Source: SAR86 cluster bacterium
Lineage (GTDB): Bacteria; Pseudomonadota; Gammaproteobacteria; Magnimaribacterales; AG-339-G14
Reading direction: 5' to 3'
DNA length: 64,000 nt
Assembly: GCA_023703675.1 (NCBI GenBank)
Contig: CP097974.1
Span: forward strand, 1,072,656-1,136,655
Made by a program: the position numbers and the translations under genes. Positions 1 to 64,000 of the stretch are shown in pieces. Numbering within the stretch: the stretch's first letter is position 1; each line of letters opens with the position of its first letter. The notes below the pieces were generated by a model. That model had not been told where the DNA came from. It was given only the letters and a program-made list of their open reading frames with translations, and ran no database searches.

Positions 1-182
1 AGCTCTTTAATTCTGTTTCTAAAAAAGCCTGGGACGAATGGATTACCCTTCAAACTACACTAATAAATGAAAAACAATTAGACCTTTCAAAAAAAGAGGC
101 GAGAGATTACCTTAATATTCAATTGGAATTATTTCTTGATAATAGCGATCATGACACCGCCGAAGGGTTCAAAGAAATATAA
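1..182 (+). CDS. yggX: YggX-like Fe(2+)-trafficking / oxidative damage protection protein, 3' fragment (5' end outside window)
   Basis: Frame 3 is open from the window edge to TAA at 180-182. The translation LFNSVSKKAWDEWITLQTTLINEKQLDLSKKEARDYLNIQLELFLDN resembles my recollection of E. coli YggX ([22 protein letters not shown]). It falls below the 60-aa cutoff of the ORF track. Confidence 0.6.
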   Translation, partial: LFNSVSKKAWDEWITLQTTLINEKQLDLSKKEARDYLNIQLELFLDNSDHDTAEGFKEI

Positions 183-198
183 AATCTAGACAACTCTC

Positions 199-2625
199 AT
201 GGTAAGCATAAAGAAAACAGTTAAAAAACTAACGCTAGATGAGAAAATTTCGTTATTAACTGGTTTTAATTCTTGGTATTCCAACAAAATACCTAGACTT
301 AAAATTCCGAGTATGAAAATGTCAGATGGTCCTAATGGAGTTAGAGGAGATTCTACCTCTGGAAAAAGCTCAGCCTGTTTTCCTTGCCCTATTTCTTTAG
401 GGTCGACTTGGAACAAAGAATTAATAAATAAAATTGGAATTGCTCTTGGACAAGAAGCTTTAGATAAAGACGTCGATGTTCTTCTTGGGCCTACTATAAA
501 TCTTCACAGACACCCTCTTGGAGGAAGACATTTTGAAAACTTTTCAGAGGATCCGGTTTTAACAGGAGAAATTGCGGTTGCCTATGTAAAAGGAGTTCAA
601 TCAAAAAAAGTTTCCGCTTGTTTGAAGCACTTTGTCGCTAATGATACAGAGTTTGAAAGACACACAGTAAGCTCAAACCTTGACGAAAGGACCTTAAGAG
701 AAATCTATCTTTTACCCTTTGAGATGGGAGTAAAAAAAGCAAAAGCAAAGTCTGTTATGTCTGCGTATAACAAACTCAACAATATTTATTGCAGTTCTAA
801 TAAAGATTTATTGATCGATATTTTAAAAAAAGAGTGGGGCTTCGATGGTTACGTTGTAAGCGATTGGGGGGCTGCTTTAGAAACCGTTGATAATGCCACT
901 GGTGGCTTAGATATGGAAATGCCTGGACCAGGAAATACTTGGGGAGAGAAACTTAAAACGGCCGTAGAAAAAAAAGAAGTCTCCGAAACTTTAATTGATG
1001 ACAAAGTAAAAAGAATTTTATCGACTATGGAATTTACAGGAAGATTTAGTTCTCCAAAAAATAAATCCGAAAAAGAAAAAAATAGGAAATCGCATAAAAA
1101 GTTATTAAGAAATTGTGCAAGCGAAGGCATGGTTTTATTAAAAAATGAAAATTTACTTCCTCTAAAGAAAAAAAAGATTAATTCAATTGCTCTCATTGGA
1201 CCCAACGCTAAATTTAGTCAAATTATTGGAGGAGGAAGTGCAAGCCTTAAACCGCATTATCAAATCCACCCTTTAGAGGCTTTGAAAAATTACATAGATG
1301 AAAAAAGAATTTCTTACGCAAAAGGCGTACATACACATAAGTACCTTCCAAAATTCAATGAGTCTTTGTTTTCTGATTCCGAAGGATTTAAAGTCGAATA
1401 TTTTGACAGCGAAATAAAAGAATCTAAGCTCTTAAAGACAGAATTTCTGAAAGGAAATAAGTTTTGGGTTTTTGATGGATTTGCAAAAGATATTATTAAC
1501 AAAGATGAACGGCCCAATATCAAAGTTAAATTCTCTTGTGAATACAAGGCAGATGTTGAAGGCGCACACGAATTTGAAGTTTTTGGCATTGGACCATGTG
1601 TCATGAAAATCGATGGCAAAGAAATAATAGATAATGCAAACGATATACAACCAGGTGAGGCATTTTTCTCTTTTGGCAGTGCTCCTAAAAAAACAAAATT
1701 GATTTTAAAACGGAATCAAAAATATCTAATCGAAGTCATATATTCCTTTGAAGGAAGGTTTCCTGCTGTTCAATTTGGTTGCTTACCTCCTGACAAAGAA
1801 AATTTATTAGAAGCTGCAAAAAAAATAGCTAAAGATTCAGATGCAGTGATTTTACTTGTTGGCACAAATTCAGATTGGGAGACGGAAGGTAATGATAGAA
1901 ACTCTCTTGAGCTACCCTGTAGCCAAGATGATTTAGTTAACCAAATCACTAAGATAAATTCAAATTGTGCTGTGGTTCTGAACACTGGTTCTCCGGTGAG
2001 TATGCCCTGGGTAACCCAACCAAAAGCAATTATTCAATCTTGGTTTGGGGGTCAAGAGTACGGAAATGCTCTCATGGACATTATTTTTGGAGAAACTAAT
2101 CCCTCAGGAAAACTTCCTACAACTTTCCCTACAGAAATTAAAAGTACTCCGGCTTTTTCGTCCTACCCAGGGAAAAATTCACAAATGAATTATGAAGAAA
2201 AGCTTCTCTTAGGTTACCGATGGTATGAAAAAAGAGACATCAAAACATTGTTTCCTTTTGGCCATGGTCTAAGTTATACGAGTTTTGAATATAAAAATTT
2301 AAGTCTCATTCAAAAAAATAAAAAAGTTTATTGCAATCTTGAAGTTTCAAATATTGGGAAAAGAGAAGGAAAAGAGATAATTCAATGTTATGTCAGTTCC
2401 CCAAGTCCAAACAAAAATGAGCCACTTAAAACTCTTGAAGCATTCATTAAAGTAAGAATAAAAAAAGGACAAACAAAATTAGTGACCCTTGAATTAGATG
2501 AAAGAAATTTTTCTTATTGGGACATCAATTCAAAAAATTGGAAATTAAAAGAAGGTGAATACGAAATTTTAATTGGCTCTTCTTCAGAAAATATTCACTT
2601 AAAAGAAAAACTTTCTCTTAAATAG
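199..2625 (+). CDS. Glycoside hydrolase family 3 beta-glucosidase with PA14-like insert, apparently cytoplasmic
   Basis: 808-aa ORF. GH3 motifs are present: KHFVANDTE and GFDGYVVSDWGA (nucleophile Asp context). A PA14-like segment lies at about aa 395-530 (FKVEYFD...GAHEFEVFGIGPCVMKIDGKEIID). The C-terminal fibronectin-like end contains FGHGLSYTSFEY. No N-terminal signal peptide. Confidence 0.9.
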   Translation: MVSIKKTVKKLTLDEKISLLTGFNSWYSNKIPRLKIPSMKMSDGPNGVRGDSTSGKSSACFPCPISLGSTWNKELINKIGIALGQEALDKDVDVLLGPTINLHRHPLGGRHFENFSEDPVLTGEIAVAYVKGVQSKKVSACLKHFVANDTEFERHTVSSNLDERTLREIYLLPFEMGVKKAKAKSVMSAYNKLNNIYCSSNKDLLIDILKKEWGFDGYVVSDWGAALETVDNATGGLDMEMPGPGNTWGEKLKTAVEKKEVSETLIDDKVKRILSTMEFTGRFSSPKNKSEKEKNRKSHKKLLRNCASEGMVLLKNENLLPLKKKKINSIALIGPNAKFSQIIGGGSASLKPHYQIHPLEALKNYIDEKRISYAKGVHTHKYLPKFNESLFSDSEGFKVEYFDSEIKESKLLKTEFLKGNKFWVFDGFAKDIINKDERPNIKVKFSCEYKADVEGAHEFEVFGIGPCVMKIDGKEIIDNANDIQPGEAFFSFGSAPKKTKLILKRNQKYLIEVIYSFEGRFPAVQFGCLPPDKENLLEAAKKIAKDSDAVILLVGTNSDWETEGNDRNSLELPCSQDDLVNQITKINSNCAVVLNTGSPVSMPWVTQPKAIIQSWFGGQEYGNALMDIIFGETNPSGKLPTTFPTEIKSTPAFSSYPGKNSQMNYEEKLLLGYRWYEKRDIKTLFPFGHGLSYTSFEYKNLSLIQKNKKVYCNLEVSNIGKREGKEIIQCYVSSPSPNKNEPLKTLEAFIKVRIKKGQTKLVTLELDERNFSYWDINSKNWKLKEGEYEILIGSSSENIHLKEKLSLK

Positions 2626-2626
2626 T

Positions 2627-4621
2627 TTATCCATTTAATAAAAAGGTAATTTGTTTGCTTGTAAGTTTAATTGACAAGGCTCGCATACAACTCTCCGATT
2701 CAAATAGATTTCTTGGGCCAATTAAAGGAAAAATATTTTCATGTCGATTGATAACATAAGCTAACGATAATTCAATTGCCGTGCATCCTAATTCATCAGC
2801 TAAATGAAAACACCTCTCTCTTCGATCTAAATTTGACCGACTATGCCAAACCCTTAATTCTTCATCCAAAGTTGGGTTAGCTCCATGGGAACCTTTTGGG
2901 AATGATTGTTGTTGTACAAAAAATCCACGAGCTTGACTGGACCATGGAAACAAATAAATATTATTCTTAATTACGTAATCTAAAAATTCTTCATCACACC
3001 TCATACAACCAGGCCAAACGGGCTGATTCATTTCTGCCAAACTAAAGTTGTTACTTAATACTTTAAATCCTTCTTTATCATTAGCTTCGGCATATTCATT
3101 TGCCTCACTAAACCTATTAAGACTCCAATTTGAAGCACCCAAGATTGAAATGAATCCAGCTTTTTTTAATTCATTTAATTTATCAATAAATTCGCCTACA
3201 GGAACTTCAGGGTTATCTCTATGCAAACAATAAATATCGAATTTTTTTAAGTTAAGTCTCTTTAAAGATTCTTTTATTTGAGGCTCTATAAAACTTGGCT
3301 CACACTGTGGAGTATGTGCGCCCTTTCCTAGAATAATCACCTCGTCTTGAATATTTTTTTTTCTTATCCAATTGCCTAGGTATTTATCTGAAAGACCATT
3401 GTTATAGATGTAAGCGGTATCAAAAATTCTTCCACCCTGTTGATAGAAATGTTCAAACATGCAGTAGGCATGTAAATCAGAGATTTGATTGTCACAACCA
3501 AAGACTACTTTCGGAGTTGATTTTCCTAGTATTTCAGTTGTATCTTTTTCTAAGTTAGAATCTAAATGAAAATAATGATCAATTATTGGAGAATTTTTGA
3601 TTTCGTTGCTTGGGTAGATTACTCCTAGCTTGGAATACCATTTTTCTAAAGAAAGAATGTTTCCTAAAGTATCCTTGTGGGACATCAAAGATGATTCAAA
3701 AATATTTTGAGCTATGCAATTTGCCGCCTCATCAATTTCTCTAGTAAACAATCCTACTTCATCATTTATCTGAACGATTTCCTCTTTTCCTTGATTAATA
3801 AATTTAACCGAAGAAATGCCGTCGTTAAATTGTCCGCAATGCCAAGGATCAGAAATTTCTAATCTCAAGTTTTCTGCTTCAACAATCAAATTGTTTTCAT
3901 AGTTCTCATTAATAGCCGTCTTGATTTCTGCAGAAATATTTTCTGAAAATTCAATCGTCGCTGTTGATTTAGCGTCTACACCTGTTTCATCTAACTCCCC
4001 TTCTACAGTTATTTTAGAAGGCTCTGCAAAAGGTAAATCAGTTAGTTTTCCGCCAATTAGTCTTGCCATAGATAAGGGATAGCAGCCTACATCTAGAATT
4101 GCACCTCCTGCTAACTTTGGATTTCTTAATCTATGCTCTTTTGATACATCAGCACTAAAGCCAAATGAACTCTTTAAAGAAACTCTTTTATTGAGAAAAT
4201 ACTTTTCAATGTACTCTAAAATCTTAAAAGTCTGAGGGTGACACCTATACATAAATGCCTCCATAAGAAAAACTTTTCTTTTTTGGGCTTCATTAATTAA
4301 TATCATTGATTCAGAGGAATTTATCGTTAAAGGTTTTTCACACAACACATTAAGATTGCTTCTTATGCAATCCAAAGAATATTTAAAATGAGAAACGTGA
4401 GGAGTAGCTACATAAACCGCTTCAATGCCGCTATTCAAAAACTTATCTAGTTTGTTGAAAGAATTTATTCCATGTTTTTGTGCAAAATTCTTTACTTTGG
4501 TTTCATTTCTTCCGAATACCGCTTGAAGTTCTGAAGTTTTAGAATGTTTGATCGAATGAGAAAAAGCATTGGCGATTCCCCCATTTCCAATTACTCCCCA
4601 TTTTAATTTTTTCTTAGGCAA
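2627..4621 (-). CDS. Fusion protein: N-terminal Gfo/Idh/MocA NAD(P)-oxidoreductase plus C-terminal aldo/keto reductase
   Basis: Single 664-aa ORF. The N-terminus has KWGVIGNGGIANAF (Rossmann) and CEKPLT (Gfo/Idh/MocA signature). The C-terminal half has AKR tetrad contexts FDTAYIYNNG (D,Y), LGKGAH (K), CLHRD (H) and ILGASNWSLNRF. Confidence 0.8.
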   Translation of the reverse strand: MPKKKLKWGVIGNGGIANAFSHSIKHSKTSELQAVFGRNETKVKNFAQKHGINSFNKLDKFLNSGIEAVYVATPHVSHFKYSLDCIRSNLNVLCEKPLTINSSESMILINEAQKRKVFLMEAFMYRCHPQTFKILEYIEKYFLNKRVSLKSSFGFSADVSKEHRLRNPKLAGGAILDVGCYPLSMARLIGGKLTDLPFAEPSKITVEGELDETGVDAKSTATIEFSENISAEIKTAINENYENNLIVEAENLRLEISDPWHCGQFNDGISSVKFINQGKEEIVQINDEVGLFTREIDEAANCIAQNIFESSLMSHKDTLGNILSLEKWYSKLGVIYPSNEIKNSPIIDHYFHLDSNLEKDTTEILGKSTPKVVFGCDNQISDLHAYCMFEHFYQQGGRIFDTAYIYNNGLSDKYLGNWIRKKNIQDEVIILGKGAHTPQCEPSFIEPQIKESLKRLNLKKFDIYCLHRDNPEVPVGEFIDKLNELKKAGFISILGASNWSLNRFSEANEYAEANDKEGFKVLSNNFSLAEMNQPVWPGCMRCDEEFLDYVIKNNIYLFPWSSQARGFFVQQQSFPKGSHGANPTLDEELRVWHSRSNLDRRERCFHLADELGCTAIELSLAYVINRHENIFPLIGPRNLFESESCMRALSIKLTSKQITFLLNG

Positions 4622-4703
4622 TAAAAATCTCCCCTTTGCTAAACATATATTCTAAATTGATTGCGCATTAAAGACGATTCTTCTAAGATATTTTCTTTCC
4701 CAA

Positions 4704-4779
4704 GCCCAGATAGCTCAGTTGGTAGAGCAAAGGACTGAAAATCCTTGTGTCGGTGGTTCGATTCCACCTCTGGGCACCA
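4704..4779 (+). tRNA. tRNA-Phe (anticodon GAA), CCA encoded
   Basis: Cloverleaf read by eye. Acceptor gcccaga/tctgggc, D-arm gctc-agttggta-gagc, anticodon arm aagga-cuGAAaa-tcctt, variable gtgtc, T-arm ggtgg-ttcgatt-ccacc, discriminator a, cca. Confidence 0.95.
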
Positions 4780-4818
4780 ACGAGATAACATTTTTAAAAC
4801 CAACTCAATAATACTAAA

Positions 4819-4835
4819 ATACCCCCAATGGGTAT
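4819..4835. promoter_or_regulatory. Candidate CsoR/RcnR-family operator: GC-tract inverted repeat ATACCC-ccaat-GGGTAT overlapping the start codon of the first islet gene
   Basis: Perfect 6-5-6 inverted repeat. The ATG at 4828-4830 lies inside it. TAAAAT (4815-4820) is a possible -10 abutting the left arm. The operon's last gene encodes a CsoR-family repressor. Confidence 0.45.
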
Positions 4836-5427
4836 AAGAATTATTTGTCTTTTGTCTGTCATGTCGTTTGGACTTGATGCTAGACCTATATCTTACACAG
4901 GTGGTTCAACCATAATGGCGTTTTCAGATAACATAAAAAATTCTATCTACTACCATTATTCGCCATCCTATAAATACTCAATTGGGATTGAAGTTATAAG
5001 AAATAAATATTTTAAAGATAATTATTCATATGTTAGATATACATACTTGATAAATAGAAAGAATACTGAAAACTCTCAAAGAAATTTGTATTTTCAATCT
5101 GGTGTTAGTTCAAAAGGTTTTGATGAATTTTTTTATGGTATACATGGAGATTGGGAAACAAGAAGATTATTTGTTGGTTTTGGAATAAAGGAAACTGAAA
5201 GAAAAATTCAAGACTATTTAGAACAATACTATCAAATAGGAGTTGCGCCCTATCTTGGTGATTATGGTGACTTGCACACATGGATAATGATTAAGGCAAA
5301 AGATAATTCTCTTGAAAATAAGTGGTCAACTTACCCTGTATTAAAATTTTTTAAAGGAAATGTTCTTATGGAATTTGGTTATAGCAAAAAAACTAAATGG
5401 GATATTCATCTAATGTATAGATTTTGA
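4828..5427 (+). CDS. Putative small outer-membrane beta-barrel protein (function unknown, metal islet)
   Basis: 199 aa. N-terminal signal-like MGIRIICLLSVMSFGLDA. Tyr/Gly-rich amphipathic strand-like segments. C-terminus ...HLMYRF ends in an aromatic residue, as OM barrels typically do. No family recognised. Confidence 0.4.
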   Translation: MGIRIICLLSVMSFGLDARPISYTGGSTIMAFSDNIKNSIYYHYSPSYKYSIGIEVIRNKYFKDNYSYVRYTYLINRKNTENSQRNLYFQSGVSSKGFDEFFYGIHGDWETRRLFVGFGIKETERKIQDYLEQYYQIGVAPYLGDYGDLHTWIMIKAKDNSLENKWSTYPVLKFFKGNVLMEFGYSKKTKWDIHLMYRF

Positions 5428-5435
5428 GAGGAAAA

Positions 5436-5837
5436 ATGAAAAATATATTATTAATTCTTATTTTTACTTCAATGGCATGGGGAGAAACCCCTCATGACGG
5501 CATGCATCATACTCATGAAGGACATGTTCATGAAGAATTTGTAGATGGTAAGAAATTAGAAGTTGATCCTGAGAGATTTGATAAATTCGTTATGGATCTT
5601 GAAGATACCCAAATTGCAATCGTGAATGTTCAAGGTATGGTGTGTGATTTTTGTGCTAGAGGTATTGAAAAAACATTTAAAAAAGACACCAATGTAAAAA
5701 AAGTAGACGTTGATCTGAGCAAAGGAAAAGTTTTAATCGCATACAATGTTGCTCATGAAATAATCTTTGATGATATCAAGGAAAAAATTCTAATAAACGG
5801 ACAAAATGCAATTGATATGCAGGTTATTAATCTTTAA
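5436..5837 (+). CDS. Periplasmic heavy-metal-associated (HMA) domain protein with His-rich N-terminus (MerP/CopZ-like)
   Basis: Signal peptide MKNILLILIFTSMAWG, then the His-rich ETPHDGMHHTHEGHVHEE, then the HMA fold motif VNVQGMVCDFCARGIEKTF (GMxCxxC). The track start at 5424 is a TTG. I prefer the ATG at 5436, which is preceded by gagagg. Confidence 0.75.
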   Translation: MKNILLILIFTSMAWGETPHDGMHHTHEGHVHEEFVDGKKLEVDPERFDKFVMDLEDTQIAIVNVQGMVCDFCARGIEKTFKKDTNVKKVDVDLSKGKVLIAYNVAHEIIFDDIKEKILINGQNAIDMQVINL

Positions 5838-5842
5838 AAATT

Positions 5843-6208
5843 ATGCAAGATAAATCAGCAAATTTTTTATCCTTGTTTGCCTCGTCATCAACTTTAATAT
5901 GTTGTGCACTTCCTTCATTATTTATTGCAGTTGGTGCAGGTGCTTCTTTTGCAAGTTTAATAACAGTCTTTCCATTTTTAATTGTCTTATCTCAATATAA
6001 ATTATCTATAACAATATTTGCTTCAGTGACCATCATATTTGCTGGATATGTGAATTATAAAACTTATTATATGCCTTGCCCCACAGATCCTGAGTTAGGC
6101 AAGTTATGCATGCAAACTAGAAAACAATCAAGATATGTTTATTACATTTCAGTTGTATTGTTTATTTTTGCTACAATATTTACTTATTTAGTTCCTAAAT
6201 TCGTATGA
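5843..6208 (+). CDS. MerT/MerC-like metal transport membrane protein (vicinal Cys pair in TM1)
   Basis: 121 aa with about 3-4 TM segments. TM1 carries STLICCALPSLF (CC..P, as in MerT/MerC/MerF importers). A second Cys pair lies in a loop (MPCPTDPELGKLC). Overlaps the next gene by ATGA. Confidence 0.5.
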   Translation: MQDKSANFLSLFASSSTLICCALPSLFIAVGAGASFASLITVFPFLIVLSQYKLSITIFASVTIIFAGYVNYKTYYMPCPTDPELGKLCMQTRKQSRYVYYISVVLFIFATIFTYLVPKFV

Positions 6209-6465
6209 AAAATCCATGCCATAAAGAAGAAATTCCTAGTCTTAACAGAATTGAGGGACAAGTTCGTGGAATTGCTAACATGATTGATGAAGAAAAGTAT
6301 TGCATTGATATACTCAATCAAATCAAGGCAGTTAGAAATGCTCTTACAAGTATTGAAGGAAAAATATTAAAAAGACATATGAAAGAATGTGTTAAGGAAG
6401 CATTAAATGATGAGAAGGGTTTTGACAATAAGGTTGAGGAAATATTAAAAACCCTTAAAAGATAG
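6205..6465 (+). CDS. csoR: CsoR/RcnR/FrmR-family metal-sensing transcriptional repressor (x-C-H-C fingerprint)
   Basis: 86 aa. Contains RIEGQVRGIANMI and YCIDILNQIKAVRNAL (Cys33) plus KRHMKEC (His58, Cys62, spacing HxxxC), which is the Cu(I)-CsoR-type ligand set. An extra N-terminal Cys5-His6 is present. Confidence 0.8.
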   Translation: MKNPCHKEEIPSLNRIEGQVRGIANMIDEEKYCIDILNQIKAVRNALTSIEGKILKRHMKECVKEALNDEKGFDNKVEEILKTLKR

Positions 6466-6483
6466 ATTAAATTACTGGTTTCA

Positions 6484-6549
6484 TGTGTGCGCTCTTTGTA
6501 TCAATGCTGTGAAGGTTTTTATCATGTTCGTGCACACAGGTGTGCACAC
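6484..6549. repeat. GC-rich motif cluster: TGTGTGCGC (inverted, 6484-6492) and two direct GTGCACACA units (6530-6538, 6541-6549; 11-nt period)
   Basis: Read directly from the sequence. The units stand out against AT-rich flanks. The inverted unit could pair with either direct unit (9 bp including one G-U). Confidence 0.4.
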
Positions 6550-6590
6550 AAATGGTCTGAAAGGTAATAATTTAAAGGGATTATGACTTA

Positions 6591-6645
6591 CGAACAAAGA
6601 ACTGAAAATCCTTGTGTCGGTGGTTCGATTCCTAGCAGGGACATC
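6591..6645 (+). pseudogene. tRNA-Phe fragment (anticodon arm to T-loop), non-functional
   Basis: 6600-6631 is a 32/32 exact copy of tRNA positions 4734-4765, and 39/41 when extended to 6591-6631. Downstream, tagcagggacatca replaces acctctgggcacca, which breaks the T-stem and acceptor stem. No matching 5' half lies upstream. Confidence 0.8.
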
Positions 6646-6690
6646 ACAATTTTCTAAAACTAAAAAAATAGAATCTTTTTTAAGACTTCA

Positions 6691-8040
6691 TTATTTTATA
6701 ACATTCAAAGAATTAGAAAACTTTTGTATGTTATTTACTTTAGTTGGCCTTCCAATACATATGTAATCAAATTCTTTCTTAGACAGAAGATTTGGATCGT
6801 AGATATTCCTTCCATCAAAAATAACTGCATTTTTTAAATAAGTTTTTAACTCTTCCAAGTCTATGTTAAAAAATTCTTTCCATTCTGTAGCGATAATCAA
6901 TGCATTTGATTCTTTAGCTGCATCGAAAGGATTATCATTAAAAGATAAATTTTTATGCTTTATAGTTTCTCTTAAATTATCAAGAGCCTTAGGGTCATAG
7001 GCTTTAACAAGCGCTCCTTTGTTTAGAAGATTTTTAATCAATTTAATTGCAGGAGCGAAACGAATATCGTCTGTATTAGGTTTGAAGGATACACCCCATA
7101 CAGAAAGAGTAAGGCCAGATAAATCATCAGATTTGAAATATTCTGTAATCTTTTTAGTAAAAATGTCTACCTGGAAATCATTAATCTCAATTACAGATTT
7201 TAATAGTTTCAAATCTAGATTTGCGTCATTAGCATTATCAATTATCGCTCTGATATCTTTAGGAAAACATGAACCGCCAAATCCCAATCCAGGATATAGG
7301 TATTCATAACCTATCCTTTTATCAAGTCCTATACCCATTCTTACTTTCTCAATATCAGCACCCTTTATGTCGGCATAATTTGAAAGCTCATTCATAAAAC
7401 TTATTTTAGTAGCCAAAAAAGCATTTGAAGCATATTTAGTCAACTCTGCCGAAGGTGTGTCCATAAAAATTATAGATTTATTCTCCCTTATGAAAGGAGA
7501 AAAAATAGTTAGAAAAAAATCTTCTGAGATATCAGAATTTTTACCAATGACTATTCTGTCAGGTTTTAAGAAATCTTTTACTGCAGAACCTTCTCTTAAA
7601 AATTCTGGACACATTGAAATATTGATATTCTTTGAGGAATCGATCATTGTTGATAATTCTTCACATGTGCCTGGAGGAACAGTAGATTTAATAATAAAAA
7701 AAGCATCTTTTGTATTTTCAGAAATAGAAAAAATTGATTTGTAGAGAGCTAGTAAGTTTGCCTCACCCGAACCTCTGGGTGGTGTGCCGACACAAATAAA
7801 AAATATATTTGAAAAATCGGAAACTTCCTTCAACTTATCTGAAAAACTTAATCGATTATTTCCTAAATTTTCTTTTAGCAAAGATTCAAGCTGAGGCTCA
7901 TAAATATTAGTTTTACCGTTTTTAAGAAGATCAATCTTATCCTTATCTATGTCATAACATTTAACTTCATGTCCTGAGTGGGCAAAACATGCTGCAGTTA
8001 CCAAGCCAACATATCCTGCACCAATAACATTAATATTCAT
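6691..8040 (-). CDS. ugd: UDP-glucose 6-dehydrogenase
   Basis: MNINVIGAGYVGLV (Rossmann) and the catalytic context GFGGSCFPKD. The track start (8118) adds 26 implausible residues. The ATG at 8040 overlaps the upstream stop as ATGA. Confidence 0.9.
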   Translation of the reverse strand: MNINVIGAGYVGLVTAACFAHSGHEVKCYDIDKDKIDLLKNGKTNIYEPQLESLLKENLGNNRLSFSDKLKEVSDFSNIFFICVGTPPRGSGEANLLALYKSIFSISENTKDAFFIIKSTVPPGTCEELSTMIDSSKNINISMCPEFLREGSAVKDFLKPDRIVIGKNSDISEDFFLTIFSPFIRENKSIIFMDTPSAELTKYASNAFLATKISFMNELSNYADIKGADIEKVRMGIGLDKRIGYEYLYPGLGFGGSCFPKDIRAIIDNANDANLDLKLLKSVIEINDFQVDIFTKKITEYFKSDDLSGLTLSVWGVSFKPNTDDIRFAPAIKLIKNLLNKGALVKAYDPKALDNLRETIKHKNLSFNDNPFDAAKESNALIIATEWKEFFNIDLEELKTYLKNAVIFDGRNIYDPNLLSKKEFDYICIGRPTKVNNIQKFSNSLNVIK

Positions 8041-9023
8041 GAATGTGCCGTTGTTACCGAAGAAATAAAATTGCTTGCAACTTCGTCCCAAGAATATTTT
8101 TTTGAATATGCAATACACGATTTAGGATCAACTTTTTGTGCTTGCTTTATTGCTTGGTATAAATCTTTATTTAAATAGCCATTTACGCCATTCTTAACAA
8201 CATCAATAGGTCCGGTTACTGGATATCCTGCCACTGGAGTTCCACAGGCATTTGCTTCTATCATCACTATTCCAAAGGTATCAGTCCGAGAAGGGAAAAC
8301 CTTAACACATGCGTTTGAGTAAATTTCTGCAAGCTCTCTGCCAAATTTATAGCCAAGAAATTCTACATCTGGATATTTTTTTTTGAGACTTTTCAAACTA
8401 GGCCCATCACCTACAACGACTTTCTTTTTGTCCAGTTCTAAACTTAAGAAAGACTCTAAATTTTTTTCTTTAGATACTCTGCCAACATATAGATAGTAAC
8501 TATTATTTCTATCACTTGGAGTGGGGGAAAAAATGTTTTCATCAATGCCCCTTGACCATAAAGCTAATTTCTTAATTCCTATCTCTTCCAGTTCCTTTTT
8601 ATGAGATGGAGTATTTACAAAGGTCACACAAGCTGCATTGTGAAACCATCTTTCAAATCTATTTGTAAATTGAACTGGAATACCCAGCATTTTTTTTAGA
8701 TATAAGGGAAAGTTTGTGTGGTAAGAAGATGAAAATTTTAATTTTTCAACCAAACACACTTTTCTTGCATAAAGCCCAAGCGGGCCCTCAGTTGCAATAT
8801 GAATTAAATCTGGACGAAAATCGTTTATTATTTTTTTTATTTTAAAAACATTCAGTGAAAGTTTTATTTCCTTATAAAAAGGTATAGGAACAGAAACAAA
8901 ACTATTTGGCTCAATAATTTTTACATCATTATTTATTGATAGTTTCTTTACTAAATTTTCTAATGTAGTTACTACGCCATTAACTTGAGGTTTCCAAGCA
9001 TCCGTGACCAAAAGAATTTTCAT
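8037..9023 (-). CDS. GT4-type (GT-B) glycosyltransferase, Agt-like candidate glucosyl/glucuronosyl-diacylglycerol synthase
   Basis: 328 aa. Contains MKILLVTDAWKPQVNGVV and the C-terminal EX7E-like region FPSRTDTFGIVMIEANACGTPV. ATGA overlaps with both neighbours. The specific substrate is inferred from context only. Confidence 0.6.
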   Translation of the reverse strand: MKILLVTDAWKPQVNGVVTTLENLVKKLSINNDVKIIEPNSFVSVPIPFYKEIKLSLNVFKIKKIINDFRPDLIHIATEGPLGLYARKVCLVEKLKFSSSYHTNFPLYLKKMLGIPVQFTNRFERWFHNAACVTFVNTPSHKKELEEIGIKKLALWSRGIDENIFSPTPSDRNNSYYLYVGRVSKEKNLESFLSLELDKKKVVVGDGPSLKSLKKKYPDVEFLGYKFGRELAEIYSNACVKVFPSRTDTFGIVMIEANACGTPVAGYPVTGPIDVVKNGVNGYLNKDLYQAIKQAQKVDPKSCIAYSKKYSWDEVASNFISSVTTAHS

Positions 9024-9835
9024 GCAACCTTATCTTCTGTATGATTTTGATTGTTTGTATATTTAGAATAATCAATTATGTGAAAACGGCCCTCATAATC
9101 TTCTACCAATGCTGTACAAGACTCAACCCAGTCGCCACAGTTTAAATAATGTATTTCATCTATCATTTCATTCGCAACTGAATGAATATGTCCGCAAATT
9201 ACACCATCAAATCCTTCTTTTTTACATACAAAAGCTAAAGTACTCTCAAAATCGCTTATAAAATTTACTGCTGATTTAACTTTGTGTTTTACGAATGCTG
9301 AGAAGGACCAGTATCCAAGATTGAAATTTTTTCTGAAAAAATTTACTACTCTATTTGTTGCCATCAAGAGTTCATAAGCCCAGCTTCCTAATTTAGAAAT
9401 CCATTTACTGTATTTCGTAACTAAATCAAATTGATCGCCATGGATGACAAGGTATTTTTTTCCACTTATCGAGGTATAAATAGCTCGATCAGTAACTTTT
9501 ACATTTCCAAGTAGGATAGGCGAATATGATCTAAGAAACTCATCGTGATTTCCAGTGATGTAATTTACATTTGTGTCATCTTTGGCATAAGACAAAAAAC
9601 GTCTTAAAACATTGGTGTGCGCTTGGGGCCAAAAAAGAGATTGTTCCATTCGCCAGCCGTCAACGATGTCTCCAACAAGATATAGTTCTTCGCAGGAATT
9701 ATTGTAGAGAAAATCAAGTAGTCTTTCTGCTTGACAACCCTTGGTGCCCAAATGAATGTCTGACAACCAAATAGACTTGTATTTTTTTTGATTCACCAAT
9801 GAAACTATTAGAAACTTATGTAAGTTCTGATTCAA
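9020..9835 (-). CDS. Calcineurin-like metallophosphoesterase of the LpxH/PlcP group; candidate phospholipase C PlcP
   Basis: Metallophosphoesterase motifs in order: SDIHLG, GDIVDGW, GNHDEF, HGDQFD, GHIH. First gene of a coupled three-gene operon with a glycosyltransferase and ugd. Confidence 0.6.
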   Translation of the reverse strand: MNQNLHKFLIVSLVNQKKYKSIWLSDIHLGTKGCQAERLLDFLYNNSCEELYLVGDIVDGWRMEQSLFWPQAHTNVLRRFLSYAKDDTNVNYITGNHDEFLRSYSPILLGNVKVTDRAIYTSISGKKYLVIHGDQFDLVTKYSKWISKLGSWAYELLMATNRVVNFFRKNFNLGYWSFSAFVKHKVKSAVNFISDFESTLAFVCKKEGFDGVICGHIHSVANEMIDEIHYLNCGDWVESCTALVEDYEGRFHIIDYSKYTNNQNHTEDKVA

Positions 9836-9879
9836 TGCTCATAAATCTAATCAGTATGATTTTTTCTTAAAATTTTCAA

Positions 9880-9892
9880 TTCTGTAACAGAA
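9880..9892. promoter_or_regulatory. Perfect 6-1-6 palindrome TTCTGT-A-ACAGAA about 45 nt upstream of the plcP-like start; candidate operator
   Basis: Read directly from the sequence. Each half contains CTGT(A/T)AC, which weakly resembles a PhoB half-site (CTGTCAT/CTGTCAC). No convincing second direct half-site at 11-nt spacing. Confidence 0.25.
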
Positions 9893-10226
9893 CCTTTATA
9901 AAGTTCACGCTTTCTTTAAGTCATCGCAAAAAGTACCTATAGCTTTATTAAAATTTGAAGAGTTATGTAAGAAAATGAAACAATGAAAATATTCGTTGGT
10001 TACTACTAGGAGCAATTTATACAAAATAAGACTTTTAGAACCTTTAAAAATACATACTATTTCTACAACGACTTAACTAAAGAAAAGGATAGAGATTTTG
10101 AAAATAATATAATGATCTCAATGGAACCTATGGTTTAAAACTCTGCATGGCATACAAAACCAGCAAACTTAAAAGACTTAACAACTGGTAAAGCACAAAT
10201 ACTTGAAAGATCAATAAATTTGTTCC

Positions 10227-10244
10227 ATTCCACCTCTGGGCACC
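10227..10244 (+). repeat. 18-nt exact direct repeat of the tRNA-Phe 3' end (T-loop to discriminator); att-like site
   Basis: attccacctctgggcacc is identical to 4761-4778, in the same orientation. It lies 46 nt upstream of pip. Confidence 0.8.
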
Positions 10245-10289
10245 TTTTAAAAAATATCTTTCAAAAAAAACCTGAAGTATGATGTCTTA

Positions 10290-11252
10290 ATGAATTTCTT
10301 CAGAAAAAAACAAATCCTTTACCCAGCAATAGAGCCATTTGACTCAGGTTTTATCAAAGACGGAATTCATGAAATTTATTATGAACAATGTGGGAATCCT
10401 AAAGGAAAACCCGCCGTTTTTTTTCATGGAGGTCCTGGTGGTGGCGCTGGTAAATTTTCAAGAAGATTTTTTAATCCAAAAAAATACAGAATTGTCCTTT
10501 TTGATCAAAGGGGTTGTGGAAAAAGTAAACCTCATGCTTGTTTAGAAAATAATACAACTTGGCATTTGGTTCAAGACATAGAAACGATAAGAAAGAAGTT
10601 AGAAATTGAAAAGTGGTTAGTATTTGGTGGATCTTGGGGAAGTACCCTTGCACTTGCTTATGCACAAAAACACCCAGAGTGTGTCACAGAACTTGTGCTG
10701 AGAGGAATCTTCATGCTGAGAGAAAAAGAATTGAGATGGTTTTATCAATATGGGGCAAGTGAAATCTATCCAGAAGCTTGGCAAGGATTTATCAATGAAA
10801 TTCCAGAAGAAGAGAGATTCGATCTAATTGATGCTTATAGAAAAATTTTCAACGGTGAGGACAAGGAGAAAAAATTATCTGCTGCTAAGGCCTGGTCAAA
10901 GTGGGAAGCCTCAACGAGCTTTATAAATCATAATCCAAATGCAGTTAAAGATTCGATCAATGCTGAATTTGCGCTAGCTTTTGCTCAAATAGAAAATCAT
11001 TACTTTATTAACAATGGTTTCTTAGATCACGAAAATCAGCTCCTCGATGGCGTTGACACTATAAGACACATTCCCGCAGTTATTGTTCAAGGAAGATATG
11101 ACCTAGTCTGTCCAGCAACCACTGCTTACGAATTACATTCGCGTTGGCCCGAATCTAAATTAAAAATTGCTCCATTTTCGGGACACTCTGCTTTTGAAAA
11201 AGAAATTTCTAAATTATTAATTGAAACAACTGACGAGTTTTCAAGAAATTAG
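10290..11252 (+). CDS. pip: Proline iminopeptidase (prolyl aminopeptidase)
   Basis: HGGPGGG and GGSWGSTLALAYAQKHPE (nucleophile elbow). The 320-aa alpha/beta hydrolase length is typical of Pip. Confidence 0.9.
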   Translation: MNFFRKKQILYPAIEPFDSGFIKDGIHEIYYEQCGNPKGKPAVFFHGGPGGGAGKFSRRFFNPKKYRIVLFDQRGCGKSKPHACLENNTTWHLVQDIETIRKKLEIEKWLVFGGSWGSTLALAYAQKHPECVTELVLRGIFMLREKELRWFYQYGASEIYPEAWQGFINEIPEEERFDLIDAYRKIFNGEDKEKKLSAAKAWSKWEASTSFINHNPNAVKDSINAEFALAFAQIENHYFINNGFLDHENQLLDGVDTIRHIPAVIVQGRYDLVCPATTAYELHSRWPESKLKIAPFSGHSAFEKEISKLLIETTDEFSRN

Positions 11253-11308
11253 TTGATTGACAGACCAAATACAAACTCAATATTATTATGTTGAGAAAAG
11301 ATTTTTAA

Positions 11309-12535
11309 ATGTCGGAAAATTTATTATTAAAGGGAATAAAAGTAATTGATGCCGCTAGCTTTATTGCTGGACCTGCTTCCACAACCATACTTTCTGATTT
11401 TGGTGCCGAGGTTATTAAAATCGAGCCTCCTAAAGTAGGAGATAGTTTAAGACATCTTATCCTGCGAACTAGAAGAGTTAACCCACAGGGAGACAAAGAT
11501 TACTGTTGGCATTTAACTTCTAGGAATAAAAAAAGTCTCGCATTGGATCTAAACACCTCTAAAGGCCAAGAAATCTTAAAAGAATTAATAAAAGAAGCAG
11601 ATGTATTTGTCACCAACATGCCAAAAAAAACTAGAGAAAAGTTGAAAATACGTGCCGAAGATTTATTACCTATAAACGAAAGGCTAGTTTATGGATCACT
11701 AACTGGTTATGGTGAAAGCGGTGAAGACTCCCATCGAACTGCTTTTGATGTTTTGGCTTGGTGGGCAAGAAGTGGTTTGATGGATATTGTGAGACCATCT
11801 GATAATTCTTCCCCCGGATTTGTTCCGATTGGTATAGGCGATCAGCCTACTGGTGTTGCTTTGTTTGCAAGCATAATGACAGCTTTATACAGAAGAGAGA
11901 AAACTGGAAAAGGAGGAGAAGTCTACACTTCATTGATGGCAAATGGAGCTTGGTCAAATGGTAGCTATATTCAAGCAGGATTGTTCAATGCAGAATTTCC
12001 AGACCGACAAGAAGAATCTCCTCTTCATCCTTTCGGAGGAAGATACAAAACTAAAGACGGTAGGTTTTTACTCTTGGCTATAATCGACGCAGCTAAAGAA
12101 TGGCCTAAATTTCTAAATGCAATGGATTTAAATTATTTAAACGAGAATGAAAAATTTTCTAGTTTTAAAAAATTAAATTCTAATTTTCATGAGTTGTACA
12201 AAATTTTAGAAGATGTATTTATACGATATAGCCTAACTGAAGTTATAGATAAATTGAGAGATTCTGGTGTTACTTTTGGATTCATGAACAAATCAAATGA
12301 TCTTGCAAGCGATCAACAATTTCTTGATAGTGGGGTATTGATTAAGTATGAAAACGAAGCATTCGAAGAAGATTCTCTTACTGTAAATAGTCCAGTTTTT
12401 CTAAAAAACGAGCCTAAAAAAACTCCGGCAAAAGGCCCAGATCTTGGCGAACATACAAGAGAAATTTTAATTAGCCTTGGTAAAAGTGAAGCAGACATTA
12501 GTGCGTTAAAAGAATCTGGAATAATAGATTTTTAA
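11309..12535 (+). CDS. Family III CoA-transferase (CaiB/BaiF family)
   Basis: N-terminal LKGIKVIDAASFIAGPASTTILSDFGAEVIKIEPP is the hallmark of the family. 408 aa. Confidence 0.85.
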   Translation: MSENLLLKGIKVIDAASFIAGPASTTILSDFGAEVIKIEPPKVGDSLRHLILRTRRVNPQGDKDYCWHLTSRNKKSLALDLNTSKGQEILKELIKEADVFVTNMPKKTREKLKIRAEDLLPINERLVYGSLTGYGESGEDSHRTAFDVLAWWARSGLMDIVRPSDNSSPGFVPIGIGDQPTGVALFASIMTALYRREKTGKGGEVYTSLMANGAWSNGSYIQAGLFNAEFPDRQEESPLHPFGGRYKTKDGRFLLLAIIDAAKEWPKFLNAMDLNYLNENEKFSSFKKLNSNFHELYKILEDVFIRYSLTEVIDKLRDSGVTFGFMNKSNDLASDQQFLDSGVLIKYENEAFEEDSLTVNSPVFLKNEPKKTPAKGPDLGEHTREILISLGKSEADISALKESGIIDF

Positions 12536-12538
12536 AAA

Positions 12539-13132
12539 ATGAAATCTTTAGAATATTTTTTTGACTGTAGTAGCCCCTGGACATATCTTTCATTCAGAGG
12601 AATTTTAGATCTATCAAAAAGAAAAGATTTTGAAATCATTTGGAAGCCAATTTTAGTTGGTGGCATTTTCAATTCTATTAATCCTAGTGTTTATGAAAGC
12701 AGAAAAAATCCAGTAAAAGAGAAATTAGAATATTCTCAAAAAGATCTTTTAGATTGGGCTAACTATAGAGGCATACAAATCAATTGGCCTAAAATCTTCC
12801 CTGTAAATAGTGTTAAGGCAATGAGAGGTTGCTTTTACTTTATCGATCACGGAAATTTAGAACCTTATGTTGAGCAAATCTTTAAAGCTTACTGGACCAA
12901 TGGAGAAAATATTTCTGAAGATGAATTTCTAGAGAGACTCGTGGAGAAAATGGAAGTCAATCCGAAAGAATTTATCGAGTTCATAAATAATTCTGAAGTA
13001 AAACAGAGACTAGTTGATAATACCCAAAATCTAATTGATCGAGGTGGCTTTGGCTCACCAACCTTTTTTCTTGATGTAAATGATATGTATTTTGGCAATG
13101 ATCGGCTTCAACTTATAGAAAAAATAATTTAA
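12539..13132 (+). CDS. 2-hydroxychromene-2-carboxylate isomerase / DsbA-like (kappa-GST-like) thioredoxin-fold protein
   Basis: FFDCSSPWTYLSF at the N-terminus and GGFGSPTFFLD...YFGNDRL at the C-terminus are typical of HCCA isomerase family proteins. Confidence 0.75.
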   Translation: MKSLEYFFDCSSPWTYLSFRGILDLSKRKDFEIIWKPILVGGIFNSINPSVYESRKNPVKEKLEYSQKDLLDWANYRGIQINWPKIFPVNSVKAMRGCFYFIDHGNLEPYVEQIFKAYWTNGENISEDEFLERLVEKMEVNPKEFIEFINNSEVKQRLVDNTQNLIDRGGFGSPTFFLDVNDMYFGNDRLQLIEKII

Positions 13133-13137
13133 TTTGA

Positions 13138-13872
13138 TTATTCCTCTTTTTTAGCTTTTGCCATTTCTGAAATACTCTTTGCGTCTTGATTGAACATAGT
13201 TTTTAGACTTTCTTTGGATATACCCTTTCCAAAATTTCTAACCTCCTTACCGACTTCGATGCCCTTTCTCACTGCTGGTCTAGACTTGATGGCATCAAAC
13301 CACCTTCTAACATTTGCAAAAGAATCCAAATCTACTTCATATCGCTTGTAAGCTGTAACCCAAGGGAATGAAGCCATATCTGCAATTGAATACTCTCCAG
13401 CAAGATATTCTCTTTCAGCCAAAACTCGATCCATTACGCCGAGCAGACGATCGTATTCGTCTTTGTATCTTTTTTCAGAGTAAGAATGATCACCAGGAAA
13501 ATTTGGCGCGTAATTTACAAAATGACTCACCTGTCCTGCCATTGGGCCTAAACCGCCAACTTGCCAAAATAACCATTCAAGAACTCTTTCTCTTTCAGGC
13601 GAAGTTTGAGGAAAAAACTTCCCAGCCTTTTCTGCTATGTACATCAAAATAGCGCCAGACTCAAACACACTTATCGGCTCACCATTAACAATATTTTCAT
13701 GGTCAACAATTACTGGCATTCTATTGTTGGGGCTTATCTTTAGAAAATCGGGTTTGAATTGATCGCCGCTGCCCAAATTTACAAACACTACTTTGTAATC
13801 CATTCCACACTCTTCAAGCATTATCGAAATCTTCCAACCATTAGGAGTTGGCGCGTAATATAAATCGATCAT
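13138..13872 (-). CDS. yfcG: Glutathione S-transferase, nu-class (YfcG/YghU-like)
   Basis: MIDLYYAPTPNGWKISIMLEE...QFKPDFLKISPNNRMPVIVD...ESGAILMYIAEK closely parallels E. coli YfcG as I recall it. Confidence 0.8.
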   Translation of the reverse strand: MIDLYYAPTPNGWKISIMLEECGMDYKVVFVNLGSGDQFKPDFLKISPNNRMPVIVDHENIVNGEPISVFESGAILMYIAEKAGKFFPQTSPERERVLEWLFWQVGGLGPMAGQVSHFVNYAPNFPGDHSYSEKRYKDEYDRLLGVMDRVLAEREYLAGEYSIADMASFPWVTAYKRYEVDLDSFANVRRWFDAIKSRPAVRKGIEVGKEVRNFGKGISKESLKTMFNQDAKSISEMAKAKKEE

Positions 13873-13873
13873 T

Positions 13874-15073
13874 TTAAACCTTTATTAAAGGCAATTTTTG
13901 CAGACCCAAAGCGTCTCTGTAAGTGTTGTGATAATGATGAAGTGCAGGTTCATTTTTTCCAAAAGTCAAAAAATCTAGATGGCCAGAATTTAGCCCTTTA
14001 TGAGAGGATGCGGCAGCGACGTAATCTTCGTCTCTAATCACACTACCAAAAGCGCTGTATAACTCTTCCAAGGGGTTTTGTCCGGTCTCCGCGGATACAC
14101 CCATTTTATTGGCTGCTTCAATAGCTTCTGGATAAAAATAAAATGAAATTTTTGAAACACTTTTATGCGGAGAATTTTCCAGAGGATATTCTTTTACGAG
14201 AAAGGCTCCCTCAGGAGTAGGCATAAAAATTATGTTTGGAAACAAATAGTAAACTGGTAAAGAACCAGTACAAATCTTCCAATCTTTCTCGGGTAATTTT
14301 CTCATTTCATCTATGTCACGCTTACATAAAATCAATCTTCCATTCCTTTCAAAACTATCAAACATCTGACAGTTGCCATGAAATGACTGAAAAAGAGAAT
14401 CTTTATGCAATACCGAAAAATGATAGGTTTCCCCGAAAGTATCGATTGCTAATTTCCAATTCATCTCTGTTTGATATTCTTCTTCATTGGAAAGAATTAA
14501 TCTGTCGAAATCCCAAGCTTGAAATTCTTTTTCTAACTTACTGCCCAATAATTCATCTAATTTTATTTCCCCATCTGATCGAGGGTGAACCCAAAGAAAT
14601 CCATATTTTTCCAAACTTGGCAACTCGGTCAGACCATAACAGTCTTTATCTATTTTTCCAAACTGATCACTTTTGGGATATCCGACTAAAGCTCCATTGT
14701 TATCAAAAGTCCAACCGTGGAAAGGACAAGAAAATTTCGCTTTAACCCCACGCTTTGCTTGCTCTATTTGGGCGCCACGATGTGAACAAACATTAGCGTA
14801 CGCCTTAAACTTTCCTTTAGCGTCTCTTGTAGCAAGGATTGATGAACCAAAATCTTCAATAGTCACATAACTATTTGGTTCAGACAAATCTCCAGACATG
14901 CCAATAATTTGAGGATGATTTTTAAAAAACGTATCCCATTCTAAATCTAGCCTTTTTTGACAAGTGTAGGTGTCAGCTGGAGTCTTCATAATACCTCCAG
15001 CATCTACATTAGTTTTGGCATCGAGATGCCCAATTAAGCCCTTCAAGAGCCTATTTTGTTCTTTCAGTAACAT
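13874..15073 (-). CDS. Rieske [2Fe-2S] non-heme iron oxygenase, alpha subunit-like
   Basis: Rieske motif CSHRGAQ...CPFHGW. Mononuclear iron region DTFGETYHFSVLH. 399 aa. No reductase or ferredoxin partner is adjacent. Confidence 0.85.
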   Translation of the reverse strand: MLLKEQNRLLKGLIGHLDAKTNVDAGGIMKTPADTYTCQKRLDLEWDTFFKNHPQIIGMSGDLSEPNSYVTIEDFGSSILATRDAKGKFKAYANVCSHRGAQIEQAKRGVKAKFSCPFHGWTFDNNGALVGYPKSDQFGKIDKDCYGLTELPSLEKYGFLWVHPRSDGEIKLDELLGSKLEKEFQAWDFDRLILSNEEEYQTEMNWKLAIDTFGETYHFSVLHKDSLFQSFHGNCQMFDSFERNGRLILCKRDIDEMRKLPEKDWKICTGSLPVYYLFPNIIFMPTPEGAFLVKEYPLENSPHKSVSKISFYFYPEAIEAANKMGVSAETGQNPLEELYSAFGSVIRDEDYVAAASSHKGLNSGHLDFLTFGKNEPALHHYHNTYRDALGLQKLPLIKV

Positions 15074-15078
15074 ACAGA

Positions 15079-15091
15079 AATGATAATTATT
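15079..15091. promoter_or_regulatory. Fur-box-like sequence AATGATAATTATT in the Rieske/TBDR divergent region
   Basis: 12/13 match to the core AATGATAATCATT of the 19-bp Fur consensus, and about 13/19 over the full consensus. The AT-rich background makes a chance match plausible. Confidence 0.25.
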
Positions 15092-15178
15092 TTTTTATTT
15101 TTTTCCAGTATTAAAATTTTTATTTATTAGTTGATTAGCTGAGTAATTACATTATCATTTAGTTTTTTCGGGGGGAAA

Positions 15179-17662
15179 GTGCGCTTAAAAATTTTATTAA
15201 TAATTATTTCATTAAATCCTGTTTTAGGATTTTCTCAATCTACTCAAAACACTTTTAGTAATATTTCTGAAGAAGTCATTGTCACCGCGAGAAAACGAGA
15301 GGAAGGTTCTCAATCTGTACCTATTTCAATTTCTGCATTTTCTGGTGAAACTCTTGAAGAAGTTGGTATTTTCACCTACGAAGATCTTGATCGAGTTTCG
15401 CCTAATCTACAAGTCGTTAAGAATGGTGCTTATGGAACATCTGCTGTAACAATTAGGGGTGTTGGCGGAAGTGGATTTTCGGTTACTTCTGAGTCTCAAG
15501 CGGCAACATACATAGATGGAATTTATGTCTCGAGAACTCAAGGAAATTTCCTAGACCTTTGGGATTTAAATAGAGTGGAAGTTCTAAAAGGGCCTCAAGG
15601 AACTTTATTTGGAAAAAACTCAACTGTTGGAGCCGTTTCTTTTTTTTACAACAAGCCAAGTCTGGAAAAAGAAAATTTTAAAGTAAGAATTGGTGCGGGT
15701 AGTGATTCAAGAGATGAATTGGCTTTTATGGCTAATTTACCTATTTCAGCTAATTCAGGGTTAAGGGTGTCGTATAGTAGCGAGAGACAAGATGGATACA
15801 TTTACAACAATACTTTAAATGATTTTTCTGGAGAAATAGATGCAGAAACTTTAAGAATATCTGGTTTGTATAAATTTAACGACGATTTTACTCTTAACCT
15901 TTCTCACGTTATTTACAACAGAGATGGAAGTCGTGCGCTAGGAGCCTGTAAAATCGTTGCCCACCCTTTGAACGGTTCTGGAGCTATTGGCATAAACGCT
16001 TCAGCTTTAATGGGAGCTGCGGCAGTTGCTGATCCAACGCTAGCTGCAGCTATTCAGAATAATTGTAATGCTAGCGTTCCTGGAGTAAGTGGCACTTCTC
16101 TGAGTAGTCCTAGAGTAGAAGATGATTTAGAAAGAACAACTTTAGATTTTAATTATTCTAATGATTATGGCGACTTAAAGCTTTTGATAGGAAGCACTCA
16201 ATTGGATTCTTTGAATGGAAATCTAGGGTTAAGTGTTGGTGGCAATAGACCTTCAAATGCTTTGCCATCCGATGGTAAAAAAGCTGCCGGATATCTTGAT
16301 CCAAGAGACATCGTAAACGATGCCAACGCAAATCAAATTGAACTGAGGTGGTCTGGTAAAGCTTTGAATGGAAAACTTGATTACGTTATTGGTGCGTATA
16401 CTTTTGATGAGGCTGGAATCAACCAACTGAACACAATGTATTATGACGGAGTCGGAACTGATGAAACCCAAGCAACAGTTGATGCAAGAGCTAATGTCAT
16501 GCTGGCTTCTGTGTTTGCTTTGTTAGGAAAAGATTGTTCTGACCCAGCTACCCAAGCCAGATACTGTGCAACTGTTCAAAGTCTACAAGCTTTTAGTTCT
16601 CAGCAAACTACTTTTGCAGAAAATGACTCTACCGCATATTTCTTTGAAGGCACATATGCATTGAATGATAAAACTAACATGACACTTGGTTTCAGAACAT
16701 CCAAGGAAAACAAGATGGTAAAAACTTATTCAGACGCAATAATTCCTGGGCTGAGTAATGGCTTTGGAGGGGTAAGATCGCCCGTAGCGCAAACATGCTC
16801 TCAAACATTTTTTCAAGGCACTGCTTTAAATTTTGGACCTGCTGGAACTTTTTACAAAGACTCCTATTGTTTAGGAAATGAAGAGTTTAAAAACGATTCT
16901 TCCAGATTTGCTATCGATTATTCTTTGAATAATGACTCTTTAATATACTTTTCTTATGCAAAAGGCTTTGCCTCTGGGGGATTTAGTAATGACGACAAAG
17001 TTACAGGCTTCCCAGCAGAAACTGCGGACAATTATGAAATCGGAACCAAAGGAACTTACCTGAACAATAGACTGCAGTTGAACGCAAATTTATTTTTCTT
17101 TGAATACGTCAATAACCAAAGGACTATTGGAAAGATTGCTCAAAACGGAGTTGCTTCTATAGTTACTGTTCCCATTCAAAAAGCTGAAGTGGACGGTTAT
17201 GAAATCGAATTGAAATATTCATTAACGGACAATCTATCCTTATTGTCTTCTAGAGGAGTTTACGGAGGAAAATACAAAGAGTTTTTTGACGACAGTGGTA
17301 ACGACTTCACAAAATATGCTTATGATGCAGAGGGTCCTGAATCTAGAACGAATTTTACGTTTTTGCATAACTTTTCTTTAAGGGGAGGATCTGTATTAAC
17401 TTCTCTCAGTTGGACTCATGTTGGTGACGATTTCACAACTACAGAGCTTTACGACTATTCTCAGCTTCATAGCTATTCAACTTTGGACTTTAACTCGAGT
17501 TGGCAAATTTCTGATAGTCAGACCATATCTTTAATTGGAAAAAATATAACAGACGAATTATATGGCTACGCTCAATTTGGAGATCCTTTTCTTGCAAGTT
17601 TTCAAACAACTTATTACGCTCCTGGGGAAGAGTGGAAATTAACTTATCAGCAATCCTTCTAA
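15179..17662 (+). CDS. TonB-dependent receptor
   Basis: GTG start preceded by ggggg. Signal peptide. Plug motifs EEVIVTARKREE and VEVLKGPQGTLFGKNS. Long beta-barrel ending ...TYQQSF (terminal Phe). Confidence 0.9.
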   Translation: MRLKILLIIISLNPVLGFSQSTQNTFSNISEEVIVTARKREEGSQSVPISISAFSGETLEEVGIFTYEDLDRVSPNLQVVKNGAYGTSAVTIRGVGGSGFSVTSESQAATYIDGIYVSRTQGNFLDLWDLNRVEVLKGPQGTLFGKNSTVGAVSFFYNKPSLEKENFKVRIGAGSDSRDELAFMANLPISANSGLRVSYSSERQDGYIYNNTLNDFSGEIDAETLRISGLYKFNDDFTLNLSHVIYNRDGSRALGACKIVAHPLNGSGAIGINASALMGAAAVADPTLAAAIQNNCNASVPGVSGTSLSSPRVEDDLERTTLDFNYSNDYGDLKLLIGSTQLDSLNGNLGLSVGGNRPSNALPSDGKKAAGYLDPRDIVNDANANQIELRWSGKALNGKLDYVIGAYTFDEAGINQLNTMYYDGVGTDETQATVDARANVMLASVFALLGKDCSDPATQARYCATVQSLQAFSSQQTTFAENDSTAYFFEGTYALNDKTNMTLGFRTSKENKMVKTYSDAIIPGLSNGFGGVRSPVAQTCSQTFFQGTALNFGPAGTFYKDSYCLGNEEFKNDSSRFAIDYSLNNDSLIYFSYAKGFASGGFSNDDKVTGFPAETADNYEIGTKGTYLNNRLQLNANLFFFEYVNNQRTIGKIAQNGVASIVTVPIQKAEVDGYEIELKYSLTDNLSLLSSRGVYGGKYKEFFDDSGNDFTKYAYDAEGPESRTNFTFLHNFSLRGGSVLTSLSWTHVGDDFTTTELYDYSQLHSYSTLDFNSSWQISDSQTISLIGKNITDELYGYAQFGDPFLASFQTTYYAPGEEWKLTYQQSF

Positions 17663-17668
17663 GAGCTT

Positions 17669-18310
17669 TTATTTTTTTAAAAACTTGTAATAAGTCCAAT
17701 AGAGCCCCGCAGGCAATATCGCAGCTCCTATAAGAGCTAATGTAGATGAATTTGTTTCCATAGCAGCTGCGCCAATACCCGAAAAAATAACAGCCACGCC
17801 AATATTAGTTAATCCAATTACAACCAAAAAATTTTTAAAGGGCATTTTTGCTAGTCCAGCACTTATAGTAATAAGCTCGGCAAAAGCCGGAATTGGTCTT
17901 GAAAGAATTAACCCTAGAACGCTAAAATTTTTTAACGATTTTTCAGCCTCAATAAAATCACTTTCACTTATCATTTTTTTTGCCAAAGGTCTCGCTGCAA
18001 ATCTACCTAAAATATAGCCAACACAAGCTCCAAAGTTCAAGCCTATCCAAACAACAAATGATGCAAGCGCCCAGCCAAGTGAGATGCCAGCTAATGTATT
18101 TGTTAAACCATTAGGCACGGGTAAGAGAACATCGGCAGTTAAGGCAATTATCACCACTATGGCGATAAAAAATTCGTTATTACCAGCCCAATCCAAGACG
18201 GCTTCGCCGTAGTTAGAAAGAGGACCTTCAAAAAGAGTTAGTGGTAGGATCAAAGAAGTAAAAACGATTATTATGAATATCGTCCATCTAAGCCAAGTTG
18301 CAAAATTCAT
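17669..18310 (-). CDS. DedA/TVP38 (VTT domain) family membrane protein
   Basis: 213 aa, polytopic. LLPVPNGLTNTLAGISLG and GYILGRFAARPLAKK are typical of TVP38/TMEM64-DedA proteins. The start overlaps the sulfatase stop as ATGA. Confidence 0.7.
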   Translation of the reverse strand: MNFATWLRWTIFIIIVFTSLILPLTLFEGPLSNYGEAVLDWAGNNEFFIAIVVIIALTADVLLPVPNGLTNTLAGISLGWALASFVVWIGLNFGACVGYILGRFAARPLAKKMISESDFIEAEKSLKNFSVLGLILSRPIPAFAELITISAGLAKMPFKNFLVVIGLTNIGVAVIFSGIGAAAMETNSSTLALIGAAILPAGLYWTYYKFLKK

Positions 18311-19878
18311 TTACTTCTTAAAAATTTAAAATAAATTAGAGGAGCCAATATTAATAATACTAAGATTGTTAGATACTCTTTGAAAGCCAAAGTCAAAATC
18401 CATAAAGTTATAAAAAAAGTATTAATAGTATTCGGTGGAGGGTTGAGCTCATAATTTCCCTCCAACCAAGGCGAAGCTAAAGATTCTCCTCCTTGTCTGT
18501 CATCACCATGCAAGTAAGCATGGGCAGGATTCATATCGCCTACAACGTCTCGCTCTACAATCGAAGAGAGGGTTTTTTTCATCTTTTCAAAAACCTCAGG
18601 TTCTTCTTCTGAGAGATCAACTGCTTCGTAAGGATCATCCAAGATGTTGTACAAACTGTAAGAAGCAGAGACAGGTATCAATTGAGGTCTGGATGAATAA
18701 AGTTTCCATTGACCATCGAATAAAGCTCTCTCATCTGCAATTACTCTAGCCCCAACAAACGCATTTTCTGGAGCGATTACTGTATTAGAAATTAGATTAT
18801 CCCATTTATTTTTGCCGTCTAATTTTTCCATTCCTTCCGTTTCGATATTTGCTGCAGCCAGCAAAGTAGGTAATAGATCTTGAACAAAGAAAAATTGATC
18901 AGATTTAGAGTCTTCAATCACGCCCTTCCACCAGATAGCTGCTGGAACTCTGATGCCCCCTTCAAGTGCTGAAACTTTACTGCCTCTCAACCCAGCAGTA
19001 CTACCTTTGGCATCTATTAAATTCGGTGCGATGACCTTTACAATTGGATCAATATCAAAAACAGGGCCATTGTCACTAAAAAATACAATAATAGTCTCTT
19101 CTAATATCCCTTCACTCTCAACGGCTTGAATTATTCTTCCTATTTCTCTATCTAAGGCAGAAACATTGGCAGCGTAAACTCTGTCTTTTTTATCTTCTAA
19201 GTATGAAAAAGCTTCAATATCTTTTGGTTCAGCCTGAATTGGAGTGTGCGGCGCATTAAAGGCTACGTAGAGAAAAAGAGGTGTATTTTGATCCTTATTT
19301 TGAATAATTTTAATGGCCTCGGTTGCAATTAACTCAGTTGAATACCCTTCTTCATATAATGTCTTTCCATTCCTGTGCCAATCCAACCGACCTGCAGCGG
19401 TATGATCAAAATACCCGATGCCTCCAGTCATGTGCCCATAACTACTATCAAACCCCCTGTTAGTTGGCCAAAATTCTTTTTTTGCCATACCCAAATGCCA
19501 TTTTCCCGATAGCGCTGTTTGATATCCTGCCTCCTTAAAATACTGAGGCATAATCTTCAAATCTGATGGCATTCCAGTTTGTTCTGCAGCTGGATTCATG
19601 AAAGGCCTCACAACACCGTGATTGAATATATGTAAACCTGTCAACATAGAAGCTCTCGTTGGACTGCATACAGGGTTAGAATAAAACCTATTCATTTCCA
19701 TCCCTTTTTCAACTAGTTGGTCAATATTTGGGGTTGGTATAAAGCCTCCATGATAAGAAACATCACCCCATCCTAGATCATCCGTTAAGATTATTAAAAC
19801 GTTTGGATTATCGGAGGCTTTTGTAAGAAATGAACTAAATATAGCTAAAAAAATAACGCAAGACTTAATCCACTTCAT
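18307..19878 (-). CDS. Cys-type (formylglycine) sulfatase with C-terminal transmembrane anchor
   Basis: LTDDLGWGD and the CSPTRASMLTG (CxPxR) signature. Signal peptide from MKWIKSCVIFLAIFS, hence start trimmed from 19959 to 19878. Hydrophobic C-terminus FFITLWILTLAF...LVLLILAPLIYF. Confidence 0.85.
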   Translation of the reverse strand: MKWIKSCVIFLAIFSSFLTKASDNPNVLIILTDDLGWGDVSYHGGFIPTPNIDQLVEKGMEMNRFYSNPVCSPTRASMLTGLHIFNHGVVRPFMNPAAEQTGMPSDLKIMPQYFKEAGYQTALSGKWHLGMAKKEFWPTNRGFDSSYGHMTGGIGYFDHTAAGRLDWHRNGKTLYEEGYSTELIATEAIKIIQNKDQNTPLFLYVAFNAPHTPIQAEPKDIEAFSYLEDKKDRVYAANVSALDREIGRIIQAVESEGILEETIIVFFSDNGPVFDIDPIVKVIAPNLIDAKGSTAGLRGSKVSALEGGIRVPAAIWWKGVIEDSKSDQFFFVQDLLPTLLAAANIETEGMEKLDGKNKWDNLISNTVIAPENAFVGARVIADERALFDGQWKLYSSRPQLIPVSASYSLYNILDDPYEAVDLSEEEPEVFEKMKKTLSSIVERDVVGDMNPAHAYLHGDDRQGGESLASPWLEGNYELNPPPNTINTFFITLWILTLAFKEYLTILVLLILAPLIYFKFLRSK

Positions 19879-19951
19879 GACTTTTTTAATTTTTAGAATT
19901 TTTCCCCTTTGAAATGCTATTCTATCAAATAAGTTAAATGGATTTACTTTT

Positions 19952-20437
19952 ATGAGCAATAAATTGAAAGACCTATCAAAACTAAAATCATTATCAGAAG
20001 CTATGCTTCATTTCGAACTATCAAAATACGAAGTGTTTTCTAAATTTGCTGAAACTTCAGATTGGAATCAGGTTTATGTGAATGATAGTAGGTATGAGCT
20101 CATCAGATTAATTATGATTTCTAATTTTGTATCAAAGGGCTATTTCACGATGAGTGATTTGGTTGGTGTAACTAATTTAAATACAAGAAGTATTGAAAGA
20201 TTAATTAGCAGATCGACTAAAGCTAACTATTTTGTAAAAAAACCTAGTAAGGACAAAAGAGTGATTGAGTATCACCCAACTGAAGAGACTTTTTCTATGA
20301 TAGCGATGCATCTTTCCTTAATGGAGGTGCTTATGAATTCATTAGGGGAGGGAGTAAAAGAGGTTTACGAAAAGAATCTTAATATTTCCGCAGAAGAATT
20401 AAGAAAGATAATTGAAGAATTGGAAAGTAGAAATTAA
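19952..20437 (+). CDS. Putative winged-helix (MarR-like) transcriptional regulator
   Basis: 161 aa. The segment MSDLVGVTNLNTRSIERLISRSTKANYFVKK...RVIEYHPT looks like an HTH plus wing. Divergent from the sulfatase gene. Family assignment is tentative. Confidence 0.4.
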   Translation: MSNKLKDLSKLKSLSEAMLHFELSKYEVFSKFAETSDWNQVYVNDSRYELIRLIMISNFVSKGYFTMSDLVGVTNLNTRSIERLISRSTKANYFVKKPSKDKRVIEYHPTEETFSMIAMHLSLMEVLMNSLGEGVKEVYEKNLNISAEELRKIIEELESRN

Positions 20438-20440
20438 AAA

Positions 20441-20468
20441 AGGCGTCTAATTCCTTAGACGCCTTTTT
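20441..20468. terminator. Bidirectional Rho-independent terminator between convergent genes
   Basis: Perfect 10-bp stem aggcgtctaa/ttagacgcct with loop ttcc. Flanked by aaaaa on the left and tttt on the right. Confidence 0.85.
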
Positions 20469-20479
20469 GATGAATAAAC

Positions 20480-22984
20480 TTAAAAGTTACTTGTTACTTC
20501 AATACCGTATCTTCTTCCATCGGCCATAGCATAACGCTGGCCTCCACCACCACTTCTTCCAAGTTCAAGCGCTACTCGCTTGTACTCAAAATCACTACAG
20601 TTAGTGCAGAAAAAGCCAATGTCAAAGTTGCCTGCTCTTTCAAGAGTTATATTTAAATTGACCATTGTAAAGTCTTGAACATCATTAACATTTGTCCAAG
20701 GATCTAGTCCTAAAACGTAATCGTCTTTATAAGCTGCCGCAAGACTGTAAACAATATCGCCTGCTGCAACTGGTTGCACGTGTTCGACACTAACGTTTAA
20801 GTTGTTTTCAGCACTTTGAGGCATTTGTTTCCCAGCAAGGTTTACTGCTGCAGAAGGATCTCTATCATCTAAGAATCTATCCCAACTGGCATCAATGTAA
20901 GAATAAGCAACGGAAAATCTAGTTTGCGGAGTTAAAGCCGTTCTGTAGGCTAAATCAAGACCATTGATAGTTGCGTCTCCAGTCTTTACACAACCTGCAG
21001 GACCAGCCGCCGTAGTGCAAACTAACAATTGTTGATGATCAGTATAATCGTAAGTGTAAGCAATGGCTTCTAATTGACTTTTACCCTCTTGAAGAGTTGC
21101 TTTGTAACCCAATTCAATCATTTCAAGTTCTTCCATGGCAGCAGGAGTATCTGCCGCTGATGCGCTGAAGTTAGCAAATCCTACGCTTCCTGCTTTGAAT
21201 CCAGCAGCAAAAGTTAACCAAGCCAAACTGTCATCACCGACATATTCAAGAGTTGCTTTGGGGTTAAATTCTTCATGAAAGGAACCATTGTTTACTACAA
21301 ATGGAGCGGTTACGAAAGGTACTCTAAGAGCATTTGTTGAACCAGTGTAAGTATAAGGCTTGTCATGATCAGTATATCTTCCTGCTAGTAATAAATTAAG
21401 TTGCTCTGTTAGAGGAAATTTAACATTGGCAAAAATTGCATTTGATTCGGTGTCCAAATCTACGTTTACTGAACTTGTCCACTCTCCGGTTAAAGCTTGG
21501 TTTAAATTTGCAACATCAATAGCATCAACAAACTCACCAAATGGAACAGGTCTTTGAGTAGTTGGATTCATGAAAGCTCTACAGTTTCCTGCAGTGGCAC
21601 AAGCTTGATATGCCGCAATAATATTTGGCACAGCTGCTGGATTTACACCAATTGTGTAATCTCCTGCAGCAGCTTCGGTAGTGTTAGCTGCAGAGACTGC
21701 AGCTGCAGCTGCTCCTAATCCAAAGGCGGCAGCAAAACTACTTTGATTTCCAGAGGCAAAGGTATCTAATCTTGAACCCTCGTCTCTCATTGCATAAACA
21801 CCTACTGACCATTCGATTTCATCAGAAGGATCTGAATCAAGTCTGAGCTCAAGTGAAGTAGTTTCGGTATCCGCAGCGTGTTCTTGAAATATTGCATTAA
21901 GATCTAATTGGTCAAAATCTCTGTCTTCAAAAGAATTAACCTTTTGGTATCCAAGGACTGAAGTCAATGACATTCCACCAAGATCAGTTGTTGAAGAAAA
22001 AGAGACATCCGTTGTTTCAACTACATTAAAACCCGAAATAGTCATCGCTTGGCTGTACTGATCCGAAAGTGCAGCTACTACTAAAGGGTTTGACATATTT
22101 GCTGTTCCTAAAGTCTGATAGGAAGACGGAGCTGCATTAGCTGAACAAACATCTCCATTGGTGTTATTTGCAGGTAACCCAGCAACTCCGAAATATTCAG
22201 CTGCTTGGCCAGGTGCTTTTGAATTACAAAGAAAAGCTACTTCAGAGATAGTAGCGTCTTGCTCAAGCAAAGTATTAGCCATTTTCAAATTCCATTCCGT
22301 GGCTCCAGCTTCTCCATAAAAAGAAAGCCTATAACCAGACAAATGGACTCCATCGTCTTGGCCAGAATTAGGGTCAAATGAAACTCCCTCATCGACTTCT
22401 TTAATTAGATTAAATCTAGCAGATACGGCATCGGTAATTCCACCTTGCAAACTTAAATTTAAATCTTGTCTACCATTGTTTCCACCTTTGATTTTTATTC
22501 GAGCGGATTGTTCTTGGGTTGGTTTTTTTGTAACAATGTTTACGATTCCACCTAAAGCATTAGTTCCATAAATTGCCCCTTGAGGTCCTTTTAAAATTTC
22601 TAATCTTTCAATGTCATCGAATCCGTTCATAAAAGTAGAAACTCTTGGCTGAGTTACTCCATCTACAACCATGGCAACAGATGGGTCAACAGCAATATCA
22701 AAACCATAGGTTCCTACACCTCTTATTCTTACTCCCATTCTGGCTTTTCCCTCTCCAGAGACTTGAACGTCAGGAGTTAAAAGAGCAATGTCGTCAATTG
22801 CGTTTACTCCGGCCTGATCAAGATCTTCTCCTGAAACAGCAACCAAAGCAGCTGACGTATCCATTAAAGTTGATTCTCTTTTTTGAGCGGTAACTACCAA
22901 CTCTTCTAAGACTGCATCTTGCGAAAATGCATATAAAGACGTGATTAACGGCGCTGCCATTAAACATAGCTTAAAAATTTTCAT
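20480..22984 (-). CDS. TonB-dependent receptor
   Basis: Signal peptide. Plug motifs EELVVTAQKRE and LEILKGPQGAIYGTNALGGIVNI. 834-aa barrel ending ...IEVTSNF. Confidence 0.9.
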   Translation of the reverse strand: MKIFKLCLMAAPLITSLYAFSQDAVLEELVVTAQKRESTLMDTSAALVAVSGEDLDQAGVNAIDDIALLTPDVQVSGEGKARMGVRIRGVGTYGFDIAVDPSVAMVVDGVTQPRVSTFMNGFDDIERLEILKGPQGAIYGTNALGGIVNIVTKKPTQEQSARIKIKGGNNGRQDLNLSLQGGITDAVSARFNLIKEVDEGVSFDPNSGQDDGVHLSGYRLSFYGEAGATEWNLKMANTLLEQDATISEVAFLCNSKAPGQAAEYFGVAGLPANNTNGDVCSANAAPSSYQTLGTANMSNPLVVAALSDQYSQAMTISGFNVVETTDVSFSSTTDLGGMSLTSVLGYQKVNSFEDRDFDQLDLNAIFQEHAADTETTSLELRLDSDPSDEIEWSVGVYAMRDEGSRLDTFASGNQSSFAAAFGLGAAAAAVSAANTTEAAAGDYTIGVNPAAVPNIIAAYQACATAGNCRAFMNPTTQRPVPFGEFVDAIDVANLNQALTGEWTSSVNVDLDTESNAIFANVKFPLTEQLNLLLAGRYTDHDKPYTYTGSTNALRVPFVTAPFVVNNGSFHEEFNPKATLEYVGDDSLAWLTFAAGFKAGSVGFANFSASAADTPAAMEELEMIELGYKATLQEGKSQLEAIAYTYDYTDHQQLLVCTTAAGPAGCVKTGDATINGLDLAYRTALTPQTRFSVAYSYIDASWDRFLDDRDPSAAVNLAGKQMPQSAENNLNVSVEHVQPVAAGDIVYSLAAAYKDDYVLGLDPWTNVNDVQDFTMVNLNITLERAGNFDIGFFCTNCSDFEYKRVALELGRSGGGGQRYAMADGRRYGIEVTSNF

Positions 22985-23005
22985 TTATTTTCCCCCATAT
23001 GTGTA

Positions 23006-23020
23006 AATTGCTAAGCAATT
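23006..23020. promoter_or_regulatory. Perfect 7-1-7 palindrome AATTGCT-A-AGCAATT 22-36 nt upstream of the TBDR start; candidate operator
   Basis: Read directly from the sequence. It lies in the 169-nt divergent region between the TBDR (22984) and the DUF1330 gene (23154). Confidence 0.3.
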
Positions 23021-23153
23021 CTGTTAAATATTACTGATTATTGTTTCTGAATTAAAGACAATTAAGCCGCCTTTGAGTCGGTAAATTAATATAAAGAAAA
23101 AATCTTGTTTTTTTTGTTAAGATATTTATTCGTCGAAAGTATGGGGTAAGACT

Positions 23154-23456
23154 ATGTCAAGTAAAGTATACGTGATTGCAAATTTTGAAATTAAAGATAC
23201 CGAGAATTTTCGTAACTATGAAAAAGGTTTTTTCGGGATTTTAAAAAAACATGGTGGTGAATTTATAACCTTTGATGATGCTCCAGAAAAAATTGAAGGC
23301 GAGGGTTTAAAAGGTCGAGTTGCAATGTGGACATTTAATTCAAAAGACGAGTTTGACAAGTGGTACAACGATGAGGAGTATCAAAACCTTTCGAAAGAAC
23401 ACAGACATCCAAATTCAATAATGCATAATTTATCTGTAATCAAAAGCTTGGGATAA
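23154..23456 (+). CDS. DUF1330 domain protein
   Basis: 100 aa. The VYVIANFEIKD...NYEKGFFGILKKHGGEF pattern is typical of DUF1330 (dimeric alpha/beta barrel). Confidence 0.65.
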   Translation: MSSKVYVIANFEIKDTENFRNYEKGFFGILKKHGGEFITFDDAPEKIEGEGLKGRVAMWTFNSKDEFDKWYNDEEYQNLSKEHRHPNSIMHNLSVIKSLG

Positions 23457-23457
23457 A

Positions 23458-24588
23458 ATGCAGCTAAATTTTTTTAATAAACCTCACTTCGAAAATGGAT
23501 CTTTAAAGAAAATTTCAGAGGTTTTAAAAGCTCATGGAATAAAAAAACCTCTCATTTGCACAGATCCTGGACTTTCGTCTATTGGGATGACAGATAAAAT
23601 TAGAAATCTTTTGTCTAACGAACTTTCTCCTACATTTTACGAAGAAACTCCAGCAAATCCTACAGAGAAGGCAGTTAATGAAGCTCTGGATGCTTACAAA
23701 ACTAACGATTGTGATGGAGTAATCGGATTTGGTGGTGGATCCAGCATGGACCTAGGTAAAGCTGTTGCATTAATGGCCAATCATGAAGGAGATGTAGTGG
23801 ACTATTCTCTGAATGAAGGAGGTTTTGGGAAAATAAACAAAACTGTTCCTATGATTGCTATTCCAACAACTTCTGGAACAGGAAGTGAAGTTTCAGTTGG
23901 TTCTGTAATAATTATGAATGATGGTAGGAAACTTATTTTAGCAAGTGAACATTTAAGACCAGCCGCTGCAATATGTGATCCAGAACTTACACTAGGCTTG
24001 CCGCCAATCTTGACAGCCGGGGCAGGAATGGATGCTTTAACTCATTGCATTGAAGCTATCATGTCACCAATTAACGATCCGCCAGCCGAAGCAGTTGGCT
24101 TGGATGGTATTGAAAAAATAATAAAGAAAGAAAGTCTTGTCAGAGCTTGTGAAGATGGTCAGGATAAGGATGCGAGATGGAATATGATGATGGCCTCTAC
24201 TGAGGGAGCTATGGCATTTACAAAAGGACTGGGAGCAGTTCATTCCATGAGTCATGCCATTGGTGCTGATCAAGAACTAAGGTTGCACCACGGAACTCTA
24301 AATGGAGTTATATTACCTACTGTATTGAGATTTAATAAAGATCATGTGGGTGATAAGTATCCAAGAATTGCGCAAGCTATGGGGAAAAATGAATCGGCAG
24401 ACCTTGCGACAGAAATTGAGAAATTAAATGAAAAGATTGGTTTGCCCGGAGGACTAAAAGAAATGGGAGTTACCGAAGATATGATTCCTGAACTTGTAAA
24501 ACATTCGATAACTGATCCAAGTAACGTGACAACGCCAAGATTACCTAATCCTGAAGAATGGGAAAGATTATTTTTAGATGCAATGTGA
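23458..24588 (+). CDS. Iron-containing (group III) alcohol dehydrogenase
   Basis: GFGGGSSMDLGKAVA, and His-rich metal site contexts DALTHCIEA and HSMSHAIG. 376 aa. Confidence 0.85.
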   Translation: MQLNFFNKPHFENGSLKKISEVLKAHGIKKPLICTDPGLSSIGMTDKIRNLLSNELSPTFYEETPANPTEKAVNEALDAYKTNDCDGVIGFGGGSSMDLGKAVALMANHEGDVVDYSLNEGGFGKINKTVPMIAIPTTSGTGSEVSVGSVIIMNDGRKLILASEHLRPAAAICDPELTLGLPPILTAGAGMDALTHCIEAIMSPINDPPAEAVGLDGIEKIIKKESLVRACEDGQDKDARWNMMMASTEGAMAFTKGLGAVHSMSHAIGADQELRLHHGTLNGVILPTVLRFNKDHVGDKYPRIAQAMGKNESADLATEIEKLNEKIGLPGGLKEMGVTEDMIPELVKHSITDPSNVTTPRLPNPEEWERLFLDAM

Positions 24589-24605
24589 GGAGTTTTAATT
24601 AAATT

Positions 24606-25364
24606 ATGGAAAAAGTTTGTTTAGTGATTGGAGCTGGTGCTGGTATTGGGGGAACAGTGGCTAAAAAATTTGCCTCCGATGGATATCATGCATACCTCGC
24701 GAGGAGAACCGATGAAGAAGGTTTAAAGAGACTTATAAAAGAAATAGAAGATGCAGGCGGCAAGGCTTCAGGTTCGCTTTTGAACGTTATAGAAGAAAAT
24801 TCTATCGAAGATTTAGTAAATAAAATTGAATCAGAAATTGGTCCTATTGATACGGTGATTTATAACATTGGCGCCCAAATTGGGGATCGAGCTTTAGCCG
24901 ATACAAGTTATAAAGCTTTTGAAATGGGCTGGCGCATGGCAACTTTTGGTTTGTTCAGGCTCGCCCAAGTGCTCACTCCAAAGATGAAAGAAAGACAATC
25001 TGGCAATATTATTGTTACTTCAGCGACATCGGCAGTTCGTGGCAATGGCGGTCAACATTCTCATGCTGCCGCAATGGGCGGAAGACGAATGTTGTGTCAG
25101 TCTTTAAACGCGGAATTTTCTAAAGATGGAATTCATGTCGCACATGTAATTATTGACGGCGCTGTAGATGCTCCAGATACTTTAGGAAAAATGTTAGGCC
25201 CTGAATTATTTGAGCAGTTCAAAGAAAAGAAAGGTGAAAACGGTATGATAATTCCTGAGGAAGTAGCTGAAACTTACCTTTTTATTGCGAAACAAAAAAA
25301 ATCAACTTGGACTCACGAAATTGACATCAGGGCTTTTTCAGATCAAGCTTGGTGGAATCATTAA
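24606..25364 (+). CDS. Short-chain dehydrogenase/reductase fold protein, atypical (no YxxxK)
   Basis: Rossmann VIGAGAGIGG and YNIGAQ (NNAG-like). At the expected YxxxK position the sequence reads HAAAM. Confidence 0.7.
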   Translation: MEKVCLVIGAGAGIGGTVAKKFASDGYHAYLARRTDEEGLKRLIKEIEDAGGKASGSLLNVIEENSIEDLVNKIESEIGPIDTVIYNIGAQIGDRALADTSYKAFEMGWRMATFGLFRLAQVLTPKMKERQSGNIIVTSATSAVRGNGGQHSHAAAMGGRRMLCQSLNAEFSKDGIHVAHVIIDGAVDAPDTLGKMLGPELFEQFKEKKGENGMIIPEEVAETYLFIAKQKKSTWTHEIDIRAFSDQAWWNH

Positions 25365-25383
25365 TGTTTGACTAATCCTAATT

Positions 25384-25848
25384 ATGAAAATAATTTCAAT
25401 TCTTTTATTACTAATCTCCCCCTCTTTACTTGCAATGCATCATGGAAAACTTGATGTAATAGTTTTTGCTATTGATTTAGAAATTAACCAAGGAAAGGAA
25501 GAAAGTGCGGTTAGTTTTGTTTCAAACATTACAGAAAACGTCAAAAATAATGAACCGCAAACTTTGGTTTACCAATATCACTTCTCTGATGAAGAAAACA
25601 AAGTCTTTTTGTTAGAAATATATCCAAATAATGAAGCAGCTTTATTCCATATGAAAAACTTTACTGGCAGTAAGTGGGAAGCAGGATTTGTTGAAAACTT
25701 TACTATTAAAAGTGCTTCAATCTTGGGAAATGCAAGTTCAAAGCTTAAAGCGGCCTTAGGTCCTTACACAGAAGATTTTCGAAGTAATCTTTATGGTTTC
25801 GACAGAGTTGCGGGTGAACTCGGTGAAGAAATCTCTAAAATTAAGTAA
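25384..25848 (+). CDS. Secreted ABM-like (ferredoxin-like fold) protein, function unknown
   Basis: Signal peptide MKIISILLLLISPSLLA. The pattern EPQTLVYQYHFSDEENKVFLLEIYPNNEAALFHM resembles antibiotic-biosynthesis-monooxygenase domains. Tentative. Confidence 0.4.
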   Translation: MKIISILLLLISPSLLAMHHGKLDVIVFAIDLEINQGKEESAVSFVSNITENVKNNEPQTLVYQYHFSDEENKVFLLEIYPNNEAALFHMKNFTGSKWEAGFVENFTIKSASILGNASSKLKAALGPYTEDFRSNLYGFDRVAGELGEEISKIK

Positions 25849-25852
25849 AATT

Positions 25853-26992
25853 TTAACTTATAAAGTCGTTCAACCTTTCATAAGCATTTATAAAATCTTC
25901 TTTAAACTCTTGGACTACGTCGCTAGCTGAGATACTTTGATTCATTAATCCAACGCCTTGGCCAACCCAATAAGTTGCTAGGTCTTTTGCACCATCGTGT
26001 CCTCCTGCTGCCAGTTTATTAACTTTTTGCAATGCTGGCTCAGCAACCATTGGTTGCAAAGGCATTGGTAGAGGTTCTGGAGCTGTCTCTGACTCCCATG
26101 CTTCCGTCCAAGGTGTTACTAATTGCCTAGAATGCTTACCAGTTCTACTTCTAGATCTTACCGTTTGACTTGAATTTGCAGCCACCATTTTCTCTTTTAC
26201 AATTGGATCAACTTCTGACTCGATTGTGGTCAACCAAACCGACCCACACCAGGCCCCTGACGCTCCCATTGCCATAGCAGCAGCCATCTGTTTACCAGTC
26301 ACAATTCCACCAGCAGCCAAAATAGGTACATCTCCGTATGGTTGAATAGCTTCATGCACTTCAGGTATCAAAACCATCGTGGAAACACTCCCACAGTGTC
26401 CTCCGGCTTCAGTTCCGGAAACGACAAGAATGTCAACTCCAGCTTTCACCTGATTGATAGCGTGTTTTGCTGTTCCCAATAAAGCTGCGACCTTGCAATT
26501 ATTTTCTTTGCCCATCTCAATCATCCAATCTGGTGGAACTCCAAGAGCATTGGCAATAATTTTTATAGGGTGATTAAAGGCAACGTCTAGCAAAGCTTTA
26601 GCTCCATCGGATTGAGTATTTTCGGCAAATCCTGATCCTGCGGTATCTATTTCTCTTAATTCAGGAGAATCAATACCATGTTTTTCTAAAACATCGGCCC
26701 TAAAATCAGCATATTCTTGAGGTATCATTTTTGCCAATTTTTCAGGATCAAACTTTTCATCCTTGCCAACCATTTTGTTTGGAATGAGGACGTCAACTCC
26801 ATAAGGCTTTCCATCAATGTGGTCATCGATCCATTTCAATTCTTTTTCTAGTTGTTCCGGCGACATTCCGACAGCTCCAAGAACACCGCAGCCTCCTGCT
26901 TTCGAAACAGCAACTACTACGTCTCGGCAATGCGAGAAAGCTACCAGAGGAAATTCAATTTCTAACATTTCACAAATTGGTGATTTCATCAT
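25853..26992 (-). CDS. Nitronate monooxygenase (2-nitropropane dioxygenase/FabK-like FMN enzyme)
   Basis: EFPLVAFSH, GTEAGGHCG and AAGGIVTGKQMAAAMAMGASG are hallmarks of the NMO family. 379 aa. Confidence 0.8.
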   Translation of the reverse strand: MMKSPICEMLEIEFPLVAFSHCRDVVVAVSKAGGCGVLGAVGMSPEQLEKELKWIDDHIDGKPYGVDVLIPNKMVGKDEKFDPEKLAKMIPQEYADFRADVLEKHGIDSPELREIDTAGSGFAENTQSDGAKALLDVAFNHPIKIIANALGVPPDWMIEMGKENNCKVAALLGTAKHAINQVKAGVDILVVSGTEAGGHCGSVSTMVLIPEVHEAIQPYGDVPILAAGGIVTGKQMAAAMAMGASGAWCGSVWLTTIESEVDPIVKEKMVAANSSQTVRSRSRTGKHSRQLVTPWTEAWESETAPEPLPMPLQPMVAEPALQKVNKLAAGGHDGAKDLATYWVGQGVGLMNQSISASDVVQEFKEDFINAYERLNDFIS

Positions 26993-27051
26993 ATTTCTCC
27001 TTTCTTTTTTAATTTTCCTTTCAATCTATATTAAGTTTATACTGGCAAAAT

Positions 27052-27921
27052 ATGAAGCCTTTTTCTTCAATATTTTTTATGCTTCTTTCTATCTCAATTG
27101 GCTTTCTTTTCACTTTTGCTATTTCTGCAAACTCTGTTCTCTTCGCTGACATCCCAATAATGTATATCGTTACTCTGTATATATTTATCTTGCAGTGGAT
27201 AATCTTTATTCCTTCTTATGTCTATCAAACCGAGCATTATTTCGATCTAACTGGCTCAATGACCTATATAACCGCTATTTTATTAGTTACCTTATTTTCC
27301 CAAGAGATAAATTTAAGAGACGTATTAATTTGTTCGCTTATTTTAATCTGGGCAAGTAGATTAGGTTTATTTCTTTCAAGAAGAGTAAAAAATGCTGGCG
27401 AAGACAAAAGGTTTAAACATATTAAGCCCAATTTCTATCAATTTTTGATGGCCTGGACTATTCAAGGGCTTTGGGTACTGATTACTGCTGGAATGGCCTT
27501 TGCTGCTTTAAGTTCTCAAAAAGAAATAGGTATCGACGCCTTTGCTGTCACTGGTGGAATAATTTGGTTATTAGGTTTTGTGATTGAAGTGTTATCAGAT
27601 CAACAAAAAAGTAAATTTAAAAATAATCCTGAAAATGCAGATAAATTTATTCAAAGCGGTCTTTGGTCTTGGTCCAGACACCCTAATTATTTTGGAGAAA
27701 TTGTTTTATGGATTGGAATTGCCATTATTGCCTTCCCAGTCATTGAGAGTTGGCAATATGTAGCTCTTATTTCTCCAATTTTTGTAATTTTTTTACTGAC
27801 TATGGTTAGTGGTGTAAACCTTTTAGAAAAACAGGGAATGCAAAAGTGGGGTCATGAGGAAGATTATTTGAATTACTTAAAAAGAACAAGCTCTTTAATT
27901 CCTCTTCCTCCAAAGAGCTAA
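27052..27921 (+). CDS. DUF1295 / steroid 5-alpha-reductase-like membrane protein
   Basis: Polytopic. GLWSWSRHPNYFGEIVLWIGIAI is the conserved C-terminal motif of DUF1295/ICMT-like proteins. Confidence 0.75.
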   Translation: MKPFSSIFFMLLSISIGFLFTFAISANSVLFADIPIMYIVTLYIFILQWIIFIPSYVYQTEHYFDLTGSMTYITAILLVTLFSQEINLRDVLICSLILIWASRLGLFLSRRVKNAGEDKRFKHIKPNFYQFLMAWTIQGLWVLITAGMAFAALSSQKEIGIDAFAVTGGIIWLLGFVIEVLSDQQKSKFKNNPENADKFIQSGLWSWSRHPNYFGEIVLWIGIAIIAFPVIESWQYVALISPIFVIFLLTMVSGVNLLEKQGMQKWGHEEDYLNYLKRTSSLIPLPPKS

Positions 27922-27953
27922 AACTTATTTTTTTATCGGTGAAAAGCTTATTA

Positions 27954-28952
27954 TTAAATACTTTTAAGCCATTTCCCTAAAATTTTATTCAGTTCCTCAG
28001 GCTTTTCTTGAGCCATCCAATGACCGCAATCAATTCTCTCTTCTGTTAGATTTTTGCATAATTCTCTCATTGGCTGGGCAAATTTTGGAGAAGAGGTGGT
28101 ATCACAAACATAATCGTACGTAGCATGGACAAATAACGAAGGCATGTTCAAAGAATGATCATCTTTTAATTCATTAAATTTTTGATTTTCATCTCCATTT
28201 ACGTACCAAGAATTAGGGCCAAAAAATGAATTTTTTTGTAAATGGCTTGCAAATATTTTTGCTTCTTCCTCGGATATTACGTCTTCATCAATAGGAAAAT
28301 CAGGGATTCCTCCTAATTCTGAAAACCAACCTTTGTTTTTTCTTGTTGATGAGGTTGCCGCAGGAAGTCCTTGACCCATAGGATCTCCTTTTCTAAATAA
28401 AATTTTTATTAATTTGAAAGGATCCTCGTCCATTTCTCTTTGAGCAGCGTCAAAATTTTCGTAATAATATAACTGATAATCCCACTGACCCACAGGGTAT
28501 TCTTCTTCAGGATATATTTCTCTATTTACACTTTCTGCTAAATTGTCTGGATGACCGCCAAAACCATAAGGAACACATAAGCTGCATACAGCTTTGACTT
28601 TTTCAGGATGATGCAGCGCCATGTTCCATGCAACCGGAGAGCCCCAATCATGACCAATCCAAATTGCTTTTTCTCTACCTAACGAATCAAACAATTCCAG
28701 CATGTCTTTGTTTACAAGTTCTTGTGTATAAGCCGCATGATCTTTATAAATTGAAGAACGACCATAGCCTCTCATATCTGGAGCGATTGCAAAGTATCCT
28801 AGATTTCCCAAAAATTTCAATTGATGTCGCCAGCTTAAAGACAGTTCGGGCCAACCGTGAGTCATTATGATCAGCTCACCATCTTCAGGTCCACAAGATA
28901 AATAAAAGGATTTGTGTCTTTCACTTTCAAAAAAATTTTCTTTAATTTCCAT
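27954..28952 (-). CDS. Alpha/beta hydrolase, epoxide hydrolase-like
   Basis: HGWPELSLSWRHQ (HGxP oxyanion) and GHDWGSPVAW (Asp nucleophile context). C-terminal HW at CGHWMAQEKPEE. Confidence 0.8.
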   Translation of the reverse strand: MEIKENFFESERHKSFYLSCGPEDGELIIMTHGWPELSLSWRHQLKFLGNLGYFAIAPDMRGYGRSSIYKDHAAYTQELVNKDMLELFDSLGREKAIWIGHDWGSPVAWNMALHHPEKVKAVCSLCVPYGFGGHPDNLAESVNREIYPEEEYPVGQWDYQLYYYENFDAAQREMDEDPFKLIKILFRKGDPMGQGLPAATSSTRKNKGWFSELGGIPDFPIDEDVISEEEAKIFASHLQKNSFFGPNSWYVNGDENQKFNELKDDHSLNMPSLFVHATYDYVCDTTSSPKFAQPMRELCKNLTEERIDCGHWMAQEKPEELNKILGKWLKSI

Positions 28953-28959
28953 AATTTAG

Positions 28960-29574
28960 TTACTCTTCGAATTTATAAGATTTAGATTTTTTAAATGCTT
29001 CTCTTTCAAAAAGGGAATCCGTCCATCGCTTTATATTTGGCTTAAAAGCTTGATGTATTCCTAGAGAATCTGCTAAAAGTATTGCGTAACTAACGCATAT
29101 GTCTGCAATAGTAAATCTATCGGAGCATAAATATTCTTTACCCTCTAGAGAGGTTTCTAAAAGTTTCAATCTTGAAACAAACCATCTGCTGTAGCCATCA
29201 ACTGCAGCATCTGCAACTCCAGGCTCTTGAAGTTTGTATCTCAAAACAACTGTTTGCGGGAAAGTTAACGTTGCATCTGCATGATAAAGCCAATTCAAAT
29301 AAGTGGGATAATCCTTTTCATCTGGCATCACTCTTAAGTCAGAAGGACCATATTTTTCTACTAGATATTGAGACATTGCAACCGATTCTGTCATTTTCAC
29401 ATCTCCGTCAATCATGTAAGGAATTGTTCCGAGCATGTTTACCTCGAGATACTCCTTCATGAACACTCTTGGAGGAAAAGGCATCATAGTCAATTCATAA
29501 TTTAAACCCATTTCTTCGGCTGTCCAGATTGGTCTCATGGCCCTTGAACTTTCTGTTGCCCAAATTTTTATCAT
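28960..29574 (-). CDS. Glutathione S-transferase family protein
   Basis: 204 aa. The thioredoxin-like N-domain has LGTIPYMIDGDVKMTESVAMSQYL (cis-Pro/Glu-Ser GSH site pattern). Helical C-domain. Confidence 0.75.
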   Translation of the reverse strand: MIKIWATESSRAMRPIWTAEEMGLNYELTMMPFPPRVFMKEYLEVNMLGTIPYMIDGDVKMTESVAMSQYLVEKYGPSDLRVMPDEKDYPTYLNWLYHADATLTFPQTVVLRYKLQEPGVADAAVDGYSRWFVSRLKLLETSLEGKEYLCSDRFTIADICVSYAILLADSLGIHQAFKPNIKRWTDSLFEREAFKKSKSYKFEE

Positions 29575-29646
29575 AATTATTATCCCCAGATTTGTATCAA
29601 ACTATTTAGAAAAGTAGAATAATTATAACTTAATGAGAGGAATATT

Positions 29647-29934
29647 ATGATTGGAGCAATTGCAAAATTAAAAATAAAAGAAAACGAATTAGATAATTTC
29701 AAAGAGGTGATGAGAAAACTTGTACAAGCTGTTTCTGAAAATGAACCCGGTTGCGAATATTATCAAATGCATGAAACGTCTGATCCTCAGATCATTATGA
29801 TGATAGAAATTTACAAAGACGAGGAAGCTCATGCCAATCATACTCAAACCGAGCATTTCAAAACTATTGCGATGGAGTTAGCGCCCTTTTTAGATGGTGC
29901 GCCTGAGATAACCACTCATAAGCTAATAAGCTGA
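29647..29934 (+). CDS. Antibiotic biosynthesis monooxygenase (ABM) domain protein
   Basis: 95 aa. The pattern EPGCEYYQMHETSDPQIIMMIEIYKDEEAHANHTQTEHFK is typical of YgiN-like ABM proteins. Confidence 0.75.
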   Translation: MIGAIAKLKIKENELDNFKEVMRKLVQAVSENEPGCEYYQMHETSDPQIIMMIEIYKDEEAHANHTQTEHFKTIAMELAPFLDGAPEITTHKLIS

Positions 29935-30986
29935 GAAAGTATTACTTACAAGCCGTTGAGAACGGCCAAATAGAATTTGATGAAAACCAAATCAAATTAA
30001 TTGAAAAGTTAGAACCTAAATTAGTTTATTCAGAAAGACATACCTTTCCATTAAGTATTTTTAAAAAATCTAGACTTCCTAGGAGTATTTATATCTATGG
30101 AGAAGTTGGAAGAGGTAAAACTTTTTTAATGGACTTATTTTTTAAGGAATTGAAGTCTAAAAAAAAAATAAGGTTACATTTCCACAGATTTATGAAGCTT
30201 CTTCATGAAGATTTAAATAAATTTAAAGGTCAGAAAGATCCTATCAACAAAATAGTTAAAAATTTAACCAAAAAATATTCCTTTTTTTGTTTTGATGAAT
30301 TCTTTGTTGAAGACATTGGAGATGCCATGCTTTTGGGGAAATTTATGCAAGAATTTTTTAAATCTAAAGCTTGTTTTGTCACAACGTCTAATTTGAAGCC
30401 CTCTAGGCTTTATGAAGGCGGACTACAAAGAAAATTATTTCTTCCGGCAATTGAAGCAATTGAAGAAAATTGTGAAGTTTTTAACTTAAACTCAATAAAC
30501 GATTATCGCCTTAGAACTTTAGAACAAAATGAATTGTTTTTTTTCCCAACCTCAAAAATAGTTAAAGAAAAGTTAGAAACCATATTCAACTCACTCAAAG
30601 GAATTAATGAGATTCAAATAAAACAAATTGAAATCCTTGGAAGGAAGATTGAAATAATAAAATCCTCTAAAGGTGTTATTTGGTTTGATTTCAGTAACAT
30701 TTGTTCTGCTCCGAGAAGCTCAATGGATTACATAGAAATATCTAAAGAATTTCAAACTTTAATCATTTCTGATATGAAAAAGATTGAGTCAGATGATGTC
30801 GCCAGACGTTTTATTAGTCTTATCGACGAATGTTACGACAGAAGAGTCAAAATAATAATAAGTGCTGAAGAAGATTTCAGAGATATTTACAAAGGAACAA
30901 ACCTTAGAGAAAAATTTAAAAGAACAATTAGCAGATTGATAGAAATGCAATCTAAAGATTACTTAAAAGAAGCTCATAAGGCTTGA
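29931..30986 (+). CDS. zapE: AFG1-family ATPase (ZapE); start uncertain, possibly CTG overlapping the upstream stop
   Basis: The Walker A GEVGRGKT is encoded at about 30093-30116, upstream of the first ATG (30129) used by the ORF track. The frame is open back to 29922 with no ATG/GTG/TTG. Other motifs: RLHFHRFM, FCFDEFFVEDIGDAMLL (Walker B) and VTTSN. Confidence 0.75.
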   Translation: MRKYYLQAVENGQIEFDENQIKLIEKLEPKLVYSERHTFPLSIFKKSRLPRSIYIYGEVGRGKTFLMDLFFKELKSKKKIRLHFHRFMKLLHEDLNKFKGQKDPINKIVKNLTKKYSFFCFDEFFVEDIGDAMLLGKFMQEFFKSKACFVTTSNLKPSRLYEGGLQRKLFLPAIEAIEENCEVFNLNSINDYRLRTLEQNELFFFPTSKIVKEKLETIFNSLKGINEIQIKQIEILGRKIEIIKSSKGVIWFDFSNICSAPRSSMDYIEISKEFQTLIISDMKKIESDDVARRFISLIDECYDRRVKIIISAEEDFRDIYKGTNLREKFKRTISRLIEMQSKDYLKEAHKA

Positions 30987-31035
30987 ATTAATTTAAGATG
31001 TCACTAGATATAATAGTGTAGAATAAATTAATTAA

Positions 31036-31368
31036 ATGAAAGAAGTAGTCGAAACCAATTTTTCAATAGGACAAGTTGTTAAGCACAAATTTCTCGATTT
31101 TAGAGGAGTCATTTTCGATGTTGATCCTGAGTTCAACAACACAGAAGAATGGTACCAAAGCATCCCATCACAAATAAGGCCAAGTAAAGATCAACCTTTC
31201 TATCATGTCTTTGCCGAAAATGACGACGTTTTCTACACAGCGTATGTTTCTCAACAAAACTTATTAGTAGATGAGTCTAATGAGCCCGTAGCGCATCCTG
31301 ATGTAAACGCTAATTTTGGTCCTTTTAACGGAAAAGTTTACGAAATCCTTCAAGGCGCAAGAAACTAA
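31036..31368 (+). CDS. hspQ: Heat shock protein HspQ (YccV hemimethylated-DNA-binding domain)
   Basis: FSIGQVVKHKFLDFRGVIFDVDPEF...PFYHVFAEND parallels E. coli HspQ as I recall it. 110 aa. Confidence 0.8.
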   Translation: MKEVVETNFSIGQVVKHKFLDFRGVIFDVDPEFNNTEEWYQSIPSQIRPSKDQPFYHVFAENDDVFYTAYVSQQNLLVDESNEPVAHPDVNANFGPFNGKVYEILQGARN

Positions 31369-32567
31369 CCTGCTAACATTACCGAAGTTATAAAAACTTC
31401 CATTGCTTTTTTTAACTCTAAATTGCTTATTTTCGTGGGAGAAATTCTCAAGTTTTGATTCTTGGGATCTTTTCCATAAGGGAATGTTGCGCCTACTGGA
31501 GTAAGTTTTAAACCAGCGTTTTCACATAGCTTGTAGATTTTTTTAGCTTTACCTGGTTTTGAATTAAAAGAAACAAAGTAACCGCCTGTTGGCTTTGTCC
31601 AGTCGGCCATATCGGATGGTAGTTTTGAGAGATAGTTTTCTACAATTTCAAATTTTTTTGACAACACCAAAGAGTGTTTATCCATATGTTTTTTTAAAGA
31701 TTTTTTATCTTTCAAAAACTTTGAATGTTTGGCTTGATTTATTTTATCCGAGCCAACTCTTGTGTTTTGATAAAAGGATAAAAAATTAGATAAAGTTTTT
31801 TCCGAGGCAGCTAAGAAAGAAATCCCTGCGCCTGCGAAGGTAATTTTGCTTGTACTTGCAAACATAACAATATTATCTGAAGTATTTGATTTTTTACAAA
31901 AATTAAAAATATTTCCTAGTTTCTTTGATCTTTTAAAATCATGAACGCTATAGGCGTTGTCGTAAAAAATCATAAAATCTTTAGAGGCTTTTTTGGGAAG
32001 TTTTGCCAGCCGCTCCAAAACTTTAAGAGAGTAAGTTTCACCAGTAGGGTTAGAATGTTTTGGCACGCAAATTATTCCTTTTATCGATTTATCTTTTTTC
32101 ACTAATTTTTCAGCATAATCCATATCCGGACCATCGCCCTTGAGAGGAACATTTATCATATTAATGCCCATCATTTCTAGGAGAGAAAAATGTCTATCAT
32201 ATCCAGGCACCGGACATAAAAAAGAAATTTTTTTATAATCTTTCCAAGCTGCGCCGTTGATGCCCTTAAAGAAAAGCGCTTGAATAACCATTGAAGTCAA
32301 ATTAAGACTACTAGTTCCGTTTGCTATTACGTTCTTATAATTTATTCCTAGTAATATTGCGCCTAATTTTCTTGTTGAATCTAAGCCTTTTATTAAACCG
32401 TAATTCCTTAAATCCTCTCCATCAAAATTAAATTTATTTTTCAAAATTTGGTCCATGGGTTCGGAAAGCTTTAATTGTTCTTTGGATGGTTGGCCCCTTG
32501 TCAGGTCGAGGTTTAACTTCTGGTCCAATAATTTCTTATAATTTTTTTCTATTTCTTTTTTTGTCAT
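31365..32567 (-). CDS. Class I/II PLP-dependent aminotransferase
   Basis: 400 aa. LDLTRGQPSKEQLKLS at the N-terminus. STSKITFAGAGISF supplies the PLP Lys context. Confidence 0.75.
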   Translation of the reverse strand: MTKKEIEKNYKKLLDQKLNLDLTRGQPSKEQLKLSEPMDQILKNKFNFDGEDLRNYGLIKGLDSTRKLGAILLGINYKNVIANGTSSLNLTSMVIQALFFKGINGAAWKDYKKISFLCPVPGYDRHFSLLEMMGINMINVPLKGDGPDMDYAEKLVKKDKSIKGIICVPKHSNPTGETYSLKVLERLAKLPKKASKDFMIFYDNAYSVHDFKRSKKLGNIFNFCKKSNTSDNIVMFASTSKITFAGAGISFLAASEKTLSNFLSFYQNTRVGSDKINQAKHSKFLKDKKSLKKHMDKHSLVLSKKFEIVENYLSKLPSDMADWTKPTGGYFVSFNSKPGKAKKIYKLCENAGLKLTPVGATFPYGKDPKNQNLRISPTKISNLELKKAMEVFITSVMLAG

Positions 32568-32574
32568 AAGATTT

Positions 32575-33219
32575 TCATCTATTTAAAATTAGTAAATTTC
32601 TTTCCAAAGCATATTGTTCTAATTTTTTGTCTGGAGAAACTATGATACTACTTGGACAAGCTTTTATTAAAGGCAAATCATTTATCGAATCAGTATAAAA
32701 GACAGATTCTTTAAGGAGATAATTGTTATCTTTACACCACTCTTTAACTTTCTCTAATTTTCCAATTCCAAAAGCAGCTTTGTTTAACACTCCTGTAATT
32801 TTATCGTCTATGACTTCGTATGATGAACCGATAAATTCATTTATTCCAAAATAATTAGAAAATCCTTCAACAATAAAATCTAATGATCCAGATGCTATTA
32901 TCCTAAAATCATTTTCATGTTTTTTGAGTAACTCAAACGTAAAAGAATCAATCAATTTTCCCTCATGGGACTCAATAAATTCTTTAACTAATTTGTTTAA
33001 GTCATTGACATTCATGTCAATCAACGGACTTAGAAGAAATGAACAATATTCATCAAAATTTAAATTGCCTGATCTATAGTCAATTTCGAAAGCCTTAATT
33101 TTTTTTAGATAAACCTCTTCTTCAATGTATCCTTTTTCAACAGTAAATTTAGCCCAATGGAACTCACTATCGCCGCAAAGTAATGTATCGTCCAAATCAT
33201 AAATTGCTAATTTTTTCAT
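32575..33219 (-). CDS. HAD-IB family hydrolase (phosphoserine phosphatase-like)
   Basis: DxDxT motif in LAIYDLDDTLL. C-terminal TDSINDLPL. 214 aa. Confidence 0.75.
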   Translation of the reverse strand: MKKLAIYDLDDTLLCGDSEFHWAKFTVEKGYIEEEVYLKKIKAFEIDYRSGNLNFDEYCSFLLSPLIDMNVNDLNKLVKEFIESHEGKLIDSFTFELLKKHENDFRIIASGSLDFIVEGFSNYFGINEFIGSSYEVIDDKITGVLNKAAFGIGKLEKVKEWCKDNNYLLKESVFYTDSINDLPLIKACPSSIIVSPDKKLEQYALERNLLILNR

Positions 33220-33674
33220 AACAATTCTCTTAACTCCTTCAATGCCGATCGATAAGCTTCTTTTTTAAAATGTATTATTTTTGTCAAAGGAAACCAAAAA
33301 GAAACCCAATCAAATTTATCGAACTCTGGCGAGACGTCTTTGCTCAAGTCAATTGAGCAGTCTTCTCCTTTCAACTTTAGTAAAAACCAGGTTTGTAATT
33401 GGCCTTTGTATTTTCCACCTAGAACTCTTGATCTTATAGTAATAGGAATATCATATTTTATTTCCTCTTTTGTTTTACCCAAAATTTCTACCTCTGATGA
33501 TTTGAGCCCTACTTCTTCATAAAGCTCTCTGTACATTGCATCTTCACAGAGTTCATTTTCATCTATTCCGCCCTGAGGAAATTGCCAATTTTCTGTTCCT
33601 TTTCTTCTGCAAAGAAGAACTTGGTTATTTTTATTCAATACAACCATTGCAACGTTTTTTCTATATCCTTGCAT
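33216..33674 (-). CDS. rppH: RNA pyrophosphohydrolase (Nudix)
   Basis: GYRKNVAMVV...WQFPQGGIDENELCEDAMYRELYEEVGL (Nudix box) and the RppH-like N-terminus. Confidence 0.85.
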   Translation of the reverse strand: MQGYRKNVAMVVLNKNNQVLLCRRKGTENWQFPQGGIDENELCEDAMYRELYEEVGLKSSEVEILGKTKEEIKYDIPITIRSRVLGGKYKGQLQTWFLLKLKGEDCSIDLSKDVSPEFDKFDWVSFWFPLTKIIHFKKEAYRSALKELRELL

Positions 33675-33678
33675 TTAT

Positions 33679-34431
33679 TTAAGAGTTAACTTTAAATTCA
33701 AATGTATTTGAATCAGATAAATTACTTGAACTGTCATATATTACCTCTGTGACTTTGACTGTGTCTTTTCGATCAATTGTAATGACAGTTGTCGATCTAG
33801 TCCCATAAATGTCAGAAGTAATAAATCTTGAATCAAACTCGCTTCCATGGTTTTGGTTAATTTGTGCGAGGTTGAATTCATAATTTTTTTTTGGTTTTTG
33901 CATAAGTTCAATTAAATCTTGATGAGTAAAAGTTTGATTTAAGATACTTTTAAAATCCTCTTTTGCACTTTTCAATTTATTTGTTTCTGTATTCAAAGCT
34001 CGATTACCAATGACTACTAATTCTTGGCTGAAATTTTCGATTCCTTGACTGGAAATTATTGAAAAATATTTCAAATCAGAAACAATCAAGTTAAAGCCCA
34101 TGTATTTATTTAATTCGACTTTTTGAACATATTCTTCGGGCGTCAAGGATGAATTTAAAAAATTTTTTACTAAGTCTCCTCGCGACAAAAAATTTTCTTT
34201 TGTATCTGTTTGGTAAAATTCTCTTACGTTAGTCACAGCCGCAAATCTGCCAGATTTTGTTATTCCAAGCCAAGTACCACCTTGTTCTAAATCTTGTCCA
34301 GCAAGTAATCCATCAACATCATTCCACCAAAACATATTTTTAGTTTTTCGTTCGTAAAATTCATCTCTATTCGAAGTAAGAACGAATTTATAATCGCCTA
34401 AACTTGGCATTGATAACAAAATTAAACACAT
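33679..34431 (-). CDS. NRDE family protein (TANGO2/DUF833-like)
   Basis: N-terminal MCLILL (Cys2) and the NRDEFYER motif. 250 aa. Confidence 0.75.
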   Translation of the reverse strand: MCLILLSMPSLGDYKFVLTSNRDEFYERKTKNMFWWNDVDGLLAGQDLEQGGTWLGITKSGRFAAVTNVREFYQTDTKENFLSRGDLVKNFLNSSLTPEEYVQKVELNKYMGFNLIVSDLKYFSIISSQGIENFSQELVVIGNRALNTETNKLKSAKEDFKSILNQTFTHQDLIELMQKPKKNYEFNLAQINQNHGSEFDSRFITSDIYGTRSTTVITIDRKDTVKVTEVIYDSSSNLSDSNTFEFKVNS

Positions 34432-34485
34432 GCTTGAGAAAACTTAAGTTTATCAGAGGTCTTAGATAAGCGATAATGCGATGAA

Positions 34486-35286
34486 ATGATAGAAATCATT
34501 ATCCCTTTAATCTTACTTGGAATTTTTGCAGGATTATTATCAGGTTTTTTTGGTATTGGAAGCGGGATCATTCTTGTTCCAGCTTATATTTTCCTCTTTA
34601 ATTATTTAAATTTTCCTCCTGAATTCATTCCCTTGTTGGCGACCGGAACATCAATGGGAACTATGGCCATTACAATTCCAATGGCGGCATATACTCATTA
34701 TCTAAACAAAAATATTAATTTAGAAATTGTGAAATACATGTTTTTAGCAGCAATTATTTCAACTATGTTTGGTAGGTATGTTGCTGTCTATATTTCAGGA
34801 AGTATTCTACAGATTATAATTGCGGTTTCACTTATCTTAGCTGCAATTCAACTTGCTTTTAATTTTTCTCCAAAAAATAAAATTCCATCTTTTAGCGGAA
34901 TAGAGTTATTCGTGATCGGAGGTTTTATTGCACTTATTACCTCATTCGTTGGAATAGGTGGAGGAATTTTAATGGTTCCATATTTTCAATTCAGAGGTTT
35001 AAAAATTCATGAAGCTGTAGGAACTTCTTCAATCATGGGCTTCTTTTTTGCATTATCAGGATTAATTGGAGGACTTTTATTTGCGCCTATTGATTTAAAC
35101 AAAATTGATTTTGTTTATGGCTCGGTATTTATACCTGCAATTTTAGTAGCCGGATTATCAAGTATTTATTTTGCAAAATATGGGGCTGAGATTTCTAATA
35201 AAATGAAAGGGGAATCTTTAAGAATAGCTTTTTCAATTTTAGTTATTTTGGTTGCCGTAAGAATTTTTTATATTACTTTCCTATGA
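34486..35286 (+). CDS. TauE/SafE family sulfite/anion exporter membrane protein
   Basis: 266 aa with about 8 TM. Duplicated GxGGG-type motifs (GFFGIGSGIILVP, FVGIGGGILMVP). Confidence 0.75.
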   Translation: MIEIIIPLILLGIFAGLLSGFFGIGSGIILVPAYIFLFNYLNFPPEFIPLLATGTSMGTMAITIPMAAYTHYLNKNINLEIVKYMFLAAIISTMFGRYVAVYISGSILQIIIAVSLILAAIQLAFNFSPKNKIPSFSGIELFVIGGFIALITSFVGIGGGILMVPYFQFRGLKIHEAVGTSSIMGFFFALSGLIGGLLFAPIDLNKIDFVYGSVFIPAILVAGLSSIYFAKYGAEISNKMKGESLRIAFSILVILVAVRIFYITFL

Positions 35287-36089
35287 TCATTGATATAAAT
35301 CCTGTTGCATTCTATTTACCTATTCCTTTTGTTGGTTGGTGGCCAGTCTACTGGTACGGGATTAGTTGGGTAATAGCAATCCTATCTATTCATTGGTTTG
35401 CCAAAAGAAATATTGCAACTACTGCAAATTTTACAAAAGAACATGTTGAAGACTTTTTGTTTTACGGCGTTTTAGGAGCGATCATAGGAGGAAGACTTGG
35501 TTACATGCTGTTTTATGGAATGGATCAAATATTATCTGATCCATTTTCCATTCTCAGGATTTGGGAAGGCGGTTTATCTTTTCATGGAGGATTATTAGGA
35601 GTAATTATCGCATTCTTGATCTTTAGTAAAAAAATAAATATTTCTTTTTTCGAATTTTCCGATCACATCGCTGTAAGCTTTCCTCTTGGTTTGGGAATTG
35701 TGAGAATTGGAAACTTCCTTGGAGGAGAGTTACTTGGAAGGCCGACTGACCTTCCATGGGGGATGACCTTTTGGAGCGATCCTCTTCAGTTATCTAGGCA
35801 TCCTTCTCAGCTATATCAAGCCTTCTTAGAGGGGCCAGCATTATTTTTTATAATGTATTTTCTTTTTAAAAGAAAGATGCCTCGAATGGCATTGTCGGGT
35901 TATTTTCTTGTATTTTATGGTTTGTTTAGAATCATAACTGAACAATTTAGAACACCGGATTCTCATATTGGATTTGATTTATTTGATATGATAACTCGTG
36001 GTCAGATTCTTTCTTTGCCAATGGTTTTAGCGGGAATTACCTTATTAATATTTACCTTCAATAAAAATAGAAATGCAACAATATCTTGA
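35283..36089 (+). CDS. lgt: Prolipoprotein diacylglyceryl transferase
   Basis: [31 protein letters not shown] and [12 protein letters not shown] are Lgt signatures. Sits in lgt-thyA synteny. Confidence 0.9.
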
Positions 36090-36867
36090 TTTAATGAAAA
36101 AAATACTCGACGAAGGAGTTGAAAAATCTGATAGAACTGGAACAGGAACAAAAAGCATCTTTGGTCATCAAATGAATTTCGATCTAAGTGAAGGCTTTCC
36201 CCTTGTAACCACTAAAAAAATACATTTGAAATCAATAATTCACGAACTCATATGGTTTCTCAAAGGTTCTACGAATATTAAATATTTAAAAGAAAATGGA
36301 GTATCAATATGGGATGAATGGGCAGACGAAAGTGGTGAGCTCGGTCCAGTTTACGGGGCTCAGTGGAGATCATGGCCTAATCCAGGAAAAGAACCAATTG
36401 ACCAAATCACAAATCTAATTGATGGTTTAAAAAATAACCCAGATTCTAGAAGACATATTGTCAGTGGCTGGAATCCAACCTTAATCGATCAGATGGCTTT
36501 GCCGCCTTGTCATACGCTCTTTCAATTCTATGTTGCTGATGGAAATCTTTCTTGTCAACTTTATCAAAGAAGTGCAGATGTTTTTTTAGGAGTACCTTTC
36601 AACATAGCCTCATATGCCCTACTAACTCACATGGTTGCTCAAGTCTGTGAATTAAACCCACACAGGTTCGTGCATACTCTCGGAGATGCTCACTTGTATT
36701 TGAATCATTTAGACCAAGCAAATCTTCAGTTAACTAGAGACCCAAAAAATTTACCTCGTTTAAAATTAAATAAAGAAGTTAAGGAAATATTTGATTTTAA
36801 ATATGAAGATATAGAAATTTTAGACTATGAATTCCATCCATTAATTTCGGCCCCAATAGCTGTTTAA
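36073..36867 (+). CDS. thyA: Thymidylate synthase
   Basis: [34 protein letters not shown] (catalytic Cys) and the C-terminal APIAV. Confidence 0.97.
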
Positions 36868-37349
36868 TGAAGCTTACAATCGTAGCAGCAATAGCAAAAA
36901 ATAATGTTATTGGAAGAAATAATTCTTTGCCATGGCATATCCCAGAAGATCTGAAAAGATTTAAAGAACTTACCTCTGGAAGTCCCGTAGTCATGGGGAG
37001 AAAGACTTACGAATCTATTGGACGCCCTTTACCAAACAGATTAAATATAATTCTTACAAAAAAAGGATTCCAAGCTTTAGATGAAATAAAAGTTTTTAAC
37101 CAGACAAACGAGTTGTTAAATTTCCTTAATGCTCTAGATCAAGAGATTTTTATTATCGGAGGCTCTGAAATTTATAACTTATTAGAGCCGTACTGTTCCA
37201 AGATGGTGCTTACACATGTAATGGAAGAATTTAAAGGAGATGCTTTTTTTTCAATTGATTTAAACAATTGGAGAGAAGTAAAAAGTGAAAGTTTTACCGA
37301 TGAAAAAAGCAAAATTGAATGTGAAATTAAAACTTATATTAAAGATTAA
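36867..37349 (+). CDS. folA: Dihydrofolate reductase
   Basis: IGRNNSLPWHIPEDLKRFKELT, VVMGRKTYESIG and IIGGSEIY. Confidence 0.95.
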   Translation: MKLTIVAAIAKNNVIGRNNSLPWHIPEDLKRFKELTSGSPVVMGRKTYESIGRPLPNRLNIILTKKGFQALDEIKVFNQTNELLNFLNALDQEIFIIGGSEIYNLLEPYCSKMVLTHVMEEFKGDAFFSIDLNNWREVKSESFTDEKSKIECEIKTYIKD

Positions 37350-38740
37350 CTTTCTTCTAAATCCTTCCTTCGTTGCTCTAAAATTTTGACTCTCTTAGCT
37401 TCTTTTTCTGTATAAGATAGCCATGTAAGAGCTTGTGCTCTAAGCTTGTCTTGTTTCTCTTCTTTTAATTTTTTGTCCTTTATTTTTAAGTCAGTTAACC
37501 TATCAAGGGCTTTTCTAAAAAAAATTGTAGCATCATCGAAATTTTGTTTTTCATAAGAAACTTGACCTAAAAGAATATTCACTGTTACCGGATCTTTTAA
37601 TTTTCCTTTCTCCAAACCTAACTTTAAAGAGTCCATTGCTAAATCATATCTATCCGTAGCTAAATAAAGTTGTCCCAAAAACACAAATAACTCGCCTTCT
37701 TCTGATTTCTCAGCTGCTTCCTTGTATAGAGGTTCAGCCTTTTTTAATTCTTGAGACATATGCCAACCTTGAGCCAACATCTTTATATTCTTTTCTTTTC
37801 TTTCTACAAACTCTTCATCGACACCATATTGAAGAGCTTTAGCGGCTTTATAAGGAGCGTCTGCTCGCATTAATAGCTGATACAAAGCTATATATTCCGA
37901 TTCTTTGTCCAACAATCTTTGATCGTGAGCTGCTTCCAATGCTGAAAGCTGATTAGATTCTTGCTGCAAAGTTCCGTACAAAGATGAAAGTTGAACCCAA
38001 TATCTTTTTTTAGGATAAAAATCTACTAACTCTTTATAAAGAGGCAACATTTCGTCAGTTTTTTGAGCTTCATTATATAAAGCCAATAAAAGATTGTAGG
38101 TAGATTCTCTCGGTTTAGAGTTATTTGCTTTAGCAACACACATGGCTGTGTCTGCATTTCTTAAAGCCATTTTCTTTTCATTCAGTTGCCAGTGAGAAGC
38201 AGCCATTATGTCAAATCCTGTTGAGCTGGGATTGGACTCAATGGAAAGCCACTCTTTCATAGTTTGTATAGATTTTCTGTATTCTTCTCTAGAGTAAGCT
38301 ATTTGAGCTAAACTGAAAATTACGTTTGCTTTTAACCTAGGATCTGCTTCTTCAATTTTTAAAAAATTATAATAATCTTTCTCTGCCTCTTTTAATTTAT
38401 CTTGACTGAAATGGACATAAGCATAGTAGTACCACATTTGAGCTTTATCTACATTAGTTAGATCTTCAGAAATTTTCATTTCATCTAATATTTCAAGAGC
38501 AAGTAACAAGTCATCTTCTTCTAAAGCAGGAAATAACCTTTTTAAAAATCTTTGTGCTTTCTGACTAGGCAATTTTGCAACACGTCTTTTAGGCTTTTTA
38601 GCGATTTCGTAATCTTTCAGACATTTTTCAATAGTGTATCCAGGAAAATTAAATTTTCTTTCTTCTTTTTCCTGAGCAATTAAAAACGAACTAAGAAAAA
38701 AACAGACAAAAAATATTGAATAAAAACTTAAAACTCGCAT
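37346..38740 (-). CDS. Tetratricopeptide-repeat protein of the TonB2-type cluster (TtpD-like)
   Basis: Signal peptide from MRVLSFYSIFFVCFF. I prefer the start at 38740 (TGATG junction with tonB); the track start is 38758. Repeated TPR-like helices. Last gene of the six-gene cluster. Confidence 0.65.
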   Translation of the reverse strand: MRVLSFYSIFFVCFFLSSFLIAQEKEERKFNFPGYTIEKCLKDYEIAKKPKRRVAKLPSQKAQRFLKRLFPALEEDDLLLALEILDEMKISEDLTNVDKAQMWYYYAYVHFSQDKLKEAEKDYYNFLKIEEADPRLKANVIFSLAQIAYSREEYRKSIQTMKEWLSIESNPSSTGFDIMAASHWQLNEKKMALRNADTAMCVAKANNSKPRESTYNLLLALYNEAQKTDEMLPLYKELVDFYPKKRYWVQLSSLYGTLQQESNQLSALEAAHDQRLLDKESEYIALYQLLMRADAPYKAAKALQYGVDEEFVERKEKNIKMLAQGWHMSQELKKAEPLYKEAAEKSEEGELFVFLGQLYLATDRYDLAMDSLKLGLEKGKLKDPVTVNILLGQVSYEKQNFDDATIFFRKALDRLTDLKIKDKKLKEEKQDKLRAQALTWLSYTEKEAKRVKILEQRRKDLEES

Positions 38741-39405
38741 CAAATCATCTCCAAACAATTTTGTGGAACATAGCCCGGCCCTTTTCCTTCACCTTCCAAA
38801 ATAAAAGTTATTCTTTGTCTCACTCCCTCTACAGCTACGGCAACACCGTCTCTAATAAGAGGTTTATATTTATATCTTAGCGCAGCTCTTGTTGCAGCTC
38901 TATCAAAAATTCCAGGGGGATTAGCTTGTATAACTACTGGCTCGGAAACAGCTCCTAAAGGAGTAACTGTATATTCAAGAAGCACACATCCCTCTATTCC
39001 TCTTTCTGCAGCTCTTCTAGGATATTGCGGCGGAACTTGGAATATCGGAACATAAGAGCCATCCGCAAATACTCCTTGTCTTTTGGCCTTAAAATTAAAA
39101 TTCAAATTCATGGCGTCATCAAAGTCGTCAACTGTCTCGATATCAACGTCTGGAGGTAGTTGATCAGGCTCAGGTTCAGCCTCATCGGGTCTTTCAAAAT
39201 TATCGATAAGTTCTAAATCTTTTGGAGGCATTACAACGTCTACAATTTTTCGAGTTTTTACATCATCTAATGAGACGTCTCCAGTTGCAATTAGAACTGC
39301 CATTAACATCAAGGAAGCGATTGATATCGTTGTACCAGCAGCGGCAGAAAGCCCATATTTCTGGTAAACGTTGTCTAAATCAGTATTTAAAAATTTTTCA
39401 ATCAT
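38740..39405 (-). CDS. tonB: Energy transducer TonB
   Basis: N-terminal TM. Acidic/Pro-rich spacer PDEAEPEPDQLPPDVD. C-terminal domain YPRRAAERGIEGCVLLEYTV...ALRYKYKP. Confidence 0.85.
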   Translation of the reverse strand: MIEKFLNTDLDNVYQKYGLSAAAGTTISIASLMLMAVLIATGDVSLDDVKTRKIVDVVMPPKDLELIDNFERPDEAEPEPDQLPPDVDIETVDDFDDAMNLNFNFKAKRQGVFADGSYVPIFQVPPQYPRRAAERGIEGCVLLEYTVTPLGAVSEPVVIQANPPGIFDRAATRAALRYKYKPLIRDGVAVAVEGVRQRITFILEGEGKGPGYVPQNCLEMI

Positions 39406-39816
39406 TTAAAAATTAGGTTCTGACGCAATCGAAATATCAACCACTCCAGCTTCTCTAACTTCATCCATAACCGCAACTATTTTTTCGGCTGTTGATTTTA
39501 CATCTGCTTGAATGACTACCGATCCTTGAGGGTTTTCAGCAATCAATCTAATTACATTAGCTTTGACCTGCCTCACGTCAATTCTTCTCCCGTCCATGTA
39601 AATTTCACCTGCGGCTCCTATAGCAATTAAAATGGCTGCATTTTCAGTAATCTCTGATGTCTCTGAATCTGGACGATTTATTTCTAATCCCGGTTCTTTA
39701 ATAAAATTAGCTGTAACAATAAAAAAGATTAATAAAATAAAAACCACATCAAGCATTGGCGTAATATTTGGCTCTTCTGTGTCTTCTACTGCTTGGTTAA
39801 TAAGTGATCTTCTCAT
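39406..39816 (-). CDS. exbD: Biopolymer transport protein ExbD/TolR
   Basis: 136 aa. PNITPMLDVVFILLIFFIV is the ExbD N-terminal signature. Confidence 0.9.
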   Translation of the reverse strand: MRRSLINQAVEDTEEPNITPMLDVVFILLIFFIVTANFIKEPGLEINRPDSETSEITENAAILIAIGAAGEIYMDGRRIDVRQVKANVIRLIAENPQGSVVIQADVKSTAEKIVAVMDEVREAGVVDISIASEPNF

Positions 39817-39823
39817 AATCTTT

Positions 39824-40348
39824 TCATTCGTATGTTAAACGTTCAGATAACAAATCTGTTTTTTTTCGAACGTTACTATCAAGCCATCTTGCTGCAATGC
39901 TTGCTGGAATAGCTGCCATTAAACCTGCCATCGCAGGAATTGTTGATCTTGCAACGCCGCCTGCCATCGCTTTAGCATCTCCGCCGCCAGTCACAGCTAA
40001 AATGTGAAAAACTTCGATCATGCCAATAATTGTACCAAGCAAACCAAATAAAGGCGCTAAGGCAACGCAAACTCTTATAAATTCAATATTAGTTTTAATT
40101 TGTTGTTCGGCCTTTGAAATAAGCATGACTCTTATCACATGGCCTTCCCAAGATTTATGAGTCTTTACCTCTGACCATTCTTGAATGGTGTCTCTTTCAA
40201 CTGTGGGATGAATAAATTGAAAATACCAAATTCTCTCAAAAATAAAAAACCACATAACTAGTATTAGGAAAGCGATCAATAAGACTACTCCCCCTCCCTT
40301 CTCCAAGAATTCAAAAAGTATTGATTGAAGGTTATAAAACCAAGCCAT
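39824..40348 (-). CDS. exbB: MotA/TolQ/ExbB proton channel protein
   Basis: 174 aa. LAPLFGLLGTIIGMIEVF and the downstream TM are typical of ExbB. Confidence 0.9.
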   Translation of the reverse strand: MAWFYNLQSILFEFLEKGGGVVLLIAFLILVMWFFIFERIWYFQFIHPTVERDTIQEWSEVKTHKSWEGHVIRVMLISKAEQQIKTNIEFIRVCVALAPLFGLLGTIIGMIEVFHILAVTGGGDAKAMAGGVARSTIPAMAGLMAAIPASIAARWLDSNVRKKTDLLSERLTYE

Positions 40349-40352
40349 AGCT

Positions 40353-41747
40353 TTAACTTGTTACTTGTTGAGTTTCTTCTGCTCGAGCTGCAACCATTCC
40401 TGTACTTTGCTCCTCAAGAACTGAAAGTATACCTTTGGAGTAATTACTTAAAGCTGCTGCCATAAATGTAGTTGGAATTGCACTCATAAGCCCTAACATA
40501 GTTGTAACTAAAGCTTCAGATATTCCTCCCGCCATAGTTTTTGGATCGCCTGTGCCAAACAAAGTTATAGCTTGGAAAGTATTAATCATTCCAATAATTG
40601 TTCCAAATAAACCTAGGAGAGGAGAAATAACAGAAATTAATCTCACAACCCAGATGTACTGATCAATGGACTGTCTTTCTACGAGAATTTGTTCTGCTAA
40701 TTTTAATTCGAGAGTTTCTGTGTCAGTTTTGTTTTCATTTGCAACAGTAAAGATCCTTGAAAGTGGATTATCAGATGATTCTTCACCGCTAACTTCTTTT
40801 TTAATCGCATTGTTTATTGTGAACAAGGAATAAAATCTCCAAGCGAAAACTCCTGTAGCAAGTAAGAAAAGAAGAATTATAGTATAACCAGTGATTCTTC
40901 CGTATTGGATTTGTTCAAAAAAAGACGGTAATGATATTAAATTTACTAACAATGCTCCGCCTTGAGGACCAGTTGGATCCAATGCAAATTGGACAAATCC
41001 GGAATCTTCATCAAAGATATCGTAGGAACCATCTAAAAATCTACTTGGTTGTTTTGGTAAGGTTTCATATGCTCCTCTACCTTGAAGATAAGTAAGATAC
41101 TCTCCCTCAGATACAACGTTAAAATTTCCAATTCGAACAACCTCCTCTATTGAAGCGTCACCATTATTATCAATTACTGTGGCAGAGAATTTTTCTACAC
41201 TACCTGACGCAACAAGCTCTCTTGAAAGTTCGTACCAAAGCCTTTCCAATTCTTCTATAGTAGCAACGCTTACTCCTTCTCCCATCTTCTTAGCAAGGCC
41301 ATCTAAGAATATTTCTCTATCTTGACCAAATTGGCCTGAGGTAAGAGAGGTTTCAAAAGTTGCTTGCGTATCAGACGCAACACCTTGAAGGTGACCAAAA
41401 GTCTCATAAAGCGAACCCAATCTTGTCTTTAATTGATCTTCTAACAAAACGAGCTTAGCGTCATTAGCTTCAAAGGTAGTTTCTAAACGAGACGCTTCTG
41501 CTTCTAGACGAGCTCTTTCAGCTTTAGCGTTTGCTAAAAGCGTTGCCTGTCTATTCTTTTCTTTAATAAATCTCTCTTCTCTCTCAGCCGCTTCCTCAGC
41601 CTCTGCGAATCTTCCTTGCTTAACTAATTCTAAAAGTTGATCTAGATCTAATGCTATGTTTTCAGGTTTATCTTCGTTTTCTTGAGAAGATATAAATCCC
41701 GAAAATAAAAGAGATAAAAATAAAAATAATTTAACTAATGTTTTCAT
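40353..41747 (-). CDS. Large MotA/TolQ/ExbB-family protein with periplasmic coiled-coil N-domain (TtpC-like)
   Basis: 464 aa. Signal peptide and a coiled-coil region (ANAKAERARLEAEASRLE). The C-terminal ExbB-like module carries SPLLGLFGTIIGMINTF. Confidence 0.8.
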   Translation of the reverse strand: MKTLVKLFLFLSLLFSGFISSQENEDKPENIALDLDQLLELVKQGRFAEAEEAAEREERFIKEKNRQATLLANAKAERARLEAEASRLETTFEANDAKLVLLEDQLKTRLGSLYETFGHLQGVASDTQATFETSLTSGQFGQDREIFLDGLAKKMGEGVSVATIEELERLWYELSRELVASGSVEKFSATVIDNNGDASIEEVVRIGNFNVVSEGEYLTYLQGRGAYETLPKQPSRFLDGSYDIFDEDSGFVQFALDPTGPQGGALLVNLISLPSFFEQIQYGRITGYTIILLFLLATGVFAWRFYSLFTINNAIKKEVSGEESSDNPLSRIFTVANENKTDTETLELKLAEQILVERQSIDQYIWVVRLISVISPLLGLFGTIIGMINTFQAITLFGTGDPKTMAGGISEALVTTMLGLMSAIPTTFMAAALSNYSKGILSVLEEQSTGMVAARAEETQQVTS

Positions 41748-42508
41748 TGAATTACCTCAGCTGCTGGTACTGGCAACTCAAGCATTCCAACTGTCTTAAG
41801 TTTCTTTGCCATAGAAATTCCATCTCTAACAGGTCTTTGATACCTTCCGGGTAGACTTTCCCAACTTTTGGTCTCCTTATTCCAAATTCCTGTCTCATCC
41901 AGATCAGTAGTTTGATAAGCCAACACCATTCTGCCAACTCTTAAAATGTTAACTTCTCTTTCTTGGTCATCAATAATAACCGTGTCTTTATAAGTGTCTA
42001 TTTTTCGACCATACTCAGCTTCTACATTAAATCCTTCTAAAACTTGTCTGAGTTTTTCAGCAGGAGAAACCGTAGGATTATCTAAGGCATCTTGAATAAA
42101 TTTTAGCCTTTCTGTCCTTTCTCCTGTTCTGAAAGGAAGATCTAGTTCAACAAATTTACTTAGCCCCTCGTGCATTCTTCTTGATAAAGGAGGAATTTGC
42201 CTTTGAAGGACAGCTGCATATTTCATTGTTTCTTCAATTTCTTCCATCCTAGCAATCTGTCTTTTAATTTGTTTTTTCTTTTGAGCGTTGTAAACCTTCA
42301 ACCCCTCAATTTGCTTTGTAACGCCTTTATATTCTGAAGAGTCTTGGTCTATTTTGACTTGAGAGGAATCGATTTTTTCTTGGGAAATTGCAGCGTTGTC
42401 AGCTCTAACTTTATTTTCTTGCAAAACAGGATCTACTTGAGAGAGAAGATTAAAGGAAACTAGGAAAAGAATTGTGAGCAGAGATCTATTTATCTTTAAA
42501 AATAACAT
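41744..42508 (-). CDS. DUF3450-like periplasmic coiled-coil protein (TtpB-like)
   Basis: First gene of the cluster. I prefer the ATG at 42508, which is preceded by AGGA; the track used a TTG at 42547. Signal peptide MLFLKINRSLLTILFLVSF. Coiled-coil middle region. Confidence 0.65.
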   Translation of the reverse strand: MLFLKINRSLLTILFLVSFNLLSQVDPVLQENKVRADNAAISQEKIDSSQVKIDQDSSEYKGVTKQIEGLKVYNAQKKKQIKRQIARMEEIEETMKYAAVLQRQIPPLSRRMHEGLSKFVELDLPFRTGERTERLKFIQDALDNPTVSPAEKLRQVLEGFNVEAEYGRKIDTYKDTVIIDDQEREVNILRVGRMVLAYQTTDLDETGIWNKETKSWESLPGRYQRPVRDGISMAKKLKTVGMLELPVPAAEVIQ

Positions 42509-42677
42509 ATTTGTCCTCATTTTTTTTACAAAAAAAAGGGGACCCAATAAAATAATTACTTAAATTACCCCCTTTAAAGTCTCACTTTAAGTAAAATAAA
42601 ATTATCTTGCAACAATTAATATACTAAAAAAATGAGAGAATGGATTTTAACCCTTATCCATCCGAAAATCTAAAAAA

Positions 42678-43247
42678 ATGACTATAGTCCAAACTAATGA
42701 ATTCAGAATAGGCATGAAGATAATTATTGATAATAACCTATGCGAGATTATTGATCATCAATTCCATAAACCCGGCAAAGGACAGGCGGTAATGCGAGTA
42801 AAATATAAAAATCTCTCTACCTCTCAAGTATTGGATAAAACCTTTAAGACTGGAGAGACAGTTGAAAAAGCAGATATTGAAATTTCAAAAATGCAATTTC
42901 TGTATTCGCAAGAAGATCATCTGGTATTTATGAACTCTGAGACTTTTGAACAAACTAATGTAGAAAAAAACTTAATTGAAGAAAAAGTAAATTGGATGAC
43001 CGAAGGCGAAGAATATGAAATATCAATATGGAATGAAAAAATAGTGAGCGTAGAAATTAAAAATTTTGTAGAGATTGAAATATCGGCTACTGAGCCTGGA
43101 TTCAAAGGAGATACCTCTACAAATACTTTAAAAGACGCGGTTTTAATAAATGGAATAGAAATTAAAGTTCCTCTTTTTATTGAGCAAGGAGATATTGTCA
43201 AAGTGGATACCCGTAATTGCGAATATCAAAATAGAGTGAATAAATGA
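42678..43247 (+). CDS. efp: Elongation factor P
   Basis: 189 aa. HKPGKGQAVMRVKYKNL carries the modified Lys loop (KPGKG). Confidence 0.95.
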   Translation: MTIVQTNEFRIGMKIIIDNNLCEIIDHQFHKPGKGQAVMRVKYKNLSTSQVLDKTFKTGETVEKADIEISKMQFLYSQEDHLVFMNSETFEQTNVEKNLIEEKVNWMTEGEEYEISIWNEKIVSVEIKNFVEIEISATEPGFKGDTSTNTLKDAVLINGIEIKVPLFIEQGDIVKVDTRNCEYQNRVNK

Positions 43248-44953
43248 AGTCCGAAATAAAAAGTATTTTAGAAAGTACGACAAAGAAATTATTTTCTATA
43301 GAGATTGAAGCTTTTGAAGTCTCAAGAACTAAATTAAAAACACATGGAAATTGGAGCTCAAATATCGCTTTGGTGCTTGGTAAAGAATTAGAAGAACAAC
43401 CTAGAGTGATAGCTGAAAAAATTATTAAAAAACTTCCCGGAAAGAAGTGGTTAAAAAGAGTAGAAGTTGCAGGCCCAGGCTTTATAAATTTTTTTTTAGC
43501 AGAAGAAGCTCAGGCTTCCATTCTTAATAATGCTTTGAATGAAAATTTTTTCTTTTATAAAACCGATTCGCCTAAAAAATATTTAATTGAATACGTATCT
43601 AGTAACCCAACCGGGCCTATACATGTTGGCCATGGTCGAGGTGCAGCTTTTGGTTCGGCCCTGGCAAACCTTTTAAGACACTCAGGAAATGAAGTTGAAG
43701 AAGAATATTACATTAACGATAGAGGGCTACAAACAGACATTTTAGCGCTTAGTGTATTTTTGCGTTATCAAGAACTTTTTGACCATCAAATAAAATTTCC
43801 AGAAGACTGCTACCGAGGCGAATACATAATTCATTCTGCGCGGTCGGTTAAACAAACCTTTGGCGACAAATATGTTGTTAAAGGAAATTCTTCAATATTA
43901 AGTTCTGACGTGATTCCAGAATTACTCAAGCAAATAAAAGAAGAATTTCCAGATTTCGATGAGCTAACTGTTTTTATTCTCTCTCTTCAAATAGACGACA
44001 TTAAAAGAGTGCTTTCAAAATTTAGAGTGTTTCATAAGAATTGGATAAGTGAAAAAAAACTTTATGATAAATCAGAAGGAAAGAGTATGTTCGATGAGGT
44101 TATAAATACCTTAGAAAAGAACAATTCTACATATGTATCTGATGATGCTCTTTGGTTTAAATCAAAGGAAAGAGGAGACGAAAAAGATAGGGTTTTGATA
44201 AGAGATAACAATGATCCGACCTACTTTGCTTCTGATGTTGCTTATCACAAATTTAAATTTGATAGAAAATTTGATCACTTAGTAAATATTTGGGGTGCAG
44301 ATCATCATGGTTATATCTCCAGAATTAAAGGAGCCTTAGATGCTTTGGGTTTAAAAGGAGATTTGCTTAAAACAATTATTATACAATTCGTTTCACTCAA
44401 TCGATCTGGGAAAACTGTAAGCATGTCTACGAGAAAAGGTGATTTTGTGTCTCTTAATGAATTAATAGACGAGGTTGGAATAGACGCATCAAGGTTTTTC
44501 TTTTTAGCAAGAAAAAGTGATCAAGCTTTAGAATTTGATGTCGAATTAGCATTAAAGAAAGACAAGAACAATCCGGTTTATTACATACAGTACGCGCACG
44601 CTAGAATTTGCAGCCTTTTAAAAGAAGTTGAGAAAAGAGACTTTGTTATAGATTCCGAAAACGGTCTTAAAAACTTAAATTTGATAACTGGAGAACAAGA
44701 ATTAAGTTTAATTAATGAAATAGAATTATTTCAGGACACTCTTGAGCAATGTCAAATTGATTTAGAAATTCATCCTCTGTGTTTCTATTTACGTGACTTA
44801 GCTTCTAAATTTCATTCTTATTACAATGCGAACAAGTTTATCGAAGAAGAAAAAAACTTAAGAGATGCAAAATTTGCAATTGTTTTATCAATCAAAAGAA
44901 TAATTACTGAGGGCTTAAATATTCTTGCAATTAATGCCCCTGAGCAAATGTAA
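43244..44953 (+). CDS. argS: Arginine--tRNA ligase
   Basis: SSNPTGPIHVGHGRGA (HIGH) and MSTRKG (KMSK-like). The anticodon-binding C-terminus ends in ...APEQM. ATGA overlap with efp. Confidence 0.95.
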   Translation: MKSEIKSILESTTKKLFSIEIEAFEVSRTKLKTHGNWSSNIALVLGKELEEQPRVIAEKIIKKLPGKKWLKRVEVAGPGFINFFLAEEAQASILNNALNENFFFYKTDSPKKYLIEYVSSNPTGPIHVGHGRGAAFGSALANLLRHSGNEVEEEYYINDRGLQTDILALSVFLRYQELFDHQIKFPEDCYRGEYIIHSARSVKQTFGDKYVVKGNSSILSSDVIPELLKQIKEEFPDFDELTVFILSLQIDDIKRVLSKFRVFHKNWISEKKLYDKSEGKSMFDEVINTLEKNNSTYVSDDALWFKSKERGDEKDRVLIRDNNDPTYFASDVAYHKFKFDRKFDHLVNIWGADHHGYISRIKGALDALGLKGDLLKTIIIQFVSLNRSGKTVSMSTRKGDFVSLNELIDEVGIDASRFFFLARKSDQALEFDVELALKKDKNNPVYYIQYAHARICSLLKEVEKRDFVIDSENGLKNLNLITGEQELSLINEIELFQDTLEQCQIDLEIHPLCFYLRDLASKFHSYYNANKFIEEEKNLRDAKFAIVLSIKRIITEGLNILAINAPEQM

Positions 44954-44959
44954 TTTAAA

Positions 44960-45625
44960 ATGAAAGAAAAAATTAAAAAAATTTTTAACTCAATAGATGA
45001 AATTTCAAAAGAAAATAAATCTCAGACAGTCCAAGTCATTGCTGTAAGTAAAAAAAAGTCTTGTTCTGAAATTATTAAGGCAAATAAATTGGGTATAGAA
45101 AATTTCGGTGAGAACTACCTGCAAGAATCTCTAGAAAAAATTGAGAATTTAAAAAATGAAAAAATAATTTGGCACTTCATAGGAAAAATCCAGTCAAATA
45201 AGTGTAAAGACATTGCAGAAAATTTTGCGTGGGTCCACACCCTAGATCGGTTAAAAATCGCAGTAAAGCTAAATAAACATGTTCCAGAAGGGAAAAAATT
45301 AAAAATTCTGATACAAGTAAATTTAGACAATGACCTAAATAAGGGTGGAATTAAAAAAGAAGAAGTAGTTTCTTTTAAACGAGAAGTTCAGAAACTAAGC
45401 AATCTTGATTTTAATGGGATAATGATTATGCCAAGTGTCAATGCAGATGATGATAAATTAAAATTAATTTATGAGGAAGCCTGGAAATTAGCCAGAGAAA
45501 TTTGTGAACCAAATGAAAAAAAATGTGAATTATCTATGGGTATGACGCACGATTTTAAAATTGCTGTAGAGGCTGGTTCGTCAATGGTTAGAATTGGAAC
45601 GGGTATTTTTGGTGAAAGAGAATAA
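44960..45625 (+). CDS. yggS: YggS-family pyridoxal phosphate homeostasis protein
   Basis: VIAVSKKK (PLP Lys), WHFIGKIQSNK, LSMGMTHDF and VRIGTGIFG. Confidence 0.9.
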   Translation: MKEKIKKIFNSIDEISKENKSQTVQVIAVSKKKSCSEIIKANKLGIENFGENYLQESLEKIENLKNEKIIWHFIGKIQSNKCKDIAENFAWVHTLDRLKIAVKLNKHVPEGKKLKILIQVNLDNDLNKGGIKKEEVVSFKREVQKLSNLDFNGIMIMPSVNADDDKLKLIYEEAWKLAREICEPNEKKCELSMGMTHDFKIAVEAGSSMVRIGTGIFGERE

Positions 45626-46391
45626 TAAAATTATAGGATTTATTGGGGCGGGGAACTTAGGTCGTCACACCATGCATGGTTTAAAGGATTCTTATAAAAT
45701 TTATGCTTTTGACCCGATAGAAGCCAAAGAAGTGCTTAAATTGGGCGTCACTTATATCTCTTTAGATGAATTGTGTGAGATTTCAGATGTCATTTTCCTT
45801 ACAATTAAGCCGAACAAAACAGAAGAAATTTTATCTAAAATTAAAAACTTAATCGGGACTAAATTGATCATTTCATTCATTGCTGGAATATCTCTAGAAA
45901 AACTAAGTTCTCAATTTGAGAGTTCAAAAAATATTATTAGAGCCATGCCCACACTAGGTGTAAGTAAAGGTATCAGTCCAATTGCAGTTTGTTCAAATTT
46001 TAAAATTGATAAAAATAATGAGGGTTTAAACATTCTTAGTAAATTAGGTAGATGCCTTGAAATTGAAGAATCAAAATTTGATGCATTCACTTCAATTTTT
46101 GGGGCTGGTCCAGCCTATATAAGTTACTTAGCAAACCTTCTTTCTGAAATAGCTAAATCTAATGGATTTGATAATCCTGAACCGTTGATAGGAGATCTTT
46201 TAGGAGGGACTTTTGAAATGCACAAATCAGATGAAAGTCCATCATTCAAGGATATTAAATCTATGGTTGCCTCAAAGGGAGGAGTAACTGAAGCTGCTTT
46301 AAATAAAATAGAATCATCTGGAATCGAAGATGTTTTAAAATTTGCAATTGAAGAAGCTATAAAAAAATCTAAAAAACTTGGAGAAAGCTAA
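45594..46391 (+). CDS. proC: Pyrroline-5-carboxylate reductase
   Basis: IGFIGAGNLG Rossmann, MVASKGGVTEAAL and yggS-proC-yggT synteny. The start is ambiguous: ATG 45594, TTG 45609 or GTG 45612. Confidence 0.85.
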   Translation: MERVFLVKENNKIIGFIGAGNLGRHTMHGLKDSYKIYAFDPIEAKEVLKLGVTYISLDELCEISDVIFLTIKPNKTEEILSKIKNLIGTKLIISFIAGISLEKLSSQFESSKNIIRAMPTLGVSKGISPIAVCSNFKIDKNNEGLNILSKLGRCLEIEESKFDAFTSIFGAGPAYISYLANLLSEIAKSNGFDNPEPLIGDLLGGTFEMHKSDESPSFKDIKSMVASKGGVTEAALNKIESSGIEDVLKFAIEEAIKKSKKLGES

Positions 46392-46945
46392 TGGATCCAT
46401 TATTCGTTTCTTCAGTCATATCAAATTTATTATCAATTTTATTTTTAATTTATTTACTTTTTAGATTTTTCGAATTGAGTTTTTTAAACCCAATTGTGAA
46501 GTACTCGTTTTCAATTTTAGAGCCGATATCTAGACCATTGAGACTAATCCTACCAGTTATTTTTAATATAGATTTTTCCAGTCTTGTGTTATCTATTTTT
46601 TTTAAAGGTCTATCTTTTTATCTTTATGTCGAGAGTCAATCTTTAGGAACGGATTCGATTGAGTCAATAACTTGGGCTTGTCTTAGTGTTCTACTTACGA
46701 TATCTCTAATACTAAGATATTCCTTGTTCATCTCTATAATAGGAAGCTGGGTGGCGCCAACTAGTAACAATGCCTTGTTATTTATATGTCATGGAATTAC
46801 TCAACCTCTATTGAGACCATTTCAAAGATTAACAGCCTTCGGAGGAATTGATTTTTCTCCAATTATAGTCTTTTTCATTTTAATTCAAATTGACAGAATG
46901 ATTCATAACTTAAGATTTTACCTTGAACTTCCTGGTTTATTTTAA
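46391..46945 (+). CDS. yggT: YggT family membrane protein
   Basis: 184-aa polytopic protein directly after proC. The duplicated YGGT-repeat architecture is inferred from hydrophobicity and synteny. Confidence 0.7.
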   Translation: MDPLFVSSVISNLLSILFLIYLLFRFFELSFLNPIVKYSFSILEPISRPLRLILPVIFNIDFSSLVLSIFFKGLSFYLYVESQSLGTDSIESITWACLSVLLTISLILRYSLFISIIGSWVAPTSNNALLFICHGITQPLLRPFQRLTAFGGIDFSPIIVFFILIQIDRMIHNLRFYLELPGLF

Positions 46946-46947
46946 AG

Positions 46948-48048
46948 ATGGCAGGAAACTTAGGAATTATTGAACCAAGCTTCTTTGATTACAAAGAAGA
47001 CTTTCATCTTGAATCAGGAAAGCTCTTGAAAGAGTTTAAGATAATTTATGAAACCTACGGATCATTAAATGAAAACAAATCTAATGCAATTCTTATCTGC
47101 CACGCTCTGAGTGGAAATCACCATGCCGCTGGATATTCGAAGGAGGATCAAGATAAAGCCGGTTGGTGGAATGAATTAATAGGTCCTGATAAGGCATTCG
47201 ATACCAATAAGTATTTTGTTGTATCTCTCAATAACCTTGGTGGATGTCATGGCTCATCTGGACCTGGATTTATCAATCCAGAAACTGGAGAAACTTACGG
47301 AAAAGACTTTCCGTTGATAACTGTAAAAGACTGGGTTAAAAGTCAAAATTTACTCCGTGAATATCTCGGATTAGATTTTTGGCATGCTGTTGCCGGAGGA
47401 AGTTTAGGAGGAATGCAAGCTCTGCAATGGGCCATCGATTATGACGAATACATAAAGAAAAGTCTCGTAATAGCTGCTGCACCCAAATTAAGTGCTCAAA
47501 ATATTGCTTTCAATGAAGTGGCGAGGCAAGCCATAGTCACAGACCCAAATTTTGACAAAGGTAACTTCCATCCGAGAAGAGGATTGGGACTAGCTAGAAT
47601 GCTTGGTCATATAACTTATCTCTCAGAAGAAATGATGAAAGAAAAATTTGGAAGAGATTTAAAAAAGGAAAAGTATGAGTACGGGTTTGACGTAGAGTTT
47701 GAAGTTGAAAGCTATTTGAGATATCAAGCCGATGCATTTTCAGAGAAATTTAACGCGCATACCTATTTATTGATGACGAAAGCATTAGATTATTTTGATC
47801 CATCCAGAGATTATGAAAATGACTTAACTAAAACTTTAGAAAAAACAAATACAGATTTTTTAGTCTTATCATTTTCTTCTGATTGGAGATTTGCTCCTGA
47901 AAGATCAAAAGAAATTGTTAATGCACTAATTGCTTCAAAAAAGTCAGTTAGCTATGCAGAAATTAAAAGTTCTCAAGGGCATGACGGCTTTCTGTTTCCC
48001 GATGAAAGATATGTTAAAAGTATCCAAACTTTCCTTAAAAATGAATAG
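46948..48048 (+). CDS. metX: Homoserine O-acyltransferase (MetX family)
   Basis: ICHALSGNHHAAG and GGSLGGMQALQW (nucleophile elbow). Followed by metW. Confidence 0.9.
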   Translation: MAGNLGIIEPSFFDYKEDFHLESGKLLKEFKIIYETYGSLNENKSNAILICHALSGNHHAAGYSKEDQDKAGWWNELIGPDKAFDTNKYFVVSLNNLGGCHGSSGPGFINPETGETYGKDFPLITVKDWVKSQNLLREYLGLDFWHAVAGGSLGGMQALQWAIDYDEYIKKSLVIAAAPKLSAQNIAFNEVARQAIVTDPNFDKGNFHPRRGLGLARMLGHITYLSEEMMKEKFGRDLKKEKYEYGFDVEFEVESYLRYQADAFSEKFNAHTYLLMTKALDYFDPSRDYENDLTKTLEKTNTDFLVLSFSSDWRFAPERSKEIVNALIASKKSVSYAEIKSSQGHDGFLFPDERYVKSIQTFLKNE

Positions 48049-48628
48049 TATTTTAAATTCGTGGATTAAAAAAAATGCTGAAGTCTTGGATTTGGGCTGT
48101 GGTGATGGAACTCTATTGGCAGGTCTAAAAGAAACCCTAAACGTCTCTGGTTATGGAATAGATATCTCAGAAAAAAATATTGAGCTATCCTTAAGCAAAG
48201 GACTAAATGTCATTGAGCAAGACATTGATAAAGGCTTAAGTAATTTTGCAAATGGTTCTTTTGATGTTGTGATAATGAGCCAATCAATTCAAGCCTTAAA
48301 AAAACCTGAGAATGCATTAAAAGAAATTGTAAGAATTGGGAAAGAATGTGTTGTAAGTATTCCGAATTTTGCAAATTTACGTTGCAGAATGCAACTAGCC
48401 CTTACAGGTAAAATGCCAGTTTCTAGCGCCTTACCTCATGAATGGTATGCAACTCCCAATCTTCATCTTTGTTCATTGAAGGATTTTGAAAATCTTTGTC
48501 AAAAGTTAGACGTTGAAATTATTGAGAGAAAATTAACGAATAGTTTCGGGAAATCGACAATGTTAATGAATTTAGCCCCAAACTTATTTACCGAAGTTGC
48601 TTTGTATAAGTTGAAACAAAAAGTTTGA
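48041..48628 (+). CDS. metW: Methionine biosynthesis protein MetW
   Basis: True start MNSILNSWIKKNAEVLDLGCGDG (SAM-binding motif), 8-nt overlap with metX. The track start at 47930 is an out-of-frame overlap extension. Confidence 0.88.
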   Translation: MNSILNSWIKKNAEVLDLGCGDGTLLAGLKETLNVSGYGIDISEKNIELSLSKGLNVIEQDIDKGLSNFANGSFDVVIMSQSIQALKKPENALKEIVRIGKECVVSIPNFANLRCRMQLALTGKMPVSSALPHEWYATPNLHLCSLKDFENLCQKLDVEIIERKLTNSFGKSTMLMNLAPNLFTEVALYKLKQKV

Positions 48629-49215
48629 AAATAGTTTTAGCATCAAACAATCAAGGAAAAATTAGAGAGTTTAATTTTTTATTTAAGGAGACTAAATTTA
48701 AAATTATTCCTTTAAAGGAACTCTCAAAAATAGATATTCCGGAAACTGGAACAAGTTATGAAGAAAATGCGTTTTTAAAAGCTAAAAGAGCTAACGAAAT
48801 CTCTGGACTTCCAGCTTTAGCAGACGATTCAGGATTGGAAGTAAAATTTTTAAAAAACGAGCCAGGAATATATTCAGCTCGTTATTCCGGTAAAAACGCA
48901 AGCGACGAAAGAAATAATAAAAAACTTTTAAAAAAAATGATCAACGCGACAAAAAGGGAGTCAAAATATATATCCGTTCTTTTCTTTTATGATCCAAAAA
49001 ATGATATCGAACTTTATACCTACGGAGAATTAAATGGGACAATTGGTAAAAGTGAAATTGGAAATAAAGGGTTTGGTTACGATCCATTGTTCAAAATAAA
49101 AAATAGTAATCAAACGATGGCGCAAATCAGTTTTAAAGAAAGAATGGAATTAAGCCACAGATCGGTATCAGTAAAAAAAATGTTAAACGAACTCAATAAG
49201 CTTCAAAATAAATAA
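48625..49215 (+). CDS. rdgB: Non-canonical purine NTP pyrophosphatase (dITP/XTP), RdgB/HAM1 family
   Basis: TTG start in a TTGA junction with metW. (M)KIVLASNNQGKIREF, ADDSGLEV and GFGYDPLF. Confidence 0.9.
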   Translation: MKIVLASNNQGKIREFNFLFKETKFKIIPLKELSKIDIPETGTSYEENAFLKAKRANEISGLPALADDSGLEVKFLKNEPGIYSARYSGKNASDERNNKKLLKKMINATKRESKYISVLFFYDPKNDIELYTYGELNGTIGKSEIGNKGFGYDPLFKIKNSNQTMAQISFKERMELSHRSVSVKKMLNELNKLQNK

Positions 49216-49834
49216 TATTCCTTTTTTCTTCAATTGCCGTTTTTTCGTATTTTGTAAAAAGATCTGTTTTTTTGTTGATATGCTTTTTAGTGTTAGAAAA
49301 AATTTGATTTAGGTCATTTTCTATCTGTTGAGCATAGTCGTCCCAATCGGTTTTTATTTTTAAGACACTTTTGTCTTTTAATATCATCTTAAGAGAATCT
49401 AAAAAATTGTTAGACAAGAGTCTTCTTTTTTTATGTCTTCTTTTAGGCCAAGGGTCGGGGAAAAAAATTATTACCTCATCAAAAAATTTAATAGTAGTAT
49501 TTTTTTCTAGGATCGCTTTTGCGTCTCCCTGAATTAAAAAAATATTTTCCAAATTATTTTTTTTTATTAGTTCTAATACTTTAGCGACACCAGCTTCGTA
49601 AACTTCTATGCCTACATAGAATGAATCTAAGTTGTTTAAAGCATTAGAAATAAGATTTTCTCCATCTCCAAAACCTATTTCTAAAATATTTTTTTTATAA
49701 AGCGAACGTTCATTGAAATTTTCAAAATTTTCTGACAAACAAAATTCTTTTGATGATGCTTGAGAAATTAGATTTTTTTTAGTTTTAGATAATCTTGTTC
49801 TTGGTCTAACAAAACTTCTTACACTATTTTTCAA
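49193..49834 (-). CDS. trmB: tRNA (guanine-N7)-methyltransferase
   Basis: LEIGFGDGE and FFPDPWPKRRHKKRRL are TrmB signatures. Confidence 0.9.
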   Translation of the reverse strand: MKNSVRSFVRPRTRLSKTKKNLISQASSKEFCLSENFENFNERSLYKKNILEIGFGDGENLISNALNNLDSFYVGIEVYEAGVAKVLELIKKNNLENIFLIQGDAKAILEKNTTIKFFDEVIIFFPDPWPKRRHKKRRLLSNNFLDSLKMILKDKSVLKIKTDWDDYAQQIENDLNQIFSNTKKHINKKTDLFTKYEKTAIEEKRNIIYFEAY

Positions 49835-50616
49835 GAATTTATTCTACCCTCAGTTGGAGAGCTTGGAGAACCTTTATCTATTTTAGGGATCCTTCCAGCA
49901 AGAAAGGCTTTCCTTCCTGAAATGGCAGCATCTTTCATGGCTTCAGCCATTAAAACAGGATTTTTTGCTCTTGCAATCGCAGTATTTAATAACACTCCAT
50001 CACAACCAAGCTCCATCGCATGAGAAACCTCAGAAGCGGTACCAATTCCAGCGTCTACCAAGACTGGACAAGAAAGTTTTTGAACTATTTTTGAAATTGC
50101 ATTTGGGTTGACTATACCTAAACCTGAGCCAATAGGGGCTGCTAAGGGCATAACCGCTACACATCCGAGATCTTCCAACTTCATGGCGTAGTCTAGATTA
50201 TCAGTGCAATAAACCATTACCTCAAATCCATCTTTTACCAGTTCTTTAGCGGCTACTAACGTTTCATCCATTACTGGCAACAATGATTTAGGATCTGATA
50301 GAACTTCTAATTTAACTAAATTTGAATTTGACAAGATTTCTCTTCCTAGTTTGGCAACCCTGATAGCATCTTTTGCATTAAAACATCCAGCTGTGTTGGG
50401 AAGAATTGTAAATTTTTTTGGGGAAATGTAATTTAAGATGCAATCAGGTCTTTTTTTTGAATCTAATTCAATTCTTCTAACTGCGACCGTTACGATTTCA
50501 GCGCCAGAGGCTTTAATGGCTTCAACTGCAATTTCTTCATCTTTGTATTTTCCTGTGCCGACTAAAAGTCTTGACGAATAATCTTTTCCAGCAATTTTAA
50601 AAGATTGTTTAGACAA
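49831..50616 (-). CDS. thiG: Thiazole synthase
   Basis: SRLLVGTGKY, LPNTAGC and DAGIGTASEVSHAMELGCDGVLLNTAI. TTG start directly abutting thiS. Confidence 0.93.
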   Translation of the reverse strand: MSKQSFKIAGKDYSSRLLVGTGKYKDEEIAVEAIKASGAEIVTVAVRRIELDSKKRPDCILNYISPKKFTILPNTAGCFNAKDAIRVAKLGREILSNSNLVKLEVLSDPKSLLPVMDETLVAAKELVKDGFEVMVYCTDNLDYAMKLEDLGCVAVMPLAAPIGSGLGIVNPNAISKIVQKLSCPVLVDAGIGTASEVSHAMELGCDGVLLNTAIARAKNPVLMAEAMKDAAISGRKAFLAGRIPKIDKGSPSSPTEGRINS

Positions 50617-50826
50617 CTACCCTCCCCCAATTGCTCTTACCAGTTCAACCTTGTCATTTTCATTGATGAGATGAGAATCCCACGAGCTTCTGAAGATTAT
50701 TTCGTCATTGATTTCGACTGCCATAAATTTGCTTGAAAGATCTAAAACTTTAAATAACTCAGTTACAGAGACTTGCTTGTTTAATTTAAAAGATTCTCCA
50801 TTCAAGACTATGCTTAATTCATTCAT
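50617..50826 (-). CDS. thiS: Sulfur carrier protein ThiS
   Basis: 69 aa, ubiquitin-like, C-terminal ...AIGGG. Immediately upstream of thiG. Confidence 0.85.
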   Translation of the reverse strand: MNELSIVLNGESFKLNKQVSVTELFKVLDLSSKFMAVEINDEIIFRSSWDSHLINENDKVELVRAIGGG

Positions 50827-50838
50827 TCAAAATAAAAT

Positions 50839-51690
50839 TTAGGAAATGTAACTTTTTACTTTTTCCATGGCAGCTTTTTCTATCTGCCTAATTCTTTCTG
50901 CACTGACTCCATACTTATCTGCCAATTCATGGAGTGTAAGTTTCTGATCTTGCAACCATCTATCAATAAGTATTTCTTTGCTTCTAGGGTCCAAAGCAGA
51001 AAGAGCCTTGTGAAGAAGTTCATGGCTGTATTCTTCAGAATTTTCTTTTTCAATGAGATCAGCAGGATCTTTAGTTTCATCAGCTAAGAAACCCGAAGGC
51101 GTAAAAGAAGCCTCATCGTCACTTGCTTCAGTAGGCGGATCAAAAGACATGTCTGAAGAAGACAACCTTGATTCCATTTCTTTGACAGATTTTTCATCCA
51201 CCCCTAATTCATTTGATATCGTCTTAATCTCTTCATCGGTAAGCCAATTTAATTCTTTCTTTTGACTTCTTAAATTAAAAAATAACTTTCTTTGTGCTTT
51301 TGTTGTAGCGACTTTAACTATTTTCCAATTTTTAATGATGTATTCATGCATTTCTGATTTTATCCAATGCACAGCGAATGAAATCAATCTGACTCCAACT
51401 TCTGGATTGAATTTTCTGACAGCTTTCATTAATCCTACATTCCCCTCTTGGATAAGATCTGCTTGAGGAAGGCCGTACCCTGAATAACCTCTTGCAATAT
51501 GAACAACAAATCTTAGATGTGCCATTACAAGCTGTCTCGCAGCTTCAAGATCATTCTTATAATAGAGATCTTCTGCAAGACGCTTTTCTTCTTCTGGAGT
51601 CAGAATCGCAATGTTTTGAACAGACGATAAATAAGCCTCCAGATTTTGGCCTGGGGTTGAAACGTCCATAGGTTGCAATTCTTTACCCAT
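50839..51690 (-). CDS. rpoH: RNA polymerase sigma-32 (heat shock sigma factor)
   Basis: RpoH box TKAQRKLFFNLR. Region 2 DLIQEGNVGLMKAVRKF. Region 4.2 ELADKYGVSAERIRQIE. 283 aa. Confidence 0.95.
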   Translation of the reverse strand: MGKELQPMDVSTPGQNLEAYLSSVQNIAILTPEEEKRLAEDLYYKNDLEAARQLVMAHLRFVVHIARGYSGYGLPQADLIQEGNVGLMKAVRKFNPEVGVRLISFAVHWIKSEMHEYIIKNWKIVKVATTKAQRKLFFNLRSQKKELNWLTDEEIKTISNELGVDEKSVKEMESRLSSSDMSFDPPTEASDDEASFTPSGFLADETKDPADLIEKENSEEYSHELLHKALSALDPRSKEILIDRWLQDQKLTLHELADKYGVSAERIRQIEKAAMEKVKSYIS

Positions 51691-51757
51691 AATTTCGAAT
51701 TTTATAGTAAAAATTAAATTATATACAAAGTCTTAAGTTGAAAAAAAAGGTACAAAT

Positions 51758-52567
51758 TCAAAAAAACGACAGTTTTTTTATAATTTCTTCGTCTTTTTTA
51801 GACGAGACTGCAATAAATCCATTAATTTTTCTCGAAGGATCAAACTTATAAACACTATCTTCGGAATTTTTAAAAATTATTGAACCTTCCAAAGACTCAA
51901 GAATAGCTTGTCCTGCTGCCAAATCCCATTGATAAACTGGTCCAAACCTGGGGTAAATATTACTAATGCCGCTGCCTAAATCACAAAATTTCAGTGAACT
52001 TCCTTTTTTTTGAATATCAACTTTTTTAAACTCTTTTTTTAAGTTAATAAAAAATTTTTCCTCTTCTTTATCTGAATGACTAGCGCTGGTACTAACGATG
52101 CATTTTTCATCAATTGATTTAGGGTGTAAATTATAAGAAATATCTTCTCTAAATAACTTAGCGGAATTATGAACTGAGCCGATGATTATTTCCTCCTCAC
52201 AAGGCTTTGCAATTGCACCAAAAATAGGTTTCTCTTCAAAAACTAAGGCAAGGTTAATCGAAAAGTTCTTAGACCCCTTTATGAATTCTTTAGTGCCGTC
52301 TAAAGGGTCAATCAGCCAGAAATATTTTTCATTAAAGTTATTAGGTTGAGATTCATTTTCCTCCGACAAAATTTTTATTCCAGGGGTTAGTTTTGATACT
52401 TTCGAAACAAGAAAATCATTTATTTTAAGGTCAGCTTCAGAAACAGGGGAAAAATCTTTTTTGTTTTGAACGTTAAGAGATTTTCTGTTTTCAAAGTATT
52501 TTTTAGCAATTGACGAAGCCTTTTTTAAAATTTTATATATGGGTTGTTCTAGCTTGGAGATTTCCAT
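51758..52567 (-). CDS. cysQ: 3'(2'),5'-bisphosphate nucleotidase / inositol monophosphatase family
   Basis: LSEENE, WLIDPLDGTKEF and WDLAAGQAILE are motifs of the IMPase/CysQ family. Confidence 0.8.
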   Translation of the reverse strand: MEISKLEQPIYKILKKASSIAKKYFENRKSLNVQNKKDFSPVSEADLKINDFLVSKVSKLTPGIKILSEENESQPNNFNEKYFWLIDPLDGTKEFIKGSKNFSINLALVFEEKPIFGAIAKPCEEEIIIGSVHNSAKLFREDISYNLHPKSIDEKCIVSTSASHSDKEEEKFFINLKKEFKKVDIQKKGSSLKFCDLGSGISNIYPRFGPVYQWDLAAGQAILESLEGSIIFKNSEDSVYKFDPSRKINGFIAVSSKKDEEIIKKLSFF

Positions 52568-52634
52568 GTATTTAAATGCTAACTTTAAAAATAATCTAAT
52601 TAATTTACAATTGTGTTTAAATTATAAGTGAACT

Positions 52635-52808
52635 ATGGAAAACGAAAGAGAATTAGTTAAAAAAGCTGAAGAAATTTCTAAAGGTCTCAAAAGACTTAGT
52701 AAAAAAAGTAGAAAGGTTGTCCTTCCCTATCATAGTTCTTATGATTTAATAGATGAATTAGAAGACATAGCTGACAGCTTAGTTAACGATTTAAAGACGA
52801 AAGACTAG
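52635..52808 (+). CDS. Hypothetical small protein (57 aa), unannotated by the 60-aa track
   Basis: An uninterrupted ATG-to-TAG ORF gives MENERELVKKAEEISKGLKRLSKKSRKVVLPYHSSYDLIDELEDIADSLVNDLKTKD. It fills most of a 250-nt gap. Weak SD. Its 3' end contains the AGGAG of the next gene. Confidence 0.3.
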   Translation: MENERELVKKAEEISKGLKRLSKKSRKVVLPYHSSYDLIDELEDIADSLVNDLKTKD

Positions 52809-52817
52809 GAGAATTAA

Positions 52818-53672
52818 ATGACTTACGAAAGTTTTGATTTCAAAAAAGAAAATGGAATTGGTCACCTAAAATTGAATAGGGGTGAAGAATTTAACAAGAT
52901 GACTCTTAATTTTTGGTACGAGCTGCCAAGAGTTCTTGATGAAATTAGGAAAGATACATCCTTAAGAGTTTTAGTTCTTTCATCTACCGGAAAACATTTT
53001 TGTGCAGGTATGGATCTTGCCAATTTTGGAACACTCGGGACAGGAGAAGCAAAAAAAGATAACAGGCCAGACAAAGCAAGAATTGGTGAAGGTCTGTATA
53101 GAGTTGCCATGGAACTTCAAGAAAATTTAACAAAATTAGAGAAATTAAGAATTCCTGTTCTCTGCGGTATCCAAGGTGGCTGCATCGGAGGAGGGCTGGA
53201 TATGGCAACTGCAGCAGATATAAGATTTGCAAGCAAAGATGCATTTTTCTGTATCCAAGAAGTAAATATTGGTATGGCTGCTGATATTGGTACTCTCCAG
53301 CGTTTGCCTAGAGTTGTTCCAGAAGGAAAAGTCAGAGAGCTGGCCTACACAGGAAGAAGAATGTATGCCGAAGAATCTTTAGAATGCGGTTTAGTTAACA
53401 AAGTATTCGAGACTCATGAATCCATGTTGGAAGGGATTCAGGAAATGGCAAATGAGATTGCTTCTAAAAGTCCTTTAGCAGTCTATGGAACCAAAGCTGT
53501 TTTAAACTTTTCACGTGATCATTCAATATCAGATGGCCTTGAATATAATGCTCTTTGGAGCGGAGCCATGCTTCCTCAAGAAGATATGGCTGAAGCCATG
53601 ATGTCTAGGGCAGAGAAAAGAGAACCTGAGTTCGAAGATATTTTAGAGATTAAAGAATACGGAAAAAAATAA
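52818..53672 (+). CDS. Enoyl-CoA hydratase/isomerase (crotonase) family protein, dienoyl-CoA isomerase-like
   Basis: LSSTGKHFCAGMDL and CGIQGGCIGGGLDMATAADIRFA are crotonase oxyanion-hole motifs. Confidence 0.85.
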   Translation: MTYESFDFKKENGIGHLKLNRGEEFNKMTLNFWYELPRVLDEIRKDTSLRVLVLSSTGKHFCAGMDLANFGTLGTGEAKKDNRPDKARIGEGLYRVAMELQENLTKLEKLRIPVLCGIQGGCIGGGLDMATAADIRFASKDAFFCIQEVNIGMAADIGTLQRLPRVVPEGKVRELAYTGRRMYAEESLECGLVNKVFETHESMLEGIQEMANEIASKSPLAVYGTKAVLNFSRDHSISDGLEYNALWSGAMLPQEDMAEAMMSRAEKREPEFEDILEIKEYGKK

Positions 53673-53687
53673 AAAATCCTAAGAAAT

Positions 53688-54461
53688 TTAAAGCTTCCTC
53701 AAAAAAACTGGGGAATTGTCTTTAGAAAATTTAGAAGAGAACTTGTAACCTTCATAATCAAACTGTTTTATATCTACTGGATCTTTAATATTGTTGGTCA
53801 TGATAAATCTAGTCATGAGTCCTCTTGCCTTTTTGGCATGAAAGCTGATGATTTTGTAGTCACCATTTTTAAAATCTTTAAAAACAGGAGAAATAATTTC
53901 AGCCTCAACATTATTAGGATCTAGTACAGAAAAGTATTCGTTTGAAGCTAAATTGATTAAAAAATTAGTTTTTTGAATCCTTAAATCTTTGTTAATGGCA
54001 TTAGTCAAATATGGCTTCCAAAACTCATAAAGATTTGAAGAATCTCCAATCTTTAATTTAGTGCCCATTTCCAATCGATAAGGAGCTATCAAATCTAAAG
54101 GTTTTAAAAGTCCATAAAGACCAGACAAGATTCTTAGATATTTTTGAGAGTAATTAACAACATCCTCGTCCAAAGAAGAAATATCTAGGCCTTTATAAAC
54201 ATCTCCTTGAAAAGCAAAAACAGATTGTTTTGAATCAATTCCAGGAGCCGAATCTTGTTTCCAGGTTTGAAATCTTTCAAAATTTAAAAAACCTAAATTT
54301 TCACTAATTTTCATTAGTGATGAAAGCATCTCGGGGTCATAATTTCGCATTTCTTTGACTAGAGATTCTGTTTTATCTATGAATATAGGTTCAGAAAAAC
54401 CAATAGATCCATTCAAAGGAGAATAATCTAAAGTCTTAGCTGGTGATATGACTACTAACAT
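53688..54461 (-). CDS. yaaA: Peroxide stress protein YaaA (UPF0246/DUF328)
   Basis: Canonical N-terminus MLVVISPAKTLDY, hence start trimmed from 54512 to 54461. RILSGLYGLLKPLDLIAPYRLEMG. Confidence 0.88.
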   Translation of the reverse strand: MLVVISPAKTLDYSPLNGSIGFSEPIFIDKTESLVKEMRNYDPEMLSSLMKISENLGFLNFERFQTWKQDSAPGIDSKQSVFAFQGDVYKGLDISSLDEDVVNYSQKYLRILSGLYGLLKPLDLIAPYRLEMGTKLKIGDSSNLYEFWKPYLTNAINKDLRIQKTNFLINLASNEYFSVLDPNNVEAEIISPVFKDFKNGDYKIISFHAKKARGLMTRFIMTNNIKDPVDIKQFDYEGYKFSSKFSKDNSPVFLRKL

Positions 54462-54476
54462 TTTTATATTAAGATT

Positions 54477-54986
54477 TTGATAATGATAAAAAATATTAAC
54501 CAAATTTGCCAATCTATACTAATATTTTTTCCCTCTATTCTTGGCAAGGTAAGTACCTGGTTTATGGTTCTTATGATCTTTTTGACAGCTTACGTTGTTG
54601 TTTCTAGATATGTTTTTGGAATAGGAATATTGAGCCTGCAGGAGCTTATAATTTATTGCCACGGGATCACTTTCCTAGTTTGTTCTGCATATGCTTTAAA
54701 GAAAGATCAACATGTAAGGGTTGATATCTTTTATAGAAAATTTTCCAAAAGAAGAAAAAAAATTATTAATCTTTTTGGAAATATTTTTTTCTTACAGCCA
54801 ATGTTGTGGGTCATTTTAATTTTATCAATCGATTACGTTTCATTTTCTTGGTTGATAAAAGAAACTTCTGCTGAACCTGGAGGTTTGCCATTTGTGTATC
54901 TTTATAAATCAATTATTCTAGTTTCTGCCGTTCTGCTAATTATGCAAAGTTTCGCAAACATTCTTTCTTACTTTAATGATGATTGA
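54477..54986 (+). CDS. dctQ: TRAP transporter small permease (DctQ family)
   Basis: 169 aa, 4 TM. YVVVSRYVFG is DctQ-like. Overlaps dctM by 11 nt. Start is TTG 54477 or ATG 54483. Confidence 0.75.
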   Translation: MIMIKNINQICQSILIFFPSILGKVSTWFMVLMIFLTAYVVVSRYVFGIGILSLQELIIYCHGITFLVCSAYALKKDQHVRVDIFYRKFSKRRKKIINLFGNIFFLQPMLWVILILSIDYVSFSWLIKETSAEPGGLPFVYLYKSIILVSAVLLIMQSFANILSYFNDD

Positions 54987-56337
54987 ATTTCTCCCGCTGT
55001 TATTATTTTTTGTAATTTGTTTGACTCTTCTCTTAGGATTCCCAGTTGCCTTTACCTTGGGAGGTGTTTCCATCCTTTTCGCTTTCGTAGCAAGTATTTT
55101 TGGAGCCTTTGAAATAAACTTGCTTGAAACAATGCCAAATAGACTTTTTGGGATTATGACAAATGCAACGCTCGTTGCCGTGCCATTATTTGTATTTATG
55201 GGTGTTATTTTAGAAAAATCTAAAGTTGCTGAGCTGCTGTTAACTTCCATGTCTAACTTGTTTAGTAGATATAAAAGTGGTCTAGGAATTTCTATCTTAT
55301 TTGTTGGGACTTTACTCGCTGCCAGTACAGGAATTGTTGGCGCAACAGTAATAGCTATGGGCTTAATATCTTTGCCCGCAATGTTAGCAAGGGGTTATTC
55401 TGAAAAAGTATCAACCGGCCTCATTGCTGCAACAGGAACCTTAGGGCAAATAATTCCTCCATCAATTGCATTGGTAATATTGGGAGACGTATTAGCCACT
55501 GCTTATCAACAATCTCAGTTAAAGATTGGTAACTACGTAGCTAAATCTCTTTCGGTTGGTGATTTATTTATGGCAGCTATAATACCTGGTTTAATTTTAG
55601 TATTTTTATACGGCCTCTATTTTGTTTTCTCTTTAAAAAAGGAAGTCTTAACTCTGGATGAAAATCAAAAACACGAAAACTTTTTTGAACTAATCTCAAC
55701 ACTAATCCCTCCTTTCTTTCTTATTTTTGCAGTTCTGGGATCAATTATTACAGGCATTGCTTCTCCCACAGAAGCTGCTGGCATAGGAGCTTTGGGAGCT
55801 ATATTTATTGCTTTAATTCACAAAAGATTAAATTTTAAAATTTTAAAAGAATCTACTACCCAAAGTGCTTTTATATCTTCTATGGTTTTCTTAATTTTAA
55901 TAGGAGCGTCAATTTTTTCTTTAGTTTTCAGGGGACTGGGAGGTGAAGAACTAATAACTGAAATCTTCAATTCCATTCCTGGCGGATTGTTTGGTTCAAT
56001 GATTTTAGTAATGTTTTTAGTTTTTGTCTTAGGATTTATTTTAGACTTCATTGAGATTACCTTTATAGTCGTACCAATCGTTGGGCCGATCTTGATGGCT
56101 ATGGGCGCTGATCCTCTTTGGTTAGGAGTAATGCTCGCAATAAATCTACAAACATCTTTTCTTACTCCTCCTTTTGGATTTGCTTTGTTTTATCTGAGAA
56201 GTGTAACTCCGGAAACCATTAAAACTGAGTCAATTTACAAAGGTGTCTTCCCTTTTATTATGATTCAAATTCTAGTTTTGTGTTTAGTGGCATATTTTCC
56301 TTTACTAGCTACATTACTACCAGAAATAATTTTTTAG
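54976..56337 (+). CDS. dctM: TRAP transporter large permease (DctM family)
   Basis: 453 aa, polytopic. GFPVAFTLGG, VPLFVFMG and LGQIIPPSI are DctM-like motifs. Confidence 0.9.
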   Translation: MMIEFLPLLLFFVICLTLLLGFPVAFTLGGVSILFAFVASIFGAFEINLLETMPNRLFGIMTNATLVAVPLFVFMGVILEKSKVAELLLTSMSNLFSRYKSGLGISILFVGTLLAASTGIVGATVIAMGLISLPAMLARGYSEKVSTGLIAATGTLGQIIPPSIALVILGDVLATAYQQSQLKIGNYVAKSLSVGDLFMAAIIPGLILVFLYGLYFVFSLKKEVLTLDENQKHENFFELISTLIPPFFLIFAVLGSIITGIASPTEAAGIGALGAIFIALIHKRLNFKILKESTTQSAFISSMVFLILIGASIFSLVFRGLGGEELITEIFNSIPGGLFGSMILVMFLVFVLGFILDFIEITFIVVPIVGPILMAMGADPLWLGVMLAINLQTSFLTPPFGFALFYLRSVTPETIKTESIYKGVFPFIMIQILVLCLVAYFPLLATLLPEIIF

Positions 56338-56380
56338 TTCTAACGAAACAAAAGTTTTTTTGTTATATTTAAAAATTGCT

Positions 56381-57469
56381 ATGAAAAAAATTTCTATTTT
56401 TTTAATTATCTTATTAGTTTCTTGCGCTGAAGATCTAAGCCAGAAAGCTAAAGAATATAGTCAAAATAAAATTATCATAGATTCACACATTGACACTCCC
56501 TTTCAGATTTGGCGTCAAAAAAATAATACCGGTGTAAGCGACGACATTACAAAAACAACTTCCTATCACTTTGATTATCCTAGAGCCATAAAGGGCGGTC
56601 TTAATCTTCCTTTTTTTGCAATTTATATTCCAGCAAGAACTGAACCAGAAGGGACCTCTTTCGAATTAGCTTTAGAATTAATAGAAATGATGAACAAAAT
56701 TATTTCAGACAACTCGGATAAATTCACTTTTATAAGAGATCCGTCTGATATTAGTATTTTAGAGAAGAATAAAAATTTAGTAGGAATTGCTTATGGAATT
56801 GAAAATGGAGCTCCTATTGAAGGAAAGTTAGAGAACATAAAATATTTTGCTGATCTCGGAGTCAATTACATTACCTTGGCGCATTCTAAGAGCAACCACA
56901 TATCCGATAGTTCATACGATGAGAATAAAAGATGGAAAGATGGCCTTAGTCCTTTTGGGTTTGAAGTTGTCAAAGAAATGAATAAACAAGGGGTAATGAT
57001 AGATATATCTCACGTATCGGATGCCGCATTCATGAAGGTTTTAGAAATAAGCGAAACTCCAGTTATAGCGACACATAGTTCTTTAAGACACTTTACGCCT
57101 GGTTGGGAGAGAAATGTTTCAGACGAGATGCTAATTGCTTTAGCTAAAAACGATGGAGTACTGCAAATTTGTTTTGGTTCAGGTTTTGTAGCTGACACAA
57201 AGTCAAATCCTGACATGATAGTGACAGTAAAAAATGTAGTGGACAATATTGACCGTGTCAAAAACCTTGTTGGAATTGATCATGTTGGTTTAGGCTCTGA
57301 TTTTGATGGTGAGGTTCCTCTGCCTGAAGATATAAATGATGTCTCTAAGTTTCCAAATCTTATCGAAGAGCTCCTTGTGAGAGGTTATTCAGAGAGTGAA
57401 ATAGACCAAATTCTGAATGGAAATATTCTAAGAGTGTGGAAGGCTGTAAAAGAATTCTCAAAAAGCTGA
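56381..57469 (+). CDS. Membrane dipeptidase (peptidase family M19), lipoprotein
   Basis: Lipobox MKKISIFLIILLVSC, so I prefer the ATG at 56381 over the TTG at 56360. IIDSHIDTPF (HxD), ITLAHSKSN and VGLGSDFDG. Confidence 0.85.
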   Translation: MKKISIFLIILLVSCAEDLSQKAKEYSQNKIIIDSHIDTPFQIWRQKNNTGVSDDITKTTSYHFDYPRAIKGGLNLPFFAIYIPARTEPEGTSFELALELIEMMNKIISDNSDKFTFIRDPSDISILEKNKNLVGIAYGIENGAPIEGKLENIKYFADLGVNYITLAHSKSNHISDSSYDENKRWKDGLSPFGFEVVKEMNKQGVMIDISHVSDAAFMKVLEISETPVIATHSSLRHFTPGWERNVSDEMLIALAKNDGVLQICFGSGFVADTKSNPDMIVTVKNVVDNIDRVKNLVGIDHVGLGSDFDGEVPLPEDINDVSKFPNLIEELLVRGYSESEIDQILNGNILRVWKAVKEFSKS

Positions 57470-57475
57470 TTTCGA

Positions 57476-58687
57476 ATGAAAAACGATTGGACCAAAATCA
57501 GATCTAAAGTAAAAAGTTTTATAGAAGAAGAAATCTATCCGGTTGAAGACAAATTAGCCAACCATTCAAAAGAATCTAAAAAAATATTAAAAAGCATCAC
57601 ACAAATGGCTAAGGATGAGAATATATGGGCCTTAGGTCATCCAAAAGACATAGGTGGTGGAGGCATGCCATTTATGGAATATGTCTACGTAAATGAAGTT
57701 ATTGGAAGATCAACATATGCAAACGTTGGTCTTGGAACCGTATCTCTTCAAGATTCAATCATGTTAAGAGAATTTGCATCAGATAATTGGAGAGAGAAAT
57801 ACCTTGAACCATTAGTTAAAGGTGAAATATTTCCAAGTTTTGGAATGACAGAACCGGATGTTGCTAGTTCTGATCCTACACAACTCAAAACAACTGCTAT
57901 ATTGGAAAATGGAGTTTGGAGAATTAATGGTAGGAAATGGTTTACCACAGGTGCTTCTAGAGCAGCTTACACGACTGTTATGTGTAGAACCGAGTTGGAT
58001 GCCCCAAGTCATGGAGCCTTCAGTATGATAATTGTTCCAACTGATAATCCTGGCTATAAAATCATAAGAGAGACTCCTGTTCTTGGAATAAACGGAGGTC
58101 ACTATGAGGTTGAATATGACAACGTAGAAGTTCCAGAGGAAAATTTGCTAGGTCCTAGGGGACATGGATTTTTGATAGCTCAAAAAAGATTGGGTCCAGG
58201 AAGAATTTTTCATTGCATGAGGTGGCTAGGTCAAGCTCAAAGAGCATTTGATTTACTTTGTTCAAGAATGCATGAAAGAGAAACTTTCGGAACATCGTTA
58301 ACTCAAAAACAACTTCTTCAGAAATTTGTTTTTGACAGTGCGTGTGAAATTCAATCATCTAGGCAACTTACTCTTGACGCTGCAAAAAGAATTGATCAAG
58401 GAGACGATGCAAGAATTGAAATTGGACTTATAAAAGTATTAGGAGCGCAGATGCTCCACAACGTAATTGACAGAGCAATTCAAGTTCATGGCGCCAAGGG
58501 ATTAACAGATGACACACCACTTAGCTTAATGTACAGACATGCCAGAGAGGCTAGAATTTATGACGGGCCAGACGAAGTCCACATTCAGTCAGTTGCTAAA
58601 AGGATTCTCAAGAATTACGCAAATAATGGGTCTGGTTGGGATTTTGGAGAGAGAGATGCTTCACTTCAAAATCAGCAAAATGGATGA
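57476..58687 (+). CDS. Acyl-CoA dehydrogenase
   Basis: FGMTEPDVASSDP, WFTTGA and the C-terminal AREARIYDGPDEVH. 403 aa. Confidence 0.9.
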   Translation: MKNDWTKIRSKVKSFIEEEIYPVEDKLANHSKESKKILKSITQMAKDENIWALGHPKDIGGGGMPFMEYVYVNEVIGRSTYANVGLGTVSLQDSIMLREFASDNWREKYLEPLVKGEIFPSFGMTEPDVASSDPTQLKTTAILENGVWRINGRKWFTTGASRAAYTTVMCRTELDAPSHGAFSMIIVPTDNPGYKIIRETPVLGINGGHYEVEYDNVEVPEENLLGPRGHGFLIAQKRLGPGRIFHCMRWLGQAQRAFDLLCSRMHERETFGTSLTQKQLLQKFVFDSACEIQSSRQLTLDAAKRIDQGDDARIEIGLIKVLGAQMLHNVIDRAIQVHGAKGLTDDTPLSLMYRHAREARIYDGPDEVHIQSVAKRILKNYANNGSGWDFGERDASLQNQQNG

Positions 58688-59639
58688 ACTTAAAAACTTC
58701 TTAGAAGGCCTTCTTAATTCTGAATTTGAAGATTTCTATCCTCTTTCAGGAGGAGCATCAGCAGAAATTTATAATATCGTCTTAAAAAATGGGAAAAAGC
58801 TTGTTCTAAGAAGAACGCCTGAAAAGTCAGAGTCTCGGTTGGCTATTCCAAAAAAAATAGAAGCCAAAGTTCAAAAAATTGTTAAAAAGAATGAGATACC
58901 GGTCCCTGAAATTATTGAAGAATTTGATGAATCAAGCGGAGTTGGAAGTGGCTACATAATGGAGTTTGTTTTAGGAGAAACAATCCCAAGAAAAATTTTA
59001 AGAGACGAAAGGTTCGCCCAAATTAGACCAAACCTTGCATTAAGAATTGGGGAGGTTTTAGCAAAAATTCACCAGACAGATTTAAGTGAAATAAAAGAAT
59101 TGGAAAAAATGACTTTTTATAATTCTCTTAACAAACTTTATGAAGTTTATTCTTCCTTCAACGAACCTCAGCCAGTTTTTGAATATGTTTTCAATTACTT
59201 AGCTAAAGTAAATATAAAGGAAAAAAATAACGTCTTAATTCATGGAGATTACAGATTGGGAAATTTCATAGTCTCAGAAAATTCTATTGAATCTATAATT
59301 GATTGGGAGCTTACACACATTGGCGATCCTTTAGAAGATTTGAGTTGGGTTTGCGTGAAATCCTGGCGATTTGGAAATAATTCTAAAAGGGTTGCTGGTT
59401 TAGGAGACTTAGAAGACTTGATAAAAGGCTATGAATCAATTTCTTCAGAAACAGTGGATCGCTTTGAATTAGATGTATGGCAAATATATGGATCTCTGAG
59501 ATGGGGTGTAATATGTATGATTCAAACTTTTGCTCACCTAAATAGTAATTTAAATTCCATTGAAAAAGCTGCAATCGGAAGAAGAGTCTCTGAAACGGAA
59601 TATGATTTAATGAATATGATTAAAAATAAAGAATTTTGA
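58680..59639 (+). CDS. Phosphotransferase (APH/choline-kinase-like) family protein
   Basis: I prefer the start MDELKNF at 58680 (8-nt overlap with the ACAD gene). The track start at 58539 lies inside the ACAD gene. Catalytic loop IHGDYRLGNFIV. IDWELTHIGDPLEDL. Confidence 0.8.
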   Translation: MDELKNFLEGLLNSEFEDFYPLSGGASAEIYNIVLKNGKKLVLRRTPEKSESRLAIPKKIEAKVQKIVKKNEIPVPEIIEEFDESSGVGSGYIMEFVLGETIPRKILRDERFAQIRPNLALRIGEVLAKIHQTDLSEIKELEKMTFYNSLNKLYEVYSSFNEPQPVFEYVFNYLAKVNIKEKNNVLIHGDYRLGNFIVSENSIESIIDWELTHIGDPLEDLSWVCVKSWRFGNNSKRVAGLGDLEDLIKGYESISSETVDRFELDVWQIYGSLRWGVICMIQTFAHLNSNLNSIEKAAIGRRVSETEYDLMNMIKNKEF

Positions 59640-59986
59640 AAAATTTTTTTGATAGACCAACTAAGGCAGAACTGATTGATGCACTGCACTATTTTATTTT
59701 TGAAGAAATAGATTTCAAAAAACTTGAAAAATTAGACATTTTTAAAGTCAGAATTGCTTTAAATATTTTAAAAATTTTAAAAAGACAAATTAGTGATGAG
59801 AGCAAAATATCTGAAAAATTAAGAGCTCTTAGTAAAAACTTATTTGGTGAAGAAATTTCTTCAAAACAAAATCTAATAGAAAAAATTAAAAAAGAAGATT
59901 TTAATAAAGATTCTATAGAGGAGTTTTTATTCGAACTTTCTTGTGAAAAGTTATCTATAGATAATCCTTCCTATCTAAAAGATTAA
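59636..59986 (+). CDS. Hypothetical protein, DUF6285-like (partner of ACAD-linked phosphotransferases)
   Basis: TTG start in a TTGA junction. The N-terminal DRPTKAELIDALHYFIFEEI resembles the DRPTAAELLEAV start of DUF6285 proteins as I recall them. Confidence 0.45.
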   Translation: MKNFFDRPTKAELIDALHYFIFEEIDFKKLEKLDIFKVRIALNILKILKRQISDESKISEKLRALSKNLFGEEISSKQNLIEKIKKEDFNKDSIEEFLFELSCEKLSIDNPSYLKD

Positions 59987-61087
59987 CTATCTAAGCTCAT
60001 AAATGGCTTCTTCAGAAATTTTATGATAATTGGTGACTCCTTTTTTGAAATCAAGGATCGATCGATACACTTCTGAAGCAAAAACATCTTCTTTAACAAA
60101 TTCCTCCAATACTTCTTTAGAGATTTTTTCCAATTCGTTAAGAACTTCAAGAGGAAACTTTTTTAAGATTACATTATGATCTTTGATCAGTGAAATCAAA
60201 GCTTGATTGTTTCTAGCCGTATACTCATCCAACATGTCTTGGTTCACAGCTCTAGCAGCTGTTCTGACAATCGCTTTCAAATCGTTTGGGAGCTCATTAA
60301 AAGCATCTTGATTGAAAATAAATTCTGTCATTGCTCCAGGTTCCTGCCAACCTGGATAATAATAATATTTAGCCACTTGATGAAATCCAAAAGTTAAATC
60401 ATTGTAAGGGCCTATCCACTCAGCAGCATCTATTACTCCTGTTTGTAGATTCGTAAAAATTTCACTTCCAGGCATTAAAACTGCCTCTCCTCCAGCTCTT
60501 GAAAACACCTCTCCGGCTAGTCCTGGCATTCTTATTCTTATTCCATTTAAGTCTTCTAAAGAGTTAATTTCTTTATTAAACCAACCTCCCATTTGAACTC
60601 CAGTGTTTCCTCCCGCCATCGGAATTAGATTGAATGGTTCATACGCTTTCTCCCAAAGCTCTAACCCTCCAGCATAATGAAGCCAGGCATTTCGCTCTTG
60701 AGCGTTTAAACCAAAAGGAAGAGTGGTAAAAAATTGAGCCACAGGTAATTTCCCAATCCAGTAATATGCTGCTCCATGTCCCATCTCAACCGTGCCTCTT
60801 GAAACTGCATCGAAAACTTCTAAAGCTGGAATAAGCTCACCGTTTCCATAAACTTTAATTTTTAATCTCCCATCACTCATCTCCTCAACTAACTTGGCAA
60901 AATTTTCCGGACCAAGCCCCACTCCCGGATAATTTTTTGGCCAAGTCGTAACCAATGTCCAAGAAAAATTCTTTTTTTCAAGTGATGTTTCATTCTTAGA
61001 TGTATCTTCAGAACATGCGGCGATAAAGAGAAGAACAAAAAAATAAATTAAAGTTTTTCTAAATTCGCAAAGCTTAGTACCAGCCAT
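59987..61087 (-). CDS. dctP: TRAP transporter substrate-binding protein (DctP family), lipoprotein
   Basis: Lipobox LLFIAACSE. TTWPKNYPGVGLGPENFAKLVEEMSDGRLKIKVY and GHGAAYYW are typical of DctP-type solute receptors. The first 40 nt overlap uvrD. Confidence 0.85.
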   Translation of the reverse strand: MAGTKLCEFRKTLIYFFVLLFIAACSEDTSKNETSLEKKNFSWTLVTTWPKNYPGVGLGPENFAKLVEEMSDGRLKIKVYGNGELIPALEVFDAVSRGTVEMGHGAAYYWIGKLPVAQFFTTLPFGLNAQERNAWLHYAGGLELWEKAYEPFNLIPMAGGNTGVQMGGWFNKEINSLEDLNGIRIRMPGLAGEVFSRAGGEAVLMPGSEIFTNLQTGVIDAAEWIGPYNDLTFGFHQVAKYYYYPGWQEPGAMTEFIFNQDAFNELPNDLKAIVRTAARAVNQDMLDEYTARNNQALISLIKDHNVILKKFPLEVLNELEKISKEVLEEFVKEDVFASEVYRSILDFKKGVTNYHKISEEAIYELR

Positions 61088-63216
61088 TTAATTCCCCCAT
61101 TATCAAAATTTACTTCTACTCTAGCATTAGAGCCATCCCCCTCATAATTGAGAATTACTCCTTCGCCAAAACTTTTATGCACCACTCTATCTCCAAGAGA
61201 AAACTTTCCTACGTTGTGATCTGTTCCGCCAACTATTCTTGGTTCAAATCCTTTACCTTTAATTTCTGTTTCTGTAGAAACTCTTATTTCATAAATTAAC
61301 TCTTCTGGAATTTCCTTGATGAATCTGGAAACAGGACTAAAACTGTCAATCCCATAAATATTTCGCGATTCCGCGTGAGTCAAATAAAGTCTTTCCATCG
61401 CTCTAGTCATTCCAACATAACAAAGCCTTCTTTCTTCGGCTAACTGTTTGGGGTCTTCTGCTGATCTTCTATGCGGAAACAAACCTTCCTCACAGCCTGC
61501 AATAAAAACTAAAGGAAATTCTAAGCCCTTAGATGAATGCAGGGTCATCATCTGAATAGCATCTTCATTTTCATTTGCCTGATTTTCGCCGGCGTCTAAA
61601 GAGGCTTGATCTAAAAAAAGCTCCAATAGGGACCTCTTATCGTTTTTGTCTTCGCCCAAAGAGAAAAATTCAGAAGTTGCAGAAATAAGCTCCTCTAAAT
61701 TTTCAACCCTTGATCTACCTTTCTCTCCTGGCTCTTTTCCATGAAATTCTTTAAGTCCACTCAGAGAAATTACATTTTCGAAAAACGTATCAAGGTTCTC
61801 ATTGAAATTCATCTCTTCTAGTTTTTCTATTACATCAAAGAAATTAGAAATATTTTGAGCAGCTTTAGTTTCTTTATTTGCGATGATTTGCTCAGATGCT
61901 TGCCACAGAGATAAATTATTTTTTTTAGCAAACTCTCTAATTTGATCCATTGTCTTAACTCCAATTCCTCTTGTCGGAGTATTTATTACTCTTTCAAATT
62001 GAGAATCATTATTTTTGTTTATTGCTAACTTTGCGTAGGCCAAAGCATTCTTAATTTCCATTCTCTCGTAAAAACGAACGCCTCCATAAATTCTATAAGG
62101 CAATTCTGAATTTAAAATAGCATCTTCTAATATTCTAGATTGCGCGTTGGACCTATAAATAATCGCTGTATCTGAGAGGCTTCCTCCCTCTTCAAGCCAT
62201 CTTTTAATTATCCCAACTATAAAGGAGGCCTCGTCTCTTTCGTTGAAAGCTCGGTAAACCTTTACCTGCTCACCTTCATCTTTTTGAGACCATAATTCCT
62301 TTCCTAATCTATCTGGGTTATTCCGTATCACTGAATTTGCGCATGCTAGGATATTTTTTGAGGATCTATAATTTTGCTCTAACTTAATTGTTTTGACTTC
62401 ATTAAAATCTTTGGTAAATCTTTTAATGTTTGTACTTTTTGCCCCACGCCAGCTATAAATAGATTGATCGTCATCGCCAACAACTGTCATACGACCATTT
62501 TTGCCAACAAGTTTTTTTAAAAGTAAATATTGAATTTCATTCGTGTCTTGAAATTCGTCAACTAAGATGTGCTGAAATCTAGCTTGATAATGTTTCAGTA
62601 ATTCTGAATTTTGGTCTAAAAGCTCAAAAGACCTTATTAAGATTTCGGCAAAATCTACTAATCCCTCTCGATCACATGTTTTTTGATATTCATCCATAAT
62701 ATCAACCATTTTTTCTTCTACAAAAGTTGCATTGATGTTCAATTTAGCTTTTCTTCTCCCTTCATCTTTTTGCTTGTTAATAAACCACTGAGTATCTCTT
62801 GGCTGCCAAGTATCTAAGTCCAGATTCATATTTTGAATAACGCGTTTTAAAACTCTTATTTGATCTTCACTATCGATAACTGAAAAATCTTTTACTAGAT
62901 TGGCTTCTTGCCAATGTATTTTTAACATTCTATGAAAAATTCCATGGAATGTTCCGCACCACATTTGGTTTAAATTTTCTTCAAGAATATTTTCTATTCT
63001 TCCTCGCATTTCTTTTGCTGCTTTGTTAGTGAACGTTACGGTTAACAGTGACAAAGGATTTACCCCTTTGACTGATGAAAGCCAAGCAACTTTATGAGTT
63101 ATAACTTTTGTCTTTCCTGAGCCAGCTCCTGCTAGGATTAATGAATGATGAGATTCATCAGTTACAGCTTCCCTTTGTATTGGGTTTAATTCGTCTAAAA
63201 TATATGAAACGTCCAT
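61048..63216 (-). CDS. uvrD: DNA helicase II (UvrD/Rep superfamily 1)
   Basis: LNPIQREAV, AGAGSGKT (Walker A), VDEFQDTN, VGDDDQSIYSWRGA, and the C-terminal FSLGDRVVHKSFGEGVI...GIKWL tail typical of UvrD. Confidence 0.92.
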   Translation of the reverse strand: MDVSYILDELNPIQREAVTDESHHSLILAGAGSGKTKVITHKVAWLSSVKGVNPLSLLTVTFTNKAAKEMRGRIENILEENLNQMWCGTFHGIFHRMLKIHWQEANLVKDFSVIDSEDQIRVLKRVIQNMNLDLDTWQPRDTQWFINKQKDEGRRKAKLNINATFVEEKMVDIMDEYQKTCDREGLVDFAEILIRSFELLDQNSELLKHYQARFQHILVDEFQDTNEIQYLLLKKLVGKNGRMTVVGDDDQSIYSWRGAKSTNIKRFTKDFNEVKTIKLEQNYRSSKNILACANSVIRNNPDRLGKELWSQKDEGEQVKVYRAFNERDEASFIVGIIKRWLEEGGSLSDTAIIYRSNAQSRILEDAILNSELPYRIYGGVRFYERMEIKNALAYAKLAINKNNDSQFERVINTPTRGIGVKTMDQIREFAKKNNLSLWQASEQIIANKETKAAQNISNFFDVIEKLEEMNFNENLDTFFENVISLSGLKEFHGKEPGEKGRSRVENLEELISATSEFFSLGEDKNDKRSLLELFLDQASLDAGENQANENEDAIQMMTLHSSKGLEFPLVFIAGCEEGLFPHRRSAEDPKQLAEERRLCYVGMTRAMERLYLTHAESRNIYGIDSFSPVSRFIKEIPEELIYEIRVSTETEIKGKGFEPRIVGGTDHNVGKFSLGDRVVHKSFGEGVILNYEGDGSNARVEVNFDNGGIKWLVLSFANLEKL

Positions 63217-63243
63217 AATTAATAGTTTAATGAGAAATAATAT

Positions 63244-63825
63244 ATGAATTCAGAGCTAGATTTTTATAATTCCTTAGAACTTTCTTTGAAGTACTCTGAG
63301 AGTTTGCTTGAAGATGCAGTTGATAATGCAAAGTCAATTTTTCATACCCCCACGCTTTGTATTTCTGATTCGCCGAGGACTGTAGTCTTGAGAGAATATG
63401 ATAAAGAAAATAGATTGCTTAGATTTCATACGGATCTTAGATCTAAAAAGATTAAATCAGCAGAAGATCAGTCCAAAGCATATGTTCATTCATATGATTC
63501 AGAAAAAAAAATTCAGCTTCGGTTAACGGGATCAGTTACTGTTTATGAAGATGACGAAATTACTAGAAAAGCTTGGGAAAATTCTCGGGAAAATTCTAAG
63601 CTATGCTATTCAGTGAAAGGGCCTCCAGGTGATTCCATATTAGATCCTTCTAAATATGACTTAAATAGAAATGACATAGATATTGAGAAAGGATATAAAA
63701 ATTTTGCGGTGATATTATTTGAATACCATGAGCTAGAGTTTTTATTCCTTAAAAATATAGGACATAGAAGAAGTAAATTTTCTTGGAAAAATGGGAATAG
63801 AATAGAAGAGTGGTTAATCCCCTAA
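63244..63825 (+). CDS. Pyridoxamine 5'-phosphate oxidase-like FMN-binding protein
   Basis: 193 aa. RTVVLREYDKENRLLRFHTDLRSKK and QLRLTGSVTVYEDDEITRKAW resemble the split-barrel PNPOx family. Tentative. Confidence 0.55.
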   Translation: MNSELDFYNSLELSLKYSESLLEDAVDNAKSIFHTPTLCISDSPRTVVLREYDKENRLLRFHTDLRSKKIKSAEDQSKAYVHSYDSEKKIQLRLTGSVTVYEDDEITRKAWENSRENSKLCYSVKGPPGDSILDPSKYDLNRNDIDIEKGYKNFAVILFEYHELEFLFLKNIGHRRSKFSWKNGNRIEEWLIP

Positions 63826-64000
63826 TTTTCTGCACTGAATAGATTTATCAAAACAACCCCAATAATCACAAAAATCATTCCAACTGAAGTTAGTAAATTT
63901 GGCAATTGTAAGTATTTAATTGAAGCTAAAAAAGTAATCAAAAAAATTCCTACCCCTGACCACGTAGCATAAGCAACTCCAACTGGAATTTCGTCTAGAG
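63822..64000 (-). CDS. Small multidrug resistance (SMR; EmrE/SugE-like) protein, 3' fragment (5' end outside window)
   Basis: The minus-strand frame is open from the window edge to TAG (63824-63822). The translation LDEIPVGVAYATWSGVGIFLITFLASIKYLQLPNLLTSVGMIFVIIGVVLINLFSAEN parallels EmrE (LPTGIAYAIWSGVGIVLIS...). Confidence 0.75.
   Translation of the reverse strand, partial: LDEIPVGVAYATWSGVGIFLITFLASIKYLQLPNLLTSVGMIFVIIGVVLINLFSAEN

What the first reader, a model, noticed from the sequence alone, without database searches (positions are those of the whole stretch)
4704..10244. tRNA-Phe hot spot: three direct tRNA-derived repeats partition about 5.5 kb into two islets with no integrase
Three pieces of tRNA-Phe sequence occur in the same orientation. 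The first is the intact tRNA-Phe (4704-4779). The second is a 32/32 exact copy of its anticodon-loop-to-T-stem segment (4734-4765) at 6600-6631, which extends to 39/41 from 6591. The third is an 18/18 exact copy of its T-loop-to-discriminator end (4761-4778) at 10227-10244. Direct repeats of a tRNA 3' portion are the classical footprint of tyrosine-integrase-mediated island insertion, and anticodon-loop and T-loop crossover sublocations are both documented. The repeats delimit islet A (metal module, about 4780-6590) and islet B (plcP-like/agt-like/ugd plus a 454-bp ORF-free spacer, about 6646-10226). No integrase, excisionase or transposase ORF is present. One feature is odd. The middle copy matches the tRNA only up to ATTCC and then diverges (tagcagggacatca versus acctctgggcacca). 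The right copy matches only from ATTCC onward. A simple two-step integration model does not predict this. It suggests decay, a foreign attP remnant, or recombination between att sites.
Basis: partly seen in the sequence, partly recalled or inferred. Interest (0 to 1): 0.75.

Follow-up and report, generated by a model that had tools for sequence, protein, structure and literature searches.

The report
SAR86 tRNA-Phe integration hot spot
This is a gene-insertion hot spot next to the tRNA-Phe gene of a marine SAR86 bacterium, holding two small gene cassettes that lack their own integrase; the odd middle repeat is explained because the second cassette, which carries the tail of a tRNA-Arg gene, landed inside the first cassette's end repeat.

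Summary

- **Organism and site.** The window is from SAR86 (Gammaproteobacteria). In 80 related loci the tRNA-Phe/pip site is either empty (9 loci, 12-93 bp) or filled with unrelated cargo. That cargo is bounded by direct copies of tRNA positions about 31-76.
- **Integrase.** Related cells carry 5-8.5 kb elements with a tyrosine integrase beside the same att. Ends-joined (attP) junctions were assembled independently several times.
- **Islet A (metal module).** It has no integrase but keeps the att core and a tandem arm-type repeat. It is 99.2% identical to a copy in a species whose flanking pip gene is only 78% identical, so it moved recently.
- **The "three repeats" are two.** The middle and right pieces are halves of islet A's single right-hand att. 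Islet B (plcP-like/GT4/ugd) split it, duplicating ATTCC.
- **The divergent tail.** TAGCAGGGACATCA is the 3' end of tRNA-Arg(CCT). One metagenome contig has the same module directly after an intact tRNA-Arg(CCT).
- **Islet B mobility.** It is 97-98% identical in two other SAR86 species, at the same junction.

This is a new member of a known kind (tycheposon-like or CIME-like islets).

The parts
4704..4779 (+). tRNA-Phe(GAA). It serves as attB/attL of the hot spot.
   Evidence: ARAGORN. Rfam RF00005, 75.2 bits. 97-100% identical in 53 related SAR86 loci.
4734..4779 (+). att core inside the tRNA (linear positions 31-76, anticodon loop to CCA). This is the segment repeated at islet boundaries across SAR86.
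   Evidence: Direct copies of positions 31-76 (sometimes from 23-28) bound islets in L001, L004, L008, L009, L036, L058, L059, L072, L074, L048, L056, L064 and L079. Integrase-bearing elements carry positions 25/26/28-76.
4780..6591 (+). Islet A: an integrase-less cargo islet carrying a putative metal-homeostasis operon.
   Evidence: The same islet is att-flanked in L001, L003, L004, L005 and L008, in first or second array position. It is 99.2% identical in L008 and 97.0% in L004, where pip is 78-79.5% identical.
4828..5427 (+). Islet A ORF of 199 aa with no family match.
   Evidence: No Pfam or NCBIfam hit. Conserved with the islet in other loci.
5424..5837 (+). Islet A HMA-domain (CopZ-like) metal-binding protein.
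   Evidence: PF00403 at 6.7e-09. CopZ-type NCBIfam hits fall below their cut-offs.
5843..6208 (+). Islet A small membrane protein, weakly MerT-like.
   Evidence: PF02411 at 2.3e-4, below the gathering score. Also.
6205..6465 (+). Islet A CsoR/RcnR-family metal-sensing repressor.
   Evidence: PF02583 at 5.1e-28.
6530..6550 (+). Tandem arm-type repeat GTGCACACA (6530-6538 and 6542-6550) in the P arm of islet A, starting 71 nt before the att core.
   Evidence: Of 28 distinct att copies in SAR86, 15 have an exact tandem pair of at least 9 nt with the same geometry (spacing 11-12, 69-84 nt upstream). Only 0.93% of background windows do.
6592..6632 (+). Left half of islet A's attR: tRNA-Phe positions 22-62 (39/41, exact from 6601). 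Positions 6622-6632 (GGTTCGATTCC) form the T-loop segment shared with tRNA-Arg(CCT), where the crossover lies.
6633..6646 (+). Remnant of the 3' end of tRNA-Arg(CCT) (positions 63-76). The window has TAGCAGGGACATCA; intact L082 has TAGCAGGGGCACCA.
   Evidence: In L082 an intact tRNA-Arg(CCT) is followed directly by the same module. Homology to the window (93% over 3.36 kb) starts inside the tRNA's T-loop.
6633..10226 (.). Islet B: a 3.6-kb insertion into islet A's attR, flanked by duplicated ATTCC (6628-6632 and 10227-10231).
   Evidence: Absent from L001, where the att copy is intact. The visible part in L112 and L089 is 97.4-98.6% identical while pip is 81-82% identical. No arm-type repeats at either end.
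6691..8043 (-). UDP-glucose 6-dehydrogenase-type gene (ugd).
   Evidence: Three UDPG_MGDP_dh Pfam domains. TIGR03026 at 426.7 bits, above its cut-off.
8037..9023 (-). GT4 glycosyltransferase (agt-like).
   Evidence: PF00534, PF13692 and PF13439.
9020..9835 (-). LpxH-like metallophosphoesterase (plcP-like).
   Evidence: PF00149. LpxH NCBIfam models score far below their cut-offs. In other SAR86 genomes the gene sits beside phoB-phoR-ppx-ppk2-pstS.
9836..9955 (-). Upstream (promoter) region of the plcP operon. It travels with the module in every context.
   Evidence: Homology to the Pho-locus copies (L083-L087, L102) ends at about 9955. Homology to the epoxide-hydrolase (EHN)-locus copies ends at about 9919.
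9956..10226 (.). ORF-free spacer specific to the mobile form of islet B, ending in GTTCC next to the junction.
   Evidence: Shared only with L081, L089, L112 and, as far as its contig reaches, L082. No Rfam hit, no integrase remnant, no tandem repeats.
10222..10244 (+). Right half of islet A's attR: tRNA-Phe positions 53-75 (22/23, exact from 10227). It is followed by the native flank of pip.
   Evidence: The downstream flank is collinear with L001.
10290..11252 (+). pip (prolyl aminopeptidase), the conserved right-hand neighbour of the hot spot.
   Evidence: TIGR01249 at 442 bits, above its cut-off. Used as the anchor for the 80 loci.

Best explanation
The gap between tRNA-Phe(GAA) and pip in SAR86 is the chromosomal attachment site of a family of small integrative elements.

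**How the system works.** These elements use a tyrosine integrase; its more distant relatives (38-72% identity) carry a P4-type Arm-DNA-bind_3 domain. Their att core is the tRNA from the anticodon loop to CCA. It is flanked by arms that carry tandem 9-12-nt repeats. Successive integrations at the tRNA push older elements towards pip and leave arrays of islets separated by att copies.

**Islet A (4780-6591).** It is a non-autonomous derivative of such an element. It has no integrase but keeps the att core and a P-arm repeat pair. It has moved between SAR86 species recently. I infer that a cognate integrase supplied in trans moved it; this is not shown.

**Islet B (6633-10226).** It was not integrated at the tRNA. 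Its form carries an attP-like end that mimics the T-loop-to-CCA part of tRNA-Arg(CCT), and it sits downstream of that tRNA in another genome. It recombined by one reciprocal crossover, within the T-loop bases ATTCC that tRNA-Arg and tRNA-Phe share, into the displaced att copy at the right end of islet A.

**Result.** This split the att copy into 6592-6632 and 10222-10244, duplicated ATTCC, and created a Phe/Arg chimeric pseudo-tRNA end. Hitting the spare att copy rather than the real tRNA-Phe left the essential gene intact.

The history is shown by comparison with related sequences. The enzyme responsible for islet B's step is unknown.
For: **Hot spot**
- 42 loci have tRNA-Phe upstream of pip on the same strand. 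Nine are empty, and the rest hold gaps of 1-9.8 kb with unrelated cargo.

**att**
- Copies of positions 31-76 bound 0.7-5.6 kb islets, often two in tandem.

**Integrase**
- In L126 (SAG AG-337-O23) the order is tRNA-Phe, an 8.4-kb element, a 461-aa PF00589 integrase, then att[26-76] matching 51/51.
- L124 (65% identical integrase) has att[25-76] 109 bp from int.
- L130 is a concatemer of a 7,112-bp unit, each unit with att[28-76] next to int.
- L127-L129 show the P'-att-P junction of the L126-type element in three independent assemblies.
- 41 of the 55 listed relatives (from 72% identity down) carry PF13356 Arm-DNA-bind_3; the closest ones (94%, 65%, 56%) and the L020/L126 integrase itself show only PF00589.

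**Arms**
- 15 of 28 att copies have exact tandem pairs of at least 9 nt at a fixed distance, against 0.93% of background windows.
- The motif is the same at both ends of one islet, in integrase-bearing elements (L126, L130) and in integrase-less ones (L008, L064, L072).
- Integrase-less islets share proteins with the L126 element.

**Recent mobility**
- Islet A is 99.2% and 97.0% identical to its copies in L008 and L004, while pip is 78% and 79.5% identical.
- Islet B is 97.4-98.6% identical where pip is 81-82% identical.

**Split att**
- L001 has the intact att where the window has islet B.

**tRNA-Arg origin**
- L082 has an intact tRNA-Arg(CCT) followed by the module, with homology starting in the T-loop.
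- The right junction lies at the same nucleotide position in three species backgrounds (window, L112, L089).
Against: - No integrase lies in the 64-kb window, and the rest of this genome could not be searched. Trans-mobilisation is therefore an inference.
- Islet A has arm-type repeats on one side only.
- Islet B has no arm-type repeats at all. Its exchange region is at most about 5-6 bp of identity, which is short for a tyrosine recombinase overlap region. A microhomology-mediated event therefore fits its junctions equally well.
- The far end of the module in the tRNA-Arg context is not visible because L082 ends at a contig edge. A tRNA-Arg direct repeat flanking it there is assumed, not seen.
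- No integrase specific for tRNA-Arg(CCT) was found.
- No att-bearing contig was found in the viral collection.
Confidence: 0.75

Rival explanations
1. The islets are inert remnants. Their spread between species is due to ordinary RecA-dependent homologous recombination of imported DNA. The identical tRNA (76 bp) and att copies (46 bp) act as portable homology anchors, with no integrase acting in trans.
For: - No integrase lies in the window.
- Islet boundaries coincide with 46-76-bp blocks that are 97-100% identical across species.
- The tycheposon paper proposes this route for island genes outside functional elements.
- Islet B reached three species although it has no arm sites.
Against: - 15 of 28 att copies keep precisely positioned arm-type repeat pairs. 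The motifs match at both ends of integrase-less islets, which homologous recombination would not maintain.
- Active integrase-bearing relatives and attP junctions exist in the same lineage.
- The two routes are not mutually exclusive.
Confidence: 0.3
2. Islet B entered by microhomology-mediated illegitimate recombination, as a chance break-and-join at the T-loop. It was not placed by a site-specific recombinase acting on a tRNA-Arg-like attP.
For: - Only ATTCC is perfectly shared at the two junctions, or GTTC[G/C]ATTCC with one mismatch.
- There are no arm repeats, no recombinase gene and no terminal inverted repeats.
- The plcP module occurs in at least four genomic contexts in SAR86, so it is generally prone to rearrangement.
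Against: - Both junctions fall in the same pentamer, as a single reciprocal crossover with a circle predicts.
- The element end mimics 23 nt of a tRNA 3' end in register, from the T-loop to CCA.
- In L082 the module sits exactly at the 3' end of an intact tRNA-Arg(CCT).
- The same junction position is seen in three species backgrounds.
Confidence: 0.3
3. Islet B is a transposon insertion with a 5-bp target-site duplication (ATTCC).
For: A 5-bp direct duplication flanks the 3.6-kb insert.
Against: - The three ORFs are ugd, GT4 and a metallophosphoesterase; no transposase family was among their Pfam hits.
- The ends TAGCAGGGACATCA... and ...AATAAATTTGTTCC are not inverted repeats.
- The left end is tRNA-Arg sequence.
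Confidence: 0.03
4. The repeats are decayed remnants of an ancestral tandem tRNA-Phe gene array, or of a conserved core arrangement.
For: The copies are in direct orientation and tRNA-derived.
Against: - Copies always begin at about positions 23-31 and never include the tRNA 5' half.
- Nine related genomes have the tRNA directly before pip.
- Cargo between copies differs from genome to genome.
- The same segment sits next to integrase genes as attP or attR.
Confidence: 0.01

Closest known systems
Tycheposons and tRNA-seeded genomic islands of Prochlorococcus (Hackl et al., bioRxiv 10.1101/2020.12.28.424599; read)
   Same: - Small integrase-carrying elements integrate at tRNA genes in a streamlined marine bacterium.
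- Successive integrations push older elements inwards and leave partial tRNA copies and degenerate elements.
- Cargo is nutrient- and defence-related, including phosphate and metal functions.
- Circular and tandem junctions are detectable.
- The authors report related elements in Gammaproteobacteria.
   Different: - The host is SAR86, and the target is tRNA-Phe. tRNA-Phe does not occur in the preprint's main text.
- The SAR86 integrase family includes members with a P4-type Arm-DNA-bind_3 domain. Its relation to the tycheposon integrase clade was not tested.
- No replication module was recognised.
- Most SAR86 islets seen here lack an integrase yet keep arm-type repeats.
- The cross-tRNA (Arg into Phe) chimeric att was not among the passages of that paper I read.
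P4-family integrase islands at tRNA-Phe (pheV/pheU) and other tRNAs in Enterobacteria (own knowledge, not tested here)
   Same: - A tyrosine integrase sits next to one att.
- The direct repeat is the 3' part of the tRNA.
- Several different islands use the same tRNA.
   Different: - The enterobacterial islands are tens of kb long, with repeats of about 20 bp.
- The SAR86 elements are 5-8.5 kb, the islets are 0.7-5.6 kb, and the identity block is 46-52 bp.
- The L020 integrase itself shows only PF00589 in Pfam. PF13356 appears in relatives from 72% identity down.
CIMEs (cis-mobilisable elements) of Streptococcus ICE families (own knowledge)
   Same: - They are flanked by att sites of a resident integrase family.
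- They lack recombination genes.
- They are derived from autonomous elements.
- They are found in tandem accretion with other elements.
   Different: - CIME mobilisation by a co-resident ICE has been shown experimentally. Here trans-mobilisation is only inferred.
- No conjugation machinery is involved in SAR86.
PlcP/Agt phosphorus-stress lipid remodelling genes of marine heterotrophs (Sebastian et al., ISME J 2016, PMC4796936; located)
   Same: - An LpxH-like metallophosphoesterase is followed by a GT4 glycosyltransferase.
- In other SAR86 genomes the pair lies beside phoB-phoR-ppx-ppk2-pstS.
   Different: - Identity to characterised PlcP or Agt was not measured here, so the function is inferred from domains and context.
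- This copy adds ugd and is carried on a mobile islet.
Integron cassette arrays
   Same: An array of short cassettes lacking a recombinase, separated by a repeated recombination site. I inferred that a recombinase encoded elsewhere serves it.
   Different: - The site is a direct copy of a tRNA 3' part with duplex arm-type repeats, not an attC hairpin.
- There is no adjacent intI, attI or Pc.
- The cassettes carry their own promoters and regulators.
- It is not an integron.

Membership tests
tRNA-targeting tyrosine-integrase integrative element / genomic island | An intact tRNA gene forms one boundary. | tested here: met
   tRNA-Phe at 4704-4779.
tRNA-targeting tyrosine-integrase integrative element / genomic island | A direct repeat of the tRNA 3' part forms the other boundary. 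| tested here: met
   For islet A, the repeat is 6592-6632 plus 10222-10244, which together equal one att copy. The intact version is seen in L001, L004 and L008.
tRNA-targeting tyrosine-integrase integrative element / genomic island | A tyrosine integrase gene lies inside the element. | tested here: not met
   None in 4780-10289 or anywhere in the window. The feature is met only in related elements L126, L124 and L130.
tRNA-targeting tyrosine-integrase integrative element / genomic island | Presence/absence polymorphism: empty attB in relatives. | tested here: met
   Nine empty sites. L001 lacks islet B, and the window lacks L001's first islet.
tRNA-targeting tyrosine-integrase integrative element / genomic island | An excised or circular form with an attP junction. 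| tested here: inconclusive
   Seen for integrase-bearing relatives (L127-L129 and the L130 concatemer).
Tycheposon (Hackl et al.) | The integrase belongs to the tycheposon tyrosine-recombinase clade. | not tested
   No tycheposon integrase sequences were available to compare. The SAR86 family shows PF00589, with PF13356 in relatives from 72% identity down.
Tycheposon (Hackl et al.) | A small replication module (primase, helicase or polymerase). | tested here: inconclusive
   The precomputed Pfam hits listed for the called genes of L126, L124 and L130 include no replication domain, and many of these ORFs have no hit at all. The one weak REP_ORF2-G2P hit, in L021 at E=0.0069, came from my own Pfam scan.
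Tycheposon (Hackl et al.) | tRNA-site integration with tandem elements separated by partial tRNAs, and niche-adaptive cargo. | tested here: met
CIME-like non-autonomous integrative element | Flanked by att sites of an integrase family present in the lineage, with no recombinase of its own. | tested here: met
   The att core is identical to that of the integrase-bearing elements. The P-arm repeat pair sits at the canonical distance. No integrase is present.
CIME-like non-autonomous integrative element | Mobilised in trans by the cognate integrase. | not testable with these tools
   The only evidence is indirect: 97-99% identity of islet A across species whose pip is 78-80% identical.
Transposon (for islet B) | Terminal inverted repeats and a transposase. 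| tested here: not met
   The ends are unrelated in inverted orientation, and no transposase family was among the Pfam hits of the three ORFs.
Integron | intI with attI/Pc next to the array, and attC-type imperfect inverted-repeat sites. | tested here: not met
   No integrase is adjacent. The sites are direct tRNA fragments.

The most novel reading that the evidence does not exclude
The integrase-less islets may be more than debris. They could be a distinct class of non-autonomous cassettes that keep a complete set of cis sites: a 46-bp tRNA-derived core plus matched arm-type repeat pairs. Integrases carried by a minority of cells would move them in trans. tRNA-Phe in SAR86 (and probably tRNA-Arg(CCT)) would then act as an integron-like cassette platform that shuttles defence, metal and phosphorus-stress modules between species. 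The different arm motifs (GTGAACAG, TGAACAC, TTAACACA, GTGCACACA, GGTCATCAC, CGAACCT, CGTAAGCATA) would mark separate integrase specificities. Spare att copies would serve as safe landing pads for elements from other tRNAs.
Probability: 0.3. Interest if true: 0.7.

Novelty: new member of a known kind. Interest (0 to 1): 0.5.

Why it matters
- SAR86 is among the most abundant uncultured bacteria of the surface ocean. How it exchanges genes is largely unknown. My literature searches found no description of a tRNA-Phe hot spot or of integrative elements in SAR86.
- The data show that the tycheposon-style way of building islands operates in this lineage too.
- Small cassettes without an integrase cross species boundaries: 97-99% identity against 78-82% for the neighbouring core gene.
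- A phosphorus-stress lipid-remodelling module is chromosomal beside phoBR-pst in other SAR86 genomes. Here it has become mobile cargo.
- The Phe/Arg chimeric site is a clear example of a displaced att copy acting as a harmless secondary target.
- The arm-repeat catalogue gives concrete, testable binding sites for the integrases.

Tried and rejected
- **Viral-contig scans.** Four exact-pattern scans found nothing: the chimeric tail, the 45-nt Phe att, a degenerate Arg T-loop-to-CCA 24-mer, and the 25-nt Phe 3' end. A phage or satellite origin could not be shown.
- **Integrase regex.** A regular expression for tyrosine-recombinase catalytic motifs found nothing and missed the real integrase in L020. 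I replaced it with Pfam scans and tblastn.
- **Rfam.** A search of 4000-11000 at E<=1 found only the tRNA, so no RNA family lies in the two spacers.
- **Promoter and terminator scans.** Scans of 6400-10350 gave fewer sites than shuffled sequence and were uninformative.
- **Integrase remnants.** tblastn found none in 6466-6690 or 9836-10289 (best E>=4).
- **Transposon reading of ATTCC.** Rejected, because there are no inverted repeats and no transposase.
- **Tandem tRNA array.** Rejected, because of the empty sites and because the copies never include the tRNA 5' half.
- **46%-identical integrases (L116-L123).** They sit next to an Oxidored_FMN gene with no tRNA att, so they do not bear on this site.
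- **Far end of the module at tRNA-Arg.** L082 stops at a contig edge. The look-ups I could still make returned only Pho-locus and epoxide-hydrolase (EHN)-locus contexts.
- **Fetching the L020 integrase directly.** I reached the same contig through its cluster member P0205.

Full report
**1. The observation**

ARAGORN finds a single tRNA in the 64-kb window, tRNA-Phe(GAA) at 4704-4779. Rfam confirms it at 75.2 bits. I number tRNA positions linearly along this 76-nt gene.

- Positions 31-62 recur exactly at 6601-6632. The match extends to 39/41 from 6592.
- Positions 58-75 recur exactly at 10227-10244, extending to 10222 at 22/23.
- Shuffled controls expect 0.00-0.01 such matches.

The ORFs between the repeats are as follows:
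- a 199-aa protein with no family match;
- an HMA protein;
- a weakly MerT-like membrane protein;
- a CsoR/RcnR-type repressor;
- on the other strand, a UDP-glucose-dehydrogenase-type gene, a GT4 glycosyltransferase and an LpxH-like metallophosphoesterase.

The right-hand neighbour is prolyl aminopeptidase (TIGR01249, 442 bits). No integrase is present.

**2. Organism and comparative frame**

Anchoring on pip fetched 80 loci from species-representative genomes, nearly all SAR86 single-cell genomes or MAGs. The window is therefore SAR86. The window's metallophosphoesterase is URQ73429.1, from a "SAR86 cluster bacterium" contig of 1,194,046 bp.

In 42 loci tRNA-Phe lies upstream of pip on the same strand.
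- In nine of them (L002, L006, L007, L011, L023, L024, L043, L044, L045) only 12-93 bp separate the two. These are empty sites.
- In the others the gap is 1-9.8 kb.

Exact or near-exact direct copies of tRNA positions 31-76 (sometimes starting at 23-28) bound the inserted DNA, often twice in tandem. This is seen in L001, L004, L008, L009, L036, L058, L059, L072 and L074. It is also seen on the other side of an inverted tRNA in L048, L056, L064 and L079.

The cargo differs from locus to locus:
- formyltransferase plus polysaccharide deacetylase;
- HIT plus HNH proteins;
- a C5 DNA methylase with unknown partners;
- a type III restriction-modification pair;
- DUF2306;
- FG-GAP proteins;
- many ORFs with no family match.

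**3. The integrase system**

One locus, L020, has a 461-aa PF00589 protein directly beside an att[26-76] copy. The full contig (L126, SAG AG-337-O23) reads as follows: tRNA-Phe, an 8.4-kb element of about 13 ORFs, the integrase, a 51/51 copy of positions 26-76, then conserved genes and pip.

Relatives at 94%, 72%, 65% and 56% identity exist in metagenomes. Relatives from 72% identity down (41 of the 55 listed) carry the P4-type Arm-DNA-bind_3 domain, PF13356; the L020/L126 integrase itself and its 94%, 65% and 56% relatives show only PF00589.
- L124 (65%) has att[25-76] 109 bp from the integrase start, with a C5 methylase as cargo.
- L130 (56%) is a 41.6-kb contig made of tandem 7,112-bp units. 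Each unit carries att[28-76] (49/49) next to the integrase.
- L127, L128 and L129, from three independent assemblies, join the P' arm of the L126-type element to its P arm across a single att copy. This is the attP junction of a circular or tandem form. They also carry a 3-kb internal deletion.

An active integrase/att system therefore targets tRNA-Phe in SAR86. tblastn with all 56 integrases finds nothing in the window (best E=0.13).

**4. Arm-type repeats**

I lined up the 110 nt on either side of every att copy. This revealed exact tandem repeat pairs at fixed geometry.
- On the P side, 15 of 28 distinct copies have a pair of at least 9 nt, spaced 11-12 nt, starting 69-84 nt before position 31.
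- Only 0.93% of random 110-nt windows from the same loci have such a pair.
- On the P' side, pairs start 27-29 or 47-48 nt after position 76.

The motif is the same at the two ends of one element. This holds for integrase-bearing elements (GTGAACC in L126; CGTAAGCATA in L130). It also holds for integrase-less islets (GGTGAACAG in L008; ATGAACAC in L064; TTGAACAC in L072). Integrase-less islets also share protein homologues with the L126 element: a HIT protein at 56% and a 211-aa protein at 62%.

I read these repeats as arm-type integrase-binding sites, and the islets as non-autonomous derivatives that keep their cis sites. Binding itself is inferred, not shown.

**5. Islet A**

Window 4734-6632 aligns with att-flanked copies in five loci:
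- L008 at 99.2%;
- L004 at 97.0%;
- L001 at 95.2%;
- L003 and L005 at 81-82%.

It lies in the first or second array position. Neighbouring pip is only 78% (L008) and 79.5% (L004) identical, and the genes upstream of the tRNA are about 67% identical. The islet has therefore moved between species recently.

Its P arm carries GTGCACACA at 6530-6538 and 6542-6550, 71 nt before the core, which is the canonical place. Its P' side has no pair. Instead it has the palindrome TACCCCCAATGGGTA (4820-4834) just before the operon. This resembles a CsoR operator (own knowledge, untested).

**6. The odd middle copy resolved**

In L001 (pip 96% identical at protein level) the order is: tRNA-Phe, a 2.0-kb islet, att(31-76), islet A, an intact att(31-75), then pip.

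Window 4734-6631 aligns to L001 8099-9941. Window 10222-11300 aligns to L001 9933-11011. The two window segments overlap by nine bases inside one att copy. The middle and right "copies" are therefore the two halves of islet A's attR. Islet B (6633-10226) is an insertion into it, with ATTCC present at both junctions.

A metagenome scan with the metallophosphoesterase gave L082. There an intact tRNA-Arg(CCT) (…CTCTAGGTTCGATTCCTAGCAGGGGCACCA) is followed directly by the same ugd-GT4-plcP module. L082 is 93% identical to window 6622-9980, and the homology begins in the T-loop.

This explains each part of the junction.
- Window 6633-6646 (TAGCAGGGACATCA) is the tRNA-Arg 3' end with two transitions.
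- The junction lies in GGTTCGATTCC, which the two tRNAs share.
- At the right junction the element side reads GTTCCATTCC (C at position 57) and the left junction reads GTTCGATTCC (G).
- The exchange therefore occurred between position 57 and position 63, that is, within ATTCC.

Joining the two ends of islet B gives …AAATTTGTTCC-ATTCC-TAGCAGGGACATCA…. This mimics, in register, the 23 nt from the T-loop to CCA of tRNA-Arg(CCT). One reciprocal crossover between such a circle and the Phe att copy reproduces both junctions exactly.

The same event in the real tRNA-Phe would have replaced its 3' end with an incompatible one. This may be why the spare copy is where the insertion survived (inference).

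**7. Mobility and contexts of islet B**

The right junction recurs at the same nucleotide in two other species backgrounds.
- In L112 (a Mediterranean MAG) the flank is the L004/L008 type.
- In L089 another 1.5-kb insert follows before pip.

There the visible islet B sequence is 97.4-98.6% identical to the window, and pip is 81-82% identical. L081 reproduces both junctions at 99.7%.

Elsewhere in SAR86 the module sits in at least two other contexts.
- The commonest is next to phoB-phoR-ppx-ppk2-porin-pstS (L101-L110, L083-L087).
- A two-gene version without ugd sits next to an epoxide-hydrolase gene (L135-L140; the truncated contigs L111 and L113-L115 share the same upstream gene).

The Pho-locus context and the domain content fit the PlcP/Agt phosphorus-stress lipid-remodelling system (PMC4796936). 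I did not compare sequences with characterised enzymes.

Islet B has no arm-type repeats and no recombinase. The agent of its insertion remains open. It could be a secondary-site event by a tRNA-Arg-specific recombinase or a microhomology-mediated crossover.

**8. Comparison with known systems**

The closest described system is the tycheposon/island model of Prochlorococcus. It has tRNA-targeted small elements, tandem accretion, scattered partial tRNAs, degenerate elements, nutrient and defence cargo, and related elements reported in Gammaproteobacteria.

Membership in that family is untested, because I made no integrase phylogeny and recognised no replication module. Functionally, the window's islets resemble CIMEs: att-flanked, recombinase-less derivatives that can ride on a resident integrase (own knowledge). 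The array is not an integron, and islet B is not a transposon.

Literature searches found no description of this hot spot in SAR86.

**9. Verdict**

- The finding is real, and it is an integration hot spot.
- The "three repeats" are one tRNA plus one att copy split by a later insertion.
- The puzzling tail is tRNA-Arg(CCT).
- It is a new member of a known kind. Two aspects deserve follow-up: cis-complete integrase-less cassettes that cross species, and a cross-tRNA hybrid att site.

Noticed in passing
window 4820-4834: The palindrome TACCCCCAATGGGTA lies just upstream of the first ORF of islet A. It is conserved in the L001, L003, L004, L005 and L008 copies. It looks like an operator for the islet's own CsoR-family repressor.
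   Followed up: no
L130 (FUFK010041008.1), whole locus: This 41.6-kb metagenome contig is a head-to-tail concatemer of a 7,112-bp unit. The unit holds an integrase, two MORN-repeat proteins, an SRAP protein and small ORFs. Each unit carries a 49/49 tRNA-Phe att copy. It is either a circular episome assembled as a concatemer or a tandem multimer.
   Followed up: partly
L127, L128, L129 compared with L126 15145-18175: The attP-junction contigs of the L126-type element lack a 3-kb internal block that includes the HNH-HIT fusion gene. At least two size variants of this element therefore circulate.
   Followed up: partly
L111 and L112 (both from GCA_045564335.1); also L113-L115: Several Mediterranean long-read MAGs have contigs that end about 330-370 bp into the plcP-like gene. 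One MAG has two such contigs with different upstream contexts: the epoxide-hydrolase (EHN) locus and the pip/tRNA-Phe hot spot. The module is therefore duplicated or polymorphic in that population, and this breaks the assemblies.
   Followed up: partly
L101-L110, about 9400-20700: In the commonest SAR86 context, the plcP-GT4-ugd module is embedded in a phosphate-stress neighbourhood. The order is His_Phos_1, the module, phoB, phoR, ppx, ppk2, a porin, a MIP channel, then pstS and pstC.
   Followed up: no
L047, L048, L050-L052, L056, L057, L064, L065, L070, L079: In one SAR86 clade (pip 64-70% identical) tRNA-Phe is inverted relative to pip, with a PhyH-family gene between them. The att-flanked islets lie on the far side of the tRNA. 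The hot spot therefore follows the tRNA 3' end, not pip.
   Followed up: no
L010 about 7180-7200; L068 about 7677; L124 downstream of att: Tandem GGTCATCAC (or AGTCATCA in L068) pairs sit 47 nt after tRNA-Phe, as in a P' arm. No att copy is detectable further on in L010 or L068. These may be islets whose right-hand att has decayed.
   Followed up: no
L116-L123: Integrases 46% identical to the tRNA-Phe family sit next to an Oxidored_FMN gene with no tRNA or tRNA-Phe fragment. In L116 the neighbourhood shares the GH3 gene and the GFO_IDH_MocA-aldo/keto-reductase fusion gene with window 199-4621. A sister element family seems to use a different, non-tRNA site in SAR86.
   Followed up: no
L008 6891-7907 (- strand): In this integrase-less islet a 338-aa HNH_4-domain protein occupies the position and orientation that the integrase has in L126. 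Its start codon lies about 126 nt from the att core, behind the arm repeats.
   Followed up: no
window 2627-4621 (- strand): The gene left of the tRNA is a 664-aa fusion of a GFO_IDH_MocA oxidoreductase and an aldo/keto reductase. It is conserved in L001-L007 and in L116.
   Followed up: no

What the first reader, a model, noticed from the sequence alone, without database searches (positions are those of the whole stretch)
6691..9835. Translationally coupled plcP-like / agt-like / ugd operon: a self-contained glucuronosyl-diacylglycerol lipid-renovation cassette on a tRNA islet
Three minus-strand genes are linked by ATGA overlaps at 9020-9023 and 8037-8040. The first is an LpxH/PlcP-group metallophosphoesterase (DxH, GD, GNHDE, H, GHxH motifs). 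The second is a GT4 glycosyltransferase. The third is UDP-glucose 6-dehydrogenase. PlcP (a phospholipase C that releases diacylglycerol) is paired with the glycosyltransferase Agt, which uses UDP-glucose and UDP-glucuronate. This is the established phosphate-starvation lipid-remodelling route in Sinorhizobium/Agrobacterium, SAR11 and marine roseobacters. Hard-wiring ugd (the UDP-glucuronate supply) into the same operon would make the cassette metabolically autonomous. Its location between tRNA-Phe-derived repeats suggests it is horizontally portable.
Basis: partly seen in the sequence, partly recalled or inferred. Interest (0 to 1): 0.65.

Follow-up and report, generated by a model that had tools for sequence, protein, structure and literature searches.

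The report
Mobile phosphate-starvation glycolipid cassette in SAR86
A 3.6-kb, three-gene cassette in a SAR86 marine bacterium probably replaces membrane phospholipids with a phosphorus-free acidic glycolipid, makes its own sugar donor, and has been inserted into a tRNA remnant that is uninterrupted in a near-identical sister strain.

Summary
Three minus-strand genes, plcP-like, GT4 and ugd, are joined by ATGA overlaps at 9020-9023 and 8037-8040.

- **Organism:** SAR86 (Gammaproteobacteria).
- **Phosphoesterase:** it scores far below both LpxH equivalog cutoffs. Its homologues sit directly upstream of the GT homologue in 54 of 80 genomes.
- **Glycosyltransferase:** it carries the Agt/GTcp clade signatures (FPSxTDTFG, GRVxxEKN, the His/Asp dyad, conserved Arg and Trp).
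- **Third gene:** a UDP-glucose 6-dehydrogenase.
- **plcP-GT-ugd triad:** it recurs in other diverged marine lineages. I found no paper describing it.
- **Insertion:** a sister-strain contig, 96-97.5% identical in the flanks, lacks the cassette. The 3.6-kb insert sits inside the T-loop of a pseudo-tRNA-Phe remnant, carries a tRNA-Arg(CCT) 3' end, and duplicates a 10-bp core.
- **Other contexts:** the same cassette (87-97% nt) lies in four more SAR86 contexts, including between two tRNA-Arg genes and directly upstream of phoB/phoR-like genes, with ppx and ppk2 beyond.
- **Mobility genes:** no integrase is present.

Lipid function and phosphate regulation are inferred, not shown. Verdict: a new variant of a known system, of moderate interest.

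The parts
4704..4779 (+). Functional tRNA-Phe(GAA), the anchor of the integration hotspot.
   Evidence: ARAGORN. Rfam tRNA, 75.2 bits. In 10 SAR86 metagenome loci this tRNA lies 10-120 nt from pip with nothing between them.
4780..6591 (+). Older islet ('island 1'). It holds an unknown 199-aa protein, an HMA-domain protein, a MerT-like membrane protein and a CsoR/RcnR-type metal-sensing repressor. It is not part of the lipid cassette.
   Evidence: Pfam. The islet is present without the cassette in sister strain L087, and all or part of it in L104, L106 and L128.
6592..6632 (+). Pseudo-tRNA-Phe remnant (anticodon arm to T-loop). It was the displaced end of island 1 and became the target of the cassette insertion. 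It is the left junction, with the core GTTCGATTCC at 6623-6632.
   Evidence: 95% identical to tRNA-Phe 4725-4765. In L087 the remnant continues uninterrupted into ACCTCTGGGCACC.
6633..6690 (+). Cassette end. The 3' acceptor strand of a tRNA-Arg(CCT), TAGCAGGGACATCA (6633-6646), is followed by the spacer that follows that tRNA in other SAR86 genomes.
   Evidence: Alignment with the tRNA-Arg genes of L008 and L012 and their downstream spacer. blastn homology with L008 and L012 starts at 6622.
6691..8040 (-). ugd, a UDP-glucose 6-dehydrogenase of 449 aa, inferred to supply UDP-glucuronate.
   Evidence: Three UDPG_MGDP_dh domains. TIGR03026 scores 426.7 bits against a cutoff of 189.8. The best solved relatives are UDP-glucose dehydrogenases, with 2y0e at 384 bits. 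The catalytic-Cys motif GGSCFPKD is present.
8037..9023 (-). Agt/GTcp-type GT4 diacylglycerol glycosyltransferase of 328 aa.
   Evidence: Pfam GT4. Motifs GRVSKEKN and FPSRTDTFG, plus His102, Arg158, Asp248-x7-Glu256 and Trp312. These are conserved in 85-89 of 89 homologues and match the GTcp features in PMC8231724.
9020..9796 (-). plcP-like Mn-metallophosphoesterase, inferred to be a phospholipase C that releases diacylglycerol. The likely start is GTG 9796 or TTG 9799; the longest ORF reaches 9835.
   Evidence: Pfam Metallophos. Below both LpxH cutoffs. Homologues lie directly upstream of the GT in 54 of 80 genomes. Start inferred from stop codons in orthologues.
9862..9919 (-). Promoter-proximal block conserved in all seven cassette copies examined. 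It contains a Pho-box-like direct repeat, CTGTTAC-AGAA-TTGAAAA, at 9890-9873.
   Evidence: Alignment of six loci, and also L169. The motif occurs once in the 64-kb window against 0.065 expected, and once upstream of plcP in the unrelated lineage L001. No canonical sigma-70 promoter was found there.
9920..10020 (-). Upstream non-coding part of the cassette, shared with L008 and L012.
   Evidence: blastn homology extends to 10020 in L008 and 10005 in L012.
10021..10221 (.). Orphan segment of 200 nt inside the insertion. Its origin is unknown and it has no counterpart in any fetched locus.
   Evidence: blastn against all loci gave only 21-nt chance matches. It is absent from L087.
10222..10244 (+). 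Right junction. The duplicated core GTTCCATTCC (10222-10231) is followed by the tRNA-Phe 3' end ACCTCTGGGCACC.
   Evidence: Repeat family D2. Homology with L087 resumes exactly at 10222.
10290..11252 (+). pip-like alpha/beta hydrolase, the conserved flank of the hotspot.
   Evidence: Pfam Abhydrolase_1. It was used to recover 80 syntenic SAR86 metagenome loci.

Best explanation
The region is an accessory lipid-renovation operon of a SAR86 bacterium. Three steps are inferred from the characterised families; none was measured here.

1. Under phosphate starvation the PlcP-type enzyme cleaves the phosphorylated head group from membrane phospholipids and leaves diacylglycerol.
2. The Agt/GTcp-type GT4 enzyme glycosylates that diacylglycerol.
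3. The co-translated Ugd oxidises UDP-glucose to UDP-glucuronate. The characterised GTcp uses the two donors almost equally well. Raising the UDP-GlcA pool should therefore shift the product from neutral glucosyl-DAG towards anionic glucuronosyl-DAG, the functional substitute for phosphatidylglycerol.

Expression is probably PhoB-dependent, through a conserved Pho-box-like repeat that stands where a -35 element would be.

The comparative data show directly that the three genes, their promoter and a tRNA-Arg 3' end form a discrete 3.4-3.6-kb unit. This unit moves between SAR86 genomes and between tRNA-associated sites. In this window it entered the T-loop of a tRNA-Phe remnant.

The cassette has no recombinase of its own. 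It must therefore move by a recombinase supplied in trans, or by recombination of excised circles at tRNA homology. Which of these applies is open.
For: **Identity of the parts**
- PlcP-like enzyme.
- GT motifs and residues: set against PMC8231724.
- Ugd.

**Functional linkage**
- plcP lies directly upstream of the GT in 54 of 80 GTDB loci and in all 12 IMG/VR loci.
- plcP-agt is an experimentally validated remodelling pair in SAR11 and Phaeobacter (PMC4796936).
- GTcp has kcat/Km of 71 for UDP-Glc and 60 for UDP-GlcA.

**Phosphate link**
- In L009-L011 the triad is followed 8 nt later by phoB/phoR-like genes, then ppx and ppk2.
- The related pair in L001 lies near ppx, ppk2 and a response regulator / histidine kinase pair.
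- The L007 variant carries a secreted purple-acid-phosphatase-like gene.
- The Pho-box-like motif is unique in the window and recurs upstream of plcP in L001.

**Unit character**
- The triad with its overlaps recurs in diverged lineages L167, L168 and L027.
- dS is similar across the three genes, with dN/dS of 0.08-0.34.

**Mobility**
- The site is uninterrupted in sister strain L087, with exact junctions.
- The left junction is a tRNA-Phe/tRNA-Arg chimera.
- There are five contexts with only the cassette shared.
- L008 and L012 share the cassette at 91% but their flanks at only 67-74%.
- In L169 the cassette lies between two tRNA-Arg genes.
Against: - No lipid, enzyme activity or transcript was measured.
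- I could not retrieve the characterised PlcP sequences (SMc00171, MED193_17359, PB7211_983) or Agt/GTcp sequences (Atu2297, PB7211_960). Membership therefore rests on published motifs, residue positions and synteny, not on a direct alignment.
- The Pho-box-like motif was not found upstream of phoB, ppk2 or the porin in L009. It matches the E. coli consensus well in only one half-site.
- NCBIfam equivalog cutoffs for UDP-glucose 6-dehydrogenase were not reached (TuaD 415 bits against 700).
- Triad-linked Ugds are not clearly monophyletic in a crude NJ tree. The linkage may have arisen more than once, or the tree may be too weak to tell.
- No integrase lies in the cassette or in the 64-kb window, and none was found among the ORFs sampled from five other tRNA-Phe islets. 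The movement mechanism is unexplained.
Confidence: 0.75

Rival explanations
1. The cassette serves lipid A or LPS. The phosphoesterase would be LpxH. The GT and Ugd would decorate the LPS core or lipid A with glucuronate, or feed the Ara4N pathway. Phosphate-starved E. coli, for example, adds GlcA to its LPS core.
For: - LpxH models are the best-named NCBIfam hits.
- Many homologues are annotated 'UDP-2,3-diacylglucosamine diphosphatase'.
- The only solved relative is LpxH 5k8k.
- Ugd is the first enzyme of the Ara4N pathway; this rests on established knowledge and was not tested here.
Against: - LpxH scores are 4-6 times below the equivalog cutoffs.
- The match to 5k8k is 26.5 bits, against 330-600 bits to family members.
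- The gene is absent from a 96-97.5% identical sister strain, which an essential sole LpxH could not be.
- The GT carries the Asp-for-Glu dyad and the motifs specific to the diacylglycerol-glycosylating Agt/GTcp clade.
- No other lpx, waa or arn genes lie nearby.
Confidence: 0.05
2. The cassette makes a phosphorus-free anionic surface polymer or another glucuronylated acceptor, not a diacylglycerol glycolipid. This would resemble the PhoP-induced teichuronic acid (tua) operon of Bacillus. The phosphoesterase would recycle some other phosphorylated envelope component.
For: - TuaD is the best-scoring UDP-glucose 6-dehydrogenase equivalog model for Ugd (415 bits; the broader NDP-sugar dehydrogenase subfamily model TIGR03026 scores higher).
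- TuaD is PHO-regulated in P. putida BIRD-1 although unlinked to plcP (PMC5082522).
- The nearest non-triad Ugds sit in envelope-polysaccharide loci.
Against: - A single GT with no polymerase, flippase or export genes cannot make a polymer.
- The GT has the DAG-contacting residues His, Arg and Trp of GTcp, conserved family-wide.
- The strong plcP-GT synteny across phyla matches the validated DAG route.
Confidence: 0.08
3. The varying locations reflect ordinary genome rearrangement or mis-assembly in MAGs and SAGs, not horizontal mobility of a discrete cassette.
For: - All comparison sequences are MAGs, SAGs or metagenome contigs.
- No integrase or transposase was found.
Against: - The junctions are base-precise and lie in tRNA T-loops.
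- Contexts are reproduced in independent assemblies: L008, L012 and L169 share one, and L009, L010 and L011 share another.
- Cassette identity (91%) greatly exceeds flank identity (67-74%) for L008 versus L012.
- L008 comes from a MAG whose name (LRMED) suggests a long-read assembly.
Confidence: 0.05

Closest known systems
PlcP-Agt lipid-remodelling operon (SAR11 HTCC7211 PB7211_983/PB7211_960 = GTcp; Phaeobacter MED193 PlcP; Agrobacterium Atu2297; Sinorhizobium SMc00171)
   Same: - The same two enzyme families in the same order, plcP then GT. Translational coupling is also seen in marine gammaproteobacterial relatives.
- The GT has the clade motifs FPSxTDTFG and GRVxxEKN and the His/Asp dyad.
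- PlcP had already been noted in SAR86 single-cell genomes (PMC4796936).
   Different: - A dedicated ugd is fused into the operon as a third translationally coupled gene. It was absent from 74 of the 80 genome loci and from the GC-30% marine loci L175-L180. I found no paper describing it.
- The published table lists SAR86C PlcP with no linked lipid gene.
- Here the operon is a discrete cassette that varies between strains and carries a tRNA end.
Tycheposons and tRNA-anchored flexible islands of Prochlorococcus (bioRxiv 10.1101/2020.12.28.424599)
   Same: - A streamlined marine bacterium.
- Nutrient-stress cargo inserted at tRNA genes, flanked by full and partial tRNA copies.
- Successive insertions that push older ones inward. 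Here island 1 came first, then the cassette entered its remnant.
   Different: - There is no tyrosine or serine recombinase and no replication module in the cassette or the window, nor among the ORFs sampled from other tRNA-Phe islets.
- The same cargo is found at two different tRNA species, Arg(CCT) and a Phe remnant, joined through the shared T-loop.
LpxH (UDP-2,3-diacylglucosamine diphosphatase)
   Same: The same calcineurin-like metallophosphoesterase subgroup and the same metal-binding motifs. LpxH is the only solved relative.
   Different: Scores fall far below the equivalog cutoffs. The distribution is accessory, and the gene is linked to a DAG glycosyltransferase rather than to lpx genes.
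Pho-regulated UDP-glucuronate supply: Bacillus tuaD in the tua operon, and P. putida BIRD-1 TuaD
   Same: A UDP-glucose dehydrogenase is switched on by phosphate starvation to build a phosphorus-free anionic envelope component (PMC5082522).
   Different: In those systems the product is teichuronic acid or is unknown, and the gene is not linked to plcP or agt. Here it lies within the glycolipid operon.

Membership tests
PlcP (Mn-dependent phospholipase C of lipid remodelling) | Calcineurin-like metallophosphoesterase with the DxH, GD, GNHD/E, H and GHxH motifs. | tested here: met
   Translation. Pfam PF00149, E = 2e-11.
PlcP (Mn-dependent phospholipase C of lipid remodelling) | Distinct from bona fide LpxH. 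| tested here: met
   NF003743 scores 35.6 bits against a cutoff of 134, and TIGR01854 scores 29 against 190. The match to 5k8k is 26.5 bits. The gene is absent from sister strain L087.
PlcP (Mn-dependent phospholipase C of lipid remodelling) | Gene neighbourhood with a non-phosphorus-lipid synthesis gene such as agt or btaAB. | tested here: met
   A 4-nt overlap with an Agt-type GT. The same adjacency occurs in 54 of 80 genome loci and 12 of 12 IMG/VR loci.
PlcP (Mn-dependent phospholipase C of lipid remodelling) | BLASTP E < 1e-40 to a characterised PlcP (the MED193_17359 criterion of PMC4796936). | not tested
   The characterised sequences could not be retrieved with the tools. The only indirect figure is 37-51% identity to alphaproteobacterial agt-linked homologues.
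PlcP (Mn-dependent phospholipase C of lipid remodelling) | Induction by phosphate starvation through a Pho box. | tested here: inconclusive
   A conserved CTGTTAC-N4-TTGAAAA repeat is unique in the window and recurs in L001. It is not seen at other putative Pho promoters in L009. There are no expression data.
PlcP (Mn-dependent phospholipase C of lipid remodelling) | Hydrolysis of PG or PE to diacylglycerol. | not testable with these tools
   Needs an enzyme assay or lipidomics.
Agt/GTcp clade of GT4 (MGlc-/MGlcA-DAG synthase) | [quoted passage not shown] | tested here: met
   GRVSKEKN has one substitution (Ala to Ser). FPSRTDTFG is an exact match.
Agt/GTcp clade of GT4 (MGlc-/MGlcA-DAG synthase) | A catalytic dyad of His104 and Asp256, with Asp replacing the usual Glu of the GT4 ExxxxxxxE motif. 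| tested here: met
   His102 and Asp248-x7-Glu256. His is conserved in 89 of 89 homologues and Asp in 88 of 89. Correspondence to GTcp numbering is by position, not by direct alignment.
Agt/GTcp clade of GT4 (MGlc-/MGlcA-DAG synthase) | DAG-contacting Arg163 and Trp320, strictly conserved. | tested here: met
   Arg158 is conserved in 85 of 89 homologues and Trp312 in 86 of 89.
Agt/GTcp clade of GT4 (MGlc-/MGlcA-DAG synthase) | 46-58% identity among clade members and below 25% to other GT4 enzymes. | tested here: inconclusive
   Identity is 43-52% to plcP-linked homologues from many phyla. Solved GT4 structures give only partial, weak matches of at most 45 bits. No direct comparison with GTcp or Atu2297 was made.
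Agt/GTcp clade of GT4 (MGlc-/MGlcA-DAG synthase) | [quoted passage not shown] | not testable with these tools
   Needs heterologous expression and LC-MS.
UDP-glucose 6-dehydrogenase | Three-domain UDPG_MGDP_dh architecture and the nucleotide-sugar dehydrogenase family threshold. | tested here: met
   PF03721, PF00984 and PF03720. TIGR03026 scores 426.7 bits against a cutoff of 189.8.
UDP-glucose 6-dehydrogenase | Specificity for UDP-glucose rather than GDP-mannose or UDP-ManNAc. | tested here: inconclusive
   The top solved hits are UDP-glucose dehydrogenases at 349-384 bits, against 184 for GDP-mannose DH and 160 for UDP-ManNAcA DH. The GGSCFPKD motif is present. The equivalog cutoffs for TuaD (700) and AglM (670) are not reached, with scores of 415 and 350.
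LpxH | Score above the equivalog cutoffs of NF003743 and TIGR01854. | tested here: not met
   35.6 bits against 134, and 29 against 190.
Tycheposon | Integration at a tRNA gene, leaving full and partial tRNA repeats. | tested here: met
Tycheposon | An inward-facing tRNA-associated tyrosine (or large serine) recombinase at one end, with an optional replication module. | tested here: not met
   The cassette holds only plcP, GT and ugd. No recombinase domain was found among the window ORFs scanned or in the ORFs sampled from five other tRNA-Phe islets.

The most novel reading that the evidence does not exclude
The plcP-agt-ugd unit may be a minimal, integrase-less cargo cassette. Its only mobility determinant would be a tRNA 3' end. 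A recombinase supplied in trans would recognise the near-universal T-loop core GGTTCGAnTCC, letting the cassette hop between different tRNA species (Arg-CCT, Phe and possibly others) and between SAR86 species. If so, SAR86 has a cassette-exchange system at tRNA genes, comparable in logic to integron cassettes or to satellites of tycheposons. That system would distribute phosphate-stress traits through the population.
Probability: 0.25. Interest if true: 0.75.

Novelty: new variant of a known kind. Interest (0 to 1): 0.52.

Why it matters
- **A second major clade.** SAR86 is among the most abundant heterotrophs of the surface ocean. Its response to phosphorus scarcity is poorly known. The only published note I found lists a SAR86 PlcP with no partner gene.
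- **A strain-level trait.** The cassette implies that some SAR86 strains can replace phospholipids with glucuronosyl-diacylglycerol, as SAR11 does. Near-identical genomes carry it or lack it, so the capacity is gained and lost strain by strain.
- **A testable design principle.** Building ugd into the operon suggests that the donor pool, not the transferase, sets the neutral-to-anionic glycolipid ratio.
- **A natural example of transfer.** The base-precise tRNA-Phe/tRNA-Arg junction, next to an uninterrupted allele, shows how streamlined marine genomes exchange adaptive operons without recognisable mobility genes.
- **A practical annotation point.** The family is widely mis-annotated as LpxH.

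Tried and rejected
- **Characterised sequences:** a direct comparison with characterised PlcP and Agt/GTcp was not possible. The sequences are not retrievable with these tools. Carini 2015 (PMC4485111) and Semeniuk 2014 (PMC3974981) are not held.
- **Flanking repeats in other contexts:** a repeat search in L007, L008, L009 and L012 found no tRNA-core repeat at the promoter-side end. Only the window and L169 show both ends.
- **Orphan segment 10021-10221:** blastn against all 170+ loci gave nothing.
- **Rfam:** scanning the window at gathering thresholds found only tRNA-Phe. No riboswitch or sRNA lies in the cassette.
- **Consensus scans:** no sigma-70 promoter upstream of plcP and no intrinsic terminator. 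This fits an activator-dependent promoter but is uninformative on its own.
- **IMG/VR scan for a phage-borne copy:** it returned only distant plcP-GT pairs (43-47% identity), probably host regions. The SAR86 cassette itself was absent.
- **NJ tree of Ugd:** triad-linked copies do not form one clear clade, so I make no claim of a single origin.
- **Integrase search:** Pfam scans of the window ORFs selected (51 of the 65 ORFs of at least 100 aa) and of ORFs sampled from five other tRNA-Phe islets were negative.
- **Pho-box motif elsewhere:** it was not found upstream of phoB, ppk2 or the porin in L009.
- **Literature on a plcP-agt-ugd operon:** none found.
- **Unused searches:** I did not run the third homologue search, structure prediction or the representative-library search. 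They would not have changed the verdict.

Full report
**1. The observation**

The window is AT-rich (about 33% G+C). ORF listing and direct reading confirm three consecutive minus-strand genes.
- The phosphoesterase ends at 9020 and overlaps the next start in ATGA at 9023-9020.
- The glycosyltransferase ends at 8037 and overlaps the ugd start in ATGA at 8040-8037.
- The phosphoesterase translation shows SDIHLG, VGDIVDG, TGNHDEF, IHGD and CGHIHS.
- Pfam gives Metallophos for gene 1, Glyco_transf_4 plus Glycos_transf_1 for gene 2, and all three UDPG_MGDP_dh domains for gene 3.
- tRNA-Phe(GAA) lies at 4704-4779. Partial copies lie at 6592-6632 and 10222-10244.

Two corrections are needed.
- The 9835 end is only the longest ORF. 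The 13-codon extension contains stop codons in the orthologous copies L007, L009 and L010. The real start is most likely GTG 9796 or TTG 9799.
- The left repeat is a chimera, described in section 5.

**2. Whose genome it is**

A scan of one genome per GTDB species with the GT returned six SAR86 genomes at 90-98% protein identity, then a sharp drop to 52% or less. The rest of the window has typical SAR86 content: TonB-dependent receptors, sulfatase, GH3, many hydrolases and beta-oxidation enzymes. It holds no pho, pst, lpx or recombinase genes.

**3. What the three proteins are**

*Phosphoesterase.*
- NCBIfam's two LpxH equivalog models are the best-named hits. They score 35.6 and 29 bits against cutoffs of 134 and 190.
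- The only solved relative is H. influenzae LpxH, at 26.5 bits.
- The protein scores 330-600 bits to thousands of database proteins. Many of these are annotated as LpxH, a known over-annotation of this family.
- In 54 of the 80 genome loci recovered with the GT, a homologue of this phosphoesterase lies directly upstream on the same strand. The same holds in 12 of 12 IMG/VR loci.
- This is the plcP-agt arrangement that Sebastian et al. validated genetically and by heterologous expression (PMC4796936).

*Glycosyltransferase.* Wei et al. (PMC8231724) define the GTcp/Agt clade by these features:
- the motifs GRVAxEKN and FPSxTDTFG;
- a His104/Asp256 dyad, in which Asp replaces the usual GT4 Glu and cannot be exchanged for it;
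- essential, strictly conserved Arg163 and Trp320.

The window protein has GRVSKEKN, FPSRTDTFG, His102, Arg158, Asp248-x7-Glu256 and Trp312. In an alignment of 89 homologues these positions are conserved in 85-89 sequences. Correspondence to GTcp numbering is by position. I could not obtain the GTcp sequence for a direct alignment.

*Dehydrogenase.*
- It passes the nucleotide-sugar dehydrogenase family threshold, at 426.7 bits against 189.8.
- Its best solved relatives are UDP-glucose dehydrogenases (BceC 2y0e, 384 bits). GDP-mannose and UDP-ManNAcA dehydrogenases score less than half of that.
- It has the GGSCFPKD catalytic-cysteine motif.

**4. The triad is a recurrent but rare architecture**
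- Among the 80 genome loci, ugd follows the GT only in five SAR86 genomes and one other marine gammaproteobacterial MAG, L027.
- The Ugd homologue search shows a tight clade at 86-99% identity, made of the cassette copies. It then drops to 58% (P0137) and 52% (P0139, a cluster of 344 member sequences).
- P0139 lies in a plcP-GT-ugd locus with both 4-nt overlaps (L167). P0137 lies on a short contig (L168) that preserves only a truncated GT overlapping ugd by 4 nt.
- The next relatives, at 50%, are in envelope-polysaccharide loci.
- A crude NJ tree does not make the triad-linked Ugds clearly monophyletic. The number of recruitments is therefore open.
- All three genes are under purifying selection, with dN/dS of 0.08-0.34. 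Their dS values are similar, as expected for a unit.
- I found no paper that describes ugd inside a plcP-agt operon. The nearest is P. putida BIRD-1, where an unlinked TuaD is PHO-regulated.
- The published survey lists the SAR86C PlcP with no linked lipid gene.

**5. The cassette is a discrete insertion**

Using the flanking pip gene as a probe, I fetched 80 SAR86 metagenome loci.
- One of them, L087, is a sister strain. It is 97.6% identical over window 1-6490 and 95.7% over 10222-21249. It has oxidoreductase, tRNA-Phe, island 1 and pip, but no cassette.
- In L087 the far end of island 1 is a displaced tRNA-Phe 3' portion: ...GGTGGTTCGATTCC-ACCTCTGGGCACC.
- In the window this remnant is split in its T-loop. 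The left junction reads GGTTCGATTCC followed by TAGCAGGGACATCA-CAATTTTCTAAAAC.... The right junction reads ...AAATTT-GTTCCATTCC-ACCTCTGGGCACC.
- The sequence after the left core is the 3' acceptor strand of tRNA-Arg(CCT), plus the spacer that follows that tRNA in SAR86 genomes L008 and L012.
- The insert therefore spans 6633-10221 plus a duplicated 10-bp core. It arrived carrying a tRNA-Arg end and recombined within the 11 nt that the two tRNAs share.
- It entered a pseudo-tRNA, so the functional tRNA-Phe was not damaged.

**6. One cassette, five contexts**

blastn shows that only window 6622-10020 is shared with the other SAR86 genomes, at 87-97% identity. The flanks are unrelated. The contexts are:
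- (a) this tRNA-Phe remnant;
- (b) L008 and L012, where the cassette abuts the 3' end of tRNA-Arg(CCT) next to hisI-ccm, and where the cassette is 91% identical but the flanks only 67-74%;
- (c) L169, with the same hisI-ccm neighbourhood but the cassette lying between two complete, directly repeated tRNA-Arg(CCT) genes (88% identical), with a 41-nt hisI-derived repeat beside the outer copy; this is the structure expected if a circle of cassette, tRNA and a piece of hisI recombined at the resident tRNA;
- (d) L009-L011, with no tRNA nearby, where ugd is followed after 8 nt by a response regulator whose best models are PhoB (244 and 243 bits, just under the cutoffs), then a PhoR/PnpS-like kinase, with ppx and ppk2 beyond;
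- (e) L007, where ugd is reduced to its first ~20 nt and replaced by a convergent secreted purple-acid-phosphatase-like gene next to tRNA-Ile.

None of these contexts contains a recombinase. The tRNA-Phe/pip junction is itself a hotspot.
- Ten loci have nothing between tRNA-Phe and pip.
- About eleven hold 0.9-8 kb of other sequence. ORFs sampled from five of these encode homocysteine S-methyltransferase, PhyH dioxygenase, hydrolases and an FtsX-type permease, again with no integrase.

**7. Regulation**
- A ~58-nt block upstream of plcP is nearly invariant in all seven copies examined. It contains CTGTTAC-AGAA-TTGAAAA, two 7-mers at 11-bp spacing, as in a Pho box.
- The pattern CTGT[ACT]A[ACT]-N4-TTGAAA occurs once in the 64-kb window, against 0.065 expected. 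It also occurs once upstream of plcP in L001, a different lineage (62-64% protein identity, DNA not alignable). That plcP-GT pair lies near ppx, ppk2 and a two-component system.
- No canonical sigma-70 promoter was found.
- The motif was not seen at other candidate Pho promoters. PhoB control is therefore a reasoned inference, not a result.

**8. Mechanism proposed**
- *Shown:* gene identities at family level, operon structure, purifying selection, the insertion junctions, multiple contexts, and proximity to Pho genes in some genomes.
- *Inferred from characterised homologues:* PlcP releases diacylglycerol from PG or PE, and the GT makes MGlc-DAG or MGlcA-DAG.
- *Inferred here:* Ugd is in the operon to raise UDP-GlcA at the moment the transferase is made. 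GTcp's kcat/Km values for UDP-Glc and UDP-GlcA are 71 and 60 min-1 mM-1. Product charge should therefore follow the donor pool. The anionic GADG is the replacement for the anionic PG.
- *Movement:* either a T-loop-specific recombinase acts in trans, or excised circles recombine at tRNA homology. The full-length tRNA duplication in L169 fits the second. The 10-11-nt crossover between two different tRNAs in the window is short for RecA-type recombination and fits the first. I cannot decide between them.

**9. Rivals**
- An LpxH/LPS role is contradicted by the HMM scores, the clade-specific GT features and, above all, the absence of the gene from a near-identical strain.
- A polymer-synthesis role lacks any polymerase or export genes.
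- Mis-assembly is contradicted by base-precise junctions reproduced across independent assemblies.

**10. Verdict**

The biochemistry is that of the known PlcP-Agt system. Two things are new: the built-in ugd, and the demonstration that the whole unit is a small, integrase-less, tRNA-end-carrying cassette that differs between near-identical SAR86 strains and sits at several tRNA and Pho-related sites. It is a new variant of a known kind, of moderate interest.

Noticed in passing
window 4780-6591: A separate, older islet lies between tRNA-Phe and its displaced 3' remnant. It holds an unknown 199-aa protein, an HMA-domain protein, a MerT-like membrane protein and a CsoR/RcnR-type repressor, so it is probably a copper or mercury homeostasis module. 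It is present in sister strain L087, and all or part of it in L104, L106 and L128. It is absent from at least 10 other SAR86 loci.
   Followed up: partly
L088-L166, the junction equivalent to window 4779-10290: The tRNA-Phe/pip junction is an insertion hotspot across SAR86. Ten loci have nothing between tRNA-Phe and pip, and about eleven hold 0.9-8 kb of unrelated sequence. ORFs sampled from five of those encode homocysteine S-methyltransferase, PhyH dioxygenase, alpha/beta hydrolases and an FtsX-type permease. No integrase was found in any sampled ORF.
   Followed up: partly
L169 2603-2716 and 6065-6317: The cassette is bracketed by two complete tRNA-Arg(CCT) genes in direct orientation (88% identical). 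A 41-nt fragment copied from inside hisI lies next to the outer copy. This looks like the footprint of a circular intermediate that carried tRNA-Arg and a piece of hisI.
   Followed up: partly
L007 10988-12807: This is a variant cassette. Only the first ~20 nt of ugd remain, followed by a convergent 520-aa secreted purple-acid-phosphatase-like metallophosphatase and then tRNA-Ile(GAT). It pairs plcP-GT with a different phosphate-stress gene.
   Followed up: partly
L009 12341-16099 (also L010, L011): phoB-like and phoR-like genes start 8 nt after ugd, followed by ppx and ppk2 on the other strand and then a porin. In these genomes the lipid cassette has become part of the core phosphate-regulation locus.
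   Followed up: partly
window 10021-10221: A 200-nt non-coding segment lies inside the insertion. It has no match in any of the 170+ loci fetched. It may be a piece of the donor's flank.
   Followed up: partly
window 6491-6540: The window carries about 50 extra nt relative to sister strain L087, in the spacer after the CsoR-like gene. The segment is rich in GTGTGCACAC-type palindromic repeats.
   Followed up: no
window 2627-4621: A 664-aa protein fuses a GFO/IDH/MocA oxidoreductase (N-terminal) to an aldo/keto reductase (C-terminal). The listed ORF begins with TTG.
   Followed up: no
L175, L176, L178, L180 (IMG/VR contigs, GC about 30%): These marine contigs are catalogued as viral but carry plcP-GT pairs (51% and 44-45% identity to the window proteins) without ugd. 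They are probably host islands of a low-GC marine lineage rather than phage genes.
   Followed up: no
homologues listed: Many members of this PlcP-like family are named 'UDP-2,3-diacylglucosamine diphosphatase / LpxH' by NCBI and JGI, although they score far below the LpxH equivalog thresholds. This is a systematic annotation error.
   Followed up: partly
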